Virus record (IMG/VR): IMGVR_UViG_3300046542_000361
Length of the DNA: 64,000 nucleotides
Source: a virus
Lineage: Duplodnaviria > Heunggongvirae > Uroviricota > Caudoviricetes
Reading direction: 5' to 3' (one strand)
Positions 1-64,000 of the stretch are shown here, piece after piece (positions within the stretch are counted from its first letter, which is position 1; each line of letters opens with the position of its first letter). Under the pieces are notes generated by a model. It made no database searches. It worked only from the letters and a program-made list of their open reading frames with translations, and was not told where the DNA came from. The translations under genes and the position numbers were made by a program.

Positions 1-428
1 ATCGACTTGGCGATCGCGACATTGTGGGCGTTGGCAAGCTTTGCCTGTCCACCGAGCGCCCGGACGAAGTCGACGACCTTGTCGATGGCGTAGATGTTGA
101 AACGGTCGCTGTCGGCCTCCTTGCCCTGGCGATAGTTGATGAACGCCGGCGTGGTCTTCAGCACCATCAGCACACGCGCCATCGAGGGCAGTGCCAGCTT
201 CGAGCGATAGCTGTTCAGCTTCTTCACCTTGGGCATGTCGGCCGAGCCGTTCGCCTTGCGGCTGATCTCGAACTGGACACGCTCGTCGAAGGCGGCTGCA
301 ACCGTCAGCGCGAACGCCTTGGCGTCATCTTCGTTCACTGCCTTCACCGCGTCCTCGAATATGAAGGCCTGCGGTTCGTTGGACTGCTGGCCGGCCGGTG
401 CCTGGACGGACTTGATTTTCTTGGTCAT
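1..428 (-). CDS. hypothetical protein, partial (start codon at 428, 3' end lies beyond the window start)
   Basis: Minus-strand open frame from ATG at 428 (MTKKIKSVQAPAGQQSNEPQAFIFEDAV...) runs to position 1 without a stop. RBS GGAGAC upstream. Not in the ORF track because it has no stop. The track ORF 24..566(+) is its antisense. Confidence 0.55.
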   Translation of the reverse strand, partial: MTKKIKSVQAPAGQQSNEPQAFIFEDAVKAVNEDDAKAFALTVAAAFDERVQFEISRKANGSADMPKVKKLNSYRSKLALPSMARVLMVLKTTPAFINYRQGKEADSDRFNIYAIDKVVDFVRALGGQAKLANAHNVAIAKS

Positions 429-602
429 TGCGATTGTCTCCGTGTTGTTGACGACTTCGAAAGATTGTTCGCTCTTTCGATGAAAACAACATACGACGTT
501 CAAACGCGGCGTAGTATCTGGCGTGGGTTGGCGCAGCACGGCACGAAGCTTCACTCCGGAGTGTAATCCTTGGACACAATCCTGTCACAAGATTCGCCGT
601 CT

Positions 603-657
603 CCCTTCAATATATTAAATAACTAATAGGTATTAATTACTATGAAGGGAGACGGAC
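603..657. promoter_or_regulatory. perfect 13-bp inverted repeat (CCGTCTCCCTTCA ... TGAAGGGAGACGG) enclosing a ~30 nt AT-rich loop
   Basis: Read directly. An isolated AT-rich island in GC-rich DNA, upstream of the 428 gene start. Confidence 0.5.
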
Positions 658-1439
658 CGGATTGCTGACGCGCCGGAATGAAGGATTGCTCCTTTCTAGC
701 CGGGAGCCGCCCGCCATGGACGTTCCGCGGTGATCCGTGGCGTGCCGAGGCAATCCATGGTCAGCCGGTGGGTCAGCCATGGTCCGGTGTTGAGCGGGTC
801 GACGGTGAGTTTCGGTAGCCCATGGCTCCGGCGCTCGTGGTTCCTGGAAATTCCGAAAAGCCAAAAAGAGAGGCAGGTCCGAAAACCCGCCTCGAGGAAG
901 GCCGCTGTCCGTGATGCGACCACGCTGCATGTAATCAACAGCCAGCTGGACAACTGTCTGCTACGCAATTCATTTGCGCGCTTGTGAAGATAGACGCACG
1001 CGATCGGGATGCAAACGGCGCATCGCGGCTACGGGTGGTCTGGTCAAGCGGTTGATGGAGAGGGGTGAGGCGCGGCGCCGGCCAACCATCCTGTCGCTTA
1101 GAATTCCCTATACGCACATCTATCTCCACACACGCATGCGCTTGCTCTCACCTACACCTATAGAAGCTCAGTGGCTCTCTTACGGTGTGATGCGCACCAT
1201 GGTCGTTCTATAGGTCTGTAGTGGGTGATGCTGCTCTCTAGGCCGGTGGTGTGTTCAGTGGTGCGATCGTCTTTTAAGCGTTGCGTTGCCTGCGTTCTGC
1301 TCTGCTGCGCTGGTGTGTGCTCTGTTGTTGACGACGTTTCGCTGTGATGCGTTTCCAGTGTTTGTCTGCTGTCTCGCTGCTCAGAGATTGATGGTTCGAT
1401 TCTGTGCGCTTCTACGAGCTTTTGCAGATGAGTGGTTAT

Positions 1440-1665
1440 CTGCGTGGGTATGTTGACAGTTTGGGAAAAACGCTGAAATCGGGGTTGGCTGTCAACGTAG
1501 CGTTAACTTACGTCAACATCAAAGCCTTGTGAGGATGGTCATTAGACAAAATGGGGTTAAATCCTGTCAACATAGGCAGGGTTGAAACTAGGTGTTTTGG
1601 GGTAGCCGTGTTGACAGAGAGGCTAGCCTGTCAACATCAGGACCATGGCTGTCAATGTCTGCTGT
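1440..1665. repeat. cluster of about 7 TGTCAAC / GTTGACA half-sites in both orientations (iteron- or operator-like)
   Basis: Copies near 1452, 1488, 1513, 1563, 1609, 1629 and 1647. One pair forms the dyad TGTTGACAG-N11-CTGTCAACA. A GT-rich, A-poor stretch at 1200-1440 lies next to it. Confidence 0.55.
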
Positions 1666-1882
1666 GGCTCAGCTGGTCTATGGTGAGCGTGACCAGGCGG
1701 TTCTCTTCCTCCTGGGCCAGCCGGTTGAAGGCGAGCTCCTGGAGTGCCTGGGCTGTCTCAGTGCGGCTCCAGCCGTATTGCTCAGCGAGGAGCAGCACCT
1801 GGTCGAAGGTGGTCTCGAGGGCGGCCTGGCAGTCGAGGTCGCGATCGGCGTAGGGTGCGAGCTGTCTGGGTGCGGTGATCAT
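1652..1882 (-). CDS. hypothetical small protein (76 aa)
   Basis: ATG with strong RBS GGAAGAGGAA. ORF track. Confidence 0.6.
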   Translation of the reverse strand: MITAPRQLAPYADRDLDCQAALETTFDQVLLLAEQYGWSRTETAQALQELAFNRLAQEEENRLVTLTIDQLSHSRH

Positions 1883-1954
1883 GGCCTGTTCCTCTTCCGT
1901 TCATGAGGACATTAGACCTACCGCATAGGTGGAATCTTGTCGAGGTGGTTGTGT

Positions 1955-2311
1955 TCAGTCCTCGATCAGAGCCTTGAGCCACTCCGGATTGAAGCTCAGC
2001 GTCATAGGCTGGCCGTAGAGCGCGCGTGCGGTCTTGCGGCGTAGTTTCTTCCAGAGCCGCTTGGAACGGTGTCTGCTGGGCTTAGGCTGGTCGAAGATGG
2101 TGCCTATGAGCGGCAAGGCGTTGACGTTGGCGCGGCGTTTGACCTGGGTGCAGGTGAGCACCGGTGCCTGGTGCTCTCTAGCCAGGCTGTGCGCGAGCTC
2201 GGCGCGATCGACCCAGTGAATGAAGCTGTCGCGCCTGGCCGGTAGGAAGCGGATCTCGCCGTATTGCTGCGACAGTTCGCGCAGCTCCTTGTGGACGGTC
2301 TCGAGGGTCAT
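1955..2311 (-). CDS. hypothetical protein (118 aa)
   Basis: ATG with RBS AGGAG. ORF track. Confidence 0.6.
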   Translation of the reverse strand: MTLETVHKELRELSQQYGEIRFLPARRDSFIHWVDRAELAHSLAREHQAPVLTCTQVKRRANVNALPLIGTIFDQPKPSRHRSKRLWKKLRRKTARALYGQPMTLSFNPEWLKALIED

Positions 2312-2320
2312 TGCCAGCTC

Positions 2321-2557
2321 CTAGTGCTTGGGCTCGATGAATGAGGGAATGGCGAGGATTGGCCTGGGCGGGTGCTTGCGCATCAGCTCCACCAGGAAGG
2401 TGCCTAGCTCCGGCGAGGCGTCGACGATCAGCGTGCCGCTGTTGTCGGCGATCTTGTGCTGCACGTAGGCCGTGGTTGCATCCTGCACCTCGGCGATCGG
2501 GCCGTAGAAGGTCATGCCGTTGTCGAACTTGACGAAGGCGTAGGTGAGCTTGGGCAT
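2321..2557 (-). CDS. hypothetical protein (about 78 aa; the track ORF is extended to a GTG at 2566)
   Basis: ATG at 2557 overlaps the stop of the upstream small gene (TGATG). Confidence 0.55.
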   Translation of the reverse strand: MPKLTYAFVKFDNGMTFYGPIAEVQDATTAYVQHKIADNSGTLIVDASPELGTFLVELMRKHPPRPILAIPSFIEPKH

Positions 2558-2691
2558 CAGTTCCACTCCCTCTTAGGGTCGTAGCCTCGCTTCTGCTCCT
2601 TCCGCACCTGGTAGCGCTCGTAGTGAACGCCGGTGATGAAGCAGACCGTGCCGACGGCGAGGAAGGCGTAGAGTTCCAGGGAGCCGATCAT
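2557..2691 (-). CDS. small membrane protein, 44 aa (MIGSLELYAFLAVGTVCFITGVHYERYQ...), one TM helix
   Basis: Not in the ORF track (<60 aa). ATG overlaps the stop of the 2688 gene (ATGA); RBS GAGGA; its own stop overlaps the next gene's ATG. Confidence 0.55.
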   Translation of the reverse strand: MIGSLELYAFLAVGTVCFITGVHYERYQVRKEQKRGYDPKREWN

Positions 2692-2948
2692 GACTGGAAG
2701 TCCTCGCTGATCTGCAGAACCATGCCGCCCCAGCCTCTTTGAAGGTCGTAGCGACCAGGCTTGCCGTTCACGAGCGCCTTGGTAAGCGCGGCTTTCGTTT
2801 CTGGATAACCGTCGCCGGTCTTTTTCAGATACGCCAGATCCGGATGCTCCAGAACCTTGTCGAACATCAAGTCGAGGTTAAACGCCTGGGTGGTCGCCAA
2901 GAGGTTCTCAGCGCCGTTCTCGCCGTAGTGGTAGAGGATATAGATCAT
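2688..2948 (-). CDS. hypothetical protein (about 86 aa from MIYILYHYGENG...)
   Basis: Internal ATG at 2948 with RBS GAGGATA is a better start than the track start at 2981. Confidence 0.5.
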   Translation of the reverse strand: MIYILYHYGENGAENLLATTQAFNLDLMFDKVLEHPDLAYLKKTGDGYPETKAALTKALVNGKPGRYDLQRGWGGMVLQISEDFQS

Positions 2949-3010
2949 GCCGCGCTCTCGCTGTTGTCGATGTTCTGTCATAGCAGCGCGAGCTTAGGAT
3001 GAGAATCTGG

Positions 3011-3298
3011 CTATTGCAGGTCGATGAGAGGCAGGGCACCGGTGACAACGCCATCCGTCGCCATGTCGGCTGGCACGCAGAGGATAGCCTTGGCCTGGGC
3101 TTTGAAGTCCTCGGCATTCTCCTCGAGGGCCTGCTTGCATTCAGCCATGGTGTAGACCTTCGACGTGATGAACACCTCGTTCGCCTTGGTGATGGAGACG
3201 GCTCGGGCCGGCGTGTCGTCTGTGACCTTGATATCCGTGGCCTGTGCGCTCGACGCCGCTGCGAGGATAAGGAGAGTGGCTGCGATGATGTGCTTCAT
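3011..3298 (-). CDS. small secreted protein with N-terminal signal peptide (MKHIIAATLLILAAASSAQA)
   Basis: Signal peptide read in the translation. RBS AGAGG. Confidence 0.6.
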   Translation of the reverse strand: MKHIIAATLLILAAASSAQATDIKVTDDTPARAVSITKANEVFITSKVYTMAECKQALEENAEDFKAQAKAILCVPADMATDGVVTGALPLIDLQ

Positions 3299-3362
3299 GA
3301 TGACCTCTGATTGATTCCGAGATCAAATAGAGCCCGAGCCATGGGCGTGCAAGAAAAAGAAA

Positions 3363-3385
3363 TGGCGCCCGAAGGCGCCACTGTT
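3363..3385 (-). terminator. rho-independent terminator (TGGCGCC cgaa GGCGCCA followed by TTTCTTTTTCTT on the minus strand)
   Basis: Stem-loop plus U-tract immediately after the tail fiber gene stop. Confidence 0.7.
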
Positions 3386-3388
3386 TGA

Positions 3389-6300
3389 TTAGGCGGTGAC
3401 CGTCACCGTCATCACGGTGTCGACGATATCGAAGCCTCGTTTCTGGCGCACCTTGATGCTGAAGGTCTGGTTGACGGTGAGCACACCTGCTCCGCGGATC
3501 AGATCGCCGTTGCTGTTCATCGCCACGCTCGTGCCGGTGTAGGGATCGTAAGCGCGGGAGGTGTTCAGCAGCGACCTGGTCTCGCCAGTGATCTGATCCG
3601 GGAAGTTGACGACGACGCCGGTCTCGGCGACGGCCAGCGACAGGTTCACCGCGGTCGGCAGGGCCGGCAGGGGCGTTGCAAGCGCACCCGTCCGCAGCAC
3701 CTCGCTCGAGGTGGCATAGCTTGCATCGTAAGCCAGCGCCGTCACCGTCTTCGTAACGCCTGCCTCGGTGAAGGTCAGGTGGATACGATCGACACGGCTG
3801 ACCAGGCAGCCCTGATCGGCGTCAGTGATCGTGTAGCTCGACGCGGTCGCACCATCGATCCATTCACAGAGCCAGCCAAGATGCACACCCGTCCAGTTAG
3901 CCCACTGGACCGCAGGCTTGTGCCGGCGCCACTGGTAGGAGCGGGTGATGACCGCGGTCGGGAAGGCCGTAAGCACAGCCGCAGCGTCGAAGCCGCTGTC
4001 GGGGCCGGACAGAACCGCGCCAGACACACGGCTGCCGGTGATCTGCGCGCGTGCAACGACCTTGGGCGGCTCAGCGATGCTGCCGTTATAGGTGAAGTGG
4101 CTGTCCCAGATGAACGCCTGGATCTCACCACCGGCCGGCAGCGTCGTCAGCGTCCGGTCGAGCGGCTTGGTGACGTTGTGGAAGACGAAGCCACGGAAGC
4201 GGCCGGACGTCGGCCGGTCGACACGCACGCCGTTGGCGCACTTGATGACCGTCTCGTCATGCGCCACGATATCGACGCGGCCGGACTTGGTGCCGGTGTA
4301 GCCCGTCACCGAGATACCGGTGAACGACAGCGCCCGGTTCATGTCATACCAGGAATTGTCGTAGAGCTGATGGTTGTGCGATCCCGGCTGGTTGTCGTAG
4401 CCACCGATGCCGTAGCCGAACGAATAGCTGTTCTTGCGCGAGTAGCGGCTGACGTTACGGCAGAAGACCTGGTTGTCACCCTCGTCGGTGCCATGGACGA
4501 AGTTATTCCCATCCAGGATGTTATCGTGGATCAGGATGTAATCGTGCATGTTGGTGACGAGGCAGCCCTTGCCGGACGAGGTCTTGATCGAGTGCATGTC
4601 CAGGAAGGTGCCTCGCATGAGGTAGCCCTTCTGGTGCGGCCCAGGCGAGCCGTCACTGGCATTGCGGTCGGCACGGGTCTGGATCGTGTCGCCTTCAGCC
4701 GTCATAACCGGACGGAAAAGGCAGTCCTCGATCGTGATCTTATCATTGGTGTCGGAATAGAGCCCGTCGGACATGACCTGGAGCAGCGACACGCGCCGCA
4801 GCGTGATGCCGTTGTTCCTGTAGAAATAGATGCCGGACGCGTTTTCCGACGACCCGACGGGATTGAAGCCCGCCTGGTCGATCACAACGTCCTCAATGAC
4901 CCAGTTGGCGCCTTGACGAGCCATGATGGCGCGGTCACCCGAGGTGATGCGCATCTTGGAGATCTTGACGTTGCTGCGGCCGAGCGAGCCATCGTCGGTG
5001 TAATGGTCGATGGCGTAGCTGACGCTGGTCGAACCAATCGCGGTCAGGTCAGCGCCGAGGCCCTCGTAGTTGCGGTTGCTGCCGACCTTCAGCCGGGTGC
5101 CGAACACGCCGCTCAGAACCGCCGTGGCGCCCGACGGAATGGTGTCGGTGCCGACCAGTGTCTGCTTGGCGAACTCAGCGGTCAGGCCGTCATTGCCGTC
5201 GTTGCCGGTGGCGGGGTTCCAGAAGGCTGCCGCAGGCAGCACGACCTTGCCGGCCGTCGTGATCGAGGTCGAGTTGATGGCGTTGGTCGCGGTGACGCGG
5301 CAGGCGATCGTATGGCCTTCCTGAGCCGAGGTCGGCTTGTAGCTCATCAGCGTGGCGCCGGCGATGTCCACGCCGTTGTCGGTCCACTGAACCGTGTAGC
5401 CGGTCGGCTGGTTGGCCCAGGCGCCGAGATCGATCTGCCAGGTGGTGTTGGAGCGATCGGAAGACGCGACGATGGTCGGCGCCGTGGTATTGGCCGGTGT
5501 GACCGACTGGACAGCTGCTGCCGCAAGCGTGATCTCGTTCGAATAGGCGACGACGTCGTTGTTGCGGTTGGAGAAGGTGCGGGCGAGCCGAACCTTCTTC
5601 GTCGCCATGTCGGCGCGGGTCGTGAACACCGACAGCGTCTTCTGGAGATCCTGCACGTTGCCAATCGGCAGGGTGGCATAGGAGAGACCACCGCGAGCAT
5701 CCCACTGGTAGCTGTTTGCACCAGCGGCCGAGATATTGCGTGCCTGCTGCCGGAAGACCAGCCAGTCGCCATCGAGCCACTCGCCGAAGTCATGCGTGAG
5801 CGTCCAGTGCGAGGTGGCGTTGGTCGTAACGCCGAGCTCGCCGAGCTCGGTGCCGGCCGTCACGCCGACCTTCGGCATCTGCACTTCCTCAATCAGAACA
5901 CCACCACGGTATTTGGCCGCATACATCCTGATGCGGATCGAGGAGTTGGTGTTGAGGTGGCGCATGAACAGGTCGTAGACCTGCGCGCCCTCGTTCCCAC
6001 CGGCCGCGCCGATCTGGGTGGCGATATAGTCGTTCTCAGTAGCGCTCGCGGCGACGGAGAAGCTATAGGTGTTGGTGCCACCGTATGCGGCCGTCGAAAG
6101 CCCGACGCCGTGATGATTGTTGCCATCAGGATAGCCCGTCGGCGCAGCGACGGCGGTAGCGGCTGCCAGATAGCGTGTGAGCGGAGCCTTCAGCGCCGGG
6201 ATTTTCGCCTGGTCGATCTGCCACTCGTCGGACTTGATGATGGCATTTTCGCTTGCAGCGCCCGACGAGGTCACGGTCATGCGGCTACCAGGCTCGGTGC

Positions 6301-7006
6301 TGCCGGCAATCACAGGGCTGGAGAGCAGCACGGACGTCTTGTTGGAGACCGGGCCGATGCCGTTAGCGCTATACCACGGGCCGTCGCCGCCTGCGTTGGT
6401 TGGCTGGACCTGAGCCGTGATCACGTCGCCGTCATCGTCGGGCTGCAGCGTGTAGGAGAGCCCCTCGGCGCCGGGAATGACATAGGCCGTGCCGCGCAGA
6501 TAGCGGTAGCGGTAGCCAGTCGGGCTGCCGTCGAAGTTCGGTGGGGTAAGAGTGATGGTGTCGCCGACCTTGGCCGTCGAGGTAGCCGTGACAGCGTCGA
6601 TCGGCACCGACAGGGCGCTGATCGTCTTCTGCATTGTCGCGGTCAGATAGACCGCGATGCGAACCTCGACCGTATAGGTCTGGCCGCGCGCCAGGATACC
6701 GGTAAAATCATACTCGCCGTTGCCAAGCGCATCGGTCGTCGTTGACCTGCTCACGACGGTTCCATTGGCTGCCGTCACCGTCAGCGTCGCCGGAACGCTC
6801 TCAACAGTGCGGCCGGGGCTGATCAGGCGGAAGCGGACGAACGGCGTGCGGTCGTCCTCTTCGAGGAAGAACACATGCACACCGCCGAGGGCGGAGATCG
6901 AGGCTCGATACTCCACGCCGTTCGGGTCCGCGATGATCATGCTACCGATAGCGATTGCCTCGCCAGGTGCGTCAGGAAGTTGGTCGATGGTCAGGCGATC
7001 AGCCAT
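3389..7006 (-). CDS. tail fiber / tailspike protein with pectin-lyase-like right-handed beta-helix region and Ig-like repeats (about 1206 aa; likely start MADRLTIDQL at 7006)
   Basis: Beta-helix-type repeats (…ITSGDRAIMARQGANWVIEDVVIDQAGFN… NGITLRRVSLLQ…ITIEDCLF…). Thr/Ser/Gly-rich low-complexity stretches. ATG at 7006 sits 2 nt after the stop of the upstream gene. The N-terminal 88 aa of the track ORF is Arg/Ser-rich and unlikely to be coding. Confidence 0.65.
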   Translation of the reverse strand: MADRLTIDQLPDAPGEAIAIGSMIIADPNGVEYRASISALGGVHVFFLEEDDRTPFVRFRLISPGRTVESVPATLTVTAANGTVVSRSTTTDALGNGEYDFTGILARGQTYTVEVRIAVYLTATMQKTISALSVPIDAVTATSTAKVGDTITLTPPNFDGSPTGYRYRYLRGTAYVIPGAEGLSYTLQPDDDGDVITAQVQPTNAGGDGPWYSANGIGPVSNKTSVLLSSPVIAGSTEPGSRMTVTSSGAASENAIIKSDEWQIDQAKIPALKAPLTRYLAAATAVAAPTGYPDGNNHHGVGLSTAAYGGTNTYSFSVAASATENDYIATQIGAAGGNEGAQVYDLFMRHLNTNSSIRIRMYAAKYRGGVLIEEVQMPKVGVTAGTELGELGVTTNATSHWTLTHDFGEWLDGDWLVFRQQARNISAAGANSYQWDARGGLSYATLPIGNVQDLQKTLSVFTTRADMATKKVRLARTFSNRNNDVVAYSNEITLAAAAVQSVTPANTTAPTIVASSDRSNTTWQIDLGAWANQPTGYTVQWTDNGVDIAGATLMSYKPTSAQEGHTIACRVTATNAINSTSITTAGKVVLPAAAFWNPATGNDGNDGLTAEFAKQTLVGTDTIPSGATAVLSGVFGTRLKVGSNRNYEGLGADLTAIGSTSVSYAIDHYTDDGSLGRSNVKISKMRITSGDRAIMARQGANWVIEDVVIDQAGFNPVGSSENASGIYFYRNNGITLRRVSLLQVMSDGLYSDTNDKITIEDCLFRPVMTAEGDTIQTRADRNASDGSPGPHQKGYLMRGTFLDMHSIKTSSGKGCLVTNMHDYILIHDNILDGNNFVHGTDEGDNQVFCRNVSRYSRKNSYSFGYGIGGYDNQPGSHNHQLYDNSWYDMNRALSFTGISVTGYTGTKSGRVDIVAHDETVIKCANGVRVDRPTSGRFRGFVFHNVTKPLDRTLTTLPAGGEIQAFIWDSHFTYNGSIAEPPKVVARAQITGSRVSGAVLSGPDSGFDAAAVLTAFPTAVITRSYQWRRHKPAVQWANWTGVHLGWLCEWIDGATASSYTITDADQGCLVSRVDRIHLTFTEAGVTKTVTALAYDASYATSSEVLRTGALATPLPALPTAVNLSLAVAETGVVVNFPDQITGETRSLLNTSRAYDPYTGTSVAMNSNGDLIRGAGVLTVNQTFSIKVRQKRGFDIVDTVMTVTVTA

Positions 7007-7007
7007 T

Positions 7008-7337
7008 TTACGTCTCCAAAATGTTGATGAGGTCGCCCAGGGAGATCTTGCGAGCGCCGGCGCTCGTTCGAACGAGGAGCAGGTCGTCGCTCCTTGCTTC
7101 AGTGCGGAGGGGAAGGTTGCCGAGCGTCTGATCGCTGGCGTAGTGGATACCGAGATCCTTACCGGCCGTGTCGCCGGTAAGTGCGTAGATCGAACCGTTG
7201 CCAAGGCGCAGAACAGCGGCAGGGCCGGTCTCAGGGTCAGGCTCGACGACAAGAATTGGAGGCGCAGACGCACGCAGGCGATTGCTCAGCCGCGGGCGCT
7301 CACGCAGAGGCAGATTGAGGGGAAGGGCGAGCCTCAT
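7008..7337 (-). CDS. hypothetical protein (tail-associated by position)
   Basis: ORF track. ATGA coupling with 7334..7603. Confidence 0.5.
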   Translation of the reverse strand: MRLALPLNLPLRERPRLSNRLRASAPPILVVEPDPETGPAAVLRLGNGSIYALTGDTAGKDLGIHYASDQTLGNLPLRTEARSDDLLLVRTSAGARKISLGDLINILET

Positions 7338-7603
7338 TGGTCGTCACTGACGACAATGGTCTTCCCCTCCGTGTTGCGAAGGGAGACGGCCTGCAGGTAG
7401 GGAAATTTCGGCAGGCGCACGAAGTTTTCGCGGTTGTTGACCAGCAGACCAACCCGGTGCCAAGCCGTGGTGTTACTGACGCGCGCAAGTATTTCAACCT
7501 GGGCGTTAGAATCCGCGGCGTCGAGCTGTAGAATAGATTCGCCGGTTGGCGACCAAACAGCGCTTGCGCCTTGAGCAGCCGTAGAAGTGAAACGTTGAGC
7601 CAT
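7334..7603 (-). CDS. hypothetical protein, first gene of the tail fiber operon
   Basis: ORF track. The conserved motif lies upstream at 7654-7679. Confidence 0.5.
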   Translation of the reverse strand: MAQRFTSTAAQGASAVWSPTGESILQLDAADSNAQVEILARVSNTTAWHRVGLLVNNRENFVRLPKFPYLQAVSLRNTEGKTIVVSDDQ

Positions 7604-7732
7604 AATACCGATCCCCCAATGAATTAAGGCACCAGTATAAGTCCTGCCGTGAGGTAAGTAAATATTGATTTACCGACGGCTTACCATGGGATCGGCCGGC
7701 CAGAAAGGCGCTGTTACACGCCTATCTTGTGT

Positions 7733-7942
7733 TTATACCGCGATACGTTCGAACTCAGCGTAGACGCCGGTGCCACCGAGCATCGTCGCTTTGCCGTGCT
7801 CCTCGAGGTCGGTGATGAATTGGCCGAGCTCCAAGGGATCGGCGCCGTCCAGGTTGTTGATGAGGACGTCCTTGAGCTCGAAATCACCTTCGAGCTCGCG
7901 CTCGTCGGAGTCGGTGCTGCACCAGAACATTCTGACTATCAT
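7733..7942 (-). CDS. hypothetical small acidic protein
   Basis: ORF track. Confidence 0.45.
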   Translation of the reverse strand: MIVRMFWCSTDSDERELEGDFELKDVLINNLDGADPLELGQFITDLEEHGKATMLGGTGVYAEFERIAV

Positions 7943-7952
7943 GGCGACCTCC

Positions 7953-8378
7953 TTAGTGCTTCGACGCAGCCATCAGCTTGCGAATGACGAATGCCGGCTC
8001 GATCCAGAAATTCTCCGGCAGCTTATCGGTCATCGCCTCTTCGTAGCTCCATGTGTCGAGCTGATCGTCGCCTTCAGCCAGCTTTTCGCAGCTCATCGAG
8101 AAGAGAAACGAGCCGTCGTCCTGCCGCTCAACGTGCAAGCCGACGCCATCGATGCCGAAGTCGCCGATCGCCAGACCGTCTTCGTCCGCATCAAAGCCCC
8201 AGCAGTCGCACATCATGCCTTCGATCATCGTCGCGTGATAGTCGTTGCGCTCGATCTCAACCGCCGCTACGCCGAGCAGAGCGCCAATCTCGCCTGGAAC
8301 AACCAGCTCGATACGAAAACGAGCGCTGCCGCCAAATTCGCAGTTCTTGAAGATTTTGATTTCGTTTGCCGTTATCAT
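7953..8378 (-). CDS. hypothetical protein (about 141 aa from MITANEIKIFKN)
   Basis: Internal ATG at 8378. The track N-terminal extension is Arg/Leu-rich and unlikely to be coding. Confidence 0.5.
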   Translation of the reverse strand: MITANEIKIFKNCEFGGSARFRIELVVPGEIGALLGVAAVEIERNDYHATMIEGMMCDCWGFDADEDGLAIGDFGIDGVGLHVERQDDGSFLFSMSCEKLAEGDDQLDTWSYEEAMTDKLPENFWIEPAFVIRKLMAASKH

Positions 8379-8734
8379 CGCGCTATCTCTTGTTCGTTGC
8401 TGACAAAGAGACAGTAGCAAGCGCGATCGCGGATTACGGCAGGCAGCGAGAGGCACTTGAAGCCCATGGCTGGCCGGGCTATATTGCAGGAGTGTTGGCA
8501 GGAAGCGCGAACCTCCTGCCAACTCTTTACGCTACGCTAGGAATTGCACCCGCACGCTTGCTTGCCAGCTCGTGCGGGTTTTCCTTATCGTGAACGTGAC
8601 GCTAAATGGTATCCACCACATAGCAATCCTCCGTTTCGAGAGCGAGGCACTCGCCAATGCCGATGTAGCCCATCTTCATCAGCGCGCCGGGCTGGCTCCG
8701 GCACTTACTGCTTCCACTCCCGAATCTCTCGATC

Positions 8735-8953
8735 CTATGCCATGCGGATCTTGGTGAACAGGTCGTAGATGCTGTTCCAGATCTCGGTCTGCTCCTCGGA
8801 GCCATCGGCGACCGGCTCAACATCGTGGTTGAGCTCCTGGGCGCGCTGGCCTGCGGCGACAGGATCATTGCCCATCTGCAGAGCGTCGAATATGGCAACG
8901 AGAACGCGCTGCTCGCCCGGCGTGATTGTGATCGTCTTGGTCTTTACGGGCAT
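8735..8953 (-). CDS. hypothetical small protein
   Basis: ORF track. Confidence 0.5.
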   Translation of the reverse strand: MPVKTKTITITPGEQRVLVAIFDALQMGNDPVAAGQRAQELNHDVEPVADGSEEQTEIWNSIYDLFTKIRMA

Positions 8954-9420
8954 GTGGTGATCTCCGATTGTTCATTGATCTCTCTCCGCACCGTCATCAC
9001 AGCGCTCGTGGCTGCGGGATACGGGTCTAGGAGAGGATCGTGAGCAATCAAGCGATGGCTCTCTGTGACAATGCGCGCGCCGGGGCCGTTGGTTTGCGCA
9101 AGGCATACAGATGGATTGGTTTCACCCCGGATCTCTCAACGAGTGGGCGACTATCGGGATACCGGCTCTTATGTCGGCCGGGCTTTCCGTATATGTTGCC
9201 TGCTGCGCTCGAAGTGTCAGTGCATCGAGGCTCGCACCGTTCACAGGCACGGTGAGCTATTTGCGGTCGAGGTAGCTACCCTCATCGTTCACATGGCGAT
9301 CTCACGTTGTCTGCTCTTTCTGCTTTCTCTCTGTCGATGATCTGTTATCGCACGTCAGCGCTTGGGTTGCGGTAGGCAGTGCTCGGCACTGTGTTAACAA
9401 CCTCTTGAAATTTAGGCTTA

Positions 9421-9461
9421 ATGAAACGTTAACGGAAGCGGCTGGAGTCGTCGCTTCCGTT
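9421..9461 (-). terminator. 10-bp perfect hairpin AACGGAAGCG-N11-CGCTTCCGTT downstream of the 9522 gene
   Basis: Read directly. Confidence 0.5.
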
Positions 9462-9521
9462 AGCCATGGGATCCGCGGGCGGCGCGTCTAACCAACGATA
9501 ACTATAGATTATCGATGGTTA

Positions 9522-9785
9522 TCAATCACCGGCCAGCACGGCTTTAACGAGCGCGTTCAGACGCTTGTCCTCGAGTGGGTAGCCCTGCTCGGCCGCCCAG
9601 ACCATAATTGCCGATCGGAGCAGGCGGACGCCTTGCCCATCCTCCTCCTGCTGCTGGTCGAGGATCCACAACAGCGCCGTGCGCCTGGTGCCCTCGAGCC
9701 CGAGCTCCTTGTCCTTGATCATCGCCCAACCCTCTTCAGAATCAAGCCAGTCGGCATAGTCTCGCAGTTCGCTAGCGACGGTCAT
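9522..9785 (-). CDS. hypothetical protein
   Basis: ATG with strong RBS AAGGAG. ATGA coupling. Confidence 0.6.
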   Translation of the reverse strand: MTVASELRDYADWLDSEEGWAMIKDKELGLEGTRRTALLWILDQQQEEDGQGVRLLRSAIMVWAAEQGYPLEDKRLNALVKAVLAGD

Positions 9786-9991
9786 GCCGGCTCCTTATTG
9801 ATCTTGCCGCAGGCCGGGCAGGGAGCTTCGTAATAGCTGTAGTGGCTGTTTTCCACATAATGCTCGTCGCAGTTAACGACCCACTTGTGACCGCAGCCCG
9901 AGCCCGCAGGCACTTTGCAATCCTCGCAGGTCATTCTGACCGTGGCCTCACGGTCGACCTCAAAGCGGCCCATGTTCGTATAGGTGGTCAC
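9782..9991 (-). CDS. small zinc-ribbon protein (CEDC…CGHK…CDEH…CPAC)
   Basis: Cys4/His pattern. GTG start with RBS AAGGGAGAG. Confidence 0.55.
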   Translation of the reverse strand: MTTYTNMGRFEVDREATVRMTCEDCKVPAGSGCGHKWVVNCDEHYVENSHYSYYEAPCPACGKINKEPA

Positions 9992-10217
9992 TGTCGCTCT
10001 CCCTTAGTCTGTGTTTGCGCTTGCCGGCAACGCGCTTCTCGCGGCGCCTGGTGTTCGGGTGCCGGCCGTCCCGGTTAGCGCCGTCGAAGCCGTGGGCGCT
10101 CTCACGCCGCGGCATTTCGCAGAAATATGGCTCGAGATCACCGAGGCCGCGCCAGGTGCGCTCCATCGGCTGCGGACCTCGGGCGTGCCAATCGACCGTG
10201 CGGCGGGTGCGGCTCAC
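9960..10217 (-). CDS. Arg-rich small protein (GTG start, coupled to the upstream stop)
   Basis: GTGA overlap with the 10214 gene. The composition is unusual for this genome. Confidence 0.3.
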   Translation of the reverse strand: MSRTRRTVDWHARGPQPMERTWRGLGDLEPYFCEMPRRESAHGFDGANRDGRHPNTRRREKRVAGKRKHRLRESDSDHLYEHGPL

Positions 10218-10456
10218 GGTCGTTTCGCCTTCCTGAGCGGCTGGGCGATCAACCTGGTCAATTTGATCAGCGTGGCGACCTGGTGCTCGACCTTCTGCAG
10301 ACGCTCATGCATTTCGAGGAAGAAACGCCGGCGCTCTTCCTCGTCAACCGGAACCTCGGCGTCACAGACGGCGCAGCGCTGGAAGCCCTGAATGTGTTCC
10401 TCGGCGTCCGGAAAGGCCGTGCCCTGACCGCAATTGCAATATCGCCAGACACCCAT
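10214..10456 (-). CDS. small zinc-binding protein (CNCG…CAVC)
   Basis: RBS GAGGAGAAGGG. Confidence 0.55.
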   Translation of the reverse strand: MGVWRYCNCGQGTAFPDAEEHIQGFQRCAVCDAEVPVDEEERRRFFLEMHERLQKVEHQVATLIKLTRLIAQPLRKAKRP

Positions 10457-10689
10457 CAGCCCTTCTCCTCTGCCAGGTGGCCCTTCCAGGAGACGCGGTA
10501 TTCGTCGAAGTCAGCCTTGGTGGCCGGCCGGAGCGTGTCGCTCGGCGAGATCGGCACTGGCCCACTCAGACGATCGTAGGTGCTGCCCTTGAGGATACTG
10601 GCGTGAAGAATGCCAAACCAGCCAGGCGTCTCCTCGATCGTGTAGCCGAGCGTGTGCTCGTTGAGGACGAAATATTTCGGATTGGTCAT
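10456..10689 (-). CDS. hypothetical protein
   Basis: ORF track. RBS GAGGAGA. Confidence 0.55.
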   Translation of the reverse strand: MTNPKYFVLNEHTLGYTIEETPGWFGILHASILKGSTYDRLSGPVPISPSDTLRPATKADFDEYRVSWKGHLAEEKG

Positions 10690-11069
10690 GCCTCTGCGAT
10701 CTCCTCGGGTGTGGCCGCCCGGACTGCCTCGTGGCTGAAGCGCATATCATCGTCAGTGTGCCAGCCGTCGCCGCGCGTGTAAGTGCCAGTCACGCCGACA
10801 ACCACGAACCAGCCTTCGCCAGGCGGGTCGATGAGACCTTGGATCGTGTAGTCGAGAAACCCATAGCTGCGCTCGTATTCAGCAGCACCTGTGACATCGT
10901 CCTTGCCGTTGATAACGGTCGTGGATTCGATGCTGAAGTTCTCCCAGTCGGTCTTGGAGCCGGCCAGATCGTGCATGATCACCTCGATCAGGACGTCCTC
11001 GGGCGAGGAGAGGTCGATCGGACAATCTTCGGCGTCATCAGACTCCACAGGCGTAGGGGTGAGCTGCAT
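10686..11069 (-). CDS. hypothetical acidic protein (start at MQLTPTPV, ATGA-coupled)
   Basis: The ATG at 11069 overlaps the stop of the 11069..11506 gene. Confidence 0.55.
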   Translation of the reverse strand: MQLTPTPVESDDAEDCPIDLSSPEDVLIEVIMHDLAGSKTDWENFSIESTTVINGKDDVTGAAEYERSYGFLDYTIQGLIDPPGEGWFVVVGVTGTYTRGDGWHTDDDMRFSHEAVRAATPEEIAEA

Positions 11070-11506
11070 CAGTCCACACTCCATTCTTCGACCAGCTCCT
11101 CGAGCGTGGCGTAAACCTTCAATGTCTTGCCTGCCGGCTTATCCATCACGATGAGCCGGTTCGCCTCGTTGATGTAGCCGAACTTCATGATGTGGTTGTT
11201 CGCCTCAGTGACCCAAGGCTGCGACTTCAGCGGCAGGATCGGGTAGGACGGCCAGTGCGACGAATCCTTAATCCGACGCGCATCCTCGGCCATGCGCTGC
11301 GTCTTGAACGCCTGTTTGATATCCCGGCGATGGCGACCGCGCTTGTGCAGCTCTTCAGTGAGCCAGCCGGCAGGATCTTCAGCGCATTCGGCGAGTTCGG
11401 CCAGGTGGGTGAGATCCCGCGCTGAGAGCACAATAAAAGGCACCAGGTCAGGATCGAGCTTGAGCTGGCTCCAGATGGATTTCGGATCACTCGTCATCGG
11501 CGTCAT
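11069..11506 (-). CDS. hypothetical protein
   Basis: ORF track. Confidence 0.55.
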   Translation of the reverse strand: MTPMTSDPKSIWSQLKLDPDLVPFIVLSARDLTHLAELAECAEDPAGWLTEELHKRGRHRRDIKQAFKTQRMAEDARRIKDSSHWPSYPILPLKSQPWVTEANNHIMKFGYINEANRLIVMDKPAGKTLKVYATLEELVEEWSVD

Positions 11507-11963
11507 CCTCGATTGGTGTGAGCTGGTTAAACACCCATCGCTGGCCGCTCTCGCACAGATAAATGGTCATGCCATTGATGCTCTGCGTCACCTGGTCGTC
11601 CCAGTAGAGATCGGTGCCCTGGCCGTCGTAGTTCGGCGTGCCGTCTGGGTTTATACCGTTGATGCGGTTACAGGCGGGCACGATCTCGGCGGTGCCGATA
11701 ATCAGCTCGCCATGAGGCGTCTTGTAGCGCTGCGGCTTAACCTCGAGCTCGGCGCGGTAGTTATTGAGCGCATCCTCGACCTCGGTCTTGGTGATCAGCT
11801 CCATCGCCTTGACGGCAGCGGCCCAGGCTTTCTCCGATCGAGGATCGGTCGCCTCCCAGAACTTGTGCCCTTCCGGCGCCTCGTAGCCCGTGCCGATAAT
11901 ATCGGCGAGCAGCAGACGCGCCAGCTCGTTTGTTTCCATGACGATCTGCTCGTCGGTTCTCAT
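11487..11963 (-). CDS. hypothetical protein
   Basis: RBS GAGGAT. ATGA coupling. Confidence 0.55.
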   Translation of the reverse strand: MRTDEQIVMETNELARLLLADIIGTGYEAPEGHKFWEATDPRSEKAWAAAVKAMELITKTEVEDALNNYRAELEVKPQRYKTPHGELIIGTAEIVPACNRINGINPDGTPNYDGQGTDLYWDDQVTQSINGMTIYLCESGQRWVFNQLTPIEDDADDE

Positions 11964-12190
11964 TGAATATCCTCGTCCAGTTTGAGCTCAACACGAATTG
12001 CCTGAATTTCCGTCTCACCCAGATCGCGGTGCGTGCACTGATCGACCTCGGTGAAACCCCACCAGTTGCCGTCTTCTCCGCGACAAATACGAATGTTGTC
12101 TTCCTGCCATTCGGCACCCGACCAGCACTGGGCGGGCAAGTCCCAGCGGTAATATCCGCTCCCGTCGGTGGATGGATGCCACTCGCTCAC
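11960..12190 (-). CDS. hypothetical small protein (Trp/Cys-rich)
   Basis: GTG start. GTGA overlap with the 12187 gene. Confidence 0.5.
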   Translation of the reverse strand: MSEWHPSTDGSGYYRWDLPAQCWSGAEWQEDNIRICRGEDGNWWGFTEVDQCTHRDLGETEIQAIRVELKLDEDIQ

Positions 12191-12480
12191 GCGTCTTCCC
12201 CTTCCTTCATCCAGGCGTCGAGCCTGTCGTTGGTGGAGTGGTCGGCGATCTGCTCTTCCGGATCCTGGTCAACTTCATTGACGATGAAGGCGTAACCCCA
12301 GCGCTTGCCGTCGGCGTCGAGTATGATGAGGCGCATTTCGTCACACGCCCCGAGCGCTTCCTTGGCGCTGCGCTGACCGGTGCCTTTGTAGTCCGGCTCG
12401 CTCGGGTCGTCGTAGTAGCAGACCATCGTCAAGCCGTTGTTGGCGCAGTGCTTGAGAAGCTGGTTGAGCGTTTTCATCAT
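12187..12480 (-). CDS. hypothetical protein, first gene of an operon
   Basis: RBS GAGGAAAC. The conserved motif (CTATGATCAATCATAG palindrome) lies immediately upstream at 12490-12515. Confidence 0.6.
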   Translation of the reverse strand: MMKTLNQLLKHCANNGLTMVCYYDDPSEPDYKGTGQRSAKEALGACDEMRLIILDADGKRWGYAFIVNEVDQDPEEQIADHSTNDRLDAWMKEGEDA

Positions 12481-12489
12481 GTTTCCTCG

Positions 12490-12515
12490 CGTTGACTATG
12501 ATCAATCATAGAACG
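12490..12515 (-). promoter_or_regulatory. motif copy with perfect palindrome CTATGATCAATCATAG, right upstream of the RBS of the 12480 gene
   Basis: Read directly. Confidence 0.5.
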
Positions 12516-12573
12516 ACAAATCTCGGCATAGTATCTGGCAGTAAGCGGTTGATTTCACTGCCCGAATAGATAG

Positions 12574-13140
12574 TCAGAACCGCCCGAAATTGGGGTTGCC
12601 GGCGTAGGTTCGCGTTGCCTCGGCCTCTCTGCCGTCGGCGCAGACGCTACAAGTGCAGCGGTGCTGCGGCGGCCCGCCGACATGCGTCCATTCGATAGGC
12701 TCCGCACCGACCGTTGCTTTGAAGCCCGTCATCGTATGGTGAACCGTTGAATACTCGCCTTGATCGAGAACCTCCCAGCGGAAGCTATGCTGGGTAACTC
12801 GCATGCAGACTCCGAGCGGCCTTTTGGGGTTAGGCCCGCCTTTCCAGAGATAGTAGTCGAAGCCATCGAGAAAGAGCGCGCTCGTCTGGGCCCATTCGCC
12901 AATCGGATAGGCTGCGTCAAATGAGTCGCGGCCGAGACCTTGCGGAAAGGTCTTGCCGGTGACGCGCATGAACTTCCTGCGCATCGCCTCGAGCGTGCCG
13001 GTATCGTTGTTCTCCCAGTCGCCATCGACGCAGCGGATGACACAGGCCTGGCCGGCGTCCTTGTTCATGGTCAGGAGCGCGTAGTCGCCGGTGTAGGAAT
13101 CCAGCGTCCAGATGCTCTTGTTGTAATTAACCTCGATCAA
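12574..13140 (-). CDS. hypothetical Cys-rich protein ending in the …TYAGNPNFGRF tail (start uncertain; the track's 354-aa Arg-rich N-terminus is spurious)
   Basis: The C-terminal half is protein-like. It shares the C-terminal NPxFGRF motif with three other genes. Confidence 0.5.
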   Translation of the reverse strand: MIEVNYNKSIWTLDSYTGDYALLTMNKDAGQACVIRCVDGDWENNDTGTLEAMRRKFMRVTGKTFPQGLGRDSFDAAYPIGEWAQTSALFLDGFDYYLWKGGPNPKRPLGVCMRVTQHSFRWEVLDQGEYSTVHHTMTGFKATVGAEPIEWTHVGGPPQHRCTCSVCADGREAEATRTYAGNPNFGRF

Positions 13141-13526
13141 AGCTTCATCTCCAGTTGACCGGTCACACGACGCCAGCAGTCGATCACCATGCCGAAGTCC
13201 GATTTGTAGGCGAGCTCGCGCCCGAGGTGGCCGGCGAGCCGGTAGTTCACCTGCTCGAGGTAGATCCAATCGATGCGCCGGCCGCCGAGTTCCGGGCGCT
13301 CGTCCAGGTGCCGCAGCAGCTCGGTGAAATAGCCTCGGCCGCGGTGCTTCGCAGCCAAGGTGATGTTGTGGATCGAGAAGACGTTGTCGCGCGCCTTGTC
13401 CTCGATGCGCCTGACGCCGAAGCGCCAGGTGACGGTCCATATGTCGTTGCGAACGTCGCCACGGGATTCGCCGAGCCCGACATCGCTGTGCAGGTGGTTG
13501 AGCATGTCGGCGACGATCTTGGTCAT
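13137..13526 (-). CDS. GNAT-like acetyltransferase (putative)
   Basis: Motif …LAAKHRGRGYFTELLRHL… resembles the GNAT acetyl-CoA-binding motif A. Assignment from short motifs only. Confidence 0.4.
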   Translation of the reverse strand: MTKIVADMLNHLHSDVGLGESRGDVRNDIWTVTWRFGVRRIEDKARDNVFSIHNITLAAKHRGRGYFTELLRHLDERPELGGRRIDWIYLEQVNYRLAGHLGRELAYKSDFGMVIDCWRRVTGQLEMKL

Positions 13527-13924
13527 TTGCGTTTCCCCGGAAAGCGATTGATGCAGCGCTGCGGCCGGCTCTTGCCGGCGAACTTGCTGGTGCCGTTCTT
13601 GTTGCGGATGAAGGTGCCTTCCCAGCGCCAGATGCCACCGTAATGATTGCAGCCGCGGTTGACCTCGCTACCCAGGTGATCGAAAAGATCGGTCGCGAAC
13701 CAGGGTGAGCCTGGCAGCTCGTCGCCGGCAGCGGTCTTGAAACCCCAGTCGATCGGCATAACGTCGCTGTAAATGGTGAACGTCCAAAGGATGAAGCCGG
13801 TGTAGGTCTCCTTCACCTTTGGCGCGAGGTGACCCCAGGTATTTTGATAGACCGCCTCGACCTGGCCGACGAGCGGTGTGCCGAGCTCTGCTGCGCGTAG
13901 GGCCGCTGCCTTCGAGACGTTCAT
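13523..13924 (-). CDS. hypothetical protein (about 133 aa from MNVSKAAALRA)
   Basis: ATG at 13924 overlaps the stop of the upstream gene (ATGA). Confidence 0.5.
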   Translation of the reverse strand: MNVSKAAALRAAELGTPLVGQVEAVYQNTWGHLAPKVKETYTGFILWTFTIYSDVMPIDWGFKTAAGDELPGSPWFATDLFDHLGSEVNRGCNHYGGIWRWEGTFIRNKNGTSKFAGKSRPQRCINRFPGKRK

Positions 13925-14181
13925 GCCGCCTCCTTGCGAGCGTCCATCATCTCCCGCGTCTCGAACATGGGGTGCTTGAGCCGAGGCTGATAGTTCCGCT
14001 GCCAGTCGCGCAGGTTGATGCTGTCGAACTCGATCTGGTTGCGGCAGCTGTCGCAATACCAGGAGTAGGAGCCGTGGTTATACCAGCGTGCCGGGGCGGC
14101 CTGGCAGCGGGTGCGGTTGCAGGAGCCGTTCTCATGGCCCTTGTCGGGCTTATTGGGGCCGTTGTAATCGCCATAGGCCAT
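13921..14181 (-). CDS. Cys-rich small protein (CNRTRC…CDSC)
   Basis: ORF track. Confidence 0.5.
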   Translation of the reverse strand: MAYGDYNGPNKPDKGHENGSCNRTRCQAAPARWYNHGSYSWYCDSCRNQIEFDSINLRDWQRNYQPRLKHPMFETREMMDARKEAA

Positions 14182-14405
14182 CAGAAGCTCTCCGGCGTCG
14201 TGTTCATCGTGGTCAGATCAGCCTTCCACCAGGCCTTGAGCCACTCGAAAGCTTCGGGGTGGCTGGACTCGCAGGCAATTTCCATCGCCTGGTAGAGGGT
14301 GTAGCCGGCGTAGGTCGTCTCACCCTTCTCGTTGGTGCCGTTCAGGTCTATGACGACCGGCTCGAACTTCTTTGCTGCGTTCCTGGACATGTGACTGCTC
14401 CTCAA
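14181..14405 (-). CDS. hypothetical small protein
   Basis: The conserved motif lies upstream at 14403-14428. Confidence 0.5.
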   Translation of the reverse strand: MRSSHMSRNAAKKFEPVVIDLNGTNEKGETTYAGYTLYQAMEIACESSHPEAFEWLKAWWKADLTTMNTTPESF

Positions 14406-14457
14406 TCAATGTTGACTTATCAAATGTCGCACATCGCGACAAGGATTCCGGTAGGTT

Positions 14458-14712
14458 TTATGTGGCTGACGTCAGGGATCGACGCGAGCTGGCTTCGCCT
14501 CGAGCGGCCCGTCGGATCTGCGATACGACATTGAGCTCGGCCCGGTGATCGTTGCCCTGGCCGTCGCCGCGCTGCTTCTTCGGGCAGCAGGCTGCCAGCG
14601 TGTCGTTGACGAATATCCGAATGTGTTTCTTCCCCTCCTCGAGACGCCAGTCGGCGCCGATCTCCTTGAGGGCGGCCTGTGTCTTCTTCGAAAGGCAATT
14701 GAAAAGCTTCAT
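14458..14712 (-). CDS. hypothetical small protein (Cys pair CCPKK)
   Basis: ORF track. Confidence 0.5.
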   Translation of the reverse strand: MKLFNCLSKKTQAALKEIGADWRLEEGKKHIRIFVNDTLAACCPKKQRGDGQGNDHRAELNVVSQIRRAARGEASSRRSLTSAT

Positions 14713-14786
14713 GTGTCCTCTAAGCTGTTGTTTACTCTCTGTTATCGCATGAGAGCGTCAGGGCTGCACTCGGGAGCGTTCGGTAG

Positions 14787-15125
14787 CTAGAACCGCCCGT
14801 AATTGGGATGGCTAGCATATGGGTCGACCGGAATGATCGGGACTTCCGGCACCGGTGGCCGGTAGGGGCTGTTTTCGAACCGCAGCCAGGTCTCATGGAA
14901 ATACTGGGTGATCTGCGCCTCGGTCCCGCCGCTCGGAATCGGACCTTCCGTGGTCGCGCCGGTCAGGCGATCAACGATGCGCCATTTGAAGGCGTGGTGA
15001 ACCTTGACCTCTTCCTCAATCAATTCATCGTTAAGGTCGCCGATTCCTAGCCACTCTTCCTCCTCGATGAGGAGGCCGATGTAGCGATCGCCTTCTCGTA
15101 TCTCGACAACCGTCTCCAGGAGCAT
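14787..15125 (-). CDS. hypothetical acidic protein (about 112 aa from MLLETVV) ending in …DPYASHPNYGRF
   Basis: Its start overlaps the stop of the 15125 gene. Carries the C-terminal GRF-tail motif. Confidence 0.55.
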   Translation of the reverse strand: MLLETVVEIREGDRYIGLLIEEEEWLGIGDLNDELIEEEVKVHHAFKWRIVDRLTGATTEGPIPSGGTEAQITQYFHETWLRFENSPYRPPVPEVPIIPVDPYASHPNYGRF

Positions 15126-15577
15126 CAATAATCCTCGGCGTAGAAGATGGTGAGCACGCGATGCGTCACCTTGGGATCGGCCGGATTCTCCGACAGGTTC
15201 TCCATCGCGAGGTCGTAATAGTCGATCTTCCACATGTAGCTCTGCCCATCGATCTCGAAAGAGCCGAAGTCGTGCTCGCCGTATGGATCGTCCTTCGCAT
15301 CGAACGCGGCGTAGTTCTTTACCTGCTCGACAGCCTTGACGATCTCGTCAGCTTCTGCGTTCGCCAGACCGCCTGCGATAAAGATCTCGCCGCTGGCCTC
15401 AAGCCGGCGCAACTTGTCGTTCAGAGCGCGGACGTCCGACGTCCATTCGTCGAGCTGGGCGACGACCCAGTCGTTGTAGGAGAGATAGCTCGGAAGCAGC
15501 AGCCCGTCGGTCTTGACGAGGGCGCGCCATTTCTCATAGGTGAAGCGGTCGTGCTGGTTAGATGCGGTCCAGGTCAT
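15125..15577 (-). CDS. hypothetical protein
   Basis: RBS GAGGGA. Confidence 0.55.
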   Translation of the reverse strand: MTWTASNQHDRFTYEKWRALVKTDGLLLPSYLSYNDWVVAQLDEWTSDVRALNDKLRRLEASGEIFIAGGLANAEADEIVKAVEQVKNYAAFDAKDDPYGEHDFGSFEIDGQSYMWKIDYYDLAMENLSENPADPKVTHRVLTIFYAEDY

Positions 15578-15578
15578 T

Positions 15579-15875
15579 TCATCCCTCGTCGGTTAGGCAG
15601 CCCTGCTGCCGGCTGTATTCCATGAACTTCTTGACCTTCTCGCGCTTGCGGATGACCATACTGACGTCGCGGTAAAGCTCGATCTCGGCCTCCTCTGCCA
15701 GCAACTCCTGGGTCGCCTGAAGGTCGTTCCATTCGTGGTTCAGCCGTTCGGTGTTGTTGAAGGTCTGACCCGGCTGCACCTCATCGGCGCCGAACGTCAA
15801 AATCTTGGTGGCGCGCTGAGCGACCTCGAGGCATTCCTCGATGAACTTGGTGAGCAGGTATTCGCGTTTGTTCAT
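15579..15875 (-). CDS. hypothetical protein (from MNKREYLL)
   Basis: ATGA overlap at 15872-15875. Confidence 0.5.
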   Translation of the reverse strand: MNKREYLLTKFIEECLEVAQRATKILTFGADEVQPGQTFNNTERLNHEWNDLQATQELLAEEAEIELYRDVSMVIRKREKVKKFMEYSRQQGCLTDEG

Positions 15876-16243
15876 CGGACTTTCCCCTCCTTGACTAGAC
15901 GGATGGCGATCGCCTGCGTGGCGCGCTGGAGCCACTCCTCGCGCTCGTCAGGACTGAAGCAGCCGTCGCCCTCCGGATAACCCTCGAAAATCGTGTCGCC
16001 ACCGCAGTCCGGATAATCGACGCGGAAGAAGCCATGTCGCAGGCGCAGATAGCCAACCGGCTCCTCGCCGAGGAAGGCGTCATACTGCTCGGGGCAGGCG
16101 CCACAGGTCTGCTCAAGGCGGATCTCGACCTCTTTGATCTCGACGCCGGTCGGCATGCCAGCGTCCGTGTGCGTCTCGCAGGCGTGAAACTCACGGCCGG
16201 CGAAGAAGCAGCCGCAGGCGACGCTGATGACCGAGACGCTCAT
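15872..16243 (-). CDS. Cys-rich protein (multiple CxxC-like pairs)
   Basis: RBS TAGGAGCG. Confidence 0.55.
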   Translation of the reverse strand: MSVSVISVACGCFFAGREFHACETHTDAGMPTGVEIKEVEIRLEQTCGACPEQYDAFLGEEPVGYLRLRHGFFRVDYPDCGGDTIFEGYPEGDGCFSPDEREEWLQRATQAIAIRLVKEGKVR

Positions 16244-16455
16244 GCTGCGCTCCTACCTTCGACATGCTGACGCGCCAGCGCGTCGAGACCTTCGCCTTCG
16301 GAGATCGAAACGACGCCGTAATCCTCGCAGCCGCAGGTCAGGCGCCGGTTCGGCTTCACGATGGAGAACGGCACGGTGTTAACCACGGTGACGTGGTTGC
16401 AGCCGGTGCATTTCAGGTAGCTGCGAAAGGTCGGTGCTTCACGCTTCTTGGACAT
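16240..16455 (-). CDS. zinc-ribbon small protein (CTGC…CGCEDYG)
   Basis: RBS AGGAGAT. Confidence 0.55.
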   Translation of the reverse strand: MSKKREAPTFRSYLKCTGCNHVTVVNTVPFSIVKPNRRLTCGCEDYGVVSISEGEGLDALARQHVEGRSAA

Positions 16456-16999
16456 TGGCGATCTCCTGCTTCTGTTGTTCGATCTGATCCATCGTCAGCG
16501 ACCAGAGCACCTTGTCGCCGCCGCGCAGCACGGCCATCGCGTCTTCCTTTTCCTTCAGGAAAAGCGGGGCGAAGCTCGGCGCCAGCACCGCGACGTTCTT
16601 GGTGTTGTCCTTGATATCGGCGATCTTGACCGTCTGAACGGCCCACGGGGCGAGCGCCAGGCGCTCAACGTTGATCTGGTGCCGGTGCTTACGATTGCCG
16701 GCCGCCTGGCCGATGTTGGTAAGGTAGTAGAGCCCCTCGGCGATATCTTCGTCGAACTGAGCACGGATCACCTCAAGCGTGACGCCGGTGTCTTCGACCG
16801 TGTCGTGCAGCCAGGCCATGCAGACCTGCTGCCAGCTGTGATCGGGCAAAGCCTGAACAATCTCAGCAACGGCACGCGGATGAACGATGTAGGGCTCGTT
16901 GGTGAACTTGCGACGCTGGTCTATGGCGTAATGCGCCGCAGTCGCGAAAGCCTCGGCGCGCGCTATCATTTGCTCGCCGTATGCAGAGTAGTAAGCCAT
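16439..16999 (-). CDS. HD-domain hydrolase of the RelA/SpoT hydrolase type (small alarmone hydrolase-like; start MAYYSAYGEQ at 16999)
   Basis: HPRAVAEIV…WLHDTVEDTGVTLEVIRAQF matches the SpoT / Mesh1 (p)ppGpp hydrolase HD signature (HPL.VA…LLHD.VEDT). RBS AGGAG. The motif lies upstream at 17013-17037. Confidence 0.65.
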   Translation of the reverse strand: MAYYSAYGEQMIARAEAFATAAHYAIDQRRKFTNEPYIVHPRAVAEIVQALPDHSWQQVCMAWLHDTVEDTGVTLEVIRAQFDEDIAEGLYYLTNIGQAAGNRKHRHQINVERLALAPWAVQTVKIADIKDNTKNVAVLAPSFAPLFLKEKEDAMAVLRGGDKVLWSLTMDQIEQQKQEIANVQEA

Positions 17000-17072
17000 G
17001 CTGATCTCCTGATAATCAATCAATGTTTATTTATCGCACAGCGCGAGCAGGATTGCGGTAGGATCGCTGCGG

Positions 17073-17321
17073 CTAGAAGCGGCCGAACAGCGGATGCGTC
17101 TCGTATTCGTTGATGGAGATCAACGTCAGCTCGTCCATGATGATTATCTTCGGATTGGTGCCGGCGAGGGTGTCCGCTACCATCTTTGCAGCCTGGGACT
17201 TGCCCCACCGCCTGGCCGACGAAACGATCATCGCGCCACGGCGATTGCCATACCGATCAATCATAGGCTCGATCTCGGCAAGCATCCGCTTTTGGTAGTC
17301 CTTGAGCTCGGGCTGGGCCAT
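17073..17321 (-). CDS. small P-loop-like protein (…SSARRWGKSQ…IIIMDE…) ending in …NEYETHPLFGRF
   Basis: Start at MAQPELKDY with RBS GGAGA. Carries the C-terminal GRF tail. The motif lies upstream at 17368-17394. Confidence 0.5.
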   Translation of the reverse strand: MAQPELKDYQKRMLAEIEPMIDRYGNRRGAMIVSSARRWGKSQAAKMVADTLAGTNPKIIIMDELTLISINEYETHPLFGRF

Positions 17322-17401
17322 GTGAATCTCCGTCGTTGATCTGCTGATAGCGCCTCGAGCGGTGACGGTCAATCAGTTTTTACTGACCGTCACCGCGAAA
17401 T

Positions 17402-17650
17402 CTATGCAGCCTTGGCAGCCTGTTGTTGGTCCATCCAGGCGAGAAAGGCTGCATCGCTTTTGGTATCGGTGCTCTTCAGCGCCTCGCCGACGGCGCGCAT
17501 CAGTGCACTGCGTTGATCCTCGGGATAATCGGTCAGCGGCTTCACCGGACACTCAGAGGCGTCAGGATTGAGCGCGAAGAACTGCCGCGTCATCGCGGTG
17601 AGGAATGCATTGCAGGCGAACTCGAGGCGCTTACGATTGATCTTTTGCAC
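17402..17650 (-). CDS. hypothetical protein (GTG start, no obvious SD)
   Basis: ORF track. The sequence is protein-like. Confidence 0.4.
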   Translation of the reverse strand: MQKINRKRLEFACNAFLTAMTRQFFALNPDASECPVKPLTDYPEDQRSALMRAVGEALKSTDTKSDAAFLAWMDQQQAAKAA

Positions 17651-18044
17651 GAAGGTTGGCTTTCGTCATGATGAAGTTGATCGTCGCCCGGCTCCATTTG
17701 ACCGACCGGACAGGCGTGATGTCACTATTGTCCAGCACCTTCTTGATATCCGCAAGCGAGGCGCCCGGATCATCCTTCAGGATCTCCTCGATGATCGGCA
17801 CGACCAGAGCGTAGCGCTTGCTGGCCTCGAGCTTGGATGCAACCGCGGCTGCCTTTGCGGCGACCTTGGTGCGCTCGGCCGGCGTCATGCGGACACGCAC
17901 CAGCCGTTTACCCGGCAGAATCTCCTCGATCAGGTCCGGAAACTTGGTGAGACAGTTCCGGATAGCGGCGATGATCGTCTCGCCTGTGCGCTGCTCAAGC
18001 GGTATCGTATCGAGGTGATCGCGCAATCTCTTCCTATGCGGCAT
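17631..18044 (-). CDS. hypothetical protein (from MPHRKRLRD)
   Basis: Internal ATG. The track N-terminus is Arg/Pro-rich. Confidence 0.45.
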   Translation of the reverse strand: MPHRKRLRDHLDTIPLEQRTGETIIAAIRNCLTKFPDLIEEILPGKRLVRVRMTPAERTKVAAKAAAVASKLEASKRYALVVPIIEEILKDDPGASLADIKKVLDNSDITPVRSVKWSRATINFIMTKANLRAKDQS

Positions 18045-18360
18045 TGGCGTTCGCGGCAGGGATATCGGCCGCCCCCTGGTTGATGGCAACGGCGAGAATC
18101 GAACTTTGCAATTCCGGCGTCGCGGCGACAATGCTAAGCACCATCAGCGTTTGTCCATTGAGCAAAGCCTGTTTGTCTTCTGTCGTCATCGAGGCATGCA
18201 TTTTCTGCACACCAGCTATGCAAATACCTTGCTGGAACAATTCGGTCTTCCCGTCCTTACGAATGACCAACCCACAGTCGCCGTCATTGAGGTGAAATGC
18301 CCGTGTAGCGGGCTCCTGCCCGATTGCGGCCGTAATGTTCTCAAGGGCGTTCGTGATCAT
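18034..18360 (-). CDS. hypothetical protein, first gene of a minus-strand operon
   Basis: ATG with RBS AAAGGAATA. Divergent from the plus-strand gene at 18626. Confidence 0.55.
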   Translation of the reverse strand: MITNALENITAAIGQEPATRAFHLNDGDCGLVIRKDGKTELFQQGICIAGVQKMHASMTTEDKQALLNGQTLMVLSIVAATPELQSSILAVAINQGAADIPAANANAA

Positions 18361-18380
18361 TTTATTCCTTTCATACTCAT

Positions 18381-18410
18381 AACTTTTAGGGATGCTGTTA
18401 CCTAAAAGTT
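18381..18410. promoter_or_regulatory. perfect 10-bp palindrome AACTTTTAGG-N10-CCTAAAAGTT (operator-like) in a divergent promoter region
   Basis: Read directly. Further partial dyads (TAGTGACTAA…TAGTCAGTTAGAC) follow at 18410-18450. Confidence 0.5.
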
Positions 18411-18625
18411 GTTTAGTGACTAAGTTAAAATAGTCAGTTAGACATCGGGATGCATGACTATTTTAGCGGTTTCTCTTGTGCGCCGATTCGCCGTGGGTTA
18501 TCTGACGGTTGCACAAAGTTCGTGCCTCTCTCCACACAAGAGAAAATGATGGGTTGCGTGATCACCCCACGGTAGCTTAGGAATGAAGTCCTAAGAGCAT
18601 AACATGTTGAAAAGGAAATACCTGA

Positions 18626-18856
18626 ATGCCCCGGCGAGCCTTTGATGTAATCGCGCATGAACTGAAAGCCTCCCTCCTCGAGCACACGGCTCATTTCCTC
18701 AAGGAGCGCGGCCTGCAATTTGATTCACCCGGCTACCATGCCCAAGCGTCCTTCGGTCTCGAGGATGCAGCGCGAGAGCTCATCATCTTCGGCGCAAACC
18801 TCTCCCCCGACTATCAGCAATTGACCCCTGCCCACAACATCACAGTCGCGGCCTAA
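18626..18856 (+). CDS. hypothetical protein (76 aa), a rare plus-strand gene
   Basis: ATG with RBS AAGGAAA. Followed by a hairpin terminator. Confidence 0.55.
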   Translation: MPRRAFDVIAHELKASLLEHTAHFLKERGLQFDSPGYHAQASFGLEDAARELIIFGANLSPDYQQLTPAHNITVAA

Positions 18857-18868
18857 GTCCCTAAATGT

Positions 18869-19162
18869 CTAGGGGCGCGCATCGGCGCCCCTTCCTTTCC
18901 AGTCACGGTTGATTTTCTCCATACCTGCGCGCGCTAGCTCACCTATGAAGTTAGGATGTTTTTCCCAGAACTTCAGCTTGCGCTCACATATCACCAATTC
19001 CTTCTCGGCCTGCCAGCGCTCGATCGGCGATCCGCGCTCAGCAAAGAAGGTCAGCGCCCGCTTATTTCCGTAATGGCGCAGATACGCTTTGGTGCCGTCC
19101 ATCTTGTCGACGGAAATATTGCTGGCGCCGCTGCCGACGCTTTCATCGTATATTAATGCCAT
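18869..19162 (-). CDS. hypothetical protein
   Basis: RBS GGAGAG. Confidence 0.55.
   Translation of the reverse strand: MALIYDESVGSGASNISVDKMDGTKAYLRHYGNKRALTFFAERGSPIERWQAEKELVICERKLKFWEKHPNFIGELARAGMEKINRDWKGRGADARP
18871..18892. terminator. hairpin AGGGGCGC-gcatcg-GCGCCCCT between convergent genes (bidirectional)
   Basis: 8-bp perfect stem. Overlaps the 3' end of the 18869 gene. Confidence 0.5.
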
Positions 19163-19278
19163 GCTCTAGCTCTCCGTTGTATAACAGAAGAACTATCGCG
19201 CATTTATATTAGGCGATCTATTGGCGCTTGTCGGCAGATGATCCGCCATATTCCCTGAATATTATCTGAACACGAAAT

Positions 19279-19304
19279 AAGCGGCGCATGGGATGCGCCG
19301 CCTT
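19279..19304 (-). terminator. hairpin GCGGCGCAT-ggg-ATGCGCCGC after the rtcB operon
   Basis: Read directly. U-rich tail on the minus strand. Confidence 0.5.
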
Positions 19305-19333
19305 GGTCTGTTGCTTAAACGTTATATCTCGCC

Positions 19334-20791
19334 TTACGAGGCAATCGCCTCCGGCTTCTTTTTCTTCGCGCGCTGCCACTTCATTTCGCCGGCCATGATC
19401 GAGCCTCTGGGCTGGATGCGATCGACAACGTCGGCCAGGCCGTGCTTTGTGATCTGCGCCTGCACCTGGTCGGCGCTCTTGTAGGCCGAGGGAAACTCCG
19501 ACGGGTCGGCAAAGCCGGTGTAGAAGCGAACGTCGAGCCCGGCCGTCTCCTTGATCATCTGGGTCGACACGTCGCGCGGGCTCAAGCCGCGGTCGTCTGA
19601 GCCGTATTCAGCGGCCAGGCGCTTCATATGTGCCGTGCGTGACAGATTGCGGCCGGCGCCGTGCGGTGCAAAGCCGAGTGCGTCCTCGTTGTTGGCGTGC
19701 TTGGTGACGAGGATCGGCTGGGCCATGTTGAGCGGGATCAGCGTCAGGCCGCGGTCGTCAGCTGCGAAGCCGTCATAGGACGGTGTTGCGCCCTTGCCGT
19801 GGTAGTAGAGCCCGTCCGCGCGCCGGAAGACGAAGTTATGCTCGTTCCAGACCTGGTCGATGATCGCATTGCCGAGGTAGTGCGCGATCAGCTGGTGAAT
19901 GCCGAAGTGATTGTATTTCGTCCACAGCCGGACGATCTGCATGGCATCCCAGTAAGCCTTGCCGTCTTCGCTGTTAGCGTCGATCCAGGCATTGTGCAGC
20001 GGGATTCGCGGCGCGACGATGCGCGTGTGCTTCTCTGCAACACGCTTGCCGCGCTTGTAGAGCTGCGCGCCGAGGCCGCGCGAGCCGTGATGCGTGACGA
20101 TCGCCATCTGCTTCGTGCTCTCGAGCTCGCCAACGAAGAGGAAGTGATTGCCGTCGCCCTGGGTCATGAAGTGCTCGACGGCGATATCCTCGAGGCCGCG
20201 CAGGAACGGATTGCTGTCGAACTTGGCGACGATCTGACCGAGGATCGGCGTGAACGCCGACGGAATATCCTTGTCGTTCGTCCGAGCGCCTGGTCCGAAG
20301 TGCGTTGCCTTCATCGCGGCCGTCATCACCTTGCCGACGTCATCGTCGCGCTTGAAGACGCTCATGGCGACGGAGCAGCAGATATCGGCCGAGTGGAAGC
20401 CCGGATGGATCGCGTCTTTGGTCGCCACGACGCCACCGACAGGGATGGTGCCCATCTGGCTGCCGGAAGGGCAGGCGTCAGGCATAACCGCGCCCTTGAC
20501 GATCGTCGGCGTGCGCAGCAGCGCATCCATGTGCGCAATAACCGACGCAGTGTTGAGGATCTCGTCCTCGGTCTCCGGCTCGATGAAGCGGGCGAACGGA
20601 ATGGAGTTCGTGCGCAGCGGCACGCCCTCGGTCACGGCCGGCATGACGCGCAGCGTGAAGAGGTGGTCGATGATCTGCCGATCGCTTTTACCTTCGGCGC
20701 GCATCGCGTTGGCGATGGGCAGAGCCTCTTGAAACCAGGCGCCGGGCTCGAGGCCCCACGAAACGAGGGTCTTTCCAGAAATATTGCTCAC
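19334..20791 (-). CDS. rtcB: RtcB-family RNA 3'-phosphate / 5'-OH ligase
   Basis: GDGNHF, HHGSRGLG and C-terminal HGAGR motifs are diagnostic of RtcB. 485 aa. GTG start with RBS AAAGGAAAG. Confidence 0.85.
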   Translation of the reverse strand: MSNISGKTLVSWGLEPGAWFQEALPIANAMRAEGKSDRQIIDHLFTLRVMPAVTEGVPLRTNSIPFARFIEPETEDEILNTASVIAHMDALLRTPTIVKGAVMPDACPSGSQMGTIPVGGVVATKDAIHPGFHSADICCSVAMSVFKRDDDVGKVMTAAMKATHFGPGARTNDKDIPSAFTPILGQIVAKFDSNPFLRGLEDIAVEHFMTQGDGNHFLFVGELESTKQMAIVTHHGSRGLGAQLYKRGKRVAEKHTRIVAPRIPLHNAWIDANSEDGKAYWDAMQIVRLWTKYNHFGIHQLIAHYLGNAIIDQVWNEHNFVFRRADGLYYHGKGATPSYDGFAADDRGLTLIPLNMAQPILVTKHANNEDALGFAPHGAGRNLSRTAHMKRLAAEYGSDDRGLSPRDVSTQMIKETAGLDVRFYTGFADPSEFPSAYKSADQVQAQITKHGLADVVDRIQPRGSIMAGEMKWQRAKKKKPEAIAS

Positions 20792-21082
20792 TTATGCTTT
20801 CCTTTGCTGTCTGCGCCGAGCGGCACTCGTCAATTGGATAAAGTGACGAAATGCACGCCAGGCCTCTTTGGTGTATGGCCCTTGTTCGGGCCGGTATTGG
20901 TTGCCGTCCTCACCGAGGAACACGTCAAACTCGCCGTCATAGGTCGCGATGACGAAGGTCATGCCGAAGCCACCCTGGTTCATCCATGAGATCAACTGGG
21001 TGGCGTCCGCCTTTGTGCGCTCTTGAAGACCGAGGACGATCGAGTGGCCGTCGCCGAGGGCCAAGACGAATTTGTCGGCCAT
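20792..21082 (-). CDS. hypothetical protein immediately upstream of rtcB
   Basis: ORF track. Coupled to rtcB. Confidence 0.5.
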   Translation of the reverse strand: MADKFVLALGDGHSIVLGLQERTKADATQLISWMNQGGFGMTFVIATYDGEFDVFLGEDGNQYRPEQGPYTKEAWRAFRHFIQLTSAARRRQQRKA

Positions 21083-21249
21083 CAGTCGAACAGCCGAAGA
21101 ATGGCGAATGCAGCCTGTTTCTCGCGGTCGCTCAGCTTATCATTGTGCTCAAGCAACCACTCGTCGAGGCTCATCGGCTCGAGGTCGGGCCGGCTGTTCA
21201 TCATCGCGTTGGCGATTTTGTCGAGGGCTGCGAATTGCTCGTTAGTCAT
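21082..21249 (-). CDS. hypothetical small protein (55 aa, MTNEQFAALDK…)
   Basis: Internal ATG. The track's 172-aa frame is Arg/Ser/Thr-rich and overlaps the 21242 gene. Confidence 0.45.
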   Translation of the reverse strand: MTNEQFAALDKIANAMMNSRPDLEPMSLDEWLLEHNDKLSDREKQAAFAILRLFD

Positions 21250-21715
21250 CGGAACGCCCTTCCGCCTCGGCTTTGTCGGCGCAGTCCGGGCAGCGGCCGT
21301 TGTAGCCATCGCCACCGTCCGCATATTCCTCGCCGCAGTCGCGGCAGGTGTTCTCGTCGTCTTCCGTAACGCCGGCCTCGTCATTGCGAACCCAGATCCA
21401 AGCCTGAACAAAGGCCCCAGGATCATCGCCAGGCGAAACGAAGGCGTCATCGTCGACCTCCATTTCATCGTCAGCCTGGGTCTGCAGATAGGCGCGGTAG
21501 GGATCGGCCGGATCGAAGTCAGCGCGGACCTTGCCGAAGCGATCGAGGATCGCCTGCAGCTCGTCCTTGGCCGCGGTGACGGTCTGAATTGAGCTGGCAT
21601 TCAGCGCCTGATTGCCACTCATCAGCGTGTCGAGCGCCTCGCGGTAGCGGCTGATGCTCGAAGCGAGGGCTGCCTCCACACCGGTCATCTGTTTGTCGTC
21701 GAGGTTAATCCACAT
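21242..21715 (-). CDS. acidic protein with C-terminal zinc ribbon (CRDC…CPDC)
   Basis: Strong RBS GAGGAGAAA. Confidence 0.6.
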   Translation of the reverse strand: MWINLDDKQMTGVEAALASSISRYREALDTLMSGNQALNASSIQTVTAAKDELQAILDRFGKVRADFDPADPYRAYLQTQADDEMEVDDDAFVSPGDDPGAFVQAWIWVRNDEAGVTEDDENTCRDCGEEYADGGDGYNGRCPDCADKAEAEGRSDD

Positions 21716-21726
21716 TCGCTTTCTCC

Positions 21727-22011
21727 TCAGATCGGGTTGACGTGAGCGACACAGTTGACGCCATCGGGCACATGCCAGTTGAGGGCACCGGCGACATTCG
21801 CATCGGGCACGAGGAAGAAGCGGAGATCTTCCGGACCAGCCTCATCAGCCGTTTCCGATGACAGAACGCCTTCAAAGACGGCAGACCATCCGATCGTGAT
21901 GTCAGAGGCCTTCCAGATGTCGAACGCCTCCTGTGGCGTGCCGGCGCGCACAAAGAGGTCCATGCTGTCGCCATTGTTGTCGCTGCCGTTGATGAAATAG
22001 AGGTTGGTCAT
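21727..22011 (-). CDS. hypothetical protein (from MTNLYFINGSD)
   Basis: Internal ATG at 22011. Confidence 0.5.
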   Translation of the reverse strand: MTNLYFINGSDNNGDSMDLFVRAGTPQEAFDIWKASDITIGWSAVFEGVLSSETADEAGPEDLRFFLVPDANVAGALNWHVPDGVNCVAHVNPI

Positions 22012-22018
22012 TGGCGTC

Positions 22019-22300
22019 TCACATACCGCCGAGGCCGAAGCCGCCCGGCGTGCCAGCCTGGACGCCGATCGACGGGTCGCTGAAATTGCGGAAGCCAACG
22101 ACGGGAATGTCGCAGCGCCGGTCAAACTTGCCGACTGGTGCGGTGCGCTCGCAGTCGTTGGCCGACTTATAGGGATGGCCGGCGATCCGGTATTCGTTGC
22201 GCTTCAGCGTCGTGTATGCCGACGATGTGGCGTGCTCCGAAACGCTCGAGCAGGATACGGCGAGCAAAGCCATGCCCGTCACGATGACGAGGTTCTTCAT
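22019..22300 (-). CDS. small lipoprotein (signal peptide plus lipobox LLAVSC)
   Basis: MKNLVIVTGMALLAVSCSS. RBS AAGGAAA. The motif lies upstream at 22355-22379. Confidence 0.6.
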   Translation of the reverse strand: MKNLVIVTGMALLAVSCSSVSEHATSSAYTTLKRNEYRIAGHPYKSANDCERTAPVGKFDRRCDIPVVGFRNFSDPSIGVQAGTPGGFGLGGM

Positions 22301-22370
22301 GATGGATTTCCTTCTGCTGAAACTTCGAAGCGCCTTATGGGATGCGCCGCGGAGTAAGTCAATAATGATT

Positions 22371-22401
22371 GACCGACGGAGACACGATATCCCCGTCGGT
22401 C
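22371..22401 (-). terminator. hairpin GACCGACGG-N13-CCGTCGGTC downstream of the 22409 gene
   Basis: Read directly. Confidence 0.45.
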
Positions 22402-22408
22402 ACGCGGC

Positions 22409-23203
22409 TCACGCGCCGGCCGCAGGTGCCGGCTGGGCGAAGATTTCGCGCAGGCGCTTGGCGACGGTCGAGTTCTCGTTGAACACCAGGGTGTTCTTCT
22501 GGCGCGTGGCGATCTTCGTCGCTTCGAAGAGCGTCATCACCTGGCCCGACTGCGATTGCGCCGTGCCCTGCTTGTAGCTCGCCTTGAACATCGTCGTGAT
22601 GTCCGTGCCGGTGATCGTCTTCTTGTCGTCCAGCAGCTTGAAGGCTGCCTTGACGTAGACCGACGGCTGCTTGCCGGCGTGCAGAGCGGCGAAGAGATTT
22701 TCGAACTTCTCGGCGATCTTCTTCTGGCTCGGCAGGGCAGCCATCACAGCCGTCTTGTTCGCGGCGAGGGCGTCATCGTCCATCGTCGACGCATCGCCTT
22801 CGAGCACGAAGACCTTCGCATCGAGCGAGGCCATGTCGCGCGGCGTGCGCGGGGTGGAAGCTGCACGCGGCGCGCGGGGCGTTGCGGCCGACTGACTGCG
22901 GGCGGCAGCAGCTGCTTCGGAAGGCTTTTCGGCGACGTCCGTTTCGCTCGTCTGTTCGGCATAGCCGTCTTCACGGTCGAGGGACATTTCGAGGTCGTCG
23001 ACGTTGACGTTTTCGAGATCCTCTTCCGTCACGGTCGAGCCGTTGTCGTCGGCTGCCGAGGTTTCGACGATCTCTTCGATTTCATCGGAGATCTCATCGC
23101 CGGCAAGGCCGTCGAGCTCCAGATCGTCGAGCAGGTCGTCAAGAGCGGCTGCAGTCGAGCCGGCGAGGGTTACGTTAGAGGTCGATGCGAGCAACTTTGC
23201 CAT
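22409..23203 (-). CDS. hypothetical protein with a highly acidic N-terminal half (about 264 aa from MAKLLASTS)
   Basis: ATG at 23203 with strong RBS AAAGGAGACA. Long D/E-rich segment (…DDLLDDLELDGLAGDEISDEIEEIVETSAADD…). Confidence 0.55.
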   Translation of the reverse strand: MAKLLASTSNVTLAGSTAAALDDLLDDLELDGLAGDEISDEIEEIVETSAADDNGSTVTEEDLENVNVDDLEMSLDREDGYAEQTSETDVAEKPSEAAAAARSQSAATPRAPRAASTPRTPRDMASLDAKVFVLEGDASTMDDDALAANKTAVMAALPSQKKIAEKFENLFAALHAGKQPSVYVKAAFKLLDDKKTITGTDITTMFKASYKQGTAQSQSGQVMTLFEATKIATRQKNTLVFNENSTVAKRLREIFAQPAPAAGA

Positions 23204-23292
23204 TTCTGTCTCCTTTTCGAGTTCGTTCAAGTCGTTGTTTTCGCTTGCATTGTCTTTATAGCGCGTCATTGATTGGAACTCGGTAGGATAAT

Positions 23293-23850
23293 TCAGGCAG
23301 CCGCTGGGATTTGGCTGGCGATTTGCGGCCGCTCGACAAAGCCGAACCGACGCGCGTTGAAGAGGCTCTGCATCATGCAGTTGACGTCGTAGTCCGCGGC
23401 GTGTGCGAGGGCCGGATCGTAGTCGACGTCACAGGCAAGGCAGAGCTCGCGCAGGTTCGGCTTCTTACCGTCCGGCGTCGCCCAGCTGTATTGCATGGTG
23501 TCGATGATCTCGCGCTTCGGCATGACCAGACCCACGCGCTTGAACTCGTAGGTGACGAAGTCAATATCGAACGCGGCGTTGTGCGCGACGATGATATCCG
23601 CCTTGGACAGATACGCGTGGAGCTTGGGCGCGACCAACTCCCAGGTCGGCATGCCAACCAGGTCTGCGGACGAGATATTGTGGACGGCCTGCGCCTCCTT
23701 GGCGATCGAGCGCTGCGGGTCGATCCGCTGGTTGAAGTCGCGCAAGAGGGACTCGCCGCGATACAGGCCGACATAGACTTCGACGAAGCGGTGATCGCCA
23801 AAGTCGAGGCCGGTGGTTTCAGTATCGAAGCCTGCTTCAATCGGATCCAT
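23293..23850 (-). CDS. DEDDh 3'-5' exonuclease (DnaQ / epsilon-like)
   Basis: Exo I FDTETTGL, Exo II HNAAFD, Exo III HAADYD. RBS AAAGGAATGG. Confidence 0.8.
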   Translation of the reverse strand: MDPIEAGFDTETTGLDFGDHRFVEVYVGLYRGESLLRDFNQRIDPQRSIAKEAQAVHNISSADLVGMPTWELVAPKLHAYLSKADIIVAHNAAFDIDFVTYEFKRVGLVMPKREIIDTMQYSWATPDGKKPNLRELCLACDVDYDPALAHAADYDVNCMMQSLFNARRFGFVERPQIASQIPAAA

Positions 23851-24160
23851 TTATCCATTCCTTTATTCGTTGCAGATCGGCAGGGCTGATGCCCTTGTGT
23901 GCAACAATGATATCGAAGATCGACCAGGCGTTCGGGTGGCGACGCTTGGTGCGATCGTAGTCGTTCCAGTGGTCATTCATCGCGTGGGCGCATTGCTCGG
24001 CCATAGCGCGCCCAGGGAAGCGAATCTCGGCCTCGGGTGATAGCTGACGCGTCAAATGGGTGATCGTGCGCCCACGCCGCTCACAGAGTCGCCAGGAACC
24101 ATCTTCCTCTTGGCGCGCTCCCCAGGCCATTAGCCGAGGCTCCGGCAATACTCCACGCAA
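23837..24160 (-). CDS. hypothetical protein (start uncertain)
   Basis: ORF track. Confidence 0.35.
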   Translation of the reverse strand: MRGVLPEPRLMAWGARQEEDGSWRLCERRGRTITHLTRQLSPEAEIRFPGRAMAEQCAHAMNDHWNDYDRTKRRHPNAWSIFDIIVAHKGISPADLQRIKEWINGSD

Positions 24161-24357
24161 GCCTTCCGGGCTTCGGCGAGGGTAGAATAGAGTCCGCTGA
24201 AAACGTAGCGGTCGCGCTGCATGACGCCAGCAAGATACGGGTCAATCGTCCGGTCGACGTGATCGACGCTCATGATGGCGACGCCGTTGTTCAGGGTCAT
24301 GCCTTGGCCCTTCTTGAGGGTAGGCGACTTCCAGTCGACCATTTCAATGACTGTCAT
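24130..24357 (-). CDS. hypothetical small protein (from MTVIEMVDWK)
   Basis: Internal ATG. The N-terminal extension is Arg-rich. Confidence 0.4.
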   Translation of the reverse strand: MTVIEMVDWKSPTLKKGQGMTLNNGVAIMSVDHVDRTIDPYLAGVMQRDRYVFSGLYSTLAEARKACVEYCRSLG

Positions 24358-24463
24358 GGCGCCACCTGCGACAAAACGAGCATGATGACCGAGTAGACGG
24401 TAAAGGCTGCGATGATTGAGCCCCACAGGATCAGCCGGCACTCTTTCGTGTGCCGCGGCGTTC

Positions 24464-25039
24464 TCAGACGTGAATCCATGTCTTTTCCTCCAAGATATTA
24501 ACGATGGTGGATCGCGCAACGCCGTGCTTCTTCGCCAGCACCGACGGGCTATCTTTCGAGGCGCGGATCTCAATGATCTCCGGCACTGTCAGTTTGGCGT
24601 TCGAATTCTGCGAGCCGCGGCCGGTCTTCAGGCCGTTGGCGTGGGCGTGCTTTTCGTTGTCACGGCCGGTCGACCATTCCAGCTGATATTCGCCCCACTT
24701 CTCGATCAGCTCCTGTGTCGGCTGCTTGAGATAATTGTGGCTCTTGTCGCCGTCGATATGGTTGACCTGCGGCAGGTTGAGCGGGTTCGGCAGGAACGCC
24801 AGCGCGATGACGCGATTGACGAGGACCGACTTCGTGACGCCCTTGAAGGTCAGGTTGAAATAGACTCGGCCGGTCGCCTTGTGCGTCCGGAACTTGACCG
24901 AGTGAACCTCGGCGCTCATGCGCTTGTAGTCAGCAGACGCATACTTGCGACGCCAGATGGTGCCGTCTTCGCGAGCAATGATGTAGCGGCAGGCGATCGC
25001 CTCGAGGATCCACGCGTCTTTTGGGAACTTGTCGGTCAC
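24464..25039 (-). CDS. HNH homing endonuclease (free-standing)
   Basis: VNHIDGDKSHNY HNH motif. GTG start overlaps the upstream stop (GTGA); RBS GAAGGGG. Confidence 0.7.
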   Translation of the reverse strand: MTDKFPKDAWILEAIACRYIIAREDGTIWRRKYASADYKRMSAEVHSVKFRTHKATGRVYFNLTFKGVTKSVLVNRVIALAFLPNPLNLPQVNHIDGDKSHNYLKQPTQELIEKWGEYQLEWSTGRDNEKHAHANGLKTGRGSQNSNAKLTVPEIIEIRASKDSPSVLAKKHGVARSTIVNILEEKTWIHV

Positions 25040-25293
25040 TTTTTCTGCCCCTTCAGCGTGGCGCGCAGTGCGCTGTGCAGGGTCTCGAGCACGCGGCTGT
25101 CGCTTTCGAAGACGAGGCCGGCCGTGATATCCCACATGAGGCTGATGAGGAGGTAGAGCTCCTTGTCGCTGATGACGCCTCGGGTGTGGGCGTCGACGCG
25201 GCGCTTGAGCTCGTGATTGAGCTTGCGGCTCAGCTCCTCGACGTGCGTCGGCCATTCAGCGGCGTCTGGATTGATCGTCGAGGAGACTGTCAT
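25036..25293 (-). CDS. hypothetical protein (from MTVSSTINPD)
   Basis: ATG with RBS GAAAGG. The motif lies upstream at 25306-25337. Confidence 0.5.
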   Translation of the reverse strand: MTVSSTINPDAAEWPTHVEELSRKLNHELKRRVDAHTRGVISDKELYLLISLMWDITAGLVFESDSRVLETLHSALRATLKGQKK

Positions 25294-25330
25294 TTTAGGC
25301 CTTTCATCAATCAATGTTGACTGACTATAA

Positions 25331-25981
25331 TCAAGCTGCGGTTGGAAGTGAAGCGTATTTCACGCGGCGCCGGATGGCATCTTCGTAGGCCTGCAGGAAG
25401 AATTCCTTGGCCTGGAATGCGCCCATCATTTCGATCTCGTAGGGAGCCACCGCGGAATCGTCATGCATCTTGCCGGACTGCCATTCCTCGTTCGGGTCTT
25501 TCGGCACGATCTGCTGGCTCTCGGCCGCGCAGACGGCTTCATCGGCCATCTTCACTTCCCTGGGCAGCGGGAAGGCGAGATTGAAGCGCTTGGCGAAGGT
25601 CTGCTCCCAGCTGAGCTCGATCGGCGCGTAAACGCGATGGACGGTCGGCTCGTGCTTCAACGGGCGGATCATGTCGCCGGTGACGTATTCCGGGCCATCG
25701 TGCAGGAGCGCCTCGAGCTCGTATTCCGGCTTGTGGAGCACGTCGCGCACATAGCGGGCGCAATAGACCGAATGCTCGGCGACCGAGAAGGAGATACGGC
25801 TGCGGAACAGCTTGTGCTGCGTTGCGCCGTTCCAGCGATTGTTGGTCGCCAGGTGATGCGCCACGACCTCGATGTCGATTTCTTCAGGCCGCGGATCGAA
25901 GAGATAGATCTTCTTACCGCTTGCGGAGTGCATGTATTGGCCGCGATTGGCTCGCTGGCCTTGGGCGTTAATCTCGATCAT
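25331..25981 (-). CDS. HD-domain phosphohydrolase (possible nucleotidase)
   Basis: H…HD…D signature: VVAHHLATNNRW … LLHDGPEYVTGD. RBS TAGGAGTG. Confidence 0.6.
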   Translation of the reverse strand: MIEINAQGQRANRGQYMHSASGKKIYLFDPRPEEIDIEVVAHHLATNNRWNGATQHKLFRSRISFSVAEHSVYCARYVRDVLHKPEYELEALLHDGPEYVTGDMIRPLKHEPTVHRVYAPIELSWEQTFAKRFNLAFPLPREVKMADEAVCAAESQQIVPKDPNEEWQSGKMHDDSAVAPYEIEMMGAFQAKEFFLQAYEDAIRRRVKYASLPTAA

Positions 25982-25990
25982 TCGACACTC

Positions 25991-26098
25991 CTAAAGTGCG
26001 TGTTGGAGCAGCAGCAGCGTTGCAGCTGCGGCCAGGAAAAGAATACCAACGGTCGTCGAGCGACGGCGACGGCTGGCGAGGCGATAAAGATTGGTCAT
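25991..26098 (-). CDS. small hydrophobic peptide, 35 aa (MTNLYRLASRRRRSTTVGILFLAAAATLLLLQHAL)
   Basis: Not in the ORF track. Strong RBS AGAGGAAAG. One TM helix. Confidence 0.45.
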   Translation of the reverse strand: MTNLYRLASRRRRSTTVGILFLAAAATLLLLQHAL

Positions 26099-26153
26099 GC
26101 TTTCCTCTTGGTTTGAGGACCGGCCCAATTGCCGATCCTCGTGATGCCTGGGA

Positions 26154-27716
26154 TCAGCCGTTGGGCTTCAGGCCATGCTTGTCGAAGAGCTTCTTCAGGG
26201 TCTTGCGGCAGATATGCAGCTCAGCCTCGATCGCGCGGTTCGACTTGCCTTCGCCGTGCAGCTTGAGTGCGAGCGCCTTCTTGTCAGGCTTGTGACCGGT
26301 TGCCTGGTTGAGCATGTCTTCGCCGGCCTTCATGACATCAGCCATCTTCGGCGCAGGCTTCTTAACCTCGGCTCTCTTCGCGGGAACCGCCGAGGCAGCG
26401 TTGATCGCAGCGCTCATGTCGCCGCTCATCGCAGCCTCATTGACGTCGACCTTCTTGCCGTCGACGTGCAGATCGCCAGCAATCATCTGGACGTGGCTCT
26501 TGGTGATCTCGCCTTCGGGCGCAGGTGCATCCGGGGCGGCCGCCTTGACGGCAACGCGCAGCTCTTGGATCGTCACGACCGGCTTCTTCTCCCCGTGATC
26601 GAGTGCCCTGGCCTCGCCGGACGTGCCAGCGACGATATCCGGTGCCTGCTCGATCAACTGCGTGATCGTCACGTCACCGCCCTTTGCAGCGCCGATGCGA
26701 ACCTCTTCGAGCACCGGAACGTGATTGCCGGTGATCGCGTCAGCGAGCAGCTTGGACGCAGCGTTGTCCTTCGTCATCGGCAGGTTCGAACGCAGCATGT
26801 CGTGGACGTTCTTCGGCACTTCGCCGACAATGTGGTAGGTCGCGACACGCATCTTGTCTGGCTCGCCCATTGGCACAGCGATGACGTCCTCGGGTGCGAT
26901 CTTCACCAGCATGATCGTATCGCCGCTAAAGTCCTTGAGGTAGCCGCGGCGCGCGATGTGCAGGCCGGAGGAGCATTGCGTGCGCCGGCTCGGATCGACC
27001 AGTTTCGGATCCATGCAGACGCGCGAGCCGACGCGCTGGACGACTTTTCCCGAGTGCTTGTCGACGACCACCTTCTTGCCGTCGACAATTTTGGTTGTCA
27101 GCACCTTATAGGCAATGATCGAGCCGTCCTTTGCGATCGGCAGGTCGCCTTTGCGCATGAAGTTGAGCAGCTCCTGAACCGAGTGCCCCTTCTTATCGAT
27201 GACAGACGCGCAGCGCCGCATGAAGTTTTCGACGCCTTCGGTATCGCCGGCCTCGAGCGCGTGCTCCATGTGCGTGCTGAGAGCTTCGACGCCGGGCACC
27301 TTCTTATCGCCGATAATCGCGACAACGACTTCCTCCTCGGGACCAGCCGTCGGCACCCCGTATGTGTGGTTGCCGTAGCTGCCGTCATTGACGGTCGCGG
27401 TCTGGGTGAAGGCCTCGACATTCTTGGAAGCTTCGTCTTCGGCAGCCGGCTTGAACCAGCTCCGGACAGAGGCGACTTTCTCACGCACAAAGCGGATCAG
27501 GCCGCCCGAGCGCTCTTCGATATGGGCGTGAACGTCAAAGGTGTCGAGGTCGATCTCAACCTTCTGGCGCTTTGCGATGAACGGCGTCACCTTGTCCATG
27601 ATCGCCTTCGTCTTCCAGCCCTCGAGCGCCAGGTTCGTTTCCTTACCGTCTGCGTGATAGAGGGTGATGCCTTTGGCGCCTGCGATAGCGCCGACGATGA
27701 TTACAGTCCTGCTCAT
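26154..27716 (-). CDS. rIIB-like protein (putative); 520 aa with C-terminal HTH (…GKSNRAIEAELHICRKTLKKLF…)
   Basis: Translationally coupled (ATGA) to the upstream GHKL ATPase, as in rIIA-rIIB pairs. No catalytic motifs recognised. Confidence 0.35.
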   Translation of the reverse strand: MSRTVIIVGAIAGAKGITLYHADGKETNLALEGWKTKAIMDKVTPFIAKRQKVEIDLDTFDVHAHIEERSGGLIRFVREKVASVRSWFKPAAEDEASKNVEAFTQTATVNDGSYGNHTYGVPTAGPEEEVVVAIIGDKKVPGVEALSTHMEHALEAGDTEGVENFMRRCASVIDKKGHSVQELLNFMRKGDLPIAKDGSIIAYKVLTTKIVDGKKVVVDKHSGKVVQRVGSRVCMDPKLVDPSRRTQCSSGLHIARRGYLKDFSGDTIMLVKIAPEDVIAVPMGEPDKMRVATYHIVGEVPKNVHDMLRSNLPMTKDNAASKLLADAITGNHVPVLEEVRIGAAKGGDVTITQLIEQAPDIVAGTSGEARALDHGEKKPVVTIQELRVAVKAAAPDAPAPEGEITKSHVQMIAGDLHVDGKKVDVNEAAMSGDMSAAINAASAVPAKRAEVKKPAPKMADVMKAGEDMLNQATGHKPDKKALALKLHGEGKSNRAIEAELHICRKTLKKLFDKHGLKPNG

Positions 27717-30091
27717 GCTGCCTCCTTGATGGTGTTGGCTGCGTTGTCGTTGCGAGAAGTCAATTTTGATTTACTACCGGAGCGTTGCAAAAAGCGGATG
27801 AATGCCAGCAACTGCTCCTTCTTCGGTTCGGGGAGAGATTTGCCCTCTTCGATCCATGCGGAGTCGACCAAGACGCCAAGATAGCCGAGCCTCTTGGCGC
27901 AATCCTTTTGGCTGACGAGCAGGTGCTTGAACGTTTCGAGCGCGTTCCGACCAATGAGAGAAATCAGACCGACAGGATGCTCGACACCTTGCCATTCAAG
28001 ACCCTGGCTTCCAGTCGGGAATGTTTCGATGATCTTGATCAGCCGCTTGGCGAGCTTCCAGTTTTCGCCGACCTTGACGCGATCAGGGAAGATGGCCTTG
28101 GCCACATCGATGTGCATTTTCGCCAGATCGACCGCAGTTGCGCCGACAGGCTGGTCAAATCTATCCCTTCGTTCGACGAAGAGCTTGCGGTCGACCATGT
28201 AGCCATATTGGACCTCGCGGCTCTTCACCATCTTCGCAAGGCGTGCGCTCAGCTCCTCGATGATGTTGACGGCGCCGGCTTTGCGCAGCTTCTCTTCCTG
28301 GGCCTTTGTCGTAACGATCGCCACGCCCGGATAGAGATCCTTCAGCGTATAGCGGGCGCTGTAATCGTCGATGCCGACGAGCATCTTGTTGTCGTGCGTT
28401 CTGGCGCGCATGAAGAACTTCGGATTTTGGAGCTCTGGCGCCAGAACGTTTCGATCTTCCATGTAGTTGTCGAGATTGTGGTATTTCTCGTCGTCCGTGT
28501 TCTTGACACGCACGACCTTGGGCTTCTCCCATTCGAAGTCGTAGCTCTCGACCTCGAACTTGAAGGTCTCAGCCATCTTCTCGATGCGCTGGAGCAGATC
28601 CCTTGACGGCTTGGCGCCGACGACAAGGCCGACGAAGAATGACTCGTCGCGATCGGTCGGATCATCCTTCATGCCGACGATCATCGAGGTCAACTCGCGC
28701 CGGTTGGGCGCAACGAAGAGGATTGGCTCGACACTGCCGCTGTTGTTCAAGCCCTCGCGAATGGACGTCATACGCTTGGCACCGCCGAACTCCTCGTTGT
28801 TATCGTAGATCATGGCGCCGTCGAGCAGCTTGAGCTTGGCTGCAAGCTTCACGAAACGCCGGAAGTCGTAGCGCTGCTGCGCGAGGTCGAATGTCAGGCC
28901 CTCCCGGAAGGCTCTTCGGAGCGGCGCGCGCATATCAAAGTGCTTCTTGCGCAGACCGGCAAACAGGTATTTTCGGCGCAGGTTAAGCGGCAGGCGATCA
29001 GGCTTGCACTTGACCGCGTAGGCGGCAATCTCTTGCGGATCAATGACGATCAAGCCTTCGAGCCGCGGCGGATAGACGGAAAGAATGTTTTTCTCGTTCG
29101 GACTGGTTAGGTCATGCTTTTCGGCAAGGAGCGTGACGAACTTTTTGCCGGCGCCCGGAATTGCGGCCTCGATAACGTTGGTCGCGCGTTTCAGCAGCTT
29201 GAGAACCGTCGCCATCGTTAACTCGGTGTAGTTGAGGGATTCACGGCTCGGCGTGACGCCGATGCTGTTTGGAGGAGCGATGAGCACCAGCTTGTAGCCT
29301 TCGCCGATCAGGCTTGCTGCCTTCTTTGCGGCCTCATAGACATGCGTGTCGGTCGTCGTCACCGGATAGAGCACTGTGCCATAGAGCAGATAGACGGCTG
29401 ACTCGTGCATTCCCGAGTGAGCAATTGTGCAGAAACCCTGCTTGCGCGCCGGCGTGTAATCGACGCGCCGCAATTCTTCGCCGTTCAGCTTGACGAGCAT
29501 ACCGCCCTGATAGGCGACGCTGCGAATGATCTGGGACAGCTCATATCGATCGCTCTTGTCGCGCAGCGGGATCGTGACGGTGACGCCGGTCTCGTCGGTC
29601 GGAAGATTTTCGACCATCGGTCGGATCTCGGGGCGACCTTCAGTCGACGCGCCGCCTTTGCTGAGTGCATAGACGTTGCGCAGGCCGGCGTTTCGGCTAT
29701 CGACCGTGAAGTGGTCTGTGTAGGCGAAGGGCGACTTGGAACCGAGGCCAAAACCACCTGTCTGATTTGCGTCCTTGACCTTCGTCGATGCGCCATAGAC
29801 GCAGTAGATGTGGTCGATCAAGCGGTCGGGAATACCAGGGCCGAAATCCTTGAAGATGATCTCGTCGTCCGTCAGGCTGATTTCAACGTGCTTATCGGTG
29901 CAGCCGCCCATGATATGCGCGTCCCAGCCGTTGCAGATGACTTCGCGGATCATGGCGCGCTTGCCGTCGCGATAGATCGCCGAGGACAGCATTCCATAGA
30001 ACTCAACCGAATCCGCTATGCCGAACGATCGAGCCACACCACCGCCAATAACGGCGTGCGTGTCGACCTCTTTAACGTGCGATACCTGCAT
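27713..30091 (-). CDS. GHKL / Hsp90-like ATPase, rIIA-like (putative)
   Basis: Bergerat-fold motifs: N-box REVICNGWDAH, G1 KDFGPGIP, G2 TGGFGLGSKSPFAYTDHFTVDS. 792 aa. RBS AAAGGAAG. Confidence 0.55.
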   Translation of the reverse strand: MQVSHVKEVDTHAVIGGGVARSFGIADSVEFYGMLSSAIYRDGKRAMIREVICNGWDAHIMGGCTDKHVEISLTDDEIIFKDFGPGIPDRLIDHIYCVYGASTKVKDANQTGGFGLGSKSPFAYTDHFTVDSRNAGLRNVYALSKGGASTEGRPEIRPMVENLPTDETGVTVTIPLRDKSDRYELSQIIRSVAYQGGMLVKLNGEELRRVDYTPARKQGFCTIAHSGMHESAVYLLYGTVLYPVTTTDTHVYEAAKKAASLIGEGYKLVLIAPPNSIGVTPSRESLNYTELTMATVLKLLKRATNVIEAAIPGAGKKFVTLLAEKHDLTSPNEKNILSVYPPRLEGLIVIDPQEIAAYAVKCKPDRLPLNLRRKYLFAGLRKKHFDMRAPLRRAFREGLTFDLAQQRYDFRRFVKLAAKLKLLDGAMIYDNNEEFGGAKRMTSIREGLNNSGSVEPILFVAPNRRELTSMIVGMKDDPTDRDESFFVGLVVGAKPSRDLLQRIEKMAETFKFEVESYDFEWEKPKVVRVKNTDDEKYHNLDNYMEDRNVLAPELQNPKFFMRARTHDNKMLVGIDDYSARYTLKDLYPGVAIVTTKAQEEKLRKAGAVNIIEELSARLAKMVKSREVQYGYMVDRKLFVERRDRFDQPVGATAVDLAKMHIDVAKAIFPDRVKVGENWKLAKRLIKIIETFPTGSQGLEWQGVEHPVGLISLIGRNALETFKHLLVSQKDCAKRLGYLGVLVDSAWIEEGKSLPEPKKEQLLAFIRFLQRSGSKSKLTSRNDNAANTIKEAA

Positions 30092-30124
30092 TTCTGTCTT
30101 CCTTTCGTGTCGACCGTTGTTCGA

Positions 30125-30146
30125 TCAATCAATATTTACTGAATAG
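30125..30146 (-). promoter_or_regulatory. conserved operon-upstream motif copy (CAATCAATATTTACTGAATAGC) about 35 nt upstream of the rIIA-like gene start
   Basis: One of about 20 related copies; see findings. Confidence 0.5.
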
Positions 30147-30185
30147 CACGCGCGCAGACGGGATGCGCGCGGCTTTATCAGGCAG

Positions 30186-30806
30186 TCAGTGCATGCCGAC
30201 GCTCTGTTTCAGATCGTCAATGTCGTCCATCCGCTCAACGATTTGCTGGGCGATGAAGTCGACCCGCTGCTGCAACGGCATGACCGGCACCAGTGCGTAG
30301 TTGAGCTCCTGATGGATCTGCGACACGGCGCCATGAATAAGGGCGTGAATGTGCAGCTGGAAGGCGGGATTGGCCGTCGGCGTCGCCTTGGTCGTGTCGA
30401 CTTCATAGACCTTGAGCGGATCCATGACGAAAACCATGTCGTAGTAGGTCTTCGTGACGTCGAGGCACTTCTCAGCGAACGCATGGGCGGCGAGCAGCGT
30501 TGTGTCGCTCGTATCCTTATGCGAGGTCATGCCGAACTGCGCCAGCGTGTAGGCGAAGTAGTCGAGCGGTGTGCGGTCGGTAATGAGCGGCCGCGGAGCT
30601 GCGTTCAGCTTCTCGACGTGATCCTCGAGAACGAGGATCTGCATCGCCAGCCGGTCGGTGAGGCTCATTTCACCAACGGGATTGAAGCCGAACTTCTTGG
30701 CGACGTCGAACGAGGAGTCGAGAAACTCGATGCCGAGCTGTTCAGCAAGGAGTTTCGCGGCCGTCGTCTTGCCGGAGCGGTGAGTGCCACAAACGCCATA
30801 CAGCAT
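30186..30806 (-). CDS. P-loop nucleotide kinase (possible dNMP kinase)
   Basis: Walker A GTHRSGKTT near the N-terminus. 206 aa. Confidence 0.5.
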   Translation of the reverse strand: MLYGVCGTHRSGKTTAAKLLAEQLGIEFLDSSFDVAKKFGFNPVGEMSLTDRLAMQILVLEDHVEKLNAAPRPLITDRTPLDYFAYTLAQFGMTSHKDTSDTTLLAAHAFAEKCLDVTKTYYDMVFVMDPLKVYEVDTTKATPTANPAFQLHIHALIHGAVSQIHQELNYALVPVMPLQQRVDFIAQQIVERMDDIDDLKQSVGMH

Positions 30807-31270
30807 CAGGCGGCCATTCCGGTCGAGCCGAAACCCTTCTCGCCGCGGCCTGTATTGCTCAGCTCCTTCTTCTCGATGAAATTCACCGGAATGTAGGTCG
30901 CGAAGATGAGCTGAGCGATGCGCTCGCCGTGCTTGACGACAAACGGCTTGTCCGACGTGTTGTGCAGGATCACGCCGACGTCACCGCGATAGTCGCTGTC
31001 GATTACACCGCCGAGGATAGCGATGCCGTTCTTATAGGCGAGCCCGGAGCGGCCGCGGACCTCTGCCCACATGCCGGTGATCATTTCGACGGCAATGCCG
31101 GTCTTGAACAGCTTGCTCTCGCCGGGATCGAGCACATACTCGACGTGCTCGATGTGGCTTTCGCCGAAGGTCGCCTTGAGGTTTGCGACGAGGTCGGCGC
31201 CGGCTGCGTGGGGCGTGCCGTAGGTCGGCACAACGGCGTCGGGGTGGAGTTTCTTGAAGTTGATTCTCAT
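30806..31270 (-). CDS. dut: dUTP diphosphatase
   Basis: dUTPase motifs AGADL, GRSGLA, GVIDSDYRG and RGEKGFGSTG. Confidence 0.9.
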   Translation of the reverse strand: MRINFKKLHPDAVVPTYGTPHAAGADLVANLKATFGESHIEHVEYVLDPGESKLFKTGIAVEMITGMWAEVRGRSGLAYKNGIAILGGVIDSDYRGDVGVILHNTSDKPFVVKHGERIAQLIFATYIPVNFIEKKELSNTGRGEKGFGSTGMAA

Positions 31271-31479
31271 GCTTGTTCTCCAAAGAGGGCGTGGATTGCA
31301 GCCTCGGCAACGGACTGCGTGATCACCTCGATCGCTGCTTCCTTCGCCGCGTCAGGCGTTTCGAAGGGGCCGTAGAGCGCGCTCGACGGCTGGATGGCGT
31401 AATAGTAGCCAACGCCTGCTTCCTGCGCGACGTAGTGATCGATGTGGATCTTGAGTATGGGGTTCTCGATGCTGTCCAT
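31267..31479 (-). CDS. hypothetical small protein
   Basis: RBS AAGGAG. ATGA coupling to dut. Confidence 0.55.
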   Translation of the reverse strand: MDSIENPILKIHIDHYVAQEAGVGYYYAIQPSSALYGPFETPDAAKEAAIEVITQSVAEAAIHALFGEQA

Positions 31480-31500
31480 GACAGGCTCCTTAAACGAAAA

Positions 31501-31530
31501 AGACTAGTCAATCAATGTTTATTGACTAGT
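31501..31530 (-). promoter_or_regulatory. motif copy with perfect 10-bp dyad GACTAGTCAA-tcaatgttta-TTGACTAGTC
   Basis: Between the SPFH gene end and the start of the 31479 gene. Confidence 0.5.
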
Positions 31531-31561
31531 CTTAGAGCAAAAATATGTGGGTTGCTAGCGC

Positions 31562-32416
31562 TTATTTGATGTTGAGAAAGGGAGTAGCGCTGCCCGGAAT
31601 GAAGCTCGTCGGCAACTTGCCATCCCAGCGTTCAGCCTTCGTCAGTTCGACCAGGTTCGGCGACTGTGCCAGGGCGTCAGATTTCGCCTTGATCGCAGAT
31701 GCTTCGGCGTCGCCTTGAAGTCTCACGGCCTCGGCATTGGCCTTCGCTGTGGCAAGCTGACTGTCAGCTGCAGCCTGGGCCTGGGTGACGGCGACCTGGG
31801 CAAGCACCTTCTCGCGTTCCAGCTTCTGCTTTTCCGTCTGGACCAGCATTTCAGCCTGGGCACGTTGTTCGGCCGCAGCCTCGACGGCGTCGGAGAAGTT
31901 GATGTTCTCGATGTTGACGCCTTCGATCTTGACCAGGCCGACGCCGAGATCAGCGATCGCCTTTGCCACTTCCGTGTTCAAGCGCCCACGCTCCCGGATC
32001 GCCGTGTCAGCGGTGAATGTGCCGAAGACGTTCTTGATCTGCTCGCGGATCTGTCGCTTGAGCGCTCGGGTCTCGATGCCTTCGAGCGTCTGGAAGTCGC
32101 GATAGAGCGCCTCGATTTCCTTGTCAGCCGGCACGGCCGCGTAGTTGACGGAGAAGGTCACATTGGCAGTCTGCCGATCGGCCGTGTAGACGGGCTCTTC
32201 GGGAAACTCGAGCGCCTGGGTGCGGACGCTGATGATGTGCGCGTCATCGAGGAACGGCTTTTTCCAGTGGAAGCCCGGCCCGGCGACGCTGCCAATCTTG
32301 CCTTGGCTGACGATGACGGCGCGCTCGCCTTCGTCGACAGTGTAGAACGAGCCGCCCAACACGAACAGCACGAGAACGGCGATAAACCCGCCGACGATAA
32401 GACCAACCTTACCCAT
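31562..32416 (-). CDS. SPFH / band-7 (prohibitin / HflC-like) membrane protein
   Basis: N-terminal TM helix, SPFH core (…YTVDEGERAVIV…), long C-terminal Ala/Gln-rich coiled coil. Confidence 0.75.
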   Translation of the reverse strand: MGKVGLIVGGFIAVLVLFVLGGSFYTVDEGERAVIVSQGKIGSVAGPGFHWKKPFLDDAHIISVRTQALEFPEEPVYTADRQTANVTFSVNYAAVPADKEIEALYRDFQTLEGIETRALKRQIREQIKNVFGTFTADTAIRERGRLNTEVAKAIADLGVGLVKIEGVNIENINFSDAVEAAAEQRAQAEMLVQTEKQKLEREKVLAQVAVTQAQAAADSQLATAKANAEAVRLQGDAEASAIKAKSDALAQSPNLVELTKAERWDGKLPTSFIPGSATPFLNIK

Positions 32417-32535
32417 TAGTTCTTTTCTCCTTTTGAGTTATCCATACGATTACGGATGAGATCGAGCGCCTTGATGACGCCCAGTGAAACGATGACGGCG
32501 ACGACGAGGGCGCCGAGAGTGGTCAGCAACAACAT
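32416..32535 (-). CDS. small membrane peptide, 39 aa (MLLLTTLGALVVAVIVSLGVIKALD…)
   Basis: Not in the ORF track. RBS GGAGG. Stop overlaps the SPFH ATG (TAATG). Confidence 0.5.
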   Translation of the reverse strand: MLLLTTLGALVVAVIVSLGVIKALDLIRNRMDNSKGEKN

Positions 32536-32546
32536 CAGTGCCTCCT

Positions 32547-32813
32547 TCAGTAGAGGCGAACGGTGTAGGCTTTCAGGAAGCCACCGCAGATAACGCCCTC
32601 GACGCGCCGGCCGCTTGCGGCAGTGGCGACGAACTCGGTGTTATAGGTGTCGCCCTTCGAGCAGCCGAACCACGAGCCGCCCTTGAGCTGGATATCCTTC
32701 ATGCCGTTGTCTGCGAGGATGCGATATGCATCCTGCGGATCGACAGCGCACGAGGACGCAAGAGCGACGGCAGCGATTGCGGCGCCGGCGAGAATGGTCT
32801 TTCTGAGAAACAC
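32547..32813 (-). CDS. small lipoprotein / secreted protein (signal peptide, …ALASSC)
   Basis: GTG start with RBS CAGGAGCA. Signal peptide read in the translation. Confidence 0.5.
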   Translation of the reverse strand: MFLRKTILAGAAIAAVALASSCAVDPQDAYRILADNGMKDIQLKGGSWFGCSKGDTYNTEFVATAASGRRVEGVICGGFLKAYTVRLY

Positions 32814-32911
32814 GGAATGCTCCTGATTGTTAGAGGAAGAGGCAGATCACGCCGGCAATCGCCAGCGTGTATCCGAGAAGCTCGAGGCGGCGATGCAGCC
32901 TCAGATCACGT

Positions 32912-33901
32912 TCACGCTGCGTCACGGACGTATTCACCCGGCAGCGTCTTGCGATATTGGATCCAGCCAGGGCCGAGATTGCCGGCCAGGTGCGGGTTAT
33001 TCCACTGGTAGAACGACCGTCGCTGTGACGGGCCGCGACTTGCGTCCACACAGATCGCACCGGTGTCTGGCGTTGCCTGGTGCTCGGCCGGCGATGCGTG
33101 CAGCGGCGAGGAGCCTACGAGAAGCTCGTAGCGCTCCAGCTCTTTTTCGATCGAGGCATCGCCGTCGAAGGGCTTGTAGGAGATACGGGCACAGCGAGCG
33201 ACGGAGAGCTTCTTGAGGTAGTCAATCGTCGGGTGCGTCGTTTCCGGATAGGGCTCGAGATAATCCTCGACCATCGCGATATCATCCTGCGTGACATAAG
33301 GCAGGTGCCATTCACCGGGCCGCAGGCCGCGGATCGGCGTGTGCTCGATCGCCTCGCGGATCAGCTTGGCGAGATCCTGGAAGTGCGGCTCGGCAGCCTG
33401 GTGATCACGCAGATGCATGAAGTTTGCCCAGTCGGTCGAGGTGATCAGCGTGTCGATCCAGGAGAACGGCTCGATCAGACGATTGGCGATCTGCTTGTGA
33501 TAGCCGGCGTTGGAGAACGCTTCAGCGGCTTCAACCGCATGATCACGCTGGTCGAGCCATGCGCCTTCGCGCGAAAAGGTGAGGTCGGAATTGGGGCAAT
33601 CCTCATCCCCGCGAATAATCACCGGCTCGTCGCATTCCGCGCCGGCCTGCATGCCCTTCTGATTTGCACCCCAATGCCAGGGAACGAAGGGCGTCTCGCG
33701 GATTTCCTTCAGCATCGTCGCAACCGGCACGGCGCGCGAGGAGCGAGCATTCCGGCTGAAGACGCGATGCGTCATGATCTCGGCGTGGATGATGCGCGGG
33801 TAGCGCGCATGAATGGTGAAGATCGGCGGCACGTTATCGCCGGGACCAGGCATCGGCGCGGACGCTGCGATGACCTTCACGAACATTTGGTCTTTCGACA
33901 T
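32912..33901 (-). CDS. thyX: flavin-dependent thymidylate synthase
   Basis: ThyX signature RHR…S.R (IMTHRVFSRNARSSRA). 329 aa. RBS AAGGAAT. Confidence 0.85.
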   Translation of the reverse strand: MSKDQMFVKVIAASAPMPGPGDNVPPIFTIHARYPRIIHAEIMTHRVFSRNARSSRAVPVATMLKEIRETPFVPWHWGANQKGMQAGAECDEPVIIRGDEDCPNSDLTFSREGAWLDQRDHAVEAAEAFSNAGYHKQIANRLIEPFSWIDTLITSTDWANFMHLRDHQAAEPHFQDLAKLIREAIEHTPIRGLRPGEWHLPYVTQDDIAMVEDYLEPYPETTHPTIDYLKKLSVARCARISYKPFDGDASIEKELERYELLVGSSPLHASPAEHQATPDTGAICVDASRGPSQRRSFYQWNNPHLAGNLGPGWIQYRKTLPGEYVRDAA

Positions 33902-33909
33902 GGGATTCC

Positions 33910-34110
33910 TTACTGGCTGAGAAGGCGACGGGAGATTTCGAGAAGCTCATCCTCGGTGCCGCCGCGCTCGATATCGAAGACCTGATGGCACTGGTCTGCC
34001 AGGTTGCGCATTTCGGCGTAGGTGAGCTTCTGGATGAGGCCGGCGATATGCTTCAGCCGGTCGCCGGGGCGGTCGTCCTCAGTCTTCGGCGTTATTCTGC
34101 GTTCGTTCAC
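33910..34110 (-). CDS. hypothetical small protein (GTG start)
   Basis: The track ORF is trimmed to a GTG with RBS GGAG to limit overlap with the 34079 gene. Confidence 0.4.
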   Translation of the reverse strand: MNERRITPKTEDDRPGDRLKHIAGLIQKLTYAEMRNLADQCHQVFDIERGGTEDELLEISRRLLSQ

Positions 34111-34273
34111 GGATGCTCCTTTCAAGTTCGCCCGCGAGCGCGTGCCGATAGCTCGAGCCGCGGACATTACCGTTGATGAATTGTCTGGTTGCGTCCTCGC
34201 GCAGCCAGGTGATCGTTTCCTTCAAGTCGACCGGGAGGAGGGGCCTTAGATTAGGAACGATCACCTGGCTCAT
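34079..34273 (-). CDS. hypothetical small protein
   Basis: ATGA coupling with the 34270 gene. Confidence 0.45.
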   Translation of the reverse strand: MSQVIVPNLRPLLPVDLKETITWLREDATRQFINGNVRGSSYRHALAGELERSIRERTQNNAED

Positions 34274-34548
34274 GCGACCCTCGGGCCAGGGGCGTCGGAG
34301 AGCTCGAGGGAAACGCGGACGTTGTATTCGACGCCGTTGTGCTTGAACGTCGCCTGGATCATCTTCTCGGTGGCGAGAAAGCCACGAATAAGCTTCTGAT
34401 CGGTGTTCACCACGTCGAGGACGCGATCGACGATAGCCTTGGTGCTATCGAGCAGACGACACTCGGCCTCGGTGATGTCGATCTTGGTCGGTGTCGGCGC
34501 CAGTGCGGCCTTGCGGCGCTCCGGGAACTGAAGAATTGCGGCTGACAT
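34270..34548 (-). CDS. hypothetical protein
   Basis: RBS GAGGAGA. The motif overlaps the RBS at 34558-34586. Confidence 0.55.
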   Translation of the reverse strand: MSAAILQFPERRKAALAPTPTKIDITEAECRLLDSTKAIVDRVLDVVNTDQKLIRGFLATEKMIQATFKHNGVEYNVRVSLELSDAPGPRVA

Positions 34549-34641
34549 GCTGTCTCCTCAATCAATGTTGACTTATGGTTGAAAAGGGATGATCGGTGTG
34601 AGCCGACTTTCAGCAGCGATTACGCTCTAACTGTCATCCAT

Positions 34642-34742
34642 CCCTTATGTGAAGCGTCCGATCCAATGAGCTATTGGCTCACCCATCTTCGCCGTCGCCA
34701 ACTACAACCGACCTCTCGGCCGTCAGACGCTTCACATAAGGG
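34642..34742 (-). ncRNA. candidate structured small RNA: 17-bp perfect inverted repeat (CCCTTATGTGAAGCGTC … GACGCTTCACATAAGGG) around a ~66 nt loop
   Basis: Lies in a 370-nt ORF-free gap. A conserved motif copy sits on each side (34858-34897 and 34558-34586); the former is placed to read into the hairpin on the minus strand. Confidence 0.4.
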
Positions 34743-34924
34743 CCGGGCTTATTTTCTGACGATCCCGGCTCGTCTTGGTTAATCAATTTGGACTGTTTCC
34801 GACGATCACTTAGATGAGCTTCATTGGCACCTCGTCGTTCGTTTTGCTGCGCTTGCGTTCAATCAACATTTACTTACTAGCAAGCGCAGCGATGGGACTC
34901 AAGTGAGAAAATAGAGAATCTGCA

Positions 34925-35146
34925 TTACGCCAGATATTTTCTCAGCGCGTCGAAACCACCGACATGCGTGTCGCCATCCCAAACCTGCGGGAAGGTGTCG
35001 GCGCCGGTGCGGTCTTTGAAGGCGAGCTGCTCCTCACGGGTGGCAAGGTGCTCTTCTTCGAACTCGACGCCACGGACGGCCAGGTGCGCTTTCGCACGCC
35101 TGCACCACTTGCAATCGGGGCGGCTGACGATTTTCCAGCCCATCAT
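34925..35146 (-). CDS. nrdH: glutaredoxin-like NrdH
   Basis: CKWC redox motif. 73 aa. ATGA-coupled to nrdJ. Confidence 0.8.
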   Translation of the reverse strand: MMGWKIVSRPDCKWCRRAKAHLAVRGVEFEEEHLATREEQLAFKDRTGADTFPQVWDGDTHVGGFDALRKYLA

Positions 35147-37563
35147 GCCGCCTCCTTCTCGTCTTCGGCGAAGTCGATCGGGCAGGCGCCGGCGCCGCAG
35201 TCCACATGCTCGAAGCCGATGTCTTCCTTGACGCTGTCGTTCTCGATCGCCGAGGCAATCATTTCGAATTGCGCCTTCGTCACCGGCTGCTCCGGCTGAT
35301 ACTCATAGGCCGACGTGTCGGTCTGCGGCATCACAGAGCAGCAGCGGATCGAAAACTGGCCGTCGATCAGCGTATGCAGGAAGTGTTCGAAATCGACCAC
35401 CTTCGGATCATACTTGAGGGTGTAGCTGACCTGGTTGCCGGTTTCATTGAGGAGGGACTGACCGGCCTCGTCGACGCCGTGGATCCAATACTTCTCCAGC
35501 AGGCGCAGGAATTCGTATTGATCTTCAGGCGTGGCTTCAGCAGCCGTGACCACCCAGGCGCCACCGTCCAGCTCGCAGATCCGCGGCTTGGTCGGGAAAC
35601 CAACGACGGTCGTGCCTTCGTAGGTCTTCAGCCGCTTCACCGGATAGCCCATTTCCTCATACTGCGCGACCAGCGGGTCGTCGTTGCGGAACTGCACCCA
35701 ACGGATGAACTCGCGCATCGAGGGCAGGTGAGCGCCTTCGGTGAGGCCGAACAGCTTCGAGGTCGTCCCGGCCGGCTTGAACGTCGTGTTGGTGTGCGGC
35801 ACGTTCACGCCGAGGATCGCAGCGAACTCGATCGCCTCCTCGTCGATGGCACGCTTGAAGCGCGACAGCGTCATCCACATCGCCTTCGACTTTTCCTCGT
35901 TGACGATATCGTGCCAGGTGAAGCCGAAGCGGGCATAGGCCCATTCATGGAAGCCGGTGATGCCGACGCCGATGCGGTTGGTGCGGTTGACCTCGCGCCG
36001 ATAAAGGCAGTCCATCGTGTTGACGCGCATCAGCGCACGCACAGCGGCACGGAAGGCGCTTTCAGCGTCGTCGTCGTTCTGGGCATGGAACGGCACCACG
36101 TCAGCGATGACGCAGTAAGCGCCAAGCATCAGCAGCGTGATCTCGCCGCAAGGGTTTGTGATCATGGTGTATTTGACACCCATAACCACGCGAGCGAGGG
36201 CTGCCATCAGCGGCACGGTTTCGGCGTCGACCTGGAAGCGCGAGGAGCCGGCATAGAGCCCGTCGACATAATCCTCGATGCCGTCGTTGTTCTGCGTCAG
36301 CTTGTCCTGATTAATGATGCCGGGCTCGCCGGTGCCATCGAAGTAGGAAGCCTTGGCGAGCTCGATCAGCACCTTCCAGGCGTGCGCCTCGATCTCGGTG
36401 ATGGCGTTGATGGCACGCAGGAACACCAGGCGCTGCACGGAGTTCGTCAGATCGCCGTCGCCGAGCTGGTTGCGAACCTTCTTACAGGCGGCGCGGAACT
36501 CGTCATCGATGGTGACGGAGTTGTTCGAAGACCAGAGGAAGCCACCGCGCTTCAGCTGGATGAAGCCGAAGATCGTCTTGTCCTTCCAGTGCTTCGTCGC
36601 CATACGGGCAGCGCGGCGCGCACCGCCGACGAGAACGCACTCGGCCGCGTAGTGGTCGGCATACATTGCGGCACGCCACGGCTCCATGCCGGCATCGCGC
36701 AGCAGTGCGATATTGGCGATCGCCGACATCAGCGGGCCGGGGCCAGACGCCGGGCGGTTCTGCATGCCCTTGATCGGAGAACCGTTCTCGCGCACGCCGG
36801 TAAAGTCGAGGATCAACACCTCGTCGCGGCGACCTTCGAAGGCCATGCGCTCGATGATTTCGACGGCTTTCGCCCAGCCCTCGCGGCTGTCGGGCACTTC
36901 GAAGATGGTGGTCTTGCGGCCGGCATAGAGGTGCTCGGCGTCGCGGCGCGTCTTGTAGCCCGAGATCAGTCCGCGCTGCACGTCCTTGTGCGACCAGTCG
37001 ATGACAGGCACGACGATCGGCATTTCGTTGTAGTCGGCGCGGATCATCAAGTCGTCATATGCGCGACCGACGCCGGAGCCGTTGAGCAGCAGATAGAAGA
37101 GCAGGAAGGTGGCAGCTGCCGTCGAGCAGTTGGTGAAGACTTCCTGGTTGCGTTCCGGCTGCGTCTCGTCGCCGTGCTGCAGGTGCCGGCCGGACATCAG
37201 GAGCGAGGCCTGGCGCAGATGGTGATTGAGCGTCGAATATTCGAACTGCTGGGCGTTTGCGCCACGCGGATCGAGCAGCGAGTTACCAAGGGCGACACGA
37301 TGGGCAACGTCGGACCAGGTCTCAACGCGCGTTGGCGGCTTTGCCCAGTGAGTGAAGCTGTTGGCATGATCGATGCCGATCGCGATACCCTGCGCGGCGG
37401 CAGCTCCGACGTAGAACTCGCGGTTCGGGTCGTTCTCGCTGATGACCGGAAACGACGGGAATTGCACTGCGGAATAGTCGGGGATCTTACGGTTGATGGT
37501 GCGGTCAGCGACAGCCTGACCCATGCCAGGGAAGTAATCCCTGGCGGGCGTGAACATATTCAT
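35143..37563 (-). CDS. nrdJ: class II (adenosylcobalamin-dependent) ribonucleotide reductase
   Basis: 806 aa. Active-site MITNPCGEITL. RBS CAGGAGTAA. Confidence 0.8.
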   Translation of the reverse strand: MNMFTPARDYFPGMGQAVADRTINRKIPDYSAVQFPSFPVISENDPNREFYVGAAAAQGIAIGIDHANSFTHWAKPPTRVETWSDVAHRVALGNSLLDPRGANAQQFEYSTLNHHLRQASLLMSGRHLQHGDETQPERNQEVFTNCSTAAATFLLFYLLLNGSGVGRAYDDLMIRADYNEMPIVVPVIDWSHKDVQRGLISGYKTRRDAEHLYAGRKTTIFEVPDSREGWAKAVEIIERMAFEGRRDEVLILDFTGVRENGSPIKGMQNRPASGPGPLMSAIANIALLRDAGMEPWRAAMYADHYAAECVLVGGARRAARMATKHWKDKTIFGFIQLKRGGFLWSSNNSVTIDDEFRAACKKVRNQLGDGDLTNSVQRLVFLRAINAITEIEAHAWKVLIELAKASYFDGTGEPGIINQDKLTQNNDGIEDYVDGLYAGSSRFQVDAETVPLMAALARVVMGVKYTMITNPCGEITLLMLGAYCVIADVVPFHAQNDDDAESAFRAAVRALMRVNTMDCLYRREVNRTNRIGVGITGFHEWAYARFGFTWHDIVNEEKSKAMWMTLSRFKRAIDEEAIEFAAILGVNVPHTNTTFKPAGTTSKLFGLTEGAHLPSMREFIRWVQFRNDDPLVAQYEEMGYPVKRLKTYEGTTVVGFPTKPRICELDGGAWVVTAAEATPEDQYEFLRLLEKYWIHGVDEAGQSLLNETGNQVSYTLKYDPKVVDFEHFLHTLIDGQFSIRCCSVMPQTDTSAYEYQPEQPVTKAQFEMIASAIENDSVKEDIGFEHVDCGAGACPIDFAEDEKEAA

Positions 37564-37597
37564 AATTTACTCCTGATTTTCGAAAGGCACCTATGCT

Positions 37598-37623
37598 AAA
37601 TCAATATTGATTGACTGCATAGG
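37598..37623 (-). promoter_or_regulatory. conserved motif copy (AAATCAATATTGATTGACTGCATAGG) upstream of nrdJ
   Basis: Dyad ATCAAT-ATTG-ATTGA. Confidence 0.5.
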
Positions 37624-37640
37624 CTTGTATTTTACGCAGT

Positions 37641-38213
37641 TTATGCAGCTGCCTTTTGGCTCGCGGCGAGGATCTGCACAGCCTGCCGGAAGCTCGGCAG
37701 CTTGATACCGGCATGCACGACACCCACGCCGTCGGCCAGGTGTTCGTTCTTCTGGGTTGGCACCATGACGCCACCGCGCTTTGTCGTCAGCCACGGTGCA
37801 TCAGGGTAGAGGTTGAATGCCCAGTGGATCATTTCCTCTTTCGACGCGGTGCGGGTGCCGACCGCGGCAATCTTCGTCTGCGCCGGCGCCACTTCTTCCG
37901 GCACGACGTCGAGGCCAGCATAGAGGCCGATCACGATCCCGAAGCCGAGCACAGCGTCGTAGCTCTTTCCGCCAAACGGGACTTCAGCGAAGGTGATGAT
38001 GCAATCCTTGGTGAACTCATTGGCCTCGGCCGCAAGCTTCTTGGCGCGCTCGAAGGTGTCAGAAGATGCACGCATCTTCTTGGTCTGCTCCTTCTCCGTC
38101 TCGATCAGCTTCAGATCGAGAACCGACAGCGCGCCGCTGCCGATATCATATTCCATTTTCGCAATACCGAAATTGCGCAGCGAGCCGTCGAGGCCGGCGA
38201 TCTTGATCTTCAT
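37641..38213 (-). CDS. RuvC-like Holliday junction resolvase (putative)
   Basis: N-terminal MKIKIAGLDGS (compare RuvC GIDPGS) and EHLADGVGVVHAG (compare RuvC DAADALAIA). 190 aa. Confidence 0.55.
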   Translation of the reverse strand: MKIKIAGLDGSLRNFGIAKMEYDIGSGALSVLDLKLIETEKEQTKKMRASSDTFERAKKLAAEANEFTKDCIITFAEVPFGGKSYDAVLGFGIVIGLYAGLDVVPEEVAPAQTKIAAVGTRTASKEEMIHWAFNLYPDAPWLTTKRGGVMVPTQKNEHLADGVGVVHAGIKLPSFRQAVQILAASQKAAA

Positions 38214-38216
38214 GTG

Positions 38217-38720
38217 TCAGAACCTTCCGAAGTTGGGATTAGTCTCATAGGCTTTCGAAGCCTCCTTCTTTTCCGCGAGCGCGAGCAGGGCCACCTCGGC
38301 GTCTTCGTTGATCAGATTGATCTTCACGTTTGCGACGATCTCGCGGAAATCCTCGCATTCGGTGATATCGAGCGCCTCTGCCAGGGATGAGCCGACCAGG
38401 GGAAAGACGGCGTCCATCGAGGCTTCGTCGACGTCAGCCCAGTCGTATTCCTTGGTCTCGACCGGCACTGCCTTGAAGATCAGCTGACCCTTGGCGCCGA
38501 GGTAGAAATCGTTCAGAAAGTGCTCCGATGCCGGGAGCAGGGGCCTTTGACGATAGCCAGGGCGCGGGTCGCTCTGCTTCATCACCGGGCGTGTGTGCAT
38601 GCCTTCAACGGCGAAAGGCTCATCGATCGACTTCAGAACTTCCAGCAAACGCTTGCCGGCGCGCTCGGTCAGAGCCTTTTCCTCTTCGCCGATCGGCGTC
38701 TTGGTTGATTTGGGTGGCAT
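38217..38720 (-). CDS. hypothetical protein ending in …KAYETNPNFGRF
   Basis: RBS GAGGAA. The motif lies immediately upstream at 38733-38774. Carries the C-terminal GRF tail. Confidence 0.55.
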   Translation of the reverse strand: MPPKSTKTPIGEEEKALTERAGKRLLEVLKSIDEPFAVEGMHTRPVMKQSDPRPGYRQRPLLPASEHFLNDFYLGAKGQLIFKAVPVETKEYDWADVDEASMDAVFPLVGSSLAEALDITECEDFREIVANVKINLINEDAEVALLALAEKKEASKAYETNPNFGRF

Positions 38721-38732
38721 TCATTCCTCGTG

Positions 38733-38774
38733 AGTCAATTTTTACTGACTGCTGAATAGTCAGTTTGGCCTTGG
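38733..38774 (-). promoter_or_regulatory. conserved motif copy (AGTCAATTTTTACTGACTGCTGAATAGTCAGTTTGG), about 12 nt from the RBS of the 38217 gene
   Basis: Both modules present (TTTACTGAC core and GAATAGTCAGTTT). Confidence 0.5.
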
Positions 38775-38787
38775 TGTTTCGAAAATT

Positions 38788-38955
38788 TTAGTTGGCGATC
38801 GGTTCGCTCGGCTTTTGATGGCCGAGGCCGCGGATCAGGTGGTAGCCGCTGTCCTGCAGTTTGATCACCCGACCAAAGGTGTCGAACGGGCCGGCGATGA
38901 CCATAACCTGTCCTGGGACAGCGGACGTTTGGAGCTGATAGAGATTGCCGCTCAT
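38788..38955 (-). CDS. hypothetical small protein (55 aa, from MSGNLYQLQ)
   Basis: ATGA coupling with the 38952 gene. Confidence 0.45.
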   Translation of the reverse strand: MSGNLYQLQTSAVPGQVMVIAGPFDTFGRVIKLQDSGYHLIRGLGHQKPSEPIAN

Positions 38956-39356
38956 GCCGCTTTCTCCTTCTTCACTGCGAGCTCCTGCGCTCGCTTTCTC
39001 CAAAATCGCCAGAGGACATTGCCTTCGACGGCAGCCTCGACGCGCTGAAACGTGCTGCGCGGGATCGGCACGAATTCCTTCCAGCGCAGCCGCTCCTCGG
39101 TGTTCATGTCGAGCGGGTGCTTACCCATGCCGGCCGCGAAGGCGAACTTGAGCAGGTCCGTCAGGTCGACGGCATCAGCCGTTGCACAGTCGCTGTCGAA
39201 CTCAACCAGCTTGCGGATCTCACAAGCGAAGAACCAGGCGCGCATGCCGCCCTTGTAGCCCTCGGGCATCTTCGGCGCGGTCTTCTCCCATTCGTCGATA
39301 TACCTGGGATGCACCGACCAGAAGAGATAGGCGAGATCATCGATCTTATCGCTCAT
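38952..39356 (-). CDS. hypothetical protein
   Basis: ORF track. ATGA coupling. Confidence 0.55.
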   Translation of the reverse strand: MSDKIDDLAYLFWSVHPRYIDEWEKTAPKMPEGYKGGMRAWFFACEIRKLVEFDSDCATADAVDLTDLLKFAFAAGMGKHPLDMNTEERLRWKEFVPIPRSTFQRVEAAVEGNVLWRFWRKRAQELAVKKEKAA

Positions 39357-39706
39357 GCTTTCACCAGTGCCGCTTCGAGAACGATCCGGGCCTCATGCAG
39401 GCACTTCTCTTTCTCGGTGCCCTTAAACCAGCCCCAGACGTGGATCTGCTTGAAGAACCGGCTGTCCCTGTTCCACCAGGTCTCGAAATCCTCGTCAGAC
39501 CACCCGTAGGTGTCCTGCTTGATGCGCTTTTCGAGCGCCTTTGCCGCGCGATCGACCATTTCGTCGGTAACGAACACCTTCTCCAGCGCGCAGATCGCCG
39601 GGGCGATCAAGCCATCAGCGAACTCCGCTTGCTCAACAACCTCGCCGGCCTTGAGCTTTGCATAGGCGTGCCGAAGCTGCGCCAAATGGTAGACAATGTT
39701 CGTCAT
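39353..39706 (-). CDS. hypothetical protein (from MTNIVYHLAQL)
   Basis: The ATG at 39706 overlaps the sbcC stop. Confidence 0.5.
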   Translation of the reverse strand: MTNIVYHLAQLRHAYAKLKAGEVVEQAEFADGLIAPAICALEKVFVTDEMVDRAAKALEKRIKQDTYGWSDEDFETWWNRDSRFFKQIHVWGWFKGTEKEKCLHEARIVLEAALVKA

Positions 39707-41649
39707 GCCGCTACCTCTCTGACCGTCGTCTCGCCGGCCTTCTTCTCGATTTCGATGACCTGCGGGATCCAATCACGCAACGAATTGTGGCTGATCACGA
39801 AGACCGAGCCGCGCTCCTTGGCCTTCTCCTCGAGCACCTGCATCAGTCGCTCGAGCCCAGCCTCATCGAGCGCATCGTCAATCTCGTCGCCGAGGAAGAG
39901 CTCGATCGGCTTCGTCGCGCGGGTCGCGACCAGATCCTGCAGCGCCAGCGCACATGCAATCCGGACCTTGCGCTTCTCGCCGCCCGACTGCAGGCCGAAC
40001 CGCTTGCCGCCCATCGTGTTCTCAACCTCGATCGAGAACTTCTCCTTCAGCTCGCCTTTGGCGTTCGGCACAAGCGTCGTCCAGGTCGCGGTGATGTTGC
40101 CATCCGACAGCGTGCCGAGATAATGCGCCGTGCGCTGATTGAGGAACGGCGTCACATCGTCCATGATGTGGGCGCGGACCCCTGCCGGCGAGAAGACCTT
40201 CACCACCGCGTCGGCGTGTGCAACGTCGGTATCGGCCTTCACCTTCTCGTCGGCGAGCTCCACGAGTTGCTGACCTTGCTCTTCGATCTGCGCCTTGAAG
40301 CGCTCGATGGTGCGATCGTGCGGGTTTTTCTCGACCTTGATGGCTTTCGCGCGTTCGGCGTGCTGCCGCGCTCGGACCACCAGGCTTTCCTTCTCGCGGA
40401 GCAGACTTTCCACTCCGTTCAATTTCTCTTGCAGATCGCGTCTGAGCGTCGTGGCTTCACTGAGATCAGTCATTGACGCTTTGAACGCGTCCCGCTCTTC
40501 AGTGAGCTTCTGTGCGTTGTTCTGAGCATCTGCCAGCGCAAGCTTAGCTGCTTTGTGCTCGTCAGCGACTGCGTTGGCAGCTTTGACCGCTGCAATGCGG
40601 GCCGTAGCCACTTCGGCCTGGGTGATCTCGCGACCGCAGCCGTCGCACGGGCAGCCGACCTTGTGATCGATATTGGTGAGATCGGCGCGCATTTGCTGAT
40701 GCTTGCCGGCGAGGCGCTGCATTTCGCGCTGAAAGCCGAGCGTATAAGCATTGGCCGTCGCCAGAGCCTTTTCATGATCGGCGAGCTCCTGCTGCTCATG
40801 TCCGACGGCCGCGATCTTATCGTCGAGATCCTTGATCCGGGTCTCGAGCTCGGTCTTCACCGGCTCTGCTTGGATCAGCGCCTCGGCATCGCGGACCTTC
40901 TGCACGAAGTCGCGTGCAAAGCCGGTCTCCTGCGCAACACGCGCAAGGCGCTCCGTCTCCCAGGTCTCATGTTGAGCCTCGGCGTTCTTCAGATTGTCCT
41001 CGTCGCGATCGCGGGCTAGGATGATATTGTCGAACTTGGTGACGACGCCGGCAGCCGCAGTCTTTGCATCACCGGCGCGCTGTCGGGCGACGGAATAGGC
41101 TTCTTCCAGCACAGTCACGCCGGACGCCTCTTCGATCAGGATCTTGAGCTGCTTGTCGGTCATGCCGGGCAGATCAGGCATGCGCTCCTGGCCTGCATAG
41201 ATCGAACCGACGAACACGTCGAGCGAGCAGCCGAGGATCTTGTCGACCACTTCCTGCGTCAGCTTGTCGGTGCCCTTGGTGAGGTCACCCCAGGCGGCGC
41301 CGAGCGTCGGGGCCAGGTGGCTGACGATCAAGGCGTTCTTGTGCGTCTTGTGCTTGCGATGGCGCGCGATCACGTAGATATGACCGTTGTCGTTGACCTC
41401 GACGACGACACGCGTGCCCTTGCCGGCCTTGTCGTTGATGATGGCGTCGCCGGACTCGTCGCGAGCGGTTACGCCGTAGAGCGCCCAGCAGAGCGCGTCG
41501 AAGATCGAGGACTTGCCGGCGCCGTTCGACATCGCCGAGGTGTCGTCGAGATTGGCACCCTGGATCAGCACCAGGCCGCGGTCGTTCAGAACGAACTCGG
41601 CGCTGGTGATCGCCATGAAGTTCTCGATGGTGAGTTTGGTGAATTTCAA
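39703..41649 (-). CDS. sbcC: SbcC / Rad50-like ATPase (gp46-like)
   Basis: Walker A GANGAGKSS, central zinc hook CPCDGCG, C-terminal Walker B / D-loop LFLGDEIDDALD. TTG start coupled to the upstream stop. Confidence 0.85.
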   Translation of the reverse strand: MKFTKLTIENFMAITSAEFVLNDRGLVLIQGANLDDTSAMSNGAGKSSIFDALCWALYGVTARDESGDAIINDKAGKGTRVVVEVNDNGHIYVIARHRKHKTHKNALIVSHLAPTLGAAWGDLTKGTDKLTQEVVDKILGCSLDVFVGSIYAGQERMPDLPGMTDKQLKILIEEASGVTVLEEAYSVARQRAGDAKTAAAGVVTKFDNIILARDRDEDNLKNAEAQHETWETERLARVAQETGFARDFVQKVRDAEALIQAEPVKTELETRIKDLDDKIAAVGHEQQELADHEKALATANAYTLGFQREMQRLAGKHQQMRADLTNIDHKVGCPCDGCGREITQAEVATARIAAVKAANAVADEHKAAKLALADAQNNAQKLTEERDAFKASMTDLSEATTLRRDLQEKLNGVESLLREKESLVVRARQHAERAKAIKVEKNPHDRTIERFKAQIEEQGQQLVELADEKVKADTDVAHADAVVKVFSPAGVRAHIMDDVTPFLNQRTAHYLGTLSDGNITATWTTLVPNAKGELKEKFSIEVENTMGGKRFGLQSGGEKRKVRIACALALQDLVATRATKPIELFLGDEIDDALDEAGLERLMQVLEEKAKERGSVFVISHNSLRDWIPQVIEIEKKAGETTVREVAA

Positions 41650-41864
41650 GCGCGTGGCTCCCGATAGTTGCGAAAGATGATCGCCGCCGAACTCATGAGC
41701 TGGCGCGTCTCGGCCTCACTCTCCGGCTCGAGGACCAACCATCCGTCTTCAGTTTTGAGGGCGAAGTTCTGACTGCCGTGTTGACCGCAAAAGTTCGGTG
41801 CGATCTCGACGGTTTGGATTTTGGATCGGCGCGGCGATCCCGTTTTGCGGGTCCACATCTTCAT
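41646..41864 (-). CDS. hypothetical small protein (from MKMWTRK)
   Basis: ATGA coupling. Confidence 0.45.
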   Translation of the reverse strand: MKMWTRKTGSPRRSKIQTVEIAPNFCGQHGSQNFALKTEDGWLVLEPESEAETRQLMSSAAIIFRNYREPRA

Positions 41865-42070
41865 CAGCTCCAATCCTCCAAAGCCATGTGAAATTCGTCC
41901 CGAAGCTCTTCGTCGCCGGCGAGTTGAGCCAGCACAGCGAAGAGAAGTTCGGTGATGCCGCTTCCATCAGACGTCCACTGATTGATTGCGGCAGCGACAA
42001 TCTCTGGAATGTCGCCTTTAGGCGCCAACAGAACATTGGCGAGAATCTGATGCTTGCTCATCGACATCAT
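41864..42070 (-). CDS. hypothetical small acidic protein
   Basis: ATGA coupling. Confidence 0.5.
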   Translation of the reverse strand: MMSMSKHQILANVLLAPKGDIPEIVAAAINQWTSDGSGITELLFAVLAQLAGDEELRDEFHMALEDWS

Positions 42071-42609
42071 TTCGCTCCGAAGGTTTCGGCGATCGTCTTG
42101 GCAACGTCTTCGCGGATCGCCTTCAACGCCTCGACCTTCCAGTCGTGCTCAAGCGTGCCGCCCATTCGAGGAATGCGCTCTTCAAGCCGCTTGGCGAGAA
42201 TATCTGTCGCGTCCTTCACGCGGCGCTCGACCGTTCCGACCTGCTCAGTGACCGCGGCGTCGACTTTCTCATTCACCGCCCTAGAAAGAAGCTGCCGGAA
42301 CTCGTCGGGCAGTTTCTTCTGCGCAACGGAGCCCCAGCCACCGGCACGGACGGACTCAACGAGGCTTGAGAGCTTCTTGTCGAGCTCGGCGCGCAGGGCT
42401 ATATCGTTTCTGACCGCCTCGACCAAGTCGTTTTTGTGCTCCTTGAAGCACTCCTCGATCAGCTTCCGGACGTCGGTCGAAACGTCGTTCTGATAGAGGT
42501 TGCGCGTAACCTCGACAATCACGGCGCGCTGCAATTCCAGCTTGAAGTCCGGATCCATTTCGACGAGCTTGGCGAGAGCCGAGCCATCGAGGCGAATAAC
42601 TGTGGTCAT
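42067..42609 (-). CDS. hypothetical protein (180 aa)
   Basis: RBS AGGGGTAAG. Confidence 0.55.
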   Translation of the reverse strand: MTTVIRLDGSALAKLVEMDPDFKLELQRAVIVEVTRNLYQNDVSTDVRKLIEECFKEHKNDLVEAVRNDIALRAELDKKLSSLVESVRAGGWGSVAQKKLPDEFRQLLSRAVNEKVDAAVTEQVGTVERRVKDATDILAKRLEERIPRMGGTLEHDWKVEALKAIREDVAKTIAETFGAK

Positions 42610-42959
42610 CACTTACCCCTGTTGTTGATCGCAGCCGTGAGGTCGCCGGTCGCGGCAGCCTGGTTGATCTGCTGTTGTTTCGAAGGCTGGGCGGGACGAG
42701 CCGCTGCACTCGGCGTCGGCGCGCTGTAATCGCGGCGCTCGCGCTTGTGACTGCGCGGCTGCTCACTCGAGACTGCCGTCTGCGCGGTCATGACGAAATT
42801 CAGACCGGTCATCTTGCCGCGATACATCTGCGCCGTCTGAAGCGGCAGATCGTGCATCGAGACACGAACGCGCTCCTCGCGGTCGCCGGTCTTGTTGCCT
42901 TTGGCGTCGAAGGTTGAGATCCGTGTGACCTGATCATAGGTGATGCTGTAAAGCTGCAT
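42609..42959 (-). CDS. hypothetical protein; paralog of the partial gene at 63906..64000
   Basis: C-terminus …AARPAQPSKQQQINQAAATGDLTAAINNRGK versus …AARPAKPAQDNTINHAAMTGDMTAAINAAA at the window end, with about 70% DNA identity over the 3' ends. Confidence 0.55.
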   Translation of the reverse strand: MQLYSITYDQVTRISTFDAKGNKTGDREERVRVSMHDLPLQTAQMYRGKMTGLNFVMTAQTAVSSEQPRSHKRERRDYSAPTPSAAARPAQPSKQQQINQAAATGDLTAAINNRGK

Positions 42960-43024
42960 GATGTTCTTTCCTGCGTGATTTCAATGACTTGATAGACGAT
43001 AGCGCGTCAAAACATGGGTTGCTA

Positions 43025-44116
43025 TCAGGCGTCTTCAGTCACCGCTCTGGCAGCATCGAGCACTTCGGCGCATTCGCGCTTCAGCCGCTCGCGATCGACC
43101 AGCGCCGAGATATCCTTCGCGTCATCGATGAAGTGGGCGACGGACTCGTCGACAGTGACGGTGCCGGCCTTCGGCGTGCCGGTGCGCGCTGTTGCCGCGA
43201 TCTTCTTCGGCGCCATGATGACGACGCCCATTGCGCCGGAGTCCTCGAGGAACTTGCGCAGCTCGGCGATCTCGGCCGAGGTCATTTCCGGGCCGGAGAA
43301 GCGGACATAGTTGCCGTCGGCTGCAAGCGCCATGTCGGTTTCGTCGAGTCCGCTGACATCGACGAAGCGCGGCGCATGGGTCGCATGGAACTCGATCTTG
43401 CCGTCGTCCTGGACGACCATGAAGCCAGCCTTGGTGCCGACGTCGTTCCAGCGCTGATGTGTGGTCGCGCCGATCGACCAGACACCAGGCACAACCTGCT
43501 TGTGATTGTGATAGTCGCCGGCAAAGACGTTGCGGAAGCCGAAGTCTGCCAACATTTCGCCGGTGAGACCGTGTGGCGGGGTGCCGATCAGGACGCCATC
43601 GATACCTGCATGAATGAAGACGTCGATACGCTCAAAAGCGGCGTGCCCTGTCAGCTTCTCGAGATCAGCCATCAGAAGCTCGGTCGTCATGCGATAGGGC
43701 ACAAAGCCGAGCAGGTGGTTGCCGCGGTAGACATGCCGCGCTTCGTTGATGACGTGGAAAGTGCCGTGATCGCTCTTGGTCTGGCTGAGCGTCTCGATGG
43801 CATTACCAAGCTGCGTCGTATCCTTACCGGCCAGGTCGTGATTACCTGGGATCGCGTAGATATCGAGCCCGCTGTCGAGGATCTCTTTGATGACGGCCTG
43901 CAGCGGGTTGAGCACTTCGGGATCAATCGAGCCGCGAACGTGCAGAATGTCGCCGGCGCAGACGATGAATTCAGCGCCAATGCTCTTGGCGTGACGAGCC
44001 GCGCGCAGCAGCTCGTCGAGGGTGATCCGCAGGCGGCCGTTGACGCCATCGACCGTGAACGTCGAGAACGTCGACCATTTATGGCAGTGAAGGTCTGAAA
44101 TGATGACGTAGCTCAT
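43025..44116 (-). CDS. sbcD: SbcD / Mre11-like nuclease (gp47-like)
   Basis: Calcineurin-like phosphoesterase motifs DLH, GDILH, GNHD. 363 aa from MSYVIISDLH. Confidence 0.85.
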   Translation of the reverse strand: MSYVIISDLHCHKWSTFSTFTVDGVNGRLRITLDELLRAARHAKSIGAEFIVCAGDILHVRGSIDPEVLNPLQAVIKEILDSGLDIYAIPGNHDLAGKDTTQLGNAIETLSQTKSDHGTFHVINEARHVYRGNHLLGFVPYRMTTELLMADLEKLTGHAAFERIDVFIHAGIDGVLIGTPPHGLTGEMLADFGFRNVFAGDYHNHKQVVPGVWSIGATTHQRWNDVGTKAGFMVVQDDGKIEFHATHAPRFVDVSGLDETDMALAADGNYVRFSGPEMTSAEIAELRKFLEDSGAMGVVIMAPKKIAATARTGTPKAGTVTVDESVAHFIDDAKDISALVDRERLKRECAEVLDAARAVTEDA

Positions 44117-44289
44117 GCGCTCTTTTCCCCCGTGATTGCTTCGACTACCCAACGCAGGACGGTGAGGCTTGCGGCAAAGATGACCACGCCGGCATCCCCT
44201 CGGTTTGCGGCCCAGGCGACAGGCGCCACATTTACGATCGCACTGGCGACACCGAGCGCGCCGGCCGCTGAAATAATGCGGTTAAACAT
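44113..44289 (-). CDS. small two-TM membrane protein, 58 aa
   Basis: Not in the ORF track. RBS AGGAGAA. Stop overlaps the sbcD ATG (ATGA). Two motif copies lie upstream at 44304-44379. Confidence 0.5.
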   Translation of the reverse strand: MFNRIISAAGALGVASAIVNVAPVAWAANRGDAGVVIFAASLTVLRWVVEAITGEKSA

Positions 44290-44303
44290 AAAGTTCTCCT
44301 GTA

Positions 44304-44379
44304 AGTCATTATTGACTGACTAGCGTTTGAATAGCGCGTCGCACAACGGGAAGCAATCAATATTTACTGACTATTTGAC
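44304..44379 (-). promoter_or_regulatory. two tandem motif copies upstream of the small membrane gene / sbcD operon
   Basis: AGTCATTATTGACTGACTAGCGTTTGAATAGC and CAATCAATATTTACTGACTATTTGAC. Confidence 0.5.
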
Positions 44380-44414
44380 GGAAAGATGAAGCCGCCCGAA
44401 GGCGGCTCACAGTC

Positions 44415-44825
44415 TCAGAAAACTTCGTGCAGGGCGTCGATGATAACCCACGGCGACAATGCCTCATGCATGTCGTCCAGGCGAATCCAGCGAATTTTGT
44501 TATTCTCGCTAGCGTAGATGTAGCCGGTTAGTTCCTCGTCTCCTGCAACGAAGACAGCGCCCTCGATAACAATGCTGCCGGACACATTCTGTGCGCGTTT
44601 GAGAGTGTCGACCAAATCCTTCCCGTTATCACCGTCCTGTTTTGGCTCGAAATCGCTGATAGCGTGCTTGCCGATATGCGTGGCGTAGCAGGCCTGCGCG
44701 AGTGTCACCGCGGTCTTCCAATCTTCAGCCACGATATGCAAATCTTGATCGTGACCGGTCTTTTCCTGTGCAAACGGATCTCGCACCGGGGTGCCAGCGG
44801 GAATGCTAATTGTGAATGCCTTCAA
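44415..44825 (-). CDS. hypothetical protein (TTG start)
   Basis: RBS GAAGGAAGAAAG in front of the TTG. Confidence 0.5.
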   Translation of the reverse strand: MKAFTISIPAGTPVRDPFAQEKTGHDQDLHIVAEDWKTAVTLAQACYATHIGKHAISDFEPKQDGDNGKDLVDTLKRAQNVSGSIVIEGAVFVAGDEELTGYIYASENNKIRWIRLDDMHEALSPWVIIDALHEVF

Positions 44826-44860
44826 AGCTTTCTTCCTTCTGAAATAGCGATTTCTACCTA

Positions 44861-45258
44861 TTAGCGAATTTTCGTGGCGCCGGGAATGTGGGTAAAATAT
44901 TTAATCGGCAGATAGCGCTGCGCGGCGCCGCCTCGGCGCTCAAAATTCAGGAACTTGGTCTTCTTGCTGTCAAAGAAGTTTTCGAGGCGGGTGATGTAGA
45001 TGTCGTTGTTCTGCTTTACGCGAACGCCGACCCAGACGATTTTCATCAGCCGCAGCTCGGTGATGGTTTCCTCGTCCAGCGCCCAGGATGCGAGATCCTT
45101 GCGCAGTGCATCCGAATTGCACTTCTCGCCGAACCGGAAGATCTGATCGAGCTTCCGGGCGGCGAGGTAAACGTTCCTATTCGCAAAGTGATAGATGTGG
45201 CCGTAGATCCGACGCCCTCTGCGGACGACCGTTGTTGGCACCTTGGGCTTGCGCGCCA
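44861..45258 (-). CDS. hypothetical basic protein
   Basis: ATG with RBS GGAAAGG. Overlaps the 3' end of the ASCH gene in another frame. Confidence 0.4.
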
Positions 45259-45689
45259 TTTTCAAAGCCTTTCCATTCGTAAAGACCTTGAGCGCCTTTG
45301 ATCGGGATCGGGTGCTCGAGGAGCTGCGGCTCTTTCAGGCGCCAGGCGAAGCCGTCGGGCTTATACCAGCCGTAAGCTTTTTCCTCACGCGTGATATCAT
45401 CGAGGAACTCCTCGTTGATCTGCTCGTAGCTGTCGAGAATCACCGTGCCGAGCAGGTAGCCCTTCTTCAGCTCATCGAACGTCCAGCCCTCGTCGAGCAT
45501 GTTCCAGAAGAACTGAAATTCCTCTTCGTTGAAGGCTGCGAGCTGCTTGGGCAGAACGCTCTTCGTCGCGGCAATGCCGATGCGCTGACCGATCACTGAT
45601 TTGGGCGGCGCCCAGGTTCTTGTCTCAAACCTTTTGTGGCCGTGGACGATCAGTGTCGCCCACGGCTGCCAAATCGAAATCACTTTCAT
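45177..45689 (-). CDS. ASCH-domain (PUA-like) protein
   Basis: MKVISIWQPWATLIVHGHKRFETR and PIPIKGAQGLYEW are ASCH hallmarks. RBS GGAGAG. Confidence 0.65.
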   Translation of the reverse strand: MKVISIWQPWATLIVHGHKRFETRTWAPPKSVIGQRIGIAATKSVLPKQLAAFNEEEFQFFWNMLDEGWTFDELKKGYLLGTVILDSYEQINEEFLDDITREEKAYGWYKPDGFAWRLKEPQLLEHPIPIKGAQGLYEWKGFENGAQAQGANNGRPQRASDLRPHLSLCE

Positions 45690-45777
45690 CAATTCTCTCC
45701 GATGATCACAAATCAGTAATAGACTGCATATCACTGGAGCTTCATTGAGCGGAGTGATTTTTCGCTAAATAGCGAAA

Positions 45778-46881
45778 TTATGCCGCGATAGGATCAGCGT
45801 CTTCGTCGAAGTCGGCGTCGATCTCAGCAACGACAGGCGGCTCGAAGTTCGCCGGCAGCAGCGCCATCAGCTTCTTGAAGCCAGCCTCACCTTCGCCTTC
45901 GATCTGGCGAGCGAGCGTTTCCTTCGCGATCGTCTTGCCATCGAACGTCACGAAGCCAGGCTTGGCCTTCGGCAGGAAGCCATTGGTCTCGAGGAACTCC
46001 ACCAGCGAGCGCTGCCGGTCGAACTTGCCAGTTCCGTCTTCCTGGAACATGAAGCGCCAGGCGGCCGTCTGGAAGGGGCGGGCGATCTTGTTCTTCTTGT
46101 AGGAGCCGGTCACTTCCATACCGATGATCTCCGTGCCCTTCTTGATCTGGGCGGCCGACAGCCACAGGCGCTGCGAGAAGTAAAATGCCGGAGCATTGCC
46201 GCCCGTCGTCTTGCGCGGATCGCCGAATTTGACGCCGATATCGGTGCGCAGCTGATTGAGGAAGATGGCGCAGATGCCGAGCTCCTCGACGAACTGCGAG
46301 AACGCCGGGAACGCATTCGACGTTGCACGGGCGAGCGCCGTGTTGTCGTTCATGTTGCGATCTTCCAGCGACTTCACGCCGACGGCCTTGCCGTTCTTCA
46401 TTTCGTAATAGGCCGACTGCGGCACCATTGCTGCAAGACTGTCGAAAACCCAGCAGATCGGCGCGTCCTTCTTGATCAGCTTGTTCTTGCGCACATGCGT
46501 GGCAGCGACAACGCAAATCTGCAGGCTTTCCTCGAAGGTCTTTGGCGTCTTGAAGACGAAGCGGCCAGGCGTGGTATCGAGCCCGAGCTTCGGCGCCAGC
46601 TTGACGGAGAACGAGCGTTCGTGATCCATGAAGCCTGCGATCCCGCCCATTGCCTGGGCGCCGGCCATTCCTGCCGTTGCGAGCGCGGTCTTGCCGGAGG
46701 AGGGCGGGCCGGCGATCTCGATCATGCGGCCGACGGGAAAAGCGCCCTGATCCCAGCTCGAATTGGATGCATGGTCGAGCGGCGGGAAGCCGGACGGCAG
46801 GAACTGAGAAACAGTCACCTCCTCGTCGTTGGCGCCGATCGCTGCGGCCAGGCTGTTTGCGATATCTGCTGCTGATGCCAT
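45778..46881 (-). CDS. RecA / UvsX-family recombinase
   Basis: Walker A GPPSSGKT in a RecA-like core. 367 aa. Strong RBS AGGAGAAAA. Confidence 0.8.
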   Translation of the reverse strand: MASAADIANSLAAAIGANDEEVTVSQFLPSGFPPLDHASNSSWDQGAFPVGRMIEIAGPPSSGKTALATAGMAGAQAMGGIAGFMDHERSFSVKLAPKLGLDTTPGRFVFKTPKTFEESLQICVVAATHVRKNKLIKKDAPICWVFDSLAAMVPQSAYYEMKNGKAVGVKSLEDRNMNDNTALARATSNAFPAFSQFVEELGICAIFLNQLRTDIGVKFGDPRKTTGGNAPAFYFSQRLWLSAAQIKKGTEIIGMEVTGSYKKNKIARPFQTAAWRFMFQEDGTGKFDRQRSLVEFLETNGFLPKAKPGFVTFDGKTIAKETLARQIEGEGEAGFKKLMALLPANFEPPVVAEIDADFDEDADPIAA

Positions 46882-46890
46882 CGTTTTCTC

Positions 46891-47436
46891 CTATTCGTCG
46901 ATGAAGTCTGCACCGTCATCCTCAGATGACGTATCTGTCGGGCCAAGGTCGTCGTCTAAGTCATTATTGACTGACTGCGTCGGACGCGGAATCGCGGCCT
47001 TGGCCTGCTTGGTAAGGCGCCCGCCAATGGCTTGCGCCAGGGATCGGCCGTCCATATTCGAGGCGTCGATCGGCCCGGCCGGAACGACGGGCGCGGACAG
47101 CGGCTGCGGGATCAAACCCTTCGGAACGAGGTATTCATTAACACCACCTCCGACGTAGACCTTGAGAAGCTCCGTAGCCGGCAGCTCGACGCTGTCGAGC
47201 GAGAACTCGCCGTTCGTCGCCCTGGCAACGTCACGCACCACGTCGATCTTCTCCCAGATCTTGCCGATCGTGCTGTCGAGGAAGAACCGCGCCCGGTGGT
47301 AGTCTTCCTTGCTGATCTCGTGGCCGTGCTTTTCAGCCACGCGCAGCAGATCGCCGTAAGCTTTGCCGATCTTGCCGATCGCCTGCTCGAGCGCCCGCTT
47401 CGGTTCGCTCTTGGCGGGGTTTGCTTCAGTTTGCAT
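46891..47436 (-). CDS. hypothetical protein with an acidic C-terminal tail (…DDDLGPTDTSSEDDGADFIDE); possible recombination mediator or SSB partner
   Basis: Position between the FEN/SSB genes and recA. The acidic tail resembles SSB-type interaction tails. A motif copy is embedded in its 3' coding end at 46958-46979. Confidence 0.5.
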   Translation of the reverse strand: MQTEANPAKSEPKRALEQAIGKIGKAYGDLLRVAEKHGHEISKEDYHRARFFLDSTIGKIWEKIDVVRDVARATNGEFSLDSVELPATELLKVYVGGGVNEYLVPKGLIPQPLSAPVVPAGPIDASNMDGRSLAQAIGGRLTKQAKAAIPRPTQSVNNDLDDDLGPTDTSSEDDGADFIDE

Positions 47437-47629
47437 GCCGGCGATCCTTGAGCATGTCGATCGTTGCGGCGATCAGAATGTAGAGCCAGGTCAGCGGCCA
47501 GAACAGGGAGGCAAGTGCCAGGCGCCAGCGGTAGAGGTGCTTGATGCCGGAAGCGATGAACAAGGTAACGGCCATGCCGACGAGATAGAGCCAGGCGAAA
47601 AGGAAGTAGATGAGAAAGGCTGGAATCAT
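47426..47629 (-). CDS. small two-TM membrane protein
   Basis: Hydrophobic (IPAFLIYFLFAWLYLVGMAVTLFIA…). ATGA-coupled to the FEN gene. Confidence 0.5.
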   Translation of the reverse strand: MIPAFLIYFLFAWLYLVGMAVTLFIASGIKHLYRWRLALASLFWPLTWLYILIAATIDMLKDRRHAN

Positions 47630-48582
47630 GCTGCGAGCTCCTCTTGCAGGTGGTGAAAGGCGGGAAAGACCGAGAGCCACGACTTCAGATCGCTGGCGAT
47701 CGAGCGGAACATCAGTCGATTGCAGAAGGTCCGGAAGCGCTCGAGGTCGGGCTCACCGGCGTCGACGCGCAGATTGATCGGCTCGGGGCGAAGCGGGGTG
47801 CGCAGATCCATCAGCTTGCGATTGCGCTGGAAGATCATCTGCTTTTCTTCGCTCTCGGCGAAGTCGCGGAACTTCTTCAAGACCTTCTTCGGATCGAGCG
47901 TCTTGTCGATCAGCATGTTGGAGAAGTTCGAGGTCGAGCCGTAGAGGTTGAGAAACTGGATCGCACCTTTCTCGCCGATACCACCTACGCCAGGCACGCT
48001 GTCACCGTCGTCGCCGGCCAGGCACTTCATTTCGACAAACTGCTCGAAGCTGTCGAGCTTGACGTCGATTGCCGTTTCCATGTCGGCCGGCTTCATGATC
48101 TTGCGATCACGGATCGGATCGAGCCAGAGAATGCGGTCGTTGACGAGCTGCACCCAGTCCTTGTCACCGGAGACGAGCACGACGCGATCGCCCTTGGCCG
48201 CGTAGCGATCGCCCATGATTGCTGCGAGGTCGTCAGCTTCCATGTTCGACGCGCGCACCTGGGGCATGCCGATCAGCTGCATCGCCTTCTTGATCGCCGG
48301 GATCTGGCTTTCAGCGACCTTCTTCATTTCGGCCGCCTTGATTGCGGTCGCGGTATCTTCTTTCTTGCGGGCGGACTTGTATTCCGGGAAATCCATGTAA
48401 CGCCAGCTGGCGCCATCCCAGAGCACCGCGGGCTTCGCGGTCGGGTAGGCTGCAACGAGCTTGCGGACGATCTTGACGAAGTGAAAGATGGCTTGGACCT
48501 GCGTATCGCCCACCTTCAGCGGTTTGGCGTTGTTGGCCGCATGAGCAATATTCATGCCGTCGATCAGCAAATAGCGGGACAT
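47626..48582 (-). CDS. 5'-3' exonuclease / flap endonuclease (T4 RNase H / Pol I 5'-exo family)
   Basis: LVSGDKDWVQLV and LAGDDGDSVPGV motifs. 318 aa from MSRYLLIDGMN. Confidence 0.8.
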   Translation of the reverse strand: MSRYLLIDGMNIAHAANNAKPLKVGDTQVQAIFHFVKIVRKLVAAYPTAKPAVLWDGASWRYMDFPEYKSARKKEDTATAIKAAEMKKVAESQIPAIKKAMQLIGMPQVRASNMEADDLAAIMGDRYAAKGDRVVLVSGDKDWVQLVNDRILWLDPIRDRKIMKPADMETAIDVKLDSFEQFVEMKCLAGDDGDSVPGVGGIGEKGAIQFLNLYGSTSNFSNMLIDKTLDPKKVLKKFRDFAESEEKQMIFQRNRKLMDLRTPLRPEPINLRVDAGEPDLERFRTFCNRLMFRSIASDLKSWLSVFPAFHHLQEELAA

Positions 48583-48611
48583 TTCTAAGCCTTTATTTTG
48601 GGGAAGGGGCG

Positions 48612-48725
48612 TCAGGAGGTTGCGAGCGAACAACGGGAGACAGGGGTGCAACCTCCTGACGAACAGGCCCGGCAGCGCGACGTGCCGGGCCAGAGATCAC
48701 TGCGCTCAAACGCGCGGCGCAGTGA
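48612..48725 (-). terminator. three consecutive hairpins downstream of the SSB gene (13-bp GTCAGGAGGTTGC-N24-GCAACCTCCTGAC; 8-bp GCCCGGCA…TGCCGGGC; 6-bp CTGCGC…GCGCAG)
   Basis: Read directly. Confidence 0.45.
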
Positions 48726-48729
48726 CGAC

Positions 48730-49671
48730 TTAGATGGTGTCCAGGTCAGCGAGGACGTCGTCGATGTCGTTGTCGTCGAGAACGACGGCATCTTCTTCAA
48801 CAACAGCCGGCTTGGACGGAGCGGTGCGGACAGCGGCCTTCGTGACCGGTGCCGTTTCTTCAACTTCGAAAGGCACGTCATCGTCGAGGTCGGAAGCGTC
48901 AGCCAGTGCGTCGGCGTCGACGTCCGGATCGACCTGGGCGGCCTTCGAGGTCAGTGCTGCGGTCGGCGTCTTGTTGCCGAGGCGCGGGAGGTTGACCTGG
49001 GCGACCTGGGCGATGAAGTTCAGCGCCTTCTGTTCATCACCGCGGAAGAACTCCTTGTTGATGTGGTCGGTCAGGTTGTGGCAGTCCTTGAGGTGAGCCT
49101 TCGTGACCGGCTGGGACTTGCCGGGCGCGACATTGACCGTGTATTCGGTCTGCAGGCCCTTGCCGGTGCGGCTGATCGAGATATCCATGCCGACGTTACC
49201 GTCGAGAATATCTTCGCCTTCTTCGGCATACTGCTGGACGATGTTCAAGATGGCGCCGAAGGTGCCGGTCGTGATCTCGAGGATCTGAACCTTGTCGGGA
49301 TCGGTCGAGCCCTTCGAACGGTCGAGAACGTTGAGCAGGACGGTCTTGCGAGCGCGCCAGCTTTCGTAGAGCTTCTTGGAGTCTTCATCGATCGCGCCGG
49401 ACAGAGCGGCGTTGATCGCGGTGTCGATCTCGCAGGGCTGGCCGAAGCAGACGTCGGAGCAACCAACGACGGCGATGGGCTTACCCTTGCCTTCAACTTC
49501 AGGCTTGATCCAGTGAACACCGAGGTCGGCCCAGAACTGTGCGTTCACGTCGGGCAGGAGGATGCGGTAGCGGTTGATACCTTCCTTCGGCTTGATGCGT
49601 TCGCCAGTGGAACGCTGATACTTGTTGGCGCCATTGGCGACGAGCTTCTGCAGTGCGGGGGAGAGAGCCAT
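48730..49671 (-). CDS. gp32-like single-stranded DNA-binding protein
   Basis: N-terminal …NGANKYQRSTGERIKPKEGINRYRILLP… resembles the gp32 LAST motif region. H/C zinc ligand cluster (HW…CSDVCFGQPC). Acidic C-terminal tail. RBS AAAGGAAAAA. Confidence 0.65.
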   Translation of the reverse strand: MALSPALQKLVANGANKYQRSTGERIKPKEGINRYRILLPDVNAQFWADLGVHWIKPEVEGKGKPIAVVGCSDVCFGQPCEIDTAINAALSGAIDEDSKKLYESWRARKTVLLNVLDRSKGSTDPDKVQILEITTGTFGAILNIVQQYAEEGEDILDGNVGMDISISRTGKGLQTEYTVNVAPGKSQPVTKAHLKDCHNLTDHINKEFFRGDEQKALNFIAQVAQVNLPRLGNKTPTAALTSKAAQVDPDVDADALADASDLDDDVPFEVEETAPVTKAAVRTAPSKPAVVEEDAVVLDDNDIDDVLADLDTI

Positions 49672-49804
49672 TTCGAGTTTTTCCTTTTCGAGGCTGTGAG
49701 CTTGGTGCTTTGTCGGTTCGTGCTTGCTATTAGCTAAATCGCTAAATCGCTAAGTAAGAATAGACAGTTTGCGGTCGGGTTGCGTGAGAAAAATCGAGGA
49801 TTTT

Positions 49805-50056
49805 TCAGGCGAAAGTGTCGAGCATCTTGGCGCGTTGCGCAGCGGCGCGAGCTGCGGCGTCAGCAGCGACGCGAGCCTTGGCTTCGGCGCGCTTTGCAGC
49901 TTCAGCACGGCGCTCTGATGCGCTGGTCTGCTTGCGCTCATGCCGCTCGAGCTTGGTTGCGATCTTGGTGATCGGCTTCATGATCGTATCGACGGACTCT
50001 TCCTTACCGAAGAGCTTGCGGAGAGCGGCGATCAGATCATCGAGGGTGTATTTCAT
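49805..50056 (-). CDS. hypothetical small protein (Ala/Arg-rich coiled coil)
   Basis: The motif lies upstream at 50076-50110. Confidence 0.5.
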   Translation of the reverse strand: MKYTLDDLIAALRKLFGKEESVDTIMKPITKIATKLERHERKQTSASERRAEAAKRAEAKARVAADAAARAAAQRAKMLDTFA

Positions 50057-50075
50057 CTTGTGGGCTCCGTGGGTT

Positions 50076-50110
50076 TGAGTCAGTCAATTTTGACTGACTG
50101 TTGAATAGAC
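50076..50110 (-). promoter_or_regulatory. conserved motif copy: perfect dyad GTCAGTCAA-TT-TTGACTGAC plus TGAATAG module
   Basis: Upstream of the 49805 gene. Confidence 0.5.
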
Positions 50111-50135
50111 GAAAAATCGTCGGTTGACAGAAAAT

Positions 50136-50678
50136 TTAAGCGGCGTTCTGGGAGACGCGTTTCAGATAGCCTTCCTTGAGATTGGACAGGTCTTCCTCGC
50201 GGCCGGAGCGCAGCTTGGTGACGAGCTCACCCTTCATTTCTTCGCGCTCGGTGGCGCCGTGCTGAACGAGCATGTCCTTGCGGTGCCGGAAGGCTTCGAC
50301 CGCAGTCTTGGCGATCGCCTCGATCTGCTTGGCCTCGTTCAGCGCCTTCTTGACGGTCGTCACGCGCTCATGGCGCGTCACCAGCTTGTCGAGCAGGGCT
50401 TCCGTGACCTTCTCACCGGACGCAACCATCTTGTCGCGCAGGACGCGGTAGACGGCCGCCTCGGTGTTCTCAAGCAGCAGCTTGATATTGTCCACCTGGC
50501 GCGCGGCTTTGGCTGCCTGGACGCCGTAATGGGCAAACAGCTGCGCCTGCTCGGCCTGGGCGCCGGAGAGGTCGACCAGCGAGTAGCCGAGATCCTCCTT
50601 CAGCTTGACGGTTTCGACGTAGTTGCGCACGGTGATCTTGTTGTGCGCCTTCTTCTCGGCTTCAGCTTCATCGCTCAT
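50136..50678 (-). CDS. hypothetical protein upstream of dnaE
   Basis: RBS AAAGGAAAC. Confidence 0.55.
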   Translation of the reverse strand: MSDEAEAEKKAHNKITVRNYVETVKLKEDLGYSLVDLSGAQAEQAQLFAHYGVQAAKAARQVDNIKLLLENTEAAVYRVLRDKMVASGEKVTEALLDKLVTRHERVTTVKKALNEAKQIEAIAKTAVEAFRHRKDMLVQHGATEREEMKGELVTKLRSGREEDLSNLKEGYLKRVSQNAA

Positions 50679-50737
50679 GATCGTTTCCTTTGATCTGCTG
50701 CGTTAGAATAGCGCTTGTGAGCGCGGTTTGCGGGTGG

Positions 50738-53700
50738 TCAGTCGAGGAGATCGATGACTGACGCAAAGACGTCCTCCATCAGTTCCTGCTTCTCGGGCGA
50801 GTAGTAGATTTCGCCAGGGTTGAAGCCGATCACCAGGTTAGCATCGAGCTCCTTGTGATAGACGATCTTGCCGGCCGCCTCAGAGGTCTTGCCCTTAAAG
50901 TCAGGCAGGAAGTGCCGGACGACGGTCGTGCCGAGCAGCACGATGATGGGCGGCCGCAGGACATCGATTTCGCGCTCGAGGTAGGGCAGATACAGCCGGA
51001 CCTCGTCCGACGAAATCTGCTTGCCCGCCTTCGGCCGTTTGAGCAGCGCCGTCCAATAGAAGGACTTGCGGTCGAGTTGATGGTTCATCAGCGCATCGAT
51101 GACCGGCGCCGAGGCTTTGCCGATCGACATCATGCCTTCCTGCTCTTCCGGATTGTTGGGCGCGTCCGTGATGATCATGAACTGCGCCTGTTTGCCGAAA
51201 TGCGGCTGCACCATGATGCCATCTTCCGACAGGTCCGCCTTGTAGTCGTCGATCACCTCGGCGATCGCTTCCTTGGTCGCCTTGTCGTTCTCCATCGATC
51301 GAGGCACCGGCACGGTTGCCGTCACCAGGCCGGGCAGGAGCTCGAGCTGATCCTTGATACGGCTCGGGTCGTTCGGGCCGACCTGTCCAGGTTCGATGCG
51401 TGAGAACGCGCCGACGAGATCGAGGTTTTCCTGATGCCGCTTGTTGCACCTGGTCTTGTTGACGCGCGCTAGGAAGTCGGCCTTGTTCTGGAAGGGACCG
51501 ACCGGCTTGCCTGTCTTCTCGTCGACCGCGGTGCGGGCGGCAAGGATCGCGCTCGTCGTCGTGCCCGAGATCCCCTTGATGCGCTGGAACGGCATGACCA
51601 TTCGGACATCGGTGACGATCTCGAAACGCTCGGTCGAAATGTTGATATCGGGCATGTTCACGTCGATGCCGAAGCGACCTGCATCGCGCAGCAGCGCCGG
51701 CAGCTTGTCCTCGTCCATCTGCGTTAGCGCGGCTGCGAAGAACTCGACCGGATAGTGCGTCTTCAGCCACATCGACTGCCAGGAGATCAGCGAATATTCG
51801 ACCGAGTGGCTCTTGTTGAAGCCGTAGCCGGCGAAGCCTTCGATCTTGTCGAAAAGCGTGCCTGCCCATTCCTCGGTGCAGCCGATCGTCTTGACCGCAC
51901 CGTCGCAGAACTTGCCGCGCTCCTTTTTCATTTCCTCGGGCAATTTCTTACCCATGATCTTACGCAGCTTGTCAGCGTCGGCGCCGGAATATCCGCAGAT
52001 CACCTGCGAGATCTTCATAACCTGCTCCTGGTAGACGATGACGCCGTATGTATCGCGCAGCACGTCTTCCATCAGCGGGTGGTCGTAATCGACGCTCTCG
52101 TTACCCTGCTTGCGTCGATAGTAGCTATCCATCATGCCTGATTCCATCGGGCCTGGTCGGTAGAGCGCGGTCGCCGCGGTGATATCGTCGAAGGTGATGG
52201 TGCCGTCGGCGCCGAGCTCGCGCAGCAGCTTGCGCATGCCAGCGCTTTCGAACTGGAAGACGCCTGTGGTCAAACCTGCGGCGAAGTTCTTCAGCACCGC
52301 CTGGTCGTCGAGCGGCACCTTCATCAGATTGATCTTCTTGGCGTGGCGCTCGAAGATATAGCGCAGCACAAGCGCGATCAGGTCGAGCGTGGACAGGCCG
52401 AGGATATCGAGCTTGACCAGGCCTTGATCCTCGACGATGCGCTTGTCCCAGCAGACGACGGCGCTGTCGCCTTTACGGCGCTCGATGACGGCGCGCTCCT
52501 CGAGATCGACACCGCCGACGACGATGCCGGACGCGTGCTGGCTCATATTGCGGATCGTGCCTTCGATGCGCTCCATGATATCCCAGTGGCCGGGATACTT
52601 GCCGGCGAACTCATCGATCTCGCCGACTTCCTCGCGGCACACCGGCAGTTTCACGTTGGCGCCGTGTTTCTTCGGCACCAGTTTGGAGATCGAATATTCC
52701 TTCTCCGGGATATCGAAGGCGCGGCCGACATCGCGGATCGAGGACGCAGCAGCAAGCGTGCCGAAGTTCGACACACCGGCGACGCGCTTCTCGCCGAATT
52801 TCTGGATGAGATAATCGACGACCTCGTGCCGGCGCGTCGACATGAAGTCAAGGTCGGCGTCGGGAAGGTCAAGACGCTCTGGATTGATGAAGCGCTCAAA
52901 GAGCAGGCCGAAGCGGATCGGGTCGCAGTCTGTGATGCCCATCAGATAAGCGACAAGCGAGCCACCAACCGAACCTCGACCAGGGCCGACGAGAATGCCG
53001 TTTGACTTGGCGAAGCGGACGACGTCCTGGGCCAGCAGGAAGTAACCCGCGAAGGACAGCTTCTTCAGCACCTCGAGCTCGTAGACCAGGCGCGGCTTAT
53101 AGAGGTCGACCAAGTCTTGCGGCTCCGGCTTGTGCCCGAAGCTCTCCTGGCTGAAACGGTTCTTCCAGCCGAGCTTGCATTCCTCGACCAGCTTGGCAAA
53201 CTCGTCCGGCGCCATCACCGGCAGCGAGACGGGTGCTTTCGACCAGGTGTATTCGACCGCATCGACCAGCCAGTCGGTGTTTGCCAGACCTTGCTTAAAG
53301 TGAGCGCCGGCGCCAGTGACACCGCGCAGCGCGACGTGCTTTGCAGCCTTGACCACTTCGGCGCCAAGGTCGCTCGCCTTCAGGACATGGAAGTCTCTGT
53401 TCCAGTTCGACTTGTGCCAGCCCTCGGAGATCTTGTTGCCGTTGGCGATCGCCGACATGATCTCGTGGGCGTCAGCCTGGTCGGCCTCGTAATAGGCGGG
53501 GCGCACGACCAGCGGGCGAGCCTTGAAGCGCGCGATCAGATCCAGCGAGCGCTTGTTGAGCGCGCCGAAATACGGCGTATCGACTGGGATCAGCGGTGCG
53601 AACACGTAGTCAGGATGCAGGTAGTCGACGAGCTTGGCGCAGATCGCTTCTGCGTCGGCGCGCATGATGACGCCGTGCGTGTCGCCGAGGTGAACAGCCA

Positions 53701-54151
53701 GGTGACCGGCGCCGAGCTTTTCGAACTCTTCCCAGAGATCGTCATAGCCGAGCTTGGCCGTGTAGTAGAAGCGGCCAGGCACCTTGTTGCCAGATGCGTC
53801 TTCGGTGTCGCCGGCATTGGCCTTGCTCAGCAACCGGTAGACCGTCTTCAGACCGGTCTCCGTCAGCACGTAAGCGGTGAGGAAGTGCTCGGGCGGCATG
53901 TGCTTCTTCTTCTGGCCCTTCGCCGGGCGCCAGGTCGGATCTTCCGACAGACGCAGGCGCACGCCGACGATCGGCTTGACGTCAGCCTTCTTGGCGCGAT
54001 TGGAGAAGTCGATCATGCCGGTGATGCTCATGGTGTCGGTGATCGCGACGGCCTTGGCACCCTGTTCCTTCGCGATATCGACCAGCTTCTCGGCGTTGAG
54101 AATGCTTTCGCCGAGGGAGAAGTCAGTTCGGGCTGCGAGAATGGCGTGCAT
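50738..54151 (-). CDS. dnaE: DnaE-type DNA polymerase III alpha subunit (PHP domain plus Pol III alpha core)
   Basis: 1137 aa. N-terminal PHP domain (MHAILAARTDFSLGESIL…). Pol III alpha is the usual replicase with this domain layout. Confidence 0.85.
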   Translation of the reverse strand: MHAILAARTDFSLGESILNAEKLVDIAKEQGAKAVAITDTMSITGMIDFSNRAKKADVKPIVGVRLRLSEDPTWRPAKGQKKKHMPPEHFLTAYVLTETGLKTVYRLLSKANAGDTEDASGNKVPGRFYYTAKLGYDDLWEEFEKLGAGHLAVHLGDTHGVIMRADAEAICAKLVDYLHPDYVFAPLIPVDTPYFGALNKRSLDLIARFKARPLVVRPAYYEADQADAHEIMSAIANGNKISEGWHKSNWNRDFHVLKASDLGAEVVKAAKHVALRGVTGAGAHFKQGLANTDWLVDAVEYTWSKAPVSLPVMAPDEFAKLVEECKLGWKNRFSQESFGHKPEPQDLVDLYKPRLVYELEVLKKLSFAGYFLLAQDVVRFAKSNGILVGPGRGSVGGSLVAYLMGITDCDPIRFGLLFERFINPERLDLPDADLDFMSTRRHEVVDYLIQKFGEKRVAGVSNFGTLAAASSIRDVGRAFDIPEKEYSISKLVPKKHGANVKLPVCREEVGEIDEFAGKYPGHWDIMERIEGTIRNMSQHASGIVVGGVDLEERAVIERRKGDSAVVCWDKRIVEDQGLVKLDILGLSTLDLIALVLRYIFERHAKKINLMKVPLDDQAVLKNFAAGLTTGVFQFESAGMRKLLRELGADGTITFDDITAATALYRPGPMESGMMDSYYRRKQGNESVDYDHPLMEDVLRDTYGVIVYQEQVMKISQVICGYSGADADKLRKIMGKKLPEEMKKERGKFCDGAVKTIGCTEEWAGTLFDKIEGFAGYGFNKSHSVEYSLISWQSMWLKTHYPVEFFAAALTQMDEDKLPALLRDAGRFGIDVNMPDINISTERFEIVTDVRMVMPFQRIKGISGTTTSAILAARTAVDEKTGKPVGPFQNKADFLARVNKTRCNKRHQENLDLVGAFSRIEPGQVGPNDPSRIKDQLELLPGLVTATVPVPRSMENDKATKEAIAEVIDDYKADLSEDGIMVQPHFGKQAQFMIITDAPNNPEEQEGMMSIGKASAPVIDALMNHQLDRKSFYWTALLKRPKAGKQISSDEVRLYLPYLEREIDVLRPPIIVLLGTTVVRHFLPDFKGKTSEAAGKIVYHKELDANLVIGFNPGEIYYSPEKQELMEDVFASVIDLLD

Positions 54152-54389
54152 TAAGGGGCAACTCCTGGGTATGGGTCAGATAGATGTCGTTACGGGTGAT
54201 CTCGGGCAGCATGTGCCAGCGGTGGAGCAGCACCTGTCGGCCGAAGAGGGTTTCGATGCTCTCCTCGAGGTATTTGAGCAGCTCGACCGGTGGTGGATGA
54301 TCGTGCTGCACGACCATGTCGAGCCTTCCGGCTGCGATGGCGTTCTGATCGAGGAAGTCGCAGGTGAAAAGCACGCGAATGCCGGGCAT
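54123..54389 (-). CDS. hypothetical small protein
   Basis: ATG at 54389 is coupled (ATGA) to the 54389..54919 stop. Confidence 0.4.
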   Translation of the reverse strand: MPGIRVLFTCDFLDQNAIAAGRLDMVVQHDHPPPVELLKYLEESIETLFGRQVLLHRWHMLPEITRNDIYLTHTQELPLNARHSRSPN

Positions 54390-54919
54390 CAACCTCTCCT
54401 CAGTGTGACCAGGCCGTCGATATTGTCGACAGCGCCAATGTGTGTGAGCGCCTGGATCGTCATGCGCGCGTGACTGTCTGCCGTGCCTTCGGTCCAGCCG
54501 AGCTTCGTCGTGAAAGCATAGGCGAGCGTGTGCCGATCGAGCGGCTGGCGCATCTTGAGCAGCAGGTGCCCGGCGATCTTCAGGAAGCTCGACGAACCGG
54601 CGAACGGGTTGACGCCTTTGGCGAAGTTTTCGGTGACGCGCAGATTGGAGCTGTCGAGCTTCTCGACCAGCGCCATGACCTTCTTCGGCACCGTCAGTTC
54701 GGCGGGATGCGCCGCTGGCTTTTCAGCGAGCGGGTTCTTGGCTTTCTTCGAGCCCTTGCCTGTCACGCCGACGCGCTCTCGAAGGATCTCGAGATTGGCG
54801 AAATGCAGCGGCCGGCAGGTCTCGGCGAACTTGCAGACCGCGCACACCGGCGCCGTCTCTTCAAATGCAAGTGCAGAGCCAAAGCAGCCAGGCGCAAATG
54901 ACGGGATAATGACGTTCAT
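54389..54919 (-). CDS. hypothetical protein with Cys-rich N-terminus
   Basis: RBS AAAGGA. ATGA-coupled to the sigma factor gene. Confidence 0.5.
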   Translation of the reverse strand: MNVIIPSFAPGCFGSALAFEETAPVCAVCKFAETCRPLHFANLEILRERVGVTGKGSKKAKNPLAEKPAAHPAELTVPKKVMALVEKLDSSNLRVTENFAKGVNPFAGSSSFLKIAGHLLLKMRQPLDRHTLAYAFTTKLGWTEGTADSHARMTIQALTHIGAVDNIDGLVTLRRG

Positions 54920-55548
54920 GCGGCAGTCCTTTGAACCTTCTCGGAGAGCGTGCGCAGCTCGGCGAGGATCTTCGTGCGTTCCGGGCGGTCGGCGTCCATC
55001 AGGCGAAACACGAAGGACGTCGTTATGTGGCTGATCAGAATGTTCTGCGCGCCGATCGACTTGGCGTATTCGGCGCGCGCCTTCAGCAAGCGCATCTGCT
55101 CCAAGAGTTCGGGCGGCTGCTCATAGAGGAGCTTCAAAAACAGCGCGCTGCGTTCGCTCAGCCGCCGCAGCGCCCATGCGATGTGTGTCGCTTCATCCAC
55201 CTGCGCATCCGGCGAGGGCTCGCTCGAAGGCATCAGGTCGACCAGCTTGTCGTTTTCGTCGCTATTGCCGACGGGCGCGTCGAGCCGCTGGGCGCGCTCC
55301 TCGCCGATCCGCTTGAACATCTTGCGATTGATCTCGAGCTTGGAGCGGCGAATACCCTCGATCAGATACGCGTTGAAGGGCACGCCGAGCATCGGATCGA
55401 ACGTGTCGCGTGCGCGGCACCAGACGAGCCAAAGCTCTTGCTCGACGTCATCATGGCTAAGCGATGTTGCGCCGTTGCCATGAAGCTTCCTTGCGATCGA
55501 CCAGGACAGACGCCGGATCAGCTCGACGCTCTCCTTATGGTCAATCAT
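54916..55548 (-). CDS. sigma-70 family (ECF-like) RNA polymerase sigma factor
   Basis: Region-2-like DVEQELWLVWCRARDTFDP…FNAYLIEGIRRS and a C-terminal region-4-like helix. 210 aa. Confidence 0.6.
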   Translation of the reverse strand: MIDHKESVELIRRLSWSIARKLHGNGATSLSHDDVEQELWLVWCRARDTFDPMLGVPFNAYLIEGIRRSKLEINRKMFKRIGEERAQRLDAPVGNSDENDKLVDLMPSSEPSPDAQVDEATHIAWALRRLSERSALFLKLLYEQPPELLEQMRLLKARAEYAKSIGAQNILISHITTSFVFRLMDADRPERTKILAELRTLSEKVQRTAA

Positions 55549-56807
55549 GCGAAATACCTTTGCAGAACCTGCTCGACAGTCACCTGGTCGACGCGGGAGC
55601 AGCGGTTGGCGAATGCGAGCTTGAAGCCGAGGATGGGGTTGTTACCGAAGACGATCGTCAGCGAGGACGCGGTGATCAGCTCACGCGGCGAGATCGTCAT
55701 CGACATTTCGCCCTTGGTGAAGCTTTCGCGGATCGAGTTCGCGACCTTGACGAACTTGTCGGCGTCAGGCTTGCCGAGACCGGCCTTCGAGCGCAGCACC
55801 AGGCTTTCCTGCTTGGCGTCCATGTATTTCACCTCTTCGGTGATATGGAAGCGCGAGTAGGACGCTGCGTTCTGGATCATCGTGCCTTGGTAGAGGCCTG
55901 TCTCATCGCCGACGCCGTTGGTGTTGCCGGTCGCAACGAAGCGGAAATCGGGATGCGGATGAATGACGCGCTGGTCGATCGGCGCATCCTTGATGACGAG
56001 CGGCTTGCCCTCGAGCACCGGCTGATAGAGCGCGATCACCGACGGCATGGCGAAGTCGTATTCGTCAGCGCAGTAGACCATGCCGTATTTCATCGCCATT
56101 GCCAGCGGGCCATACTGAAACTCGGTGATGGTCTGCGGCTTCTTGACGACGTGGATCTTGCCGTCGGGGCCGAGCTCCTGGGCGTCGACGAGCACGGTCT
56201 TGACGACATACTGGCCGAGGATATGCGCCTCTTCGGTGTTGCCGGTGTGCTGGACGCGCAAGAAAGGCCGCCCGGTGCGTGCGGCACACTGCTCGAGCAC
56301 CGTCGTCTTGCCGGTGCCGTGCATGCCCCAGAGGTAGACGTTCATGGCAAGTTCGAAGCCGAGGCAGACTTTCTTGACCAGGTCGATGTTGAAGACATAG
56401 TCGCCGTCGATCGACTGCACATAGGCGTCAGCCTCGGGATGATGCTCGGTCAGGCAGCGCAGCATGATCGGATTGTTGGTCGACGACAGCGCCGTCGAGG
56501 CATCGAGCCCGAAGATGTCGGAGAGCGAGCGCTCGGCGAAAGCGAACGCCTGGCCCGGCTGAAACGACGCAGCGGCAGCCTTGCGGTCGGCAGCCTCCTT
56601 GGCCTTCATCGCCGCGCGCCGGCCTCGGTCGGACATCAGCGGGTGGCCCGGATACTCTTCCTTGTAGCGCTCGATCGTCCAGTCCGGATAGTTCTGCTTC
56701 AGGTAGACGCGAATGGAGTCGCAAAGCCCGCCGTCGATCGCGCAAACGATCTTGGCGTTCGCGTCGTCAGGTGCGGGCGCAAGGGTGGTAGCAGCTGCTG
56801 CGGTCAT
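55545..56807 (-). CDS. MoxR / CobS-like AAA+ ATPase
   Basis: Walker A GMHGTGKTT, Walker B YCADEYD, AAA_5-type layout. Start MTAAAATT with RBS GGAGA. Two motif copies lie upstream at 56846-56914. Confidence 0.75.
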   Translation of the reverse strand: MTAAAATTLAPAPDDANAKIVCAIDGGLCDSIRVYLKQNYPDWTIERYKEEYPGHPLMSDRGRRAAMKAKEAADRKAAAASFQPGQAFAFAERSLSDIFGLDASTALSSTNNPIMLRCLTEHHPEADAYVQSIDGDYVFNIDLVKKVCLGFELAMNVYLWGMHGTGKTTVLEQCAARTGRPFLRVQHTGNTEEAHILGQYVVKTVLVDAQELGPDGKIHVVKKPQTITEFQYGPLAMAMKYGMVYCADEYDFAMPSVIALYQPVLEGKPLVIKDAPIDQRVIHPHPDFRFVATGNTNGVGDETGLYQGTMIQNAASYSRFHITEEVKYMDAKQESLVLRSKAGLGKPDADKFVKVANSIRESFTKGEMSMTISPRELITASSLTIVFGNNPILGFKLAFANRCSRVDQVTVEQVLQRYFA

Positions 56808-56845
56808 TAAAATCTCCGTTCGATGTTGCGATCTGTCGTCGCGTT

Positions 56846-56914
56846 CAATCAATATTTACTTACTAACAAGCGTAGCGATGGGATGCAATCAGTTTTTACT
56901 GACCGACTGCATTA
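56846..56914 (-). promoter_or_regulatory. two tandem motif copies upstream of the CobS-like gene; the first is a ~40-nt element near-identical to 34858-34897
   Basis: CAATCAATATTTACTTACTAACAAGCGTAGCGATGGGA then CAATCAGTTTTTACTGACCGACTGCATTA. Confidence 0.5.
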
Positions 56915-56919
56915 CCCGA

Positions 56920-59442
56920 TCATTTCATGAGGATCTTCTTCAGTTCGCCCATCACGGCGCGCGGCAGGTCGTCGACCGACTGCAGGACAATGTGGTTGTC
57001 GTAGAAGCGCGCGACGGCGTCGGACTCGATGCCGATACCGACGAGATCGTAGCCCATGTTGGTCAGACGCTCGACCATGTGCTTCAGGTGCGCGTCGTCA
57101 TTTCTGGCGCCGGCAGGAAAGCCGTCGGACAGGACGATGATGACCTTGCGCTTCTCCTTGCGCCGCGCCAGGCGCATTGCTGCGTATTCGAGGGACTCGC
57201 CGTCGATATTGCCGCCCATATAAGGCTGATGCTTGCGCTGGTAAGCGAAGCGCTTCTTGACGTCGGCGTTAAGCCGCTCGTTGAAATCTTTGAAGATCGG
57301 CATGTAGATCGGCACGACGCGCGAGAAGGCAACGTTGGATTTGTTCGTCTCGGTCTGAAGGTCGTTGTTGAACTGCCTGATCCTATCTTCCGTCATGACG
57401 CTGCCTTGGCCCCACATCTGCGCGGTCGTAAAGCCCATGCATTCGGAGGGGATATTGCAGCGCTCGAGCACCGAGGCGAGCGCGTAAGAGGCCGACAGCG
57501 CCGTTGCCATTGGTCGCCCCTGCATCGAGCCGGAGCAGTCCGACAGCAGCGACACAGCCGTGTCTTTCGCGCGGATCTCTTCACGGCGCGAGAACACGCG
57601 CGAATCGCCGGCCGTCAGCCGATGCAGACCGGCGCTGTTCAAGCGGCCAGAGCGTTGACCGGCGACATTGAAGACGCGCGCCTGGGCGGCCATCATGCGC
57701 TCGATATCCTTCTGCATCACGCCAGTCAGCGCGCGGGTCTGCTCCTCGAGCTCGACGATATAGCGGCTTTTGAAATCTTCCGGCACCTCGAGCGGCTTGA
57801 TCACGTCGTATTCACGGGTGAAGATCGAATAATCCGAGGCCCTGCAGGCCGAGATCGCTTCCTTGACGATGATCTTGACCAGCGCCGACGAGATATCCTT
57901 TTCGTCGAGCGCGTCATCATCCATTGCGGCAAAGGGGTTCTGGTTCGGATCGTAGCCGATGGAAGCGACGTCGATCGCCGGCTCCTCATCTTCACTGGCC
58001 GAGCCGTCGTTTGCGTCTTCATCGTCGCCGGCGTCCTCGACAGCGACATTGCTCAGAGGCTCGCCAGACTCCTCATCGCCGTCTTCACCTTCTTCGGATT
58101 CACCATCGGGATCAGAGCCTCCAGCGTCGCTTTCGCTCTCGTCACCCTCAGCGTCCACATCTTCGTCGGCATCGTCAGCGGGCTCCCCGGAGCTGTTCTG
58201 CTCGGCGTCCTTGCCTTCATCAACCTCAGAAGCATCCGATGCTTCGTCGCCGTCAGCAGCAGAGCCGTCACCCCCTTCCTCGCTTCCGCCATCAGCATCA
58301 TCGGGCGCGCTGCCGGAACCATCTTGATCATCGGCATCGTCAGCGTCGTCCTCTTCGGCCGAGCCGGCGCCTTTGCTTTCCTCGGGCTCATTGCCAGCGT
58401 CGGCATCGTCCTTGTCGCCGGAACCGTCACCTGCGTCTTCGTCGGCCGTTTGATCACCATCCTGATCGTCGTCGCCGTCGTCTGCGCTTCCAGCGCCAGG
58501 TTCCTTGTCGCTTTCCTCATCGTCGGCTTTTTCTTCGCCTTCGCCGGAACCTTCGTTCTCACCGTCGCCGGCATCGTCTTCCTTCTCCTCTTCGTCGCTT
58601 TCGCCTTCGCCGCCCGACGCTTTGTCGTTGTCTTCGGTGTGCTCGCGCTCACCGTCGCCTTCACCGTCGCCGGTCTGCTGTTCGTCGGAATGATCCTTGT
58701 CGTCTTCGCCTTCGGACGGCTCCTGGTCGTCGGAGCCTTCGCCCTGGTCCTGATCGTCTTGCTCTTCAGGCTCGGGCGGCTGCGGCGGGGCGGGCGGCGG
58801 TGGCGGGTAGAGAATGGCTTCGACCTCGACCGCAATGTCGTAGGTCTGCTCGGTCGTCTGGAGCAACGGCATCTTGTCTTGCGACGCCTTTGAGAAGCGC
58901 TGCATGAATGGCTTGACCAGCTCGTGCTCCCAGTAATTGTTGTCGTCCATGAATTCCTGGAATTCGACGTGGCCGGCAAGCGCGCGCATCATGACGACGA
59001 TCAGATAGCCGAACTCTTCTTCCTTCGAGTGCGCCTTTGCGATCGCGGCCGCGGTGACGTTGCGCAGGAAGTATTCACGCAGCTTGGAAATGTTGCGCTT
59101 CGAGCCGGGGAACTCATTGCTCATCAGCCGCTCGATCATCGTATCTTCGATGATATTGTGCAGATTGTGCAGGCGCTTCGACTTGTCGCGCGCCTTGAAC
59201 AGGAAGTCGGTGAAGAGGACATGCGCGACTTCATGGTCGATGAAGCCCTGGATCGCGAAGACAAACTCCGGCTCGGCATTGTCGGGCAGGAGAGGAATGT
59301 TGACGCGCCAGGGCAGACCGGTGACGGGGTGCGGTTGAACATAGGCTTGCGTGCCCATTTGCGTCACGGTCAGGCCTTTGCCAGCAAGCATCGGCACGAT
59401 CTTCTTGATCGCTTCGCGCAGGATCACGATGTCTTTGTTCAT
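56920..59442 (-). CDS. CobT-like vWA-domain protein with a ~250-aa poly-acidic low-complexity linker and an N-terminal HExxH (HEVAH) motif
   Basis: C-terminal vWA MIDAS LLSDCSGSMQG. Extreme D/E/G/S-rich repeat region. 840 aa. Confidence 0.7.
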   Translation of the reverse strand: MNKDIVILREAIKKIVPMLAGKGLTVTQMGTQAYVQPHPVTGLPWRVNIPLLPDNAEPEFVFAIQGFIDHEVAHVLFTDFLFKARDKSKRLHNLHNIIEDTMIERLMSNEFPGSKRNISKLREYFLRNVTAAAIAKAHSKEEEFGYLIVVMMRALAGHVEFQEFMDDNNYWEHELVKPFMQRFSKASQDKMPLLQTTEQTYDIAVEVEAILYPPPPPAPPQPPEPEEQDDQDQGEGSDDQEPSEGEDDKDHSDEQQTGDGEGDGEREHTEDNDKASGGEGESDEEEKEDDAGDGENEGSGEGEEKADDEESDKEPGAGSADDGDDDQDGDQTADEDAGDGSGDKDDADAGNEPEESKGAGSAEEDDADDADDQDGSGSAPDDADGGSEEGGDGSAADGDEASDASEVDEGKDAEQNSSGEPADDADEDVDAEGDESESDAGGSDPDGESEEGEDGDEESGEPLSNVAVEDAGDDEDANDGSASEDEEPAIDVASIGYDPNQNPFAAMDDDALDEKDISSALVKIIVKEAISACRASDYSIFTREYDVIKPLEVPEDFKSRYIVELEEQTRALTGVMQKDIERMMAAQARVFNVAGQRSGRLNSAGLHRLTAGDSRVFSRREEIRAKDTAVSLLSDCSGSMQGRPMATALSASYALASVLERCNIPSECMGFTTAQMWGQGSVMTEDRIRQFNNDLQTETNKSNVAFSRVVPIYMPIFKDFNERLNADVKKRFAYQRKHQPYMGGNIDGESLEYAAMRLARRKEKRKVIIVLSDGFPAGARNDDAHLKHMVERLTNMGYDLVGIGIESDAVARFYDNHIVLQSVDDLPRAVMGELKKILMK

Positions 59443-59484
59443 TTCGCACTCCGTTAAATCAATTTTGATTGATTATTTATCGCA

Positions 59485-59715
59485 TCAAAAATCTTGGATC
59501 ACAAACGGGAAGAGCAGGAGCCCTTGTCCGACTGCAGGGATGATGATGTGGATATTGCCGTGTTCGGGGTGCGTGCCGGTGAAGACGGTCACGCCCTCCT
59601 TGTCCGTTCGCACGCAATTCACCAATGACGCGCCCTCTGCCCAGGCAAGGTCGAAAGGAATCTCCTTGACGGCGCCGAGGTGGGTCTTGGTGGTTGCCTG
59701 CTGTTGCTTCTGCAT
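59485..59715 (-). CDS. hypothetical small protein
   Basis: Motif copies lie at 59455-59483 and 59745-59764. Confidence 0.45.
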   Translation of the reverse strand: MQKQQQATTKTHLGAVKEIPFDLAWAEGASLVNCVRTDKEGVTVFTGTHPEHGNIHIIIPAVGQGLLLFPFVIQDF

Positions 59716-59781
59716 GATGCGTCCTTTGTCATGTCAACACCGATCAGTCAATATTTACTGATGGAGCTAGAGAAAGAAAAA

Positions 59782-59807
59782 GCGATCCGGGGCCTATTCC
59801 GGATCGC
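59782..59807 (-). terminator. rho-independent terminator GCGATCCGG-N8-CCGGATCGC followed by TTTTTCTTTCT on the minus strand
   Basis: Immediately after the regulator gene stop. Confidence 0.65.
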
Positions 59808-59833
59808 GGTGGCTATAAGCCGGGTCGCCCCGG

Positions 59834-60238
59834 TTATTTCGCGAAGGCCTCGGTGACGGCAGCGCGCTGCCGGTCGTTGATCTTCGGATCGCTGTTGCCG
59901 GAAGCCTCGCGGACAATACCGAGGATTTCGACTTCGTTTTCAGTGCAGATGAATTCCAGCATCCTCGCGGTTGTCTCGTCCTCGGGCATGAACTGCTCGA
60001 GCGCCATCCGGAAGAGGAACATCGGATCCACGCCGATCGCACGGGCGAGCGGAACGACGCGGTCAAGCGGCAGCTTGGCGTCGCCCTTCTTGATCATCGT
60101 AACCATGTTCGACTGGGTCCAGCCGGCCGCCTGGGCGATTTCGCGGTGGGATCGGTTGACCACTTGGTCGATATGCTTGTCGAGAAAACGCGCAACCTTC
60201 GTGTTAGCGTAGGGGCGAACGTAAGTTGTAGTGGACAT
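59834..60238 (-). CDS. XRE-family helix-turn-helix transcriptional regulator (repressor-like)
   Basis: HTH …SHREIAQAAGWTQSNMVTMIKKG… Strong RBS AAGGAAGAAGGG. Upstream of it is the AT-rich region. Confidence 0.65.
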   Translation of the reverse strand: MSTTTYVRPYANTKVARFLDKHIDQVVNRSHREIAQAAGWTQSNMVTMIKKGDAKLPLDRVVPLARAIGVDPMFLFRMALEQFMPEDETTARMLEFICTENEVEILGIVREASGNSDPKINDRQRAAVTEAFAK

Positions 60239-60239
60239 T

Positions 60240-60600
60240 TAATAATAACCCTTCTTCCTTGACCTTTGTTTTACTTGTCACTAACAGCGTTTTCTTGTTT
60301 TCTGCTTTAGTGAATAGCGCATCGGTCTTGGGGTGCAACGATTTCTTTTGGCAAAATTTAGGGCAGTAAGTCAATACCGATTTACCCACAAAATGCAGTC
60401 AATTCCATTTTGCCGCACCGAAACGCAAGGAATCGCGGGGGAAACGGTGCGAAAAGAAATTTTTCAAGTGGTGATTTTTAGGGAGTTGACGCGAGTTCCA
60501 TAAGGTCTGTTATGCGACTTTTACGGGCTTGGCTGAAAACTGTAACCAAGGATAGATTTTTCTTGGGGTTTTATCCCACTACCGAATCGTGGCATCGCTG
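60240..60600. promoter_or_regulatory. AT-rich origin-like region with inverted repeats (GGCAAAAT…ATTTTGCC; CGCACCG…CGGTGCG) and a DnaA-box-like TTTACCCACA
   Basis: The lowest-GC stretch of the window, between the divergent regulator gene and the RHH / Rep genes. Confidence 0.45.
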
Positions 60601-60605
60601 GTAAT

Positions 60606-60842
60606 ATGACGCTGGTTCGAAGTGAGTCTCTAGCCATGAACGTTGAAACAAATGCTAACGCGCGTGCCGCAACCAAGTATCGGGAGAAGCGAGAGGCGGC
60701 CGGCGAGCGCCAGGTCACCGTTTGGCTTGCTCCCTGTGCGCAGTTGAAGGTCGACGAAATGATGTCAGCCGGTGGGTTTAAGAACCGGTCGGATTTGATC
60801 GCCCGCGCGATCCAGGAATTTGAATTGAACAAAGGAAACTAA
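60606..60842 (+). CDS. ribbon-helix-helix (CopG-like) DNA-binding protein
   Basis: …KYREKREAAGERQVTVWL… is typical of RHH plasmid/phage regulators. ATG at 60606 or 60636. Confidence 0.5.
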   Translation: MTLVRSESLAMNVETNANARAATKYREKREAAGERQVTVWLAPCAQLKVDEMMSAGGFKNRSDLIARAIQEFELNKGN

Positions 60843-61011
60843 ACTCGGCAAAGCAAAAGGCCCCAGGACGCCAATCCCAGAGCCTTTTTATTCTAAGCGA
60901 CTACGGATCGCCTCGTTTTGACACCTTGGTTATCCCGAATCATCGCTCGATTGTCAACATTTCTTTCGGGAGTGTTCGGCGAAGCTTTGCCCTTGGATAC
61001 AAGGGAAACCA

Positions 61012-62118
61012 ATGGGAGCGCAGTCATCCGGCTGGCGTGGATTAAGTCCGACACTTTCGGTCGGCCAAGATCTCGACAGCGCCGAAAAGCAAGACCTCTT
61101 CGACACGGCCAGAATGGCAGCTCGAGTCCTTGGGTTGCCGCCGACGGCGCGGTTCGTCCTCGACCAGCTCTGCGGCGTTTATAACGGCGAACCGATCGAA
61201 GGTCGAATCCTTGTCTGGCCGTCAAACGAGTTCATCGGCGAGCGCACTGGCATTCCGGAGCGGTCCATCAGGTTCGCGCTCGCCCGTCTGATCGAGGAGG
61301 GCGTGATCATCTCCAAGGATTCGCCGAACGGCAAGCGGTTTGCGCAGCGCTCGCCATCCGGCCAGATCATCCGTGCCTTCGGTTTCGACCTCTCCCCTCT
61401 CCTTGCGCGCCGGCCGGAGTTTGTCGCCAGGCTCGCGGCGCTCAAGGAATTGGAGCGTGAGCGGAGCGTTGCCTTCGACGAGCTGGTCATTCACCGGCGT
61501 TCGGCCCAGGAAGCTCTCAGGACGCTTGCAGAGGTTTACCCGAGCGTCGACATAGCTGATCTGACGGCGCGCGCCCTGGAGCTCATGCGCGTCACACCGC
61601 GCAGGTCCGGTGCGGGATCAGCCGACCCTTTCCGCGGGCAGTGGCAAGCACTCAGAGAAGAGGCAGAATCCAGATATTATACCGCCTCTGCCGGCAATAA
61701 CTGCCGTCACAAAGACAGCAACAAATATGCCCCTGACCAGTCTTGTGACAACGGCTCTGAAGATGTGCAGGAGGCGCCGGCGCAGCGGACGGATCTGCGC
61801 GACCTGAAGATGGCTTGCCTTGATGCGATGGAATTCATGGGTGAGATCCGGCACGACCTCGAGCTTGTCGCGGCTGCCGGGCGAATGCGGGGCTCGTTCG
61901 GCGTGTCAGTGTCGGCCTGGGAGGAGGCCAGGCGCGAAATCGGCCCGGTGCCGGCTGCCGCGACCCTGGTGTGGGTCATCCAGATGCAGGCGCGGCCAGC
62001 TGCCGGCGCCGAGCAGATCAAGAATTTCGGTGGTTACTTCCGGGCGATGTGCCGGTTGGTCCGCGACGGCCGCGTCAACCTCGATGAAGAGATCCAAAAG
62101 CTCAGGCGACGACAATAA
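61012..62118 (+). CDS. replication initiator-like protein with winged HTH (RepC / RP-C-like, putative)
   Basis: wHTH SNEFIGERTGIPERSIRFALARLIEEGVI. 368 aa. RBS AAGGGAAA. One of only three plus-strand genes. Confidence 0.45.
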   Translation: MGAQSSGWRGLSPTLSVGQDLDSAEKQDLFDTARMAARVLGLPPTARFVLDQLCGVYNGEPIEGRILVWPSNEFIGERTGIPERSIRFALARLIEEGVIISKDSPNGKRFAQRSPSGQIIRAFGFDLSPLLARRPEFVARLAALKELERERSVAFDELVIHRRSAQEALRTLAEVYPSVDIADLTARALELMRVTPRRSGAGSADPFRGQWQALREEAESRYYTASAGNNCRHKDSNKYAPDQSCDNGSEDVQEAPAQRTDLRDLKMACLDAMEFMGEIRHDLELVAAAGRMRGSFGVSVSAWEEARREIGPVPAAATLVWVIQMQARPAAGAEQIKNFGGYFRAMCRLVRDGRVNLDEEIQKLRRRQ

Positions 62119-62146
62119 AAAAAAGGGCAGCCCGCGAGAGCTGCCC
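62117..62146 (-). terminator. rho-independent terminator (GGGCAGC tctcgcg GCTGCCC followed by TTTTTTTT on the minus strand)
   Basis: Stops the minus-strand ligase operon before it collides with the plus-strand rep gene. Confidence 0.7.
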
Positions 62147-62213
62147 AGTTGGAAAGGAGACACACAATGACGGAACGGATGGAACGTCGCTGTGATTATA
62201 GAATAGTCAGTTT

Positions 62214-62369
62214 TTACTCGGCTTTTCGAAAAATCTCGAAGTTTTTCGAGACGGGAATTGGTCGAGCCACGCAATACCAGTTCATGTCGTAGCCAAATTT
62301 CTTGGCCGCGTCATAAAGGCTTCTGGAAAGGATGACGCGATCGGTGCCGTCTGGCGCCTTTGTCGTCAT
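62214..62369 (-). CDS. hypothetical small protein, 51 aa
   Basis: Not in the ORF track. ATG overlaps the ligase stop (ATGA). Confidence 0.4.
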   Translation of the reverse strand: MTTKAPDGTDRVILSRSLYDAAKKFGYDMNWYCVARPIPVSKNFEIFRKAE

Positions 62370-63895
62370 GCGGCCTCTCTAAGTGCCTCGCCGGCCTTGT
62401 CGTCACGGAAGCGCACAGCGCGCGGGTGACGCAGCGAGCCGTCGGGCGTCACTTCGTTGAACTCGATCTCGAGCATTCGGCCGAGGAACTTGAAGCCGCG
62501 ATCGTGAACCGTTGCGATGCTGATGAAATAGCCCGGCTTGAAGCCGACCTTCGGATCGATACCGAGAATGGCCGCATCATGCTGCCAGTCCTCCCACAGC
62601 TGATCGCGGTCGTCACTCGACCATCCACCACCGACGCGCACGTTGACGCCTTTATGCCAGACGATCGCCCCGCCCATGCGGTTCTCGTTCTCGGCATTCT
62701 CCTCGCCGTTGAAGAAGCCGTTGATGAAGAGATCGATGGTCTCCTCGGGCTTGATCTTCTGCCAGAGGTGCGACTTCTTCTTTTCATAGGCGCCGTCGTA
62801 GGTCTTGACCATCGCACCTTCGAGGCCCTTCGGCTTGCCGGTCTGCTTATCGACCAGCACCTTGAGGAGTTCGGCTTCGACTTCGGCATCGCCACGGGCG
62901 ATATAGTTGGCGATCGTCTGATTGATCAGGCGCTCGTAGATCTCGGCGATTTCCTCGTGACTGTTTGCCTCGTAGATCGGCGTCATGAAGACCGGCGCCT
63001 GAGTGATCGATCGGACCTCGCTGACAAAGGTCGACAGCAGCTCGCGCCGCTTTTCATAAGGCACCTTGTAGGGTGTGTTGCCGAGGAAGCCGGAGAGCGG
63101 CAACAGGTCGAAGGATTCGAGCTGAGCGTCGTAAGCCTTCTCGCTCTTGCGCCGCATCGCGCCGGACGTCTCGAAGAGACCGTTAATCGCCTCGGTGTCG
63201 AGAACGAAGGTCGGGTGCTCGTTGGCACCATCGAAAAGAATTGTCACGACGTCACGGTAATGATCATCAAAATGATCACTACCCGCCATCTGGCTCATCG
63301 CAATGGCAGCATTGAGCAGCGGTGCGGCGAGATCCTGCAGTGCAGGAATAGCCTTGCCCGACCTGGTGAAGAAAGCTCCCTTCCCTTCTTTCGCGATAAA
63401 GGTCACGCGCATGCCATCGAGCTTCGGCTCGACCGCGACCGGGAATTGCGTCACGCGCTTTTCCTCGTAGGGATGAGCGCGCATCACGCCGAACGACGGC
63501 AGGAAGCCCGGCAGCACGGATTCGATCGTCGTGTTGGAGATCCCAGCCTTCAGATCCTTGTTGAGGATCAGGAAGAGGATCTCGCGGCCGGCGTCTTCGA
63601 GTTCCTCAAACAGGATTTCGATCGCGTCCTTGGCCGCCCTGCCCGAGAGTGTGCGCGTCGAGAGATCAATCAGCACATTCTCCACCATCGCGTCGGTAAA
63701 GAGGATGCGCGCTTCCTGCAGCTCCGGCACCTTCTTGACGGTAACGCCGTAAGTGATGAACGGGTCGTAGGTCCATTTCAGGATGAACTTGCCGAGATCA
63801 TCGGCAAGCAGCTTCTCGAGGCCGGCCTGTTTGTCCAGGCGGCCCGGCGAGTTAGCGATTTCGCGAATAAGCGAAAGGGCTTCGGTTGCGTTCAA
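62366..63895 (-). CDS. ATP-dependent DNA ligase
   Basis: Motif I KLDGMR (adenylylation lysine), motif IV EGAMVK, motif VI RHPRAVRFRDDK. RBS AAGGAGAAG. Confidence 0.85.
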   Translation of the reverse strand: MNATEALSLIREIANSPGRLDKQAGLEKLLADDLGKFILKWTYDPFITYGVTVKKVPELQEARILFTDAMVENVLIDLSTRTLSGRAAKDAIEILFEELEDAGREILFLILNKDLKAGISNTTIESVLPGFLPSFGVMRAHPYEEKRVTQFPVAVEPKLDGMRVTFIAKEGKGAFFTRSGKAIPALQDLAAPLLNAAIAMSQMAGSDHFDDHYRDVVTILFDGANEHPTFVLDTEAINGLFETSGAMRRKSEKAYDAQLESFDLLPLSGFLGNTPYKVPYEKRRELLSTFVSEVRSITQAPVFMTPIYEANSHEEIAEIYERLINQTIANYIARGDAEVEAELLKVLVDKQTGKPKGLEGAMVKTYDGAYEKKKSHLWQKIKPEETIDLFINGFFNGEENAENENRMGGAIVWHKGVNVRVGGGWSSDDRDQLWEDWQHDAAILGIDPKVGFKPGYFISIATVHDRGFKFLGRMLEIEFNEVTPDGSLRHPRAVRFRDDKAGEALREAA

Positions 63896-63905
63896 GGTCT
63901 TCTCC

Positions 63906-64000
63906 TTATGCTGCTGCGTTGATGGCCGCGGTCATGTCGCCGGTCATCGCTGCATGGTTGATGGTATTGTCTTGGGCAGGCTTAGCGGGACGAGCCGCAC
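63906..64000 (-). CDS. hypothetical protein, partial (3' end only); paralog of the 42609..42959 gene
   Basis: C-terminus …AARPAKPAQDNTINHAAMTGDMTAAINAAA* runs off the window end. Confidence 0.5.
   Translation of the reverse strand, partial: AARPAKPAQDNTINHAAMTGDMTAAINAAA

Follow-up and report, generated by a model that had tools for sequence, protein, structure and literature searches.

[quoted passage not shown] Around the gene, small ORFs alternate with genes for replication and nucleotide metabolism in an extended block on the minus strand; the block includes rIIA/B, RNR, DNA polymerase, ligase and RtcB, and ThyX-like and MazG-like genes are found in the region. The features of the locus are as follows:

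15579..15875, minus strand: MazG-like NTP pyrophosphohydrolase of 98 aa (phrog_4856, 2.9e-16), 0.6 kb downstream of the SAH gene
16240..16455, minus strand: 71-aa ORF with CxxC...CxC, Zn-ribbon-like, its ATG overlapping the SAH stop by 17 nt
16439..16999, minus strand: SAH coding sequence, 186 aa, RSH hydrolase-only, PaSpo-like (ORF and translation, Pfam, PDB matches)
17006..17010, minus strand: Shine-Dalgarno-like AGGAG, read from the sequence, 6 nt 5' of the ATG
19279-19303: terminator-like hairpin after rtcB (promoter/terminator scan)
19334..20791, minus strand: RtcB RNA ligase (Pfam RtcB 5.7e-28; phrog_1075 2e-105), 2.3 kb upstream of the SAH gene

The first-pass annotation had placed a 186-aa ORF at 16439-16999, and this ORF is confirmed on the minus strand, running from an ATG start preceded by AGGAG to a TGA stop; the peptides quoted for it are both present in the protein (HPRAVAEIV, residues 40-48; WLHDTVEDTGVTLEVI, residues 63-78). 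An alternative TTG start at 17023, given by the ORF list and the JGI call, would result in a protein of 194 aa and is without an AGGAG-type site; the ATG at 16999 is favoured because AGGAG is present at the ATG only. The orthologs RHEph10 gp139 and P0002 start at the position of this ATG. Comparison with orthologs gave dN/dS values of 0.25-0.31, an identical protein is present in JGI metagenome contigs, and the relatives amount to at least 474 confirmed in IMG/VR and 276 phage records.

The element is a RepC-carrying phage-plasmid (RepC, PF03428, 2.7e-38) related to Rhizobium phage RHEph10 and not a plain lytic phage. It belongs with RHEph10 and pLM21S1 to a group of plasmid-like prophages (PMC4447125), and relatives of RHEph10 exist as plasmids of 115-119 kb in Pararhizobium, Rhizobium and Sinorhizobium (cf. 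PMC4447125; PMC7969092). Given RepC and the plasmid-like group, the SAH could have a role while the element is carried as a plasmid, too. A megablast search against the PLSDB plasmids returned short matches only, the relatives there being too diverged in DNA.

The 71-aa ORF and the SAH are probably co-translated. This ORF has no Pfam or PHROG match and is lineage-specific, being found among 82 loci in RHEph10 and L003 only. For the MazG-like ORF, the JGI gene call agrees on 98 aa, and tblastn found no counterpart at the same place in RHEph10. As all of the neighbours (the 71-aa, 123-aa, 82/99-aa, DUF3768 and MazG-like ORFs) are confined to the RHEph10 lineage, none of them is a family-wide partner of the SAH. 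A RelA_SpoT synthetase domain was detected by Pfam in none of the five genes on either side, a six-frame regex search for the synthetase motif ExQxRT over the 64-kb window gave no match, and no synthetase-like conserved neighbour is present in 82 related loci. With no synthetase partner nearby, the single-domain SAH is therefore stand-alone, as had been proposed at first pass. A promoter/terminator scan of 14.5-21.5 kb yielded counts at background, the hairpin after rtcB being the sole notable element, and a tRNA scan of the window found no tRNA genes.

Family, fold and active site

The Pfam family HD_4 (PF13328) is the hydrolase domain of RelA/SpoT. It is the sole Pfam match in the window SAH, with 40.9 bits at a gathering cut-off of 27.2 (E = 2.2e-10). 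TIGR00691 (spoT_relA) matches over the N-terminal 127 positions of the model (E = 3e-18), the score being 65 bits against a full-length cut-off of 499, and phrog_990 matches with E = 3e-38. In a PDB sequence search the best matches were the hydrolase domains of Rel/RelA/SpoT and SAHs, and a PDB search with a profile of 67 SAH homologs returned 23 matches at E<=10, all of them RSH hydrolases, with E = 4e-25 for RelSeq (1vj7). The AlphaFold2 model shows a single all-helical domain (pLDDT 96.3, pTM 0.92), for which all top 50 Foldseek matches are RSH hydrolases as well; the TM values are 0.79-0.81 for Mesh1, 0.78-0.79 for P. aeruginosa SAH and 0.73-0.81 for Leptospira SAH and RelH. Taken over sequence, profile and fold, the matched solved structures include Mesh1, P. 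aeruginosa SAH, Leptospira SAH, RelH and Lmo0812. At 186 aa the protein consists of the HD domain alone, without synthetase, TGS and ACT domains, as defines the SAH class.

The earlier reading as a SpoT/Mesh1-type hydrolase with an HD signature thus agrees with HD_4, the PDB matches, the fold and the catalytic residues. It had proposed a structural comparison with Mesh1 and SAH, and the model fits both with a TM of about 0.8; it had also considered that the HD domain might align better to a dNTPase or nucleotidase family, whereas the PDB profile and fold matches are all RSH. Annotations carried by orthologs, i.e., "metal-dependent phosphohydrolase", "GTP pyrophosphokinase" and "bifunctional (p)ppGpp synthetase/hydrolase", are corrected by the SAH assignment.

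Three motifs make up the predicted active site:

16877..16915, minus strand: RRKFTNEPYIVHP, residues 29-41, with R30/K31 as putative substrate phosphate-binding pair and H40 as putative first metal ligand
16787..16810, minus strand: LHDTVEDT, residues 64-71, with H65-D66 as putative metal ligands and E69-D70 as putative catalytic acid pair
16604..16627, minus strand: KIADIKDN, residues 125-132, with D128 as putative last metal ligand and the conserved N132

In the 67 homologs R30, Y37, H40, P41, H65, D66, E69, D70, K125, D128 and N132 are invariant. R30/K31/H40 align to R44/K45/H53 of RelSeq and R24/K25/H35 of MESH1, H65, D66, E69 and D70 to H77, D78, E81 and D82 of RelSeq and H61, D62, E65 and D66 of MESH1, and D128/N132 to D144/N148 of RelSeq and D122/N126 of MESH1. 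The metal-ligand set H...HD...D of the RSH enzymes is complete (H40, H65, D66, D128), and so are the other RSH marks, namely the RSH-specific ED pair, the R(K) residue for phosphate binding and an Asn towards the C-terminus.

Proposed function and alternative explanations

Judged by pairwise sequence comparison, the closest tested relative of the window SAH is PaSpo of the Salmonella phage SSU5 (SSU5_099, YP_006906731), with 42% identity over 155 aa, 109 bits and E = 1e-34; every structurally solved SAH scores 36 bits or less, these values being pairwise scores. SSU5 PaSpo neutralised all five toxSAS assayed in E. coli, i.e., CapRel, PhRel, PhRel2, FaRel and FaRel2 (PMC7229694, Table 1), and, as stated by the same group, it also takes off the modification that FaRel2 puts on tRNA (PMC11245113). 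In vitro, MESH1 and ATfaRel restored aminoacylation of pyrophosphorylated tRNA (bioRxiv 10.1101/2021.04.30.441581). The host range of PaSpo comprises Proteobacteria and Acidobacteria, into which the window SAH fits (PMC3153485).

The gene probably encodes an active stand-alone SAH of the RSH superfamily, closest to the PaSpo subfamily, which would undo the arrest caused by RSH synthetases. The ORF, the family, the fold, the intact catalytic residues, the missing partner and the close kinship with a tested phage enzyme are results of the analysis; which metal is bound, which substrates are used, when the gene is expressed and what it does in the biology of the element are inferences. The single all-helical HD domain would most likely hold one Mn2+ by H40, H65, D66 and D128, and E69/D70 would activate a water molecule for cleavage of the ribose 3'-pyrophosphate ester. 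As substrates one would expect ppGpp/pppGpp and (p)ppApp and also tRNA with a 3'-pyrophosphate on its CCA end, the last of these being a reported substrate of related SAHs; pyrophosphorylated tRNA, which the first-pass annotation did not mention, may be the most relevant one, while a preference among ppGpp, ppApp, tRNA-PP, NADPH and PAPS is not readable from sequence. Most likely the enzyme would serve to reverse the arrest of growth or translation by RSH-type synthetases so that the element keeps replicating; such arrest may come from abortive-infection toxins of the toxSAS/CapRel type, from toxins that make (p)ppApp or from the stringent response of the host itself. That a phage enzyme of this kind might neutralise toxSAS or alarmone-based defences had been suggested before and gains support, by analogy, from the activity of the related SSU5 PaSpo. 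A literature search on toxSAS in Rhizobium found nothing relevant. A PADLOC scan of the SAH protein gave no match, which is uninformative because the library covers defence and not anti-defence proteins.

In many phages, members of the SAH family have genes for RNA repair as neighbours, among them RtcB, an Rnl1-like ligase, a kinase and phosphatases, an observation that is possibly new; the literature that was searched contained no report of a linkage between SAH and RNA-repair genes.

The linkage may indicate that the SAH chiefly repairs tRNA 3' ends, a reading that we regard as possible but rather unlikely. The enzyme would then mainly strip the 3'-pyrophosphate (or phosphate) added by translation-targeting toxSAS from the CCA end of tRNA, with alarmone hydrolysis being secondary, and it would work in an RNA-damage-reversal toolkit with the nearby RtcB ligase. 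RtcB shares the strand with the window SAH, the SAH gene of Bradyrhizobium phage BDU-MI-1 overlaps the start of rtcB, and RtcB is found within 6 kb of SAH in several other phage lineages; however, RtcB was nearby in one of the 62 loci of the BDU-MI-1-seeded IMG/VR scan, so SAH-RtcB adjacency is not general, the chemistry of RtcB itself needs no 3'-pyrophosphatase, and in the window the terminator-like hairpin stands between rtcB and the block with the SAH. About 50 of 80 IMG/VR relatives (raw count) encode, 0.5-2 kb from SAH, three further proteins: a metallophosphoesterase, a phosphatase of DSP/PTP-like type and a polynucleotide-kinase-like AAA_33 protein. In 21 of these loci an Rnl1-like RNA ligase comes directly after them, and the linkage is maintained though the gene order is shuffled; yet it is patchy, with these loci representing only about 5 of the 23 SAH clusters (65% identity). 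In Acidovorax phage ACP17 a metallophosphoesterase gene comes after SAH and Rnl1 is encoded 2 kb upstream, and in XacN1 and DLP_6 the SAH adjoins tRNA genes or a DUF2828 RNA-binding protein, whereas in five of nine sampled cultured phages the surroundings of SAH contain neither RNA-repair nor tRNA genes nor an RNA-binding protein. SAHs were reported to reverse tRNA pyrophosphorylation (10.1101/2021.04.30.441581; PMC11245113). The wider proposal, that PaSpo-like phage SAHs are primarily RNA-end healing enzymes in tRNA damage-reversal islands together with RtcB/Rnl1-type ligases, kinase-like and phosphatase genes, appears doubtful to a similar degree. If it is true, the phage "alarmone hydrolases" are part of a heal-and-seal machinery that reverses CapRel/FaRel2-type tRNA 3'-pyrophosphorylation, and the window SAH and RtcB are two arms of a single anti-tRNA-toxin strategy; the linkage is the one lead that could alter the view of these enzymes.

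It is unlikely, though still to be weighed, that the SAH serves the plasmid-prophage in lysogenic conversion or in its maintenance, being expressed in the carried state rather than acting in lytic growth; in the carrier it would trim the (p)ppGpp of the host or shield the carrier from the (p)ppApp toxins of competitors. P. aeruginosa SAH reportedly protects against the (p)ppApp toxin Tas1 (Steinchen et al. 2021, cited in PMC12846349), which would be in line with this role, as would RepC in the window and the plasmid state of the RHEph10 relatives. The closest tested homolog likewise comes from a phage-plasmid, SSU5 (PMC7969092). Against this, the SAH gene is embedded in a unidirectional replication and nucleotide-metabolism block typical of lytic-cycle genes, the promoter/terminator scan did not reveal a promoter and a terminator of its own, as a moron would have, and strictly lytic phages of the jumbo and T4-like types often carry relatives. 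A substrate other than an alarmone, e.g., NADPH, PAPS or a 3'-phosphorylated nucleotide, as proposed for metazoan MESH1, was considered too; the human MESH1 is now classed as an NADPH phosphatase. The top fold matches are Mesh1/MESH1 complexes with NADPH and PAPS (5vxa; 9chy, the MESH1-PAPS complex), and RSH hydrolases are described as promiscuous (PMC9765508; 10.1101/2021.04.30.441581); but the SAH scores 52 bits with bacterial Rel and 109 with SSU5 PaSpo in contrast to 27-30 with MESH1, and its gene context contains no pointer to NADPH metabolism, which makes this explanation quite improbable. Even less credit is given to a role as type IV antitoxin of a toxSAS module of the element itself, in analogy to ATfaRel: SAH antitoxins of this type exist, such as C. 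marina ATfaRel (PMC7229694), but the ORFs adjoining the SAH are of 71 and 82 aa without a RelA_SpoT domain, and the searches of the flanking genes, the window and the related loci described above gave no synthetase. An HD dNTPase or 5'-nucleotidase (SAMHD1/Dgt/YfbR-like) acting on nucleotide pools might be expected from an HD-superfamily protein amid nucleotide-metabolism genes (RNR, ThyX-like, MazG-like). This identity was rejected and is effectively refuted, as the SAH has the RSH-specific ED pair and the R-K motif and neither the PDB profile matches (E<=10) nor the top 50 fold matches contain such an enzyme.

Comparison with known RSH hydrolases

In fold, the best matches of the window SAH are Mesh1/MESH1 (3nqw, 3nr1, 5vxa) with a TM of about 0.8 and an rmsd of 2.2-2.7 A over ~178 columns; aligned over 130 aa, MESH1 is 31% identical, and each metal-binding and catalytic residue has its counterpart. 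These enzymes are eukaryotic, NADPH was proposed as their physiological substrate, and sequence-wise they are farther from the window SAH than bacterial Rel and PaSpo. The best sequence and profile matches, to 4e-25, are the hydrolase domains of the long RSH enzymes (RelSeq, 1vj7; M. tuberculosis Rel, 5xnx; SpoT, 7qpr), in which the catalytic motifs are identical. Unlike the long enzymes, the window SAH does not possess synthetase, TGS and ACT domains; it therefore lacks an allosteric switch, and its activity is presumably constitutive. P. aeruginosa SAH and the Aph1-family hydrolase of Bacteroides are stand-alone enzymes that defend against alarmone toxins. The former (6yvc) has a common fold with the window SAH (TM 0.78), but at 25 bits the sequences are only distantly related; 7smg, the (p)ppApp hydrolase from Bacteroides, has a common fold with TM 0.59-0.61. 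Membership of the window SAH in the Aph1 family was rejected, 7smg being among the weakest profile matches with 18 bits and E = 0.021.

In common with SSU5 PaSpo, the window SAH is a stand-alone HD_4 protein encoded on a phage-plasmid of roughly 100 kb, has the motifs RRK..PYI.HP, LHD.VEDT, GNR and K.ADL.DN and lacks an adjoining synthetase gene. The two proteins differ in length (186 aa and 213 aa), with C-terminal tails that are unalignable, their host clades differ (Rhizobium and Salmonella) and the flanking genes are unrelated. While toxSAS neutralisation was shown for SSU5 PaSpo, the window SAH would be expected, by homology, to act likewise. If active, it constitutes a general antidote to growth arrest by RSH synthetases for a rhizobial phage-plasmid, whether the arrest stems from the stringent response, from (p)ppApp toxins or from abortive infection of the CapRel type.

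Homologs from jumbo phages were among the tblastn matches of the window SAH (phiKZ-like, Erwinia and Dickeya phages). For the HD-alarmone phosphodiesterases of jumbo phages a role against alarmone-based immunity was predicted, as is done here for the window SAH (Iyer et al. 2021, PMC7824862); their carriers are jumbo phages, whereas the carrier of the window SAH is a RepC phage-plasmid of rhizobia of 115-120 kb. That phage alarmone hydrolases cancel alarmone-type toxins is already known, SAHs of Salmonella phages having been tested in 2020 and those of jumbo phages predicted in 2021; the window SAH, an uncharacterised further member, therefore mainly widens the host range to Rhizobium phage-plasmids.

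Gene model, family and active site

The small alarmone hydrolase (SAH) of the window is encoded on the minus strand at 16439-16999, and the ORF listing and translation give a product of 186 aa that contains both peptides quoted in the first-pass annotation, HPRAVAEIV as residues 40-48 and WLHDTVEDTGVTLEVI as residues 63-78. AGGAG at 17006-17010 precedes the ATG at 16999, while the alternative TTG start at 17023 (194 aa), present in the ORF listing and in the JGI gene call, has no ribosome-binding site ahead of it. The starts of the orthologs gp139 of the related Rhizobium phage RHEph10 (185 aa) and P0002 (183 aa) match the ATG position, and the length of 186 aa given originally is therefore correct. 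Pairwise dN/dS values against four orthologs are 0.25-0.31 for the three closer ones and 0.42 for the most divergent one, and JGI metagenome contigs carry an identical protein. The gene is real.

The sole Pfam match is HD_4 (PF13328; 40.9 bits, gathering score 27.2), the RelA/SpoT-type hydrolase domain, and the PHROGs family is phrog_990, "metal-dependent phosphohydrolase". The protein aligns with the first 127 positions alone of the NCBIfam full-length RelA/SpoT model (E = 3e-18) and scores far under its full-length cut-off, as expected since it is hydrolase-only. [quoted passage not shown] A profile built from 67 homologs (alignment A1, on which the AlphaFold2 model is based as well) strengthens these matches to E = 4e-25, and all 23 at E<=10 are RSH hydrolases. 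The model (pLDDT 96.3, pTM 0.92) consists of eleven helices, and the best 50 PDB matches in Foldseek are again all RSH hydrolases. The predicted fold superposes on both kinds of structure proposed earlier for comparison, with Mesh1 as top match (TM 0.79-0.81) and P. aeruginosa SAH as the next (TM 0.78-0.79). An identity as dNTPase or nucleotidase, which the first-pass annotation had named as a finding that would speak against an alarmone hydrolase, was rejected, because neither the 23 profile matches (E<=10) nor the best 50 Foldseek matches include such an enzyme. The SpoT/Mesh1-type assignment is thus borne out, and membership in the RSH hydrolase family is virtually certain.

Residues invariant in the 67 homologs include R30, Y37, H40, P41, H65, D66, E69, D70, K125, D128 and N132. 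HMMER pairs R30/K31, H40, H65-D66, E69-D70, D128 and N132 with R44/K45, H53, H77-D78, E81-D82, D144 and N148 of RelSeq (PDB chain numbering, identical to native numbering), and BLASTP pairs the same residues with R24/K25, H35, H61-D62, E65-D66, D122 and N126 of human MESH1 (sequence checked to be identical to PDB 3nr1). In RelSeq and MESH1 the aligned residues bind Mn2+ and catalyze the 3'-pyrophosphohydrolase reaction (Hogg et al., 2004; Sun et al., 2010). Nothing in the sequence suggests an inactivated hydrolase domain.

The earlier description as a stand-alone hydrolase also holds, because a synthetase partner is absent: Pfam revealed no RelA_SpoT domain in the small flanking ORFs or elsewhere in the five genes on each side, the ExQxRT synthetase motif was found in no frame of the 64-kb window and no synthetase-like conserved neighbor was found among 82 related loci. 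An identity as type IV antitoxin was rejected on the same grounds.

Genome context and phage-plasmid nature

Over the SAH region the window shares about 84% DNA identity with RHEph10, and the SAH is more diverged than the region, with 74% nucleotide and 71% amino-acid identity to its RHEph10 ortholog. The gene sits within a long minus-strand run.

Features of the window
3389-7273, minus: largest gene, ORF of 1294 aa, matching phrog_36166 alone (E = 0), function unassigned
15125-15577, minus: DUF3768 (family match)
15579-15875, minus: MazG-like NTP pyrophosphohydrolase, 98 aa (phrog_4856, 2.9e-16), 0.6 kb downstream of the SAH
16240-16455, minus: CxxC...CxC (zinc-ribbon-like) ORF, 71 aa, its ATG overlapping the SAH stop codon by 17 nt
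19279-19303, minus: terminator-like hairpin just after rtcB, 11 bp, GC-rich, T-rich tail
19334-20791, minus: RtcB RNA ligase (Pfam/PHROGs), 93% identical to the RHEph10 ortholog
26154-30091, minus: rIIB and rIIA (phrog_2886 and phrog_2979)
56920-59442, minus: 840-aa protein with CobT-like C-terminal region (phrog_1576; weaker match to a cobaltochelatase CobT phrog)
61012-62118, plus: plasmid replication protein RepC (matches to PF03428, 2.7e-38, and to RP-C_C)

The run also codes for ribonucleotide reductase, a ThyX-like protein, SbcC, a metallophosphoesterase, a RecA/UvsX-like protein, a 5'-3' exonuclease, a gp32-like protein, DNA polymerase, the CobT-like protein and DNA ligase. The run makes up the genome's non-structural arm, and the placement in an "early region" is therefore plausible; a promoter scan around the block (14.5-21.5 kb) gave background level. 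Between rtcB and the gene block of the SAH, the hairpin is the sole terminator-like site. Conservation of the 71-aa ORF, for which no family match was found, extends only to RHEph10 and one IMG/VR relative. The MazG-like ORF, without a counterpart at the same place in RHEph10 by tblastn, is a second candidate nucleotide-signal-degrading enzyme of the block. No tRNA gene was detected by ARAGORN across the window (1-64000); three are reported for the related pLM21S1, and tRNA genes adjoin the SAH in several other SAH-bearing phages.

RHEph10 and pLM21S1 have been described as archetypes of a plasmid-like prophage group that carries RepC together with partition systems (PMC4447125; PMC7969092), and the 840-aa protein is the counterpart of the cobTS module noted for both (PMC4447125). 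Assemblies of Pararhizobium, Rhizobium and Ensifer contain 115-119 kb replicons that carry SAH relatives. Given RepC, this group and these replicons, the element belongs, as do RHEph10 and pLM21S1, to the RepC-type phage-plasmids and is not a plain lytic phage. Relatives have database entries as plasmids of 115-119 kb from Pararhizobium and Rhizobium. The presence of rIIB-rIIA and T4-like replication genes (gp32-like, UvsX/RecA-like, DNA polymerase) with a RepC replicon is an unusual combination.

Linkage to RNA-repair genes and the predicted function

Neighbors were surveyed in 80 IMG/VR loci with SAH relatives of 39-78% identity (confirmed relatives number at least 474); every ORF up to 4 kb from the SAH was included in a clustering, and the largest co-occurring clusters were identified in these loci plus RHEph10 and Salmonella phage SSU5.

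Recurrent SAH neighbors (82 loci)
Metallophosphoesterase (phrog_547): 48
DSP/PTP-like phosphatase (Pfam Tc-R-P / PTP-SAK): 47
AAA_33 P-loop kinase (polynucleotide kinase phrog_505 also matches): 44
T4 Rnl1-like RNA ligase (phrog_562), usually directly downstream of the SAH: 21
DUF2828/DUF7788 "RNA-binding protein" (phrog_850): 15

The linkage is kept despite shuffled gene order. Examples are L080:3087-6361 and L028:2406-4883 (from IMG/VR loci L006-L082), L085 (Acidovorax phage ACP17), L088:3995-5900 (Bradyrhizobium phage BDU-MI-1) and the window at 16439-20791. In the window lineage and three distant loci, RtcB and the SAH are no more than 6 kb apart; the start codon of rtcB is overlapped by the SAH in BDU-MI-1, in ACP17 a metallophosphoesterase comes after the SAH and Rnl1 is at a distance of 2 kb, and in XacN1 and DLP_6 tRNA genes or a DUF2828 protein are nearby. 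No published report of this linkage was found in the literature searched.

The recurrence of RNA-repair-type genes is a lead toward damaged tRNA as the main in vivo substrate, a reading that we consider rather improbable. The signal, given as raw counts, is patchy: the approximately 50 linked loci are confined to about five of 23 SAH clusters (65% identity) and to a minority of lineages, nothing recognizable lies near the SAH in five of nine cultured phages sampled, and when the BDU-MI-1 protein served as seed, RtcB was near the SAH in only one of 62 loci. The SAH is likely to be an active, Mn2+-dependent 3'-pyrophosphohydrolase whose substrates are (p)ppGpp, (p)ppApp and probably 3'-pyrophosphorylated tRNA. 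With it the element would relieve the arrest of growth or translation that RSH-type synthetases bring about, be it in toxSAS/CapRel abortive infection, by (p)ppApp toxins or in the host stringent response. The analysis itself establishes ORF, family, fold, catalytic residues, stand-alone status and homology to a tested enzyme; metal, substrates, expression timing and physiological target we infer.

Comparison with tested hydrolases

Among 50,697 phage records, tblastn revealed SAH homologs in 276 (E<=1e-3), including Pseudomonas, Erwinia, Caulobacter, Serratia, Rhizobium, Salmonella and other phages. Names of orthologs are vague or wrong ("metal-dependent phosphohydrolase", "GTP pyrophosphokinase", "bifunctional (p)ppGpp synthetase/hydrolase"); the two latter, given to hydrolase-only orthologs of about 160-210 aa in KY940711 (BDU-MI-1), AP018399 (XacN1), MT778838 (V1VFA-S) and NC_055841 (OLIVR5), are misleading because the synthetase domain is absent.

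After rhizobial and several Escherichia phages, the best matches include SSU5_099 of SSU5 (42% identity over 155 aa, E = 1e-34), and the window protein, a stand-alone phage SAH, is probably of the same subfamily, PaSpo. SSU5_099 is the PaSpo enzyme tested by Jimmy et al. (2020), who showed that it and PVP-SE1 PbcSpo neutralized all five validated toxSAS, the RSH-synthetase-type toxins CapRel, PhRel, PhRel2, FaRel and FaRel2, and who proposed that such hydrolases let incoming phages bypass alarmone-based defense (PMC7229694). The same group states that PaSpo takes off the tRNA modification introduced by FaRel2 (PMC11245113) and routinely uses it to allow CapRel-SJ46 expression (PMC9712102), MESH1 and ATfaRel restored aminoacylation of pyrophosphorylated tRNA in vitro (bioRxiv 10.1101/2021.04.30.441581), and "HD-alarmone PDEases" were listed as jumbo-phage counter-defenses (Iyer et al., 2021; PMC7824862). 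Owing to these reports, the stand-alone phage SAH is a kind already known and experimentally grounded. The catalytic residues and the identity to SSU5 PaSpo support the counter-alarmone or anti-toxSAS role suggested in the first-pass annotation as the probable one. New is the rhizobial member, as the window SAH and its rhizobial orthologs are uncharacterized, and the parts worth pursuing are the linkage to RNA repair and the phage-plasmid context, which the element shares with SSU5, the phage-plasmid carrying the tested PaSpo.

Follow-up and report, generated by a model that had tools for sequence, protein, structure and literature searches.

A stand-alone RtcB RNA ligase of alphaproteobacterial Rtc descent at the end of a six-gene accessory unit in a Rhizobium phage

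In phage T4, Pnkp and Rnl1 reseal tRNA-Lys that has been cleaved by PrrC, and this repair is experimentally proven. The logic proposed here for an RtcB protein is the same, with tRNA that a host anticodon nuclease has cut being resealed by the phage, but enzymes and chemistry differ: in T4 the ends are first healed and an ATP-dependent ligase follows, whereas RtcB seals 3'-phosphate and 5'-OH ends directly. Our case, unlike that of T4, is a proposal. Bacterial Rtc systems include rtcBA/rtcR of E. coli and rsr-yrlBA-rtcBA of Salmonella. In the hosts, the sigma-54 activator RtcR, which has a CARF-like sensor domain, controls rtcB, and Ro60 (Rsr) and the Y RNA YrlA are frequent partners of the gene. 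Induction of the bacterial Rtc operon by tRNA fragments is reported (PMC7790460). RtcB2, a divergent RtcB subgroup specialised against ribotoxin damage, reverses such damage (PMC9304027). Repair of cleaved tRNA by phage RtcB has been proposed already (PMC7824862), and in the literature we found no experiment showing phage RtcB as counter-defence.

The DNA analysed here is a stretch of 64,000 nucleotides (hereafter the window), which is part of a ~117-kb Rhizobium siphophage or phage-plasmid of the RHEph10 / RHph_Y2_11 group. The rtcB gene is located at 19334..20791 on the minus strand, as are all the features whose coordinates are given below, and encodes a genuine full-length RtcB of 485 aa, a 3'-phosphate/5'-OH RNA ligase of the alphaproteobacterial Rtc clade. 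Its GTG start codon lies immediately past the stop of a 96-aa gene with a Shine-Dalgarno sequence (AAGGAAAG) upstream, and the gene was observed to be under purifying selection (dN/dS 0.14 against Y2_11). The earlier note had recognised a full-length RtcB from its motifs, and this identification is upheld by several lines of evidence. The motifs GNHF, HHGSRGLG and HGAGR occupy residues 214-217, 234-241 and 377-381; the protein belongs to Pfam PF01139 with 98.7 bits (gathering cut-off 27), and phrog_1075 ('tRNA splicing ligase') aligns to it over its full length with an E-value of 2e-105. The AF2 model (pLDDT 86, pTM 0.81) has the RtcB fold across the entire protein, and the top 16 Foldseek matches in the PDB are all RtcB (E 7e-24 to 1e-15 over 454-502 columns). 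The gene itself is not new, as RtcB is common in phages (210 records) and is already annotated in the orthologues of RHEph10 (a 'tRNA splicing ligase' with 93% identity), Y2_11, N1_10, V1VFA-S, B1VFA and X66, as well as in an identical protein at JGI.

The best full-length structural matches are the P. horikoshii and human RtcB structures (4DWQ, 1UC2, 7P3B and 8ODO), with E ~1e-23, TM ~0.6 and probability 1.0, although the identity is 19-22% and the rmsd 5-6 Å. Identity to E. coli RtcB is ~25%, but the fold, the metal ligands, the histidine nucleophile and the strand-binding arginine are shared with the bacterial Rtc enzymes. Residues D136, C139, N215, H216 and H234 of the window protein align to D75, C78, N167, H168 and H185 of E. 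coli RtcB, and R238, H318, N319, H377 and R381 to R189, H281, N282, H337 and R341. In the P. horikoshii enzyme C98 bridges the metals M1 and M2, H234 and H329 bind M1, and D95 and H203 bind M2 (PMC9745838). All these ligands, together with His404, have equivalents here, and the binuclear site (C139, H234, H318, D136 and H216) is invariant in nine diverse sequences. The nucleophile of the HGAGR motif, H377, is also kept, as are R381, N215 and R238; the corresponding histidine (H404 in P. horikoshii, H337 in E. coli) is the nucleophile, and the Asn and Arg contact the 5'-OH strand (PMC8051266). Mutated catalytic residues, which the earlier note would have held against its RNA-repair proposal, were not found; all the needed residues align and are conserved, so the proposal is not refuted on this ground.

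The active site departs from canonical RtcB at the guanine contacts. In P. horikoshii RtcB, Glu206 contacts N1/N2 and Lys480 contacts O6 of the guanine, and these contacts make the enzyme GTP-dependent (PMC9745838). Neither contact is conserved in the window protein, where F219 replaces E. coli E171, with which hhalign pairs it, and M466 replaces K407. Across nine aligned sequences the two columns read FFYYF then EEEE, and MMMMM then KKKK. Among bacterial clade members from the best 80 of at least 585 genome stretches that encode a relative, the Glu position is Phe or Tyr in 77 of 79 and the Lys position is Met in ~77 of 80. Most phage RtcBs, for example those of MarkPhew, Privateer and Hobo, are canonical and retain both Glu and Lys, unlike the window protein. 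The new detail that these alignments indicate is a clade-wide swap of both guanine-specific contacts (Glu to Phe/Tyr and Lys to Met) with the catalytic residues kept. Because both contacts are lost, there is less certainty than for canonical RtcB about the cofactor and perhaps about the chemistry. It is conceivable, if rather doubtful, that RtcB of this clade uses an NTP other than GTP, such as ATP, or ignores the base.

In NCBIfam the window protein scores best against models of the RtcB2–PrfH type, but its scores fall far under their cut-offs (71 vs 407 bits and 51 vs 272 bits) and no PrfH was found beside rtcB. Its closer kin are bacterial. The 80 best relatives, which we examined, are nearly all from Alphaproteobacteria, and the bacterial clade members sit in loci of rtcR with rsr–YrlA–rtcB: a divergent RtcR (Pfam PF06956, 5e-76) is beside at least 38 of the 80, Ro60/TROVE is upstream in ~30 of the 80, and three genomes, R. 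phaseoli ATCC 14482 among them, have YrlA between rsr and rtcB. The phage RtcB derives from this alphaproteobacterial Rtc RNA-repair system of the hosts. Among the matches listed, the window protein shares 57-60% identity with bacterial members and ~50% with other phage members; being closer to the former, it was probably acquired independently of the other phages' copies. RtcB of this clade is common to Rhizobium, Mesorhizobium and Cellulophaga phages and is found in four unrelated phage groups, always amid small early-type genes. A T7-like Mesorhizobium phage, for example, carries it beside the RNA polymerase gene in its early region. Phages have therefore captured this clade repeatedly.

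In contrast to the bacterial loci, the phage copy stands alone, having shed the host regulator and partners. RtcR is absent from the unit and its flanks in the window, and the unit has no gene of the size of Ro60 or RtcA. The annotation of the complete relative Y2_11 lists no Ro60, RtcA, Pnkp or RNA ligase. The 64-kb window contains no Y RNA or tRNA-like RNA and gave no Rfam match. Other phage RtcBs (phrog_1075; mycobacteriophage, Proteus, Bacillus and jumbo-phage) similarly stand alone amid small accessory genes. The RNA content also bears on whether RtcB might finish a programmed cut-and-join of the phage's own RNA, for example an intron-containing tRNA or a split transcript. Archaea and animals use RtcB as a tRNA-splicing ligase (PMC10630183) and HNH homing-type endonuclease genes are close by, but this role is scarcely probable: the window has no tRNA, the lone ARAGORN call in complete Y2_11, probably spurious, falls inside a ribonucleotide reductase gene, and the relatives have no annotated splicing endonuclease.

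The rtcB gene sits in an accessory region, where a SpoT-like HD hydrolase is also encoded in the window. In V1VFA-S and X66, NadV and NadM (NAD+ salvage) directly follow RtcB, and rIIA/rIIB are near rtcB in relatives. A DnaQ-like exonuclease and an HNH nuclease are encoded upstream. E. coli RtcB acts on DNA ends in vitro, and RtcB guanylylates DNA 3'-phosphate ends and ligates 5'-OH DNA (PMC8051266, PMC10630183), so that this activity and the two upstream nucleases could be taken to mean that RtcB caps or joins DNA ends with a 3'-phosphate while the phage genome is replicated or repaired. We give this very little credence, since bacterial clade members reside in rtcR/rsr/YrlA RNA-repair loci and no link to a DNA-repair gene is conserved across phages.

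The unit that contains rtcB lies between two strong terminator-like hairpins and comprises six genes of 93, 94, 157, 55, 96 and 485 aa. The upstream boundary is marked by a hairpin with a 15-bp stem at 22370..22402 (fold energy z = -2.9), which closes the preceding 286-aa gene. This gene is thereby cut off from the others. The earlier note had described an operon of seven genes, and the count is corrected to six. The downstream boundary is an intrinsic-terminator-like hairpin at 19279..19303 (11-bp stem with a T-rich tail, z = -3.2), which begins 30 nt past the rtcB stop and confirms rtcB as the distal gene of the cluster. Both hairpins are kept in RHEph10, Y2_11 and N1_10. A candidate sigma-70-type promoter, TTGACT-N17-CATAAG, was read from the sequence at 22334..22362, ending 33 nt upstream of the ATG of the first gene; it is invariant across four RHEph10-like phages, and it is not listed by the promoter scan because it falls under the scan's -10 rule.

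The first gene (22019..22300) encodes a putative lipoprotein of 93 aa and has a good Shine-Dalgarno sequence (GAAGGAAA). A lipoprotein had been claimed for the cluster, and what stands of this is a set of sequence features, namely a signal-peptide-like N-terminus (MKNLVIVTGMALLAVSC) with a lipobox-like AVSC (…LLAVSC). The gene is found in RHEph10, Y2_11 and N1_10 and is missing from V1VFA-S and X66. The second gene (21727..22011) is listed as an ORF at 21727..22125, but its true start is most likely the ATG at 22011, giving a 94-aa protein of unknown function with no NCBIfam or PHROG family match. Identity of this protein is 96% in N1_10 and 83-86% in X66 and V1VFA-S, where that of RtcB is only 70%; its dN/dS of 0.06-0.07 points to very strong purifying selection, and it is missing in RHEph10 and Y2_11. 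The third gene (21242..21715) encodes a 157-aa protein with a C-terminal CxxC…CxxC zinc ribbon, a weak DZR match (E 0.03) and a match to phrog_6739 (unknown function) at 1e-87. This is the only product with such a ribbon, where several Zn-ribbon proteins had been described.

Two small genes directly upstream of rtcB had been noticed before, and their GC3 and selection do look coding. The 55-aa gene (21082..21249) shares 8 nt with the end of the zinc-ribbon gene and encodes a predicted helical orphan; its GC3 is 0.77, and pN is 0.18 vs a pS of 0.81 against the Y2_11 homologue, as expected under purifying selection. No family match was found for it in Pfam, NCBIfam or PHROG. The start of the 96-aa gene (20792..21082) shares one base with the stop of the 55-aa gene, and its GC3 of 0.71 and dN/dS of 0.43 (against the Y2_11 homologue) likewise indicate a coding sequence under purifying selection. 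The 96-aa orphan has no match in Pfam, NCBIfam, PHROG or PADLOC, and a search of 5.8 billion proteins yielded only five relatives of it, each encoded on a fragment or on a contig of phage size. Outside this phage, the Y2_11/Y2_17_1 pair was the only place where either gene turned up in 50,697 phage records.

We considered whether all six genes belong to one working RNA-repair module, with the small or zinc-ribbon proteins serving RtcB as an archease-like activator or a specificity factor. In favour of this, packing is tight, as stops and starts overlap or abut and one terminator pair is shared, and the zinc-ribbon gene occurs in 10 of 10 related Rhizobium phage records, always 1-3 genes upstream of rtcB. 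It is the sole neighbour retained near rtcB throughout the RHEph10/V1VFA-S/X66 phage group. However, its 30 relatives are all within this phage lineage and it is not beside same-clade RtcB in other phage families; the linkage is therefore explained by common descent. Most relatives that keep RtcB lack the 96-aa and 55-aa genes, as in RHEph10, N1_10, V1VFA-S and X66 where unrelated ORFs replace them, so the two are not co-inherited with RtcB. The pS of the small genes (0.56-0.81) vs that of RtcB (0.24) indicates a mosaic origin.

Archease itself was not detected. In agreement with the earlier note, which saw no archease motif, none of the five proteins upstream of rtcB matched the archease family (PF01951) at E<=0.1 in Pfam, and none matched archease in NCBIfam or PHROG. 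The AF2 model of the 96-aa protein (pLDDT 85, built from five sequences) does not show an archease fold: nothing in the PDB matched at E<0.2, the best E being 0.26, and archease was absent among the 50 matches listed. The 96-aa protein was rejected as an archease on its lack of a Pfam or fold match and its absence from RtcB-keeping relatives. Some bacterial RtcBs are reported not to need archease (PMC4604427), and the phage enzyme has no archease partner of the kind known for P. horikoshii and human RtcB. No partner gene is common to the window and the same-clade RtcB loci of other phage families or bacteria. A shared repair module is thus highly improbable, and for the 96-aa and 55-aa genes, which had been suggested as an archease-like cofactor or specificity factor, it is largely refuted. 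These two are lineage-restricted orphans and changeable passengers, and the other five genes of the unit are unrelated accessory genes on the same transcript rather than parts of a repair machine.

Our main reading, to which we assign a probability of roughly 0.55, is that this stand-alone, Rtc-derived RtcB at the end of the six-gene unit most likely reseals RNA cut during infection. The activity, the substrates and the benefit to the phage that we infer would be as follows. The gene, last in the accessory unit, would be read from the apparent host-type promoter, and the enzyme, with two Mn2+ and a nucleoside triphosphate, would join RNA ends bearing a 2',3'-cyclic phosphate or 3'-phosphate to 5'-OH ends, with His377-NMP as the covalent intermediate. 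Its substrates would be tRNA or rRNA of the host, perhaps together with phage transcripts, after cleavage in infection by metal-independent RNases that leave cyclic-phosphate and 5'-OH ends, for which anticodon nucleases, HEPN RNases, MazF-type toxins and colicin/CDI-type ribotoxins are candidates. Repair may keep translation going independently of the Rtc response that the host can induce. For this RtcB, a role in repair or counter-defence is reasonable. Several points run against the main reading, besides the less certain cofactor described above. The window gives no pointer to the nuclease that RtcB would oppose. Many PIN and Toprim tRNA-cleaving defence effectors are expected to leave 3'-OH/5'-P ends, which RtcB cannot join. 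The phage copy could be redundant, as the host Rhizobium has a same-clade RtcB (49% identity among the matches listed), and the link to anti-defence-type genes is guilt by association.

The beneficiary could instead be the lysogen, with RtcB in the plasmid state guarding the carrier, not the lytic phage, against competitor ribotoxins or the RNases of its own toxin-antitoxin systems. The ribotoxins meant here are bacteriocins and contact-dependent tRNase or rRNase toxins. Relatives encode ParA, ParB and RepC, RHEph10 is included in a discussion of phage-plasmids (PMC7969092), and closely related proteins are carried on 115-120 kb contigs in Rhizobium, Ensifer and Pararhizobium assemblies, one of which is deposited as an R. 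beringeri plasmid. The candidate promoter is of the host sigma-70 type, and the first gene of the unit encodes a putative lipoprotein, a class that prophages often express. Nevertheless, same-clade RtcB occurs in phages with no annotated plasmid genes in the stretches read, including the T7-like podovirus, and we consider a benefit to the lysogen unlikely as the explanation, though compatible with resealing of RNA during infection.

As found, the gene matters little, since phage RtcB is common and annotated and the repair or counter-defence idea is in print. The comparative result is a warning that tight packing in phage accessory regions is not proof of a functional operon. The phage and its host offer a clean test ground for the counter-defence idea, because the host has its own RtcR-regulated RtcB of the same clade and redundancy and timing can be separated genetically. 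Furthermore, the clade-wide loss of the guanine contacts poses a concrete biochemical question on cofactor use by RtcB. If the suggested change of nucleotide is true, it would be a cofactor switch within a well-studied enzyme family, and RNA repair in the phage could be uncoupled from the GTP pool, which is known to shift under stress responses.

The rtcB gene (19334..20791, minus strand) encodes a protein of 485 residues that carries the HGAGR, GNHF and HHGSRGLG motifs, and the description of it in the earlier note as a full-length RtcB was borne out. The protein matches the Pfam RtcB model with 98.7 bits (cut-off 27) and, along its whole length, phrog_1075 ('tRNA splicing ligase'). Sequence matches to the P. 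horikoshii, T. thermophilus and human RtcB chains were found to be weak, with E-values of 1e-7 for the protein alone and 1e-15 for a profile of the alphaproteobacterial and phage RtcB clade to which it belongs. An AlphaFold model based on an alignment of 20 clade members reached a pLDDT of 86, and its best 16 PDB matches in Foldseek were all RtcB (E 7e-24 to 1e-15, about 465 columns, 16-22% identity). From the family matches, the model and its all-RtcB neighbours, the protein is therefore a real, full-length and divergent RtcB. An identical protein is already present in JGI data as 'RNA-splicing ligase RtcB' (P0001), and orthologues in the related Rhizobium phages RHEph10 (RefSeq record), RHph_Y2_11 (Y2_11), N1_10, N1_15, V1VFA-S, B1VFA and X66 carry RtcB annotation. 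Membership of RtcB2/PrfH, prompted by the best NCBIfam models, was rejected on scores far under the cut-offs and the absence of PrfH. Residues 1-95, which resemble GxxPGxW helical modules, were considered as a separate N-terminal domain; they gave no Pfam match even at E<=10, and about 465 of the 485 residues align to RtcB in Foldseek. They are treated here as part of the RtcB architecture of the clade.

The active site was read from a nine-sequence alignment of the window protein, two bacterial and two phage clade members, E. coli RtcB (NC_000913.3) and three canonical phage RtcBs, with window residues taken from the columns at published E. coli positions. Residues D136, C139, N215, H216, H234, R238, H318, N319, H377 and R381 of the window protein correspond to E. 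coli D75, C78, N167, H168, H185, R189, H281, N282, H337 and R341 respectively, and all ten columns were observed to be invariant (9/9 sequences). They comprise the ligands of M1 and M2, the Cys that bridges the two metals, the nucleophilic His, and Asn and Arg residues gripping the 5'-OH strand (PMC9745838, PMC8051266). Mutation of the catalytic residues, which the earlier note named as grounds for giving up its reading, is therefore not seen in this protein.

The residues which contact the guanine base were observed not to be conserved. In P. horikoshii RtcB the base is read by Glu206 (N1/N2) and Lys480 (O6) (PMC9745838), and the equivalent positions in the window protein are F219 and M466. 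In the nine-sequence alignment, the Glu column is F/F/Y/Y/F in the clade whereas it is E/E/E/E in the canonical enzymes, and the Lys column is Met in all five clade members but Lys in all four canonical enzymes. Independently, hhalign placed F219 opposite E. coli E171 with high confidence. Phe or Tyr was found at the first position in 77 of 79-80 bacterial clade members, with a C-terminal G-x-[IVL]-M-[AG]-G motif in about 77 of 79-80. Judged from these alignments, the change of Glu to Phe/Tyr and of Lys to Met characterises the clade as a whole and is not peculiar to the phage copy. This clade-wide replacement is the sole point that goes past existing annotation, and no discussion of it was found in the literature searched, which did not cover work on the Myxococcus RtcB paralogue. 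We also noticed further clade-specific changes near the active site in the window protein and in bacterial loci (stretches L023-L102), namely MPDACP[AS]G replacing MPDxHxG, HPGFHSADICCS and THHGSRG. Q211, D213, H235, W315, E317 and W472 of the window protein are likewise clade-specific and are candidates for lining the base pocket.

More than 6,000 relatives of the window RtcB were found in a large protein database search, and at least 585 genome stretches encode a relative in a scan that took a single genome from each species. The best 80 of these stretches are almost all from Alphaproteobacteria and include R. phaseoli, R. aethiopicum and R. vallis at about 49% identity. Clustering of their flanks showed RtcR (Pfam RtcR 5e-76, with a sigma-54 AAA+ domain) transcribed divergently from rtcB in at least 38 of the 80 loci and a Ro60/TROVE protein upstream in about 30. 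In three genomes, those of R. phaseoli ATCC 14482, Pararhizobium polonicum and a Mesorhizobium, Rfam also detected a YrlA Y-RNA in the interval separating rsr from rtcB; rtcR / rsr(Ro60)–YrlA–rtcB loci of host-type bacteria are at L055 3645-3757 (R. phaseoli ATCC 14482), L062 3162-3294 and L098 2968-3098 of the bacterial stretches. Given RtcR, Ro60/TROVE and YrlA beside its bacterial members, the clade is identified as the RtcB of the Rtc repair system of Alphaproteobacteria, in an arrangement like that of Salmonella rsr-yrlBA-rtcBA. In Methylobacterium and Bradyrhizobium the clade gene is solitary, with an ordinary chromosomal neighbourhood. In contrast to the bacterial system, the phage holds the ligase alone. 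No tRNA was found in the window by ARAGORN, no Rfam family reached the gathering threshold across the 64 kb, and no Y RNA, tRNA or other structured RNA was detected near rtcB even at E<=1 (Rfam, 16-26 kb).

RtcB is carried by 210 phage records. A first scan of viral contigs with the single protein gave only three close relatives. Full-length RtcB of the same clade, at 45-49% identity, was observed in three further phage groups, which are the Rhizobium myoviruses TM21B/TM39, phages of Cellulophaga, and a T7-like phage of Mesorhizobium. The Mesorhizobium phage, Lo5R7ANS (L019 4004-5199), has its RtcB split into two consecutive CDS in the early region. This copy lacks its first ~60 residues, is flanked by tRNA-Leu and, directly after it, the gene for the phage RNA polymerase, and may be frameshifted or decaying. 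Because the window protein is nearer to bacterial members (57-60% among the matches listed) than to the phage copies of other groups (~50%), the comparison argues for repeated capture of RtcB from hosts.

Ten Rhizobium phages were found to match window positions 17000-25000 (megablast against GenBank phages), the nearest being RHEph10 (88% identity, 85% coverage) followed by Y2_11 (87%). These relatives are siphoviruses of 115-117 kb with T5-like and lambda-like tail genes; their genomes encode a Pol III alpha of their own and a sigma factor, along with rIIA/rIIB and plasmid genes of the ParA/ParB/RepC type. RHEph10 has been treated among phage-plasmids (PMC7969092). Furthermore, close relatives of the proteins examined are encoded on 115-122 kb contigs from assemblies of Rhizobium, Ensifer and Pararhizobium, and one such contig is deposited as a plasmid. 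The element is probably a phage-plasmid. A 90-nt tRNA-Gly called by ARAGORN on the minus strand of Y2_11 (L003 38254-38343) lies within the ribonucleotide reductase alpha gene and is probably a false positive; the phage group is otherwise without tRNA genes.

The unit containing rtcB is delimited by two strong minus-strand hairpins, both kept in RHEph10, Y2_11 and N1_10. The first (22402..22370, 15-bp stem, fold z -2.9) lies just past the stop of a 286-aa gene, and the second (19303..19279, 11-bp stem with a T-tract, fold z -3.2) begins 30 nt past the rtcB stop. Between them are six tightly packed genes encoding a 93-aa putative lipoprotein, a 94-aa protein, a 157-aa zinc-ribbon protein, proteins of 55 and 96 aa, and RtcB; the seven-gene operon with several Zn-ribbon proteins proposed earlier is thus reduced to six genes with just one zinc ribbon. 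GC3 is coding-like for all six (0.71-0.84), and dN/dS, where computable, is 0.06-0.43, indicating purifying selection; synonymous sites of the 55-aa gene are saturated (pN 0.18 versus pS 0.81). The sequence TTGACT-N17-CATAAG, which ends 33 nt before the first ATG and does not vary among the four closest phages, is a candidate host-type promoter, and the predicted transcript would run from 22333 to 19279. A 14-mer, GCGGCGCATCCCAT, was observed on the minus strand at both ends of the unit, with one copy (22350..22337) within the candidate promoter and the other (19301..19288) forming the 5' arm and loop of the terminator hairpin past rtcB. Apart from these two copies, no exact match to its core GCGCATCCCA exists in the 64 kb. 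RHEph10 and Y2_11 have it at the same two positions, and even V1VFA-S/X66 retain CGCATCCCA. The repeat may be a regulatory site, or else a scar left by cassette recombination.

The position of the small genes directly upstream of rtcB had suggested an archease-like cofactor or a specificity factor. All-against-all BLASTP across six phages showed that RtcB (70-93% identity) and the 157-aa zinc-ribbon protein (48-87%) are present in 6/6, while among the relatives the 94-aa protein is found only in N1_10, X66 and V1VFA-S, the lipoprotein only in RHEph10, Y2_11 and N1_10, and the 96-aa and 55-aa proteins only in Y2_11. The slots directly upstream of rtcB are filled by unrelated ORFs in the other phages (44 and 93 aa in RHEph10, 45 and 134 in N1_10, 91 and 120 in V1VFA-S, 122 and 121 in X66). 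In tblastn against 50,697 phage records, the 96-aa and 55-aa proteins were found only in Y2_11/Y2_17_1, and the 96-aa protein has five relatives among 5.8 billion proteins. Their genes have a pS against Y2_11 of 0.56-0.81, far above the 0.24 of rtcB, and this stretch of the unit has thus had a separate history. Pfam, NCBIfam, PHROG and PADLOC scans gave neither archease nor any other informative family for the five upstream proteins. A model of the 96-aa protein (pLDDT 85), from an alignment without one row from a GenBank locus, had no significant neighbour in a PDB fold search and no archease among the matches listed. Archease identity was rejected on these scans, the narrow distribution and, for the 96-aa protein, the fold search.

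The zinc-ribbon protein is restricted to this phage lineage (30 relatives), and its gene is absent beside same-clade RtcB in other phage families and bacteria. A search for a conserved partner gene took in the flanks from six related phages, three unrelated ones and 80 bacterial genomes; the sole recurrent partners were RtcR and Ro60/YrlA, and these were confined to bacteria. Two recurrent ~660-aa 'families' in the bacterial clustering were rejected as antisense-ORF artefacts of crude ORF picking. With patchy neighbours that are swapped in relatives keeping RtcB, differing pS, no archease and a lineage-bound zinc ribbon, the unit is thus an accessory-gene mosaic in which RtcB forms the stable end; it is not an RNA-repair operon, and the neighbours are unlikely to be RtcB cofactors. 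The 94-aa protein (21727..22011, minus strand) outdoes RtcB in conservation across the phage group (83-96% identity, dN/dS 0.06-0.07); in RHEph10 and Y2_11 the gene is missing and others occupy its place.

Several other genes were noted around the unit. A SpoT-like HD hydrolase of 194 aa (16439..17023, minus strand), labelled 'metal-dependent phosphohydrolase' in relatives, lies 2.3 kb downstream of rtcB; it has only the RelA/SpoT-type HD domain (Pfam HD_4; N-terminal part of TIGR00691) and is a candidate small alarmone hydrolase. In V1VFA-S and X66 (L010 1234-3725; L011 523-3017), genes for nicotinamide phosphoribosyltransferase and NadM/Nudix, an NAD+ salvage pair, follow within one or two genes after rtcB, and in X66 the upstream HD phosphohydrolase has a neighbour annotated as 'RNA ligase 2'. 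A 76-aa ORF (18626..18856, plus strand) stands alone within a long minus-strand run, in a 500-nt stretch without a good minus-strand ORF; Y2_11 and N1_10 have an opposite-strand gene annotated there. Upstream of the unit in all relatives are the 286-aa protein (phrog_5235), with an acidic-rich N-terminal part, and a DnaQ/RNase T-family DEDDh exonuclease (23293..23850, minus strand; Pfam RNase_T 8e-22) that PADLOC matches to PDC-S48 and a Cas-associated DEDDh model. In relatives, rIIA/rIIB lie a few kb upstream of rtcB. With the HD hydrolase, the NAD+ salvage pair and rIIA/rIIB, the surroundings of rtcB are, by association, a neighbourhood type where host-interaction genes gather.

The observation is real but ordinary: the phage group is known, and its RtcB had been annotated before. 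A repair role of phage RtcB has been proposed previously (PMC7824862), and the putative counter-defence role, though plausible, is therefore already in print; no experimental test of any phage RtcB was found in the literature. It is known that the bacterial Rtc system reacts to damaged tRNA (PMC7790460) and undoes ribotoxin damage (PMC9304027). Use of the ligase for splicing of phage transcripts, or for capping of DNA ends, is considered unlikely. Because the element is probably a phage-plasmid, putative protection of the carrier cell rather than of the lytic phage is a serious alternative. In the counter-defence role, metal-independent RNases would make cyclic-phosphate/5'-OH breaks in host tRNA/rRNA or phage RNA during infection, and the enzyme would seal them. 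The phage may thereby gain a repair activity that is independent of sigma-54/RtcR induction.
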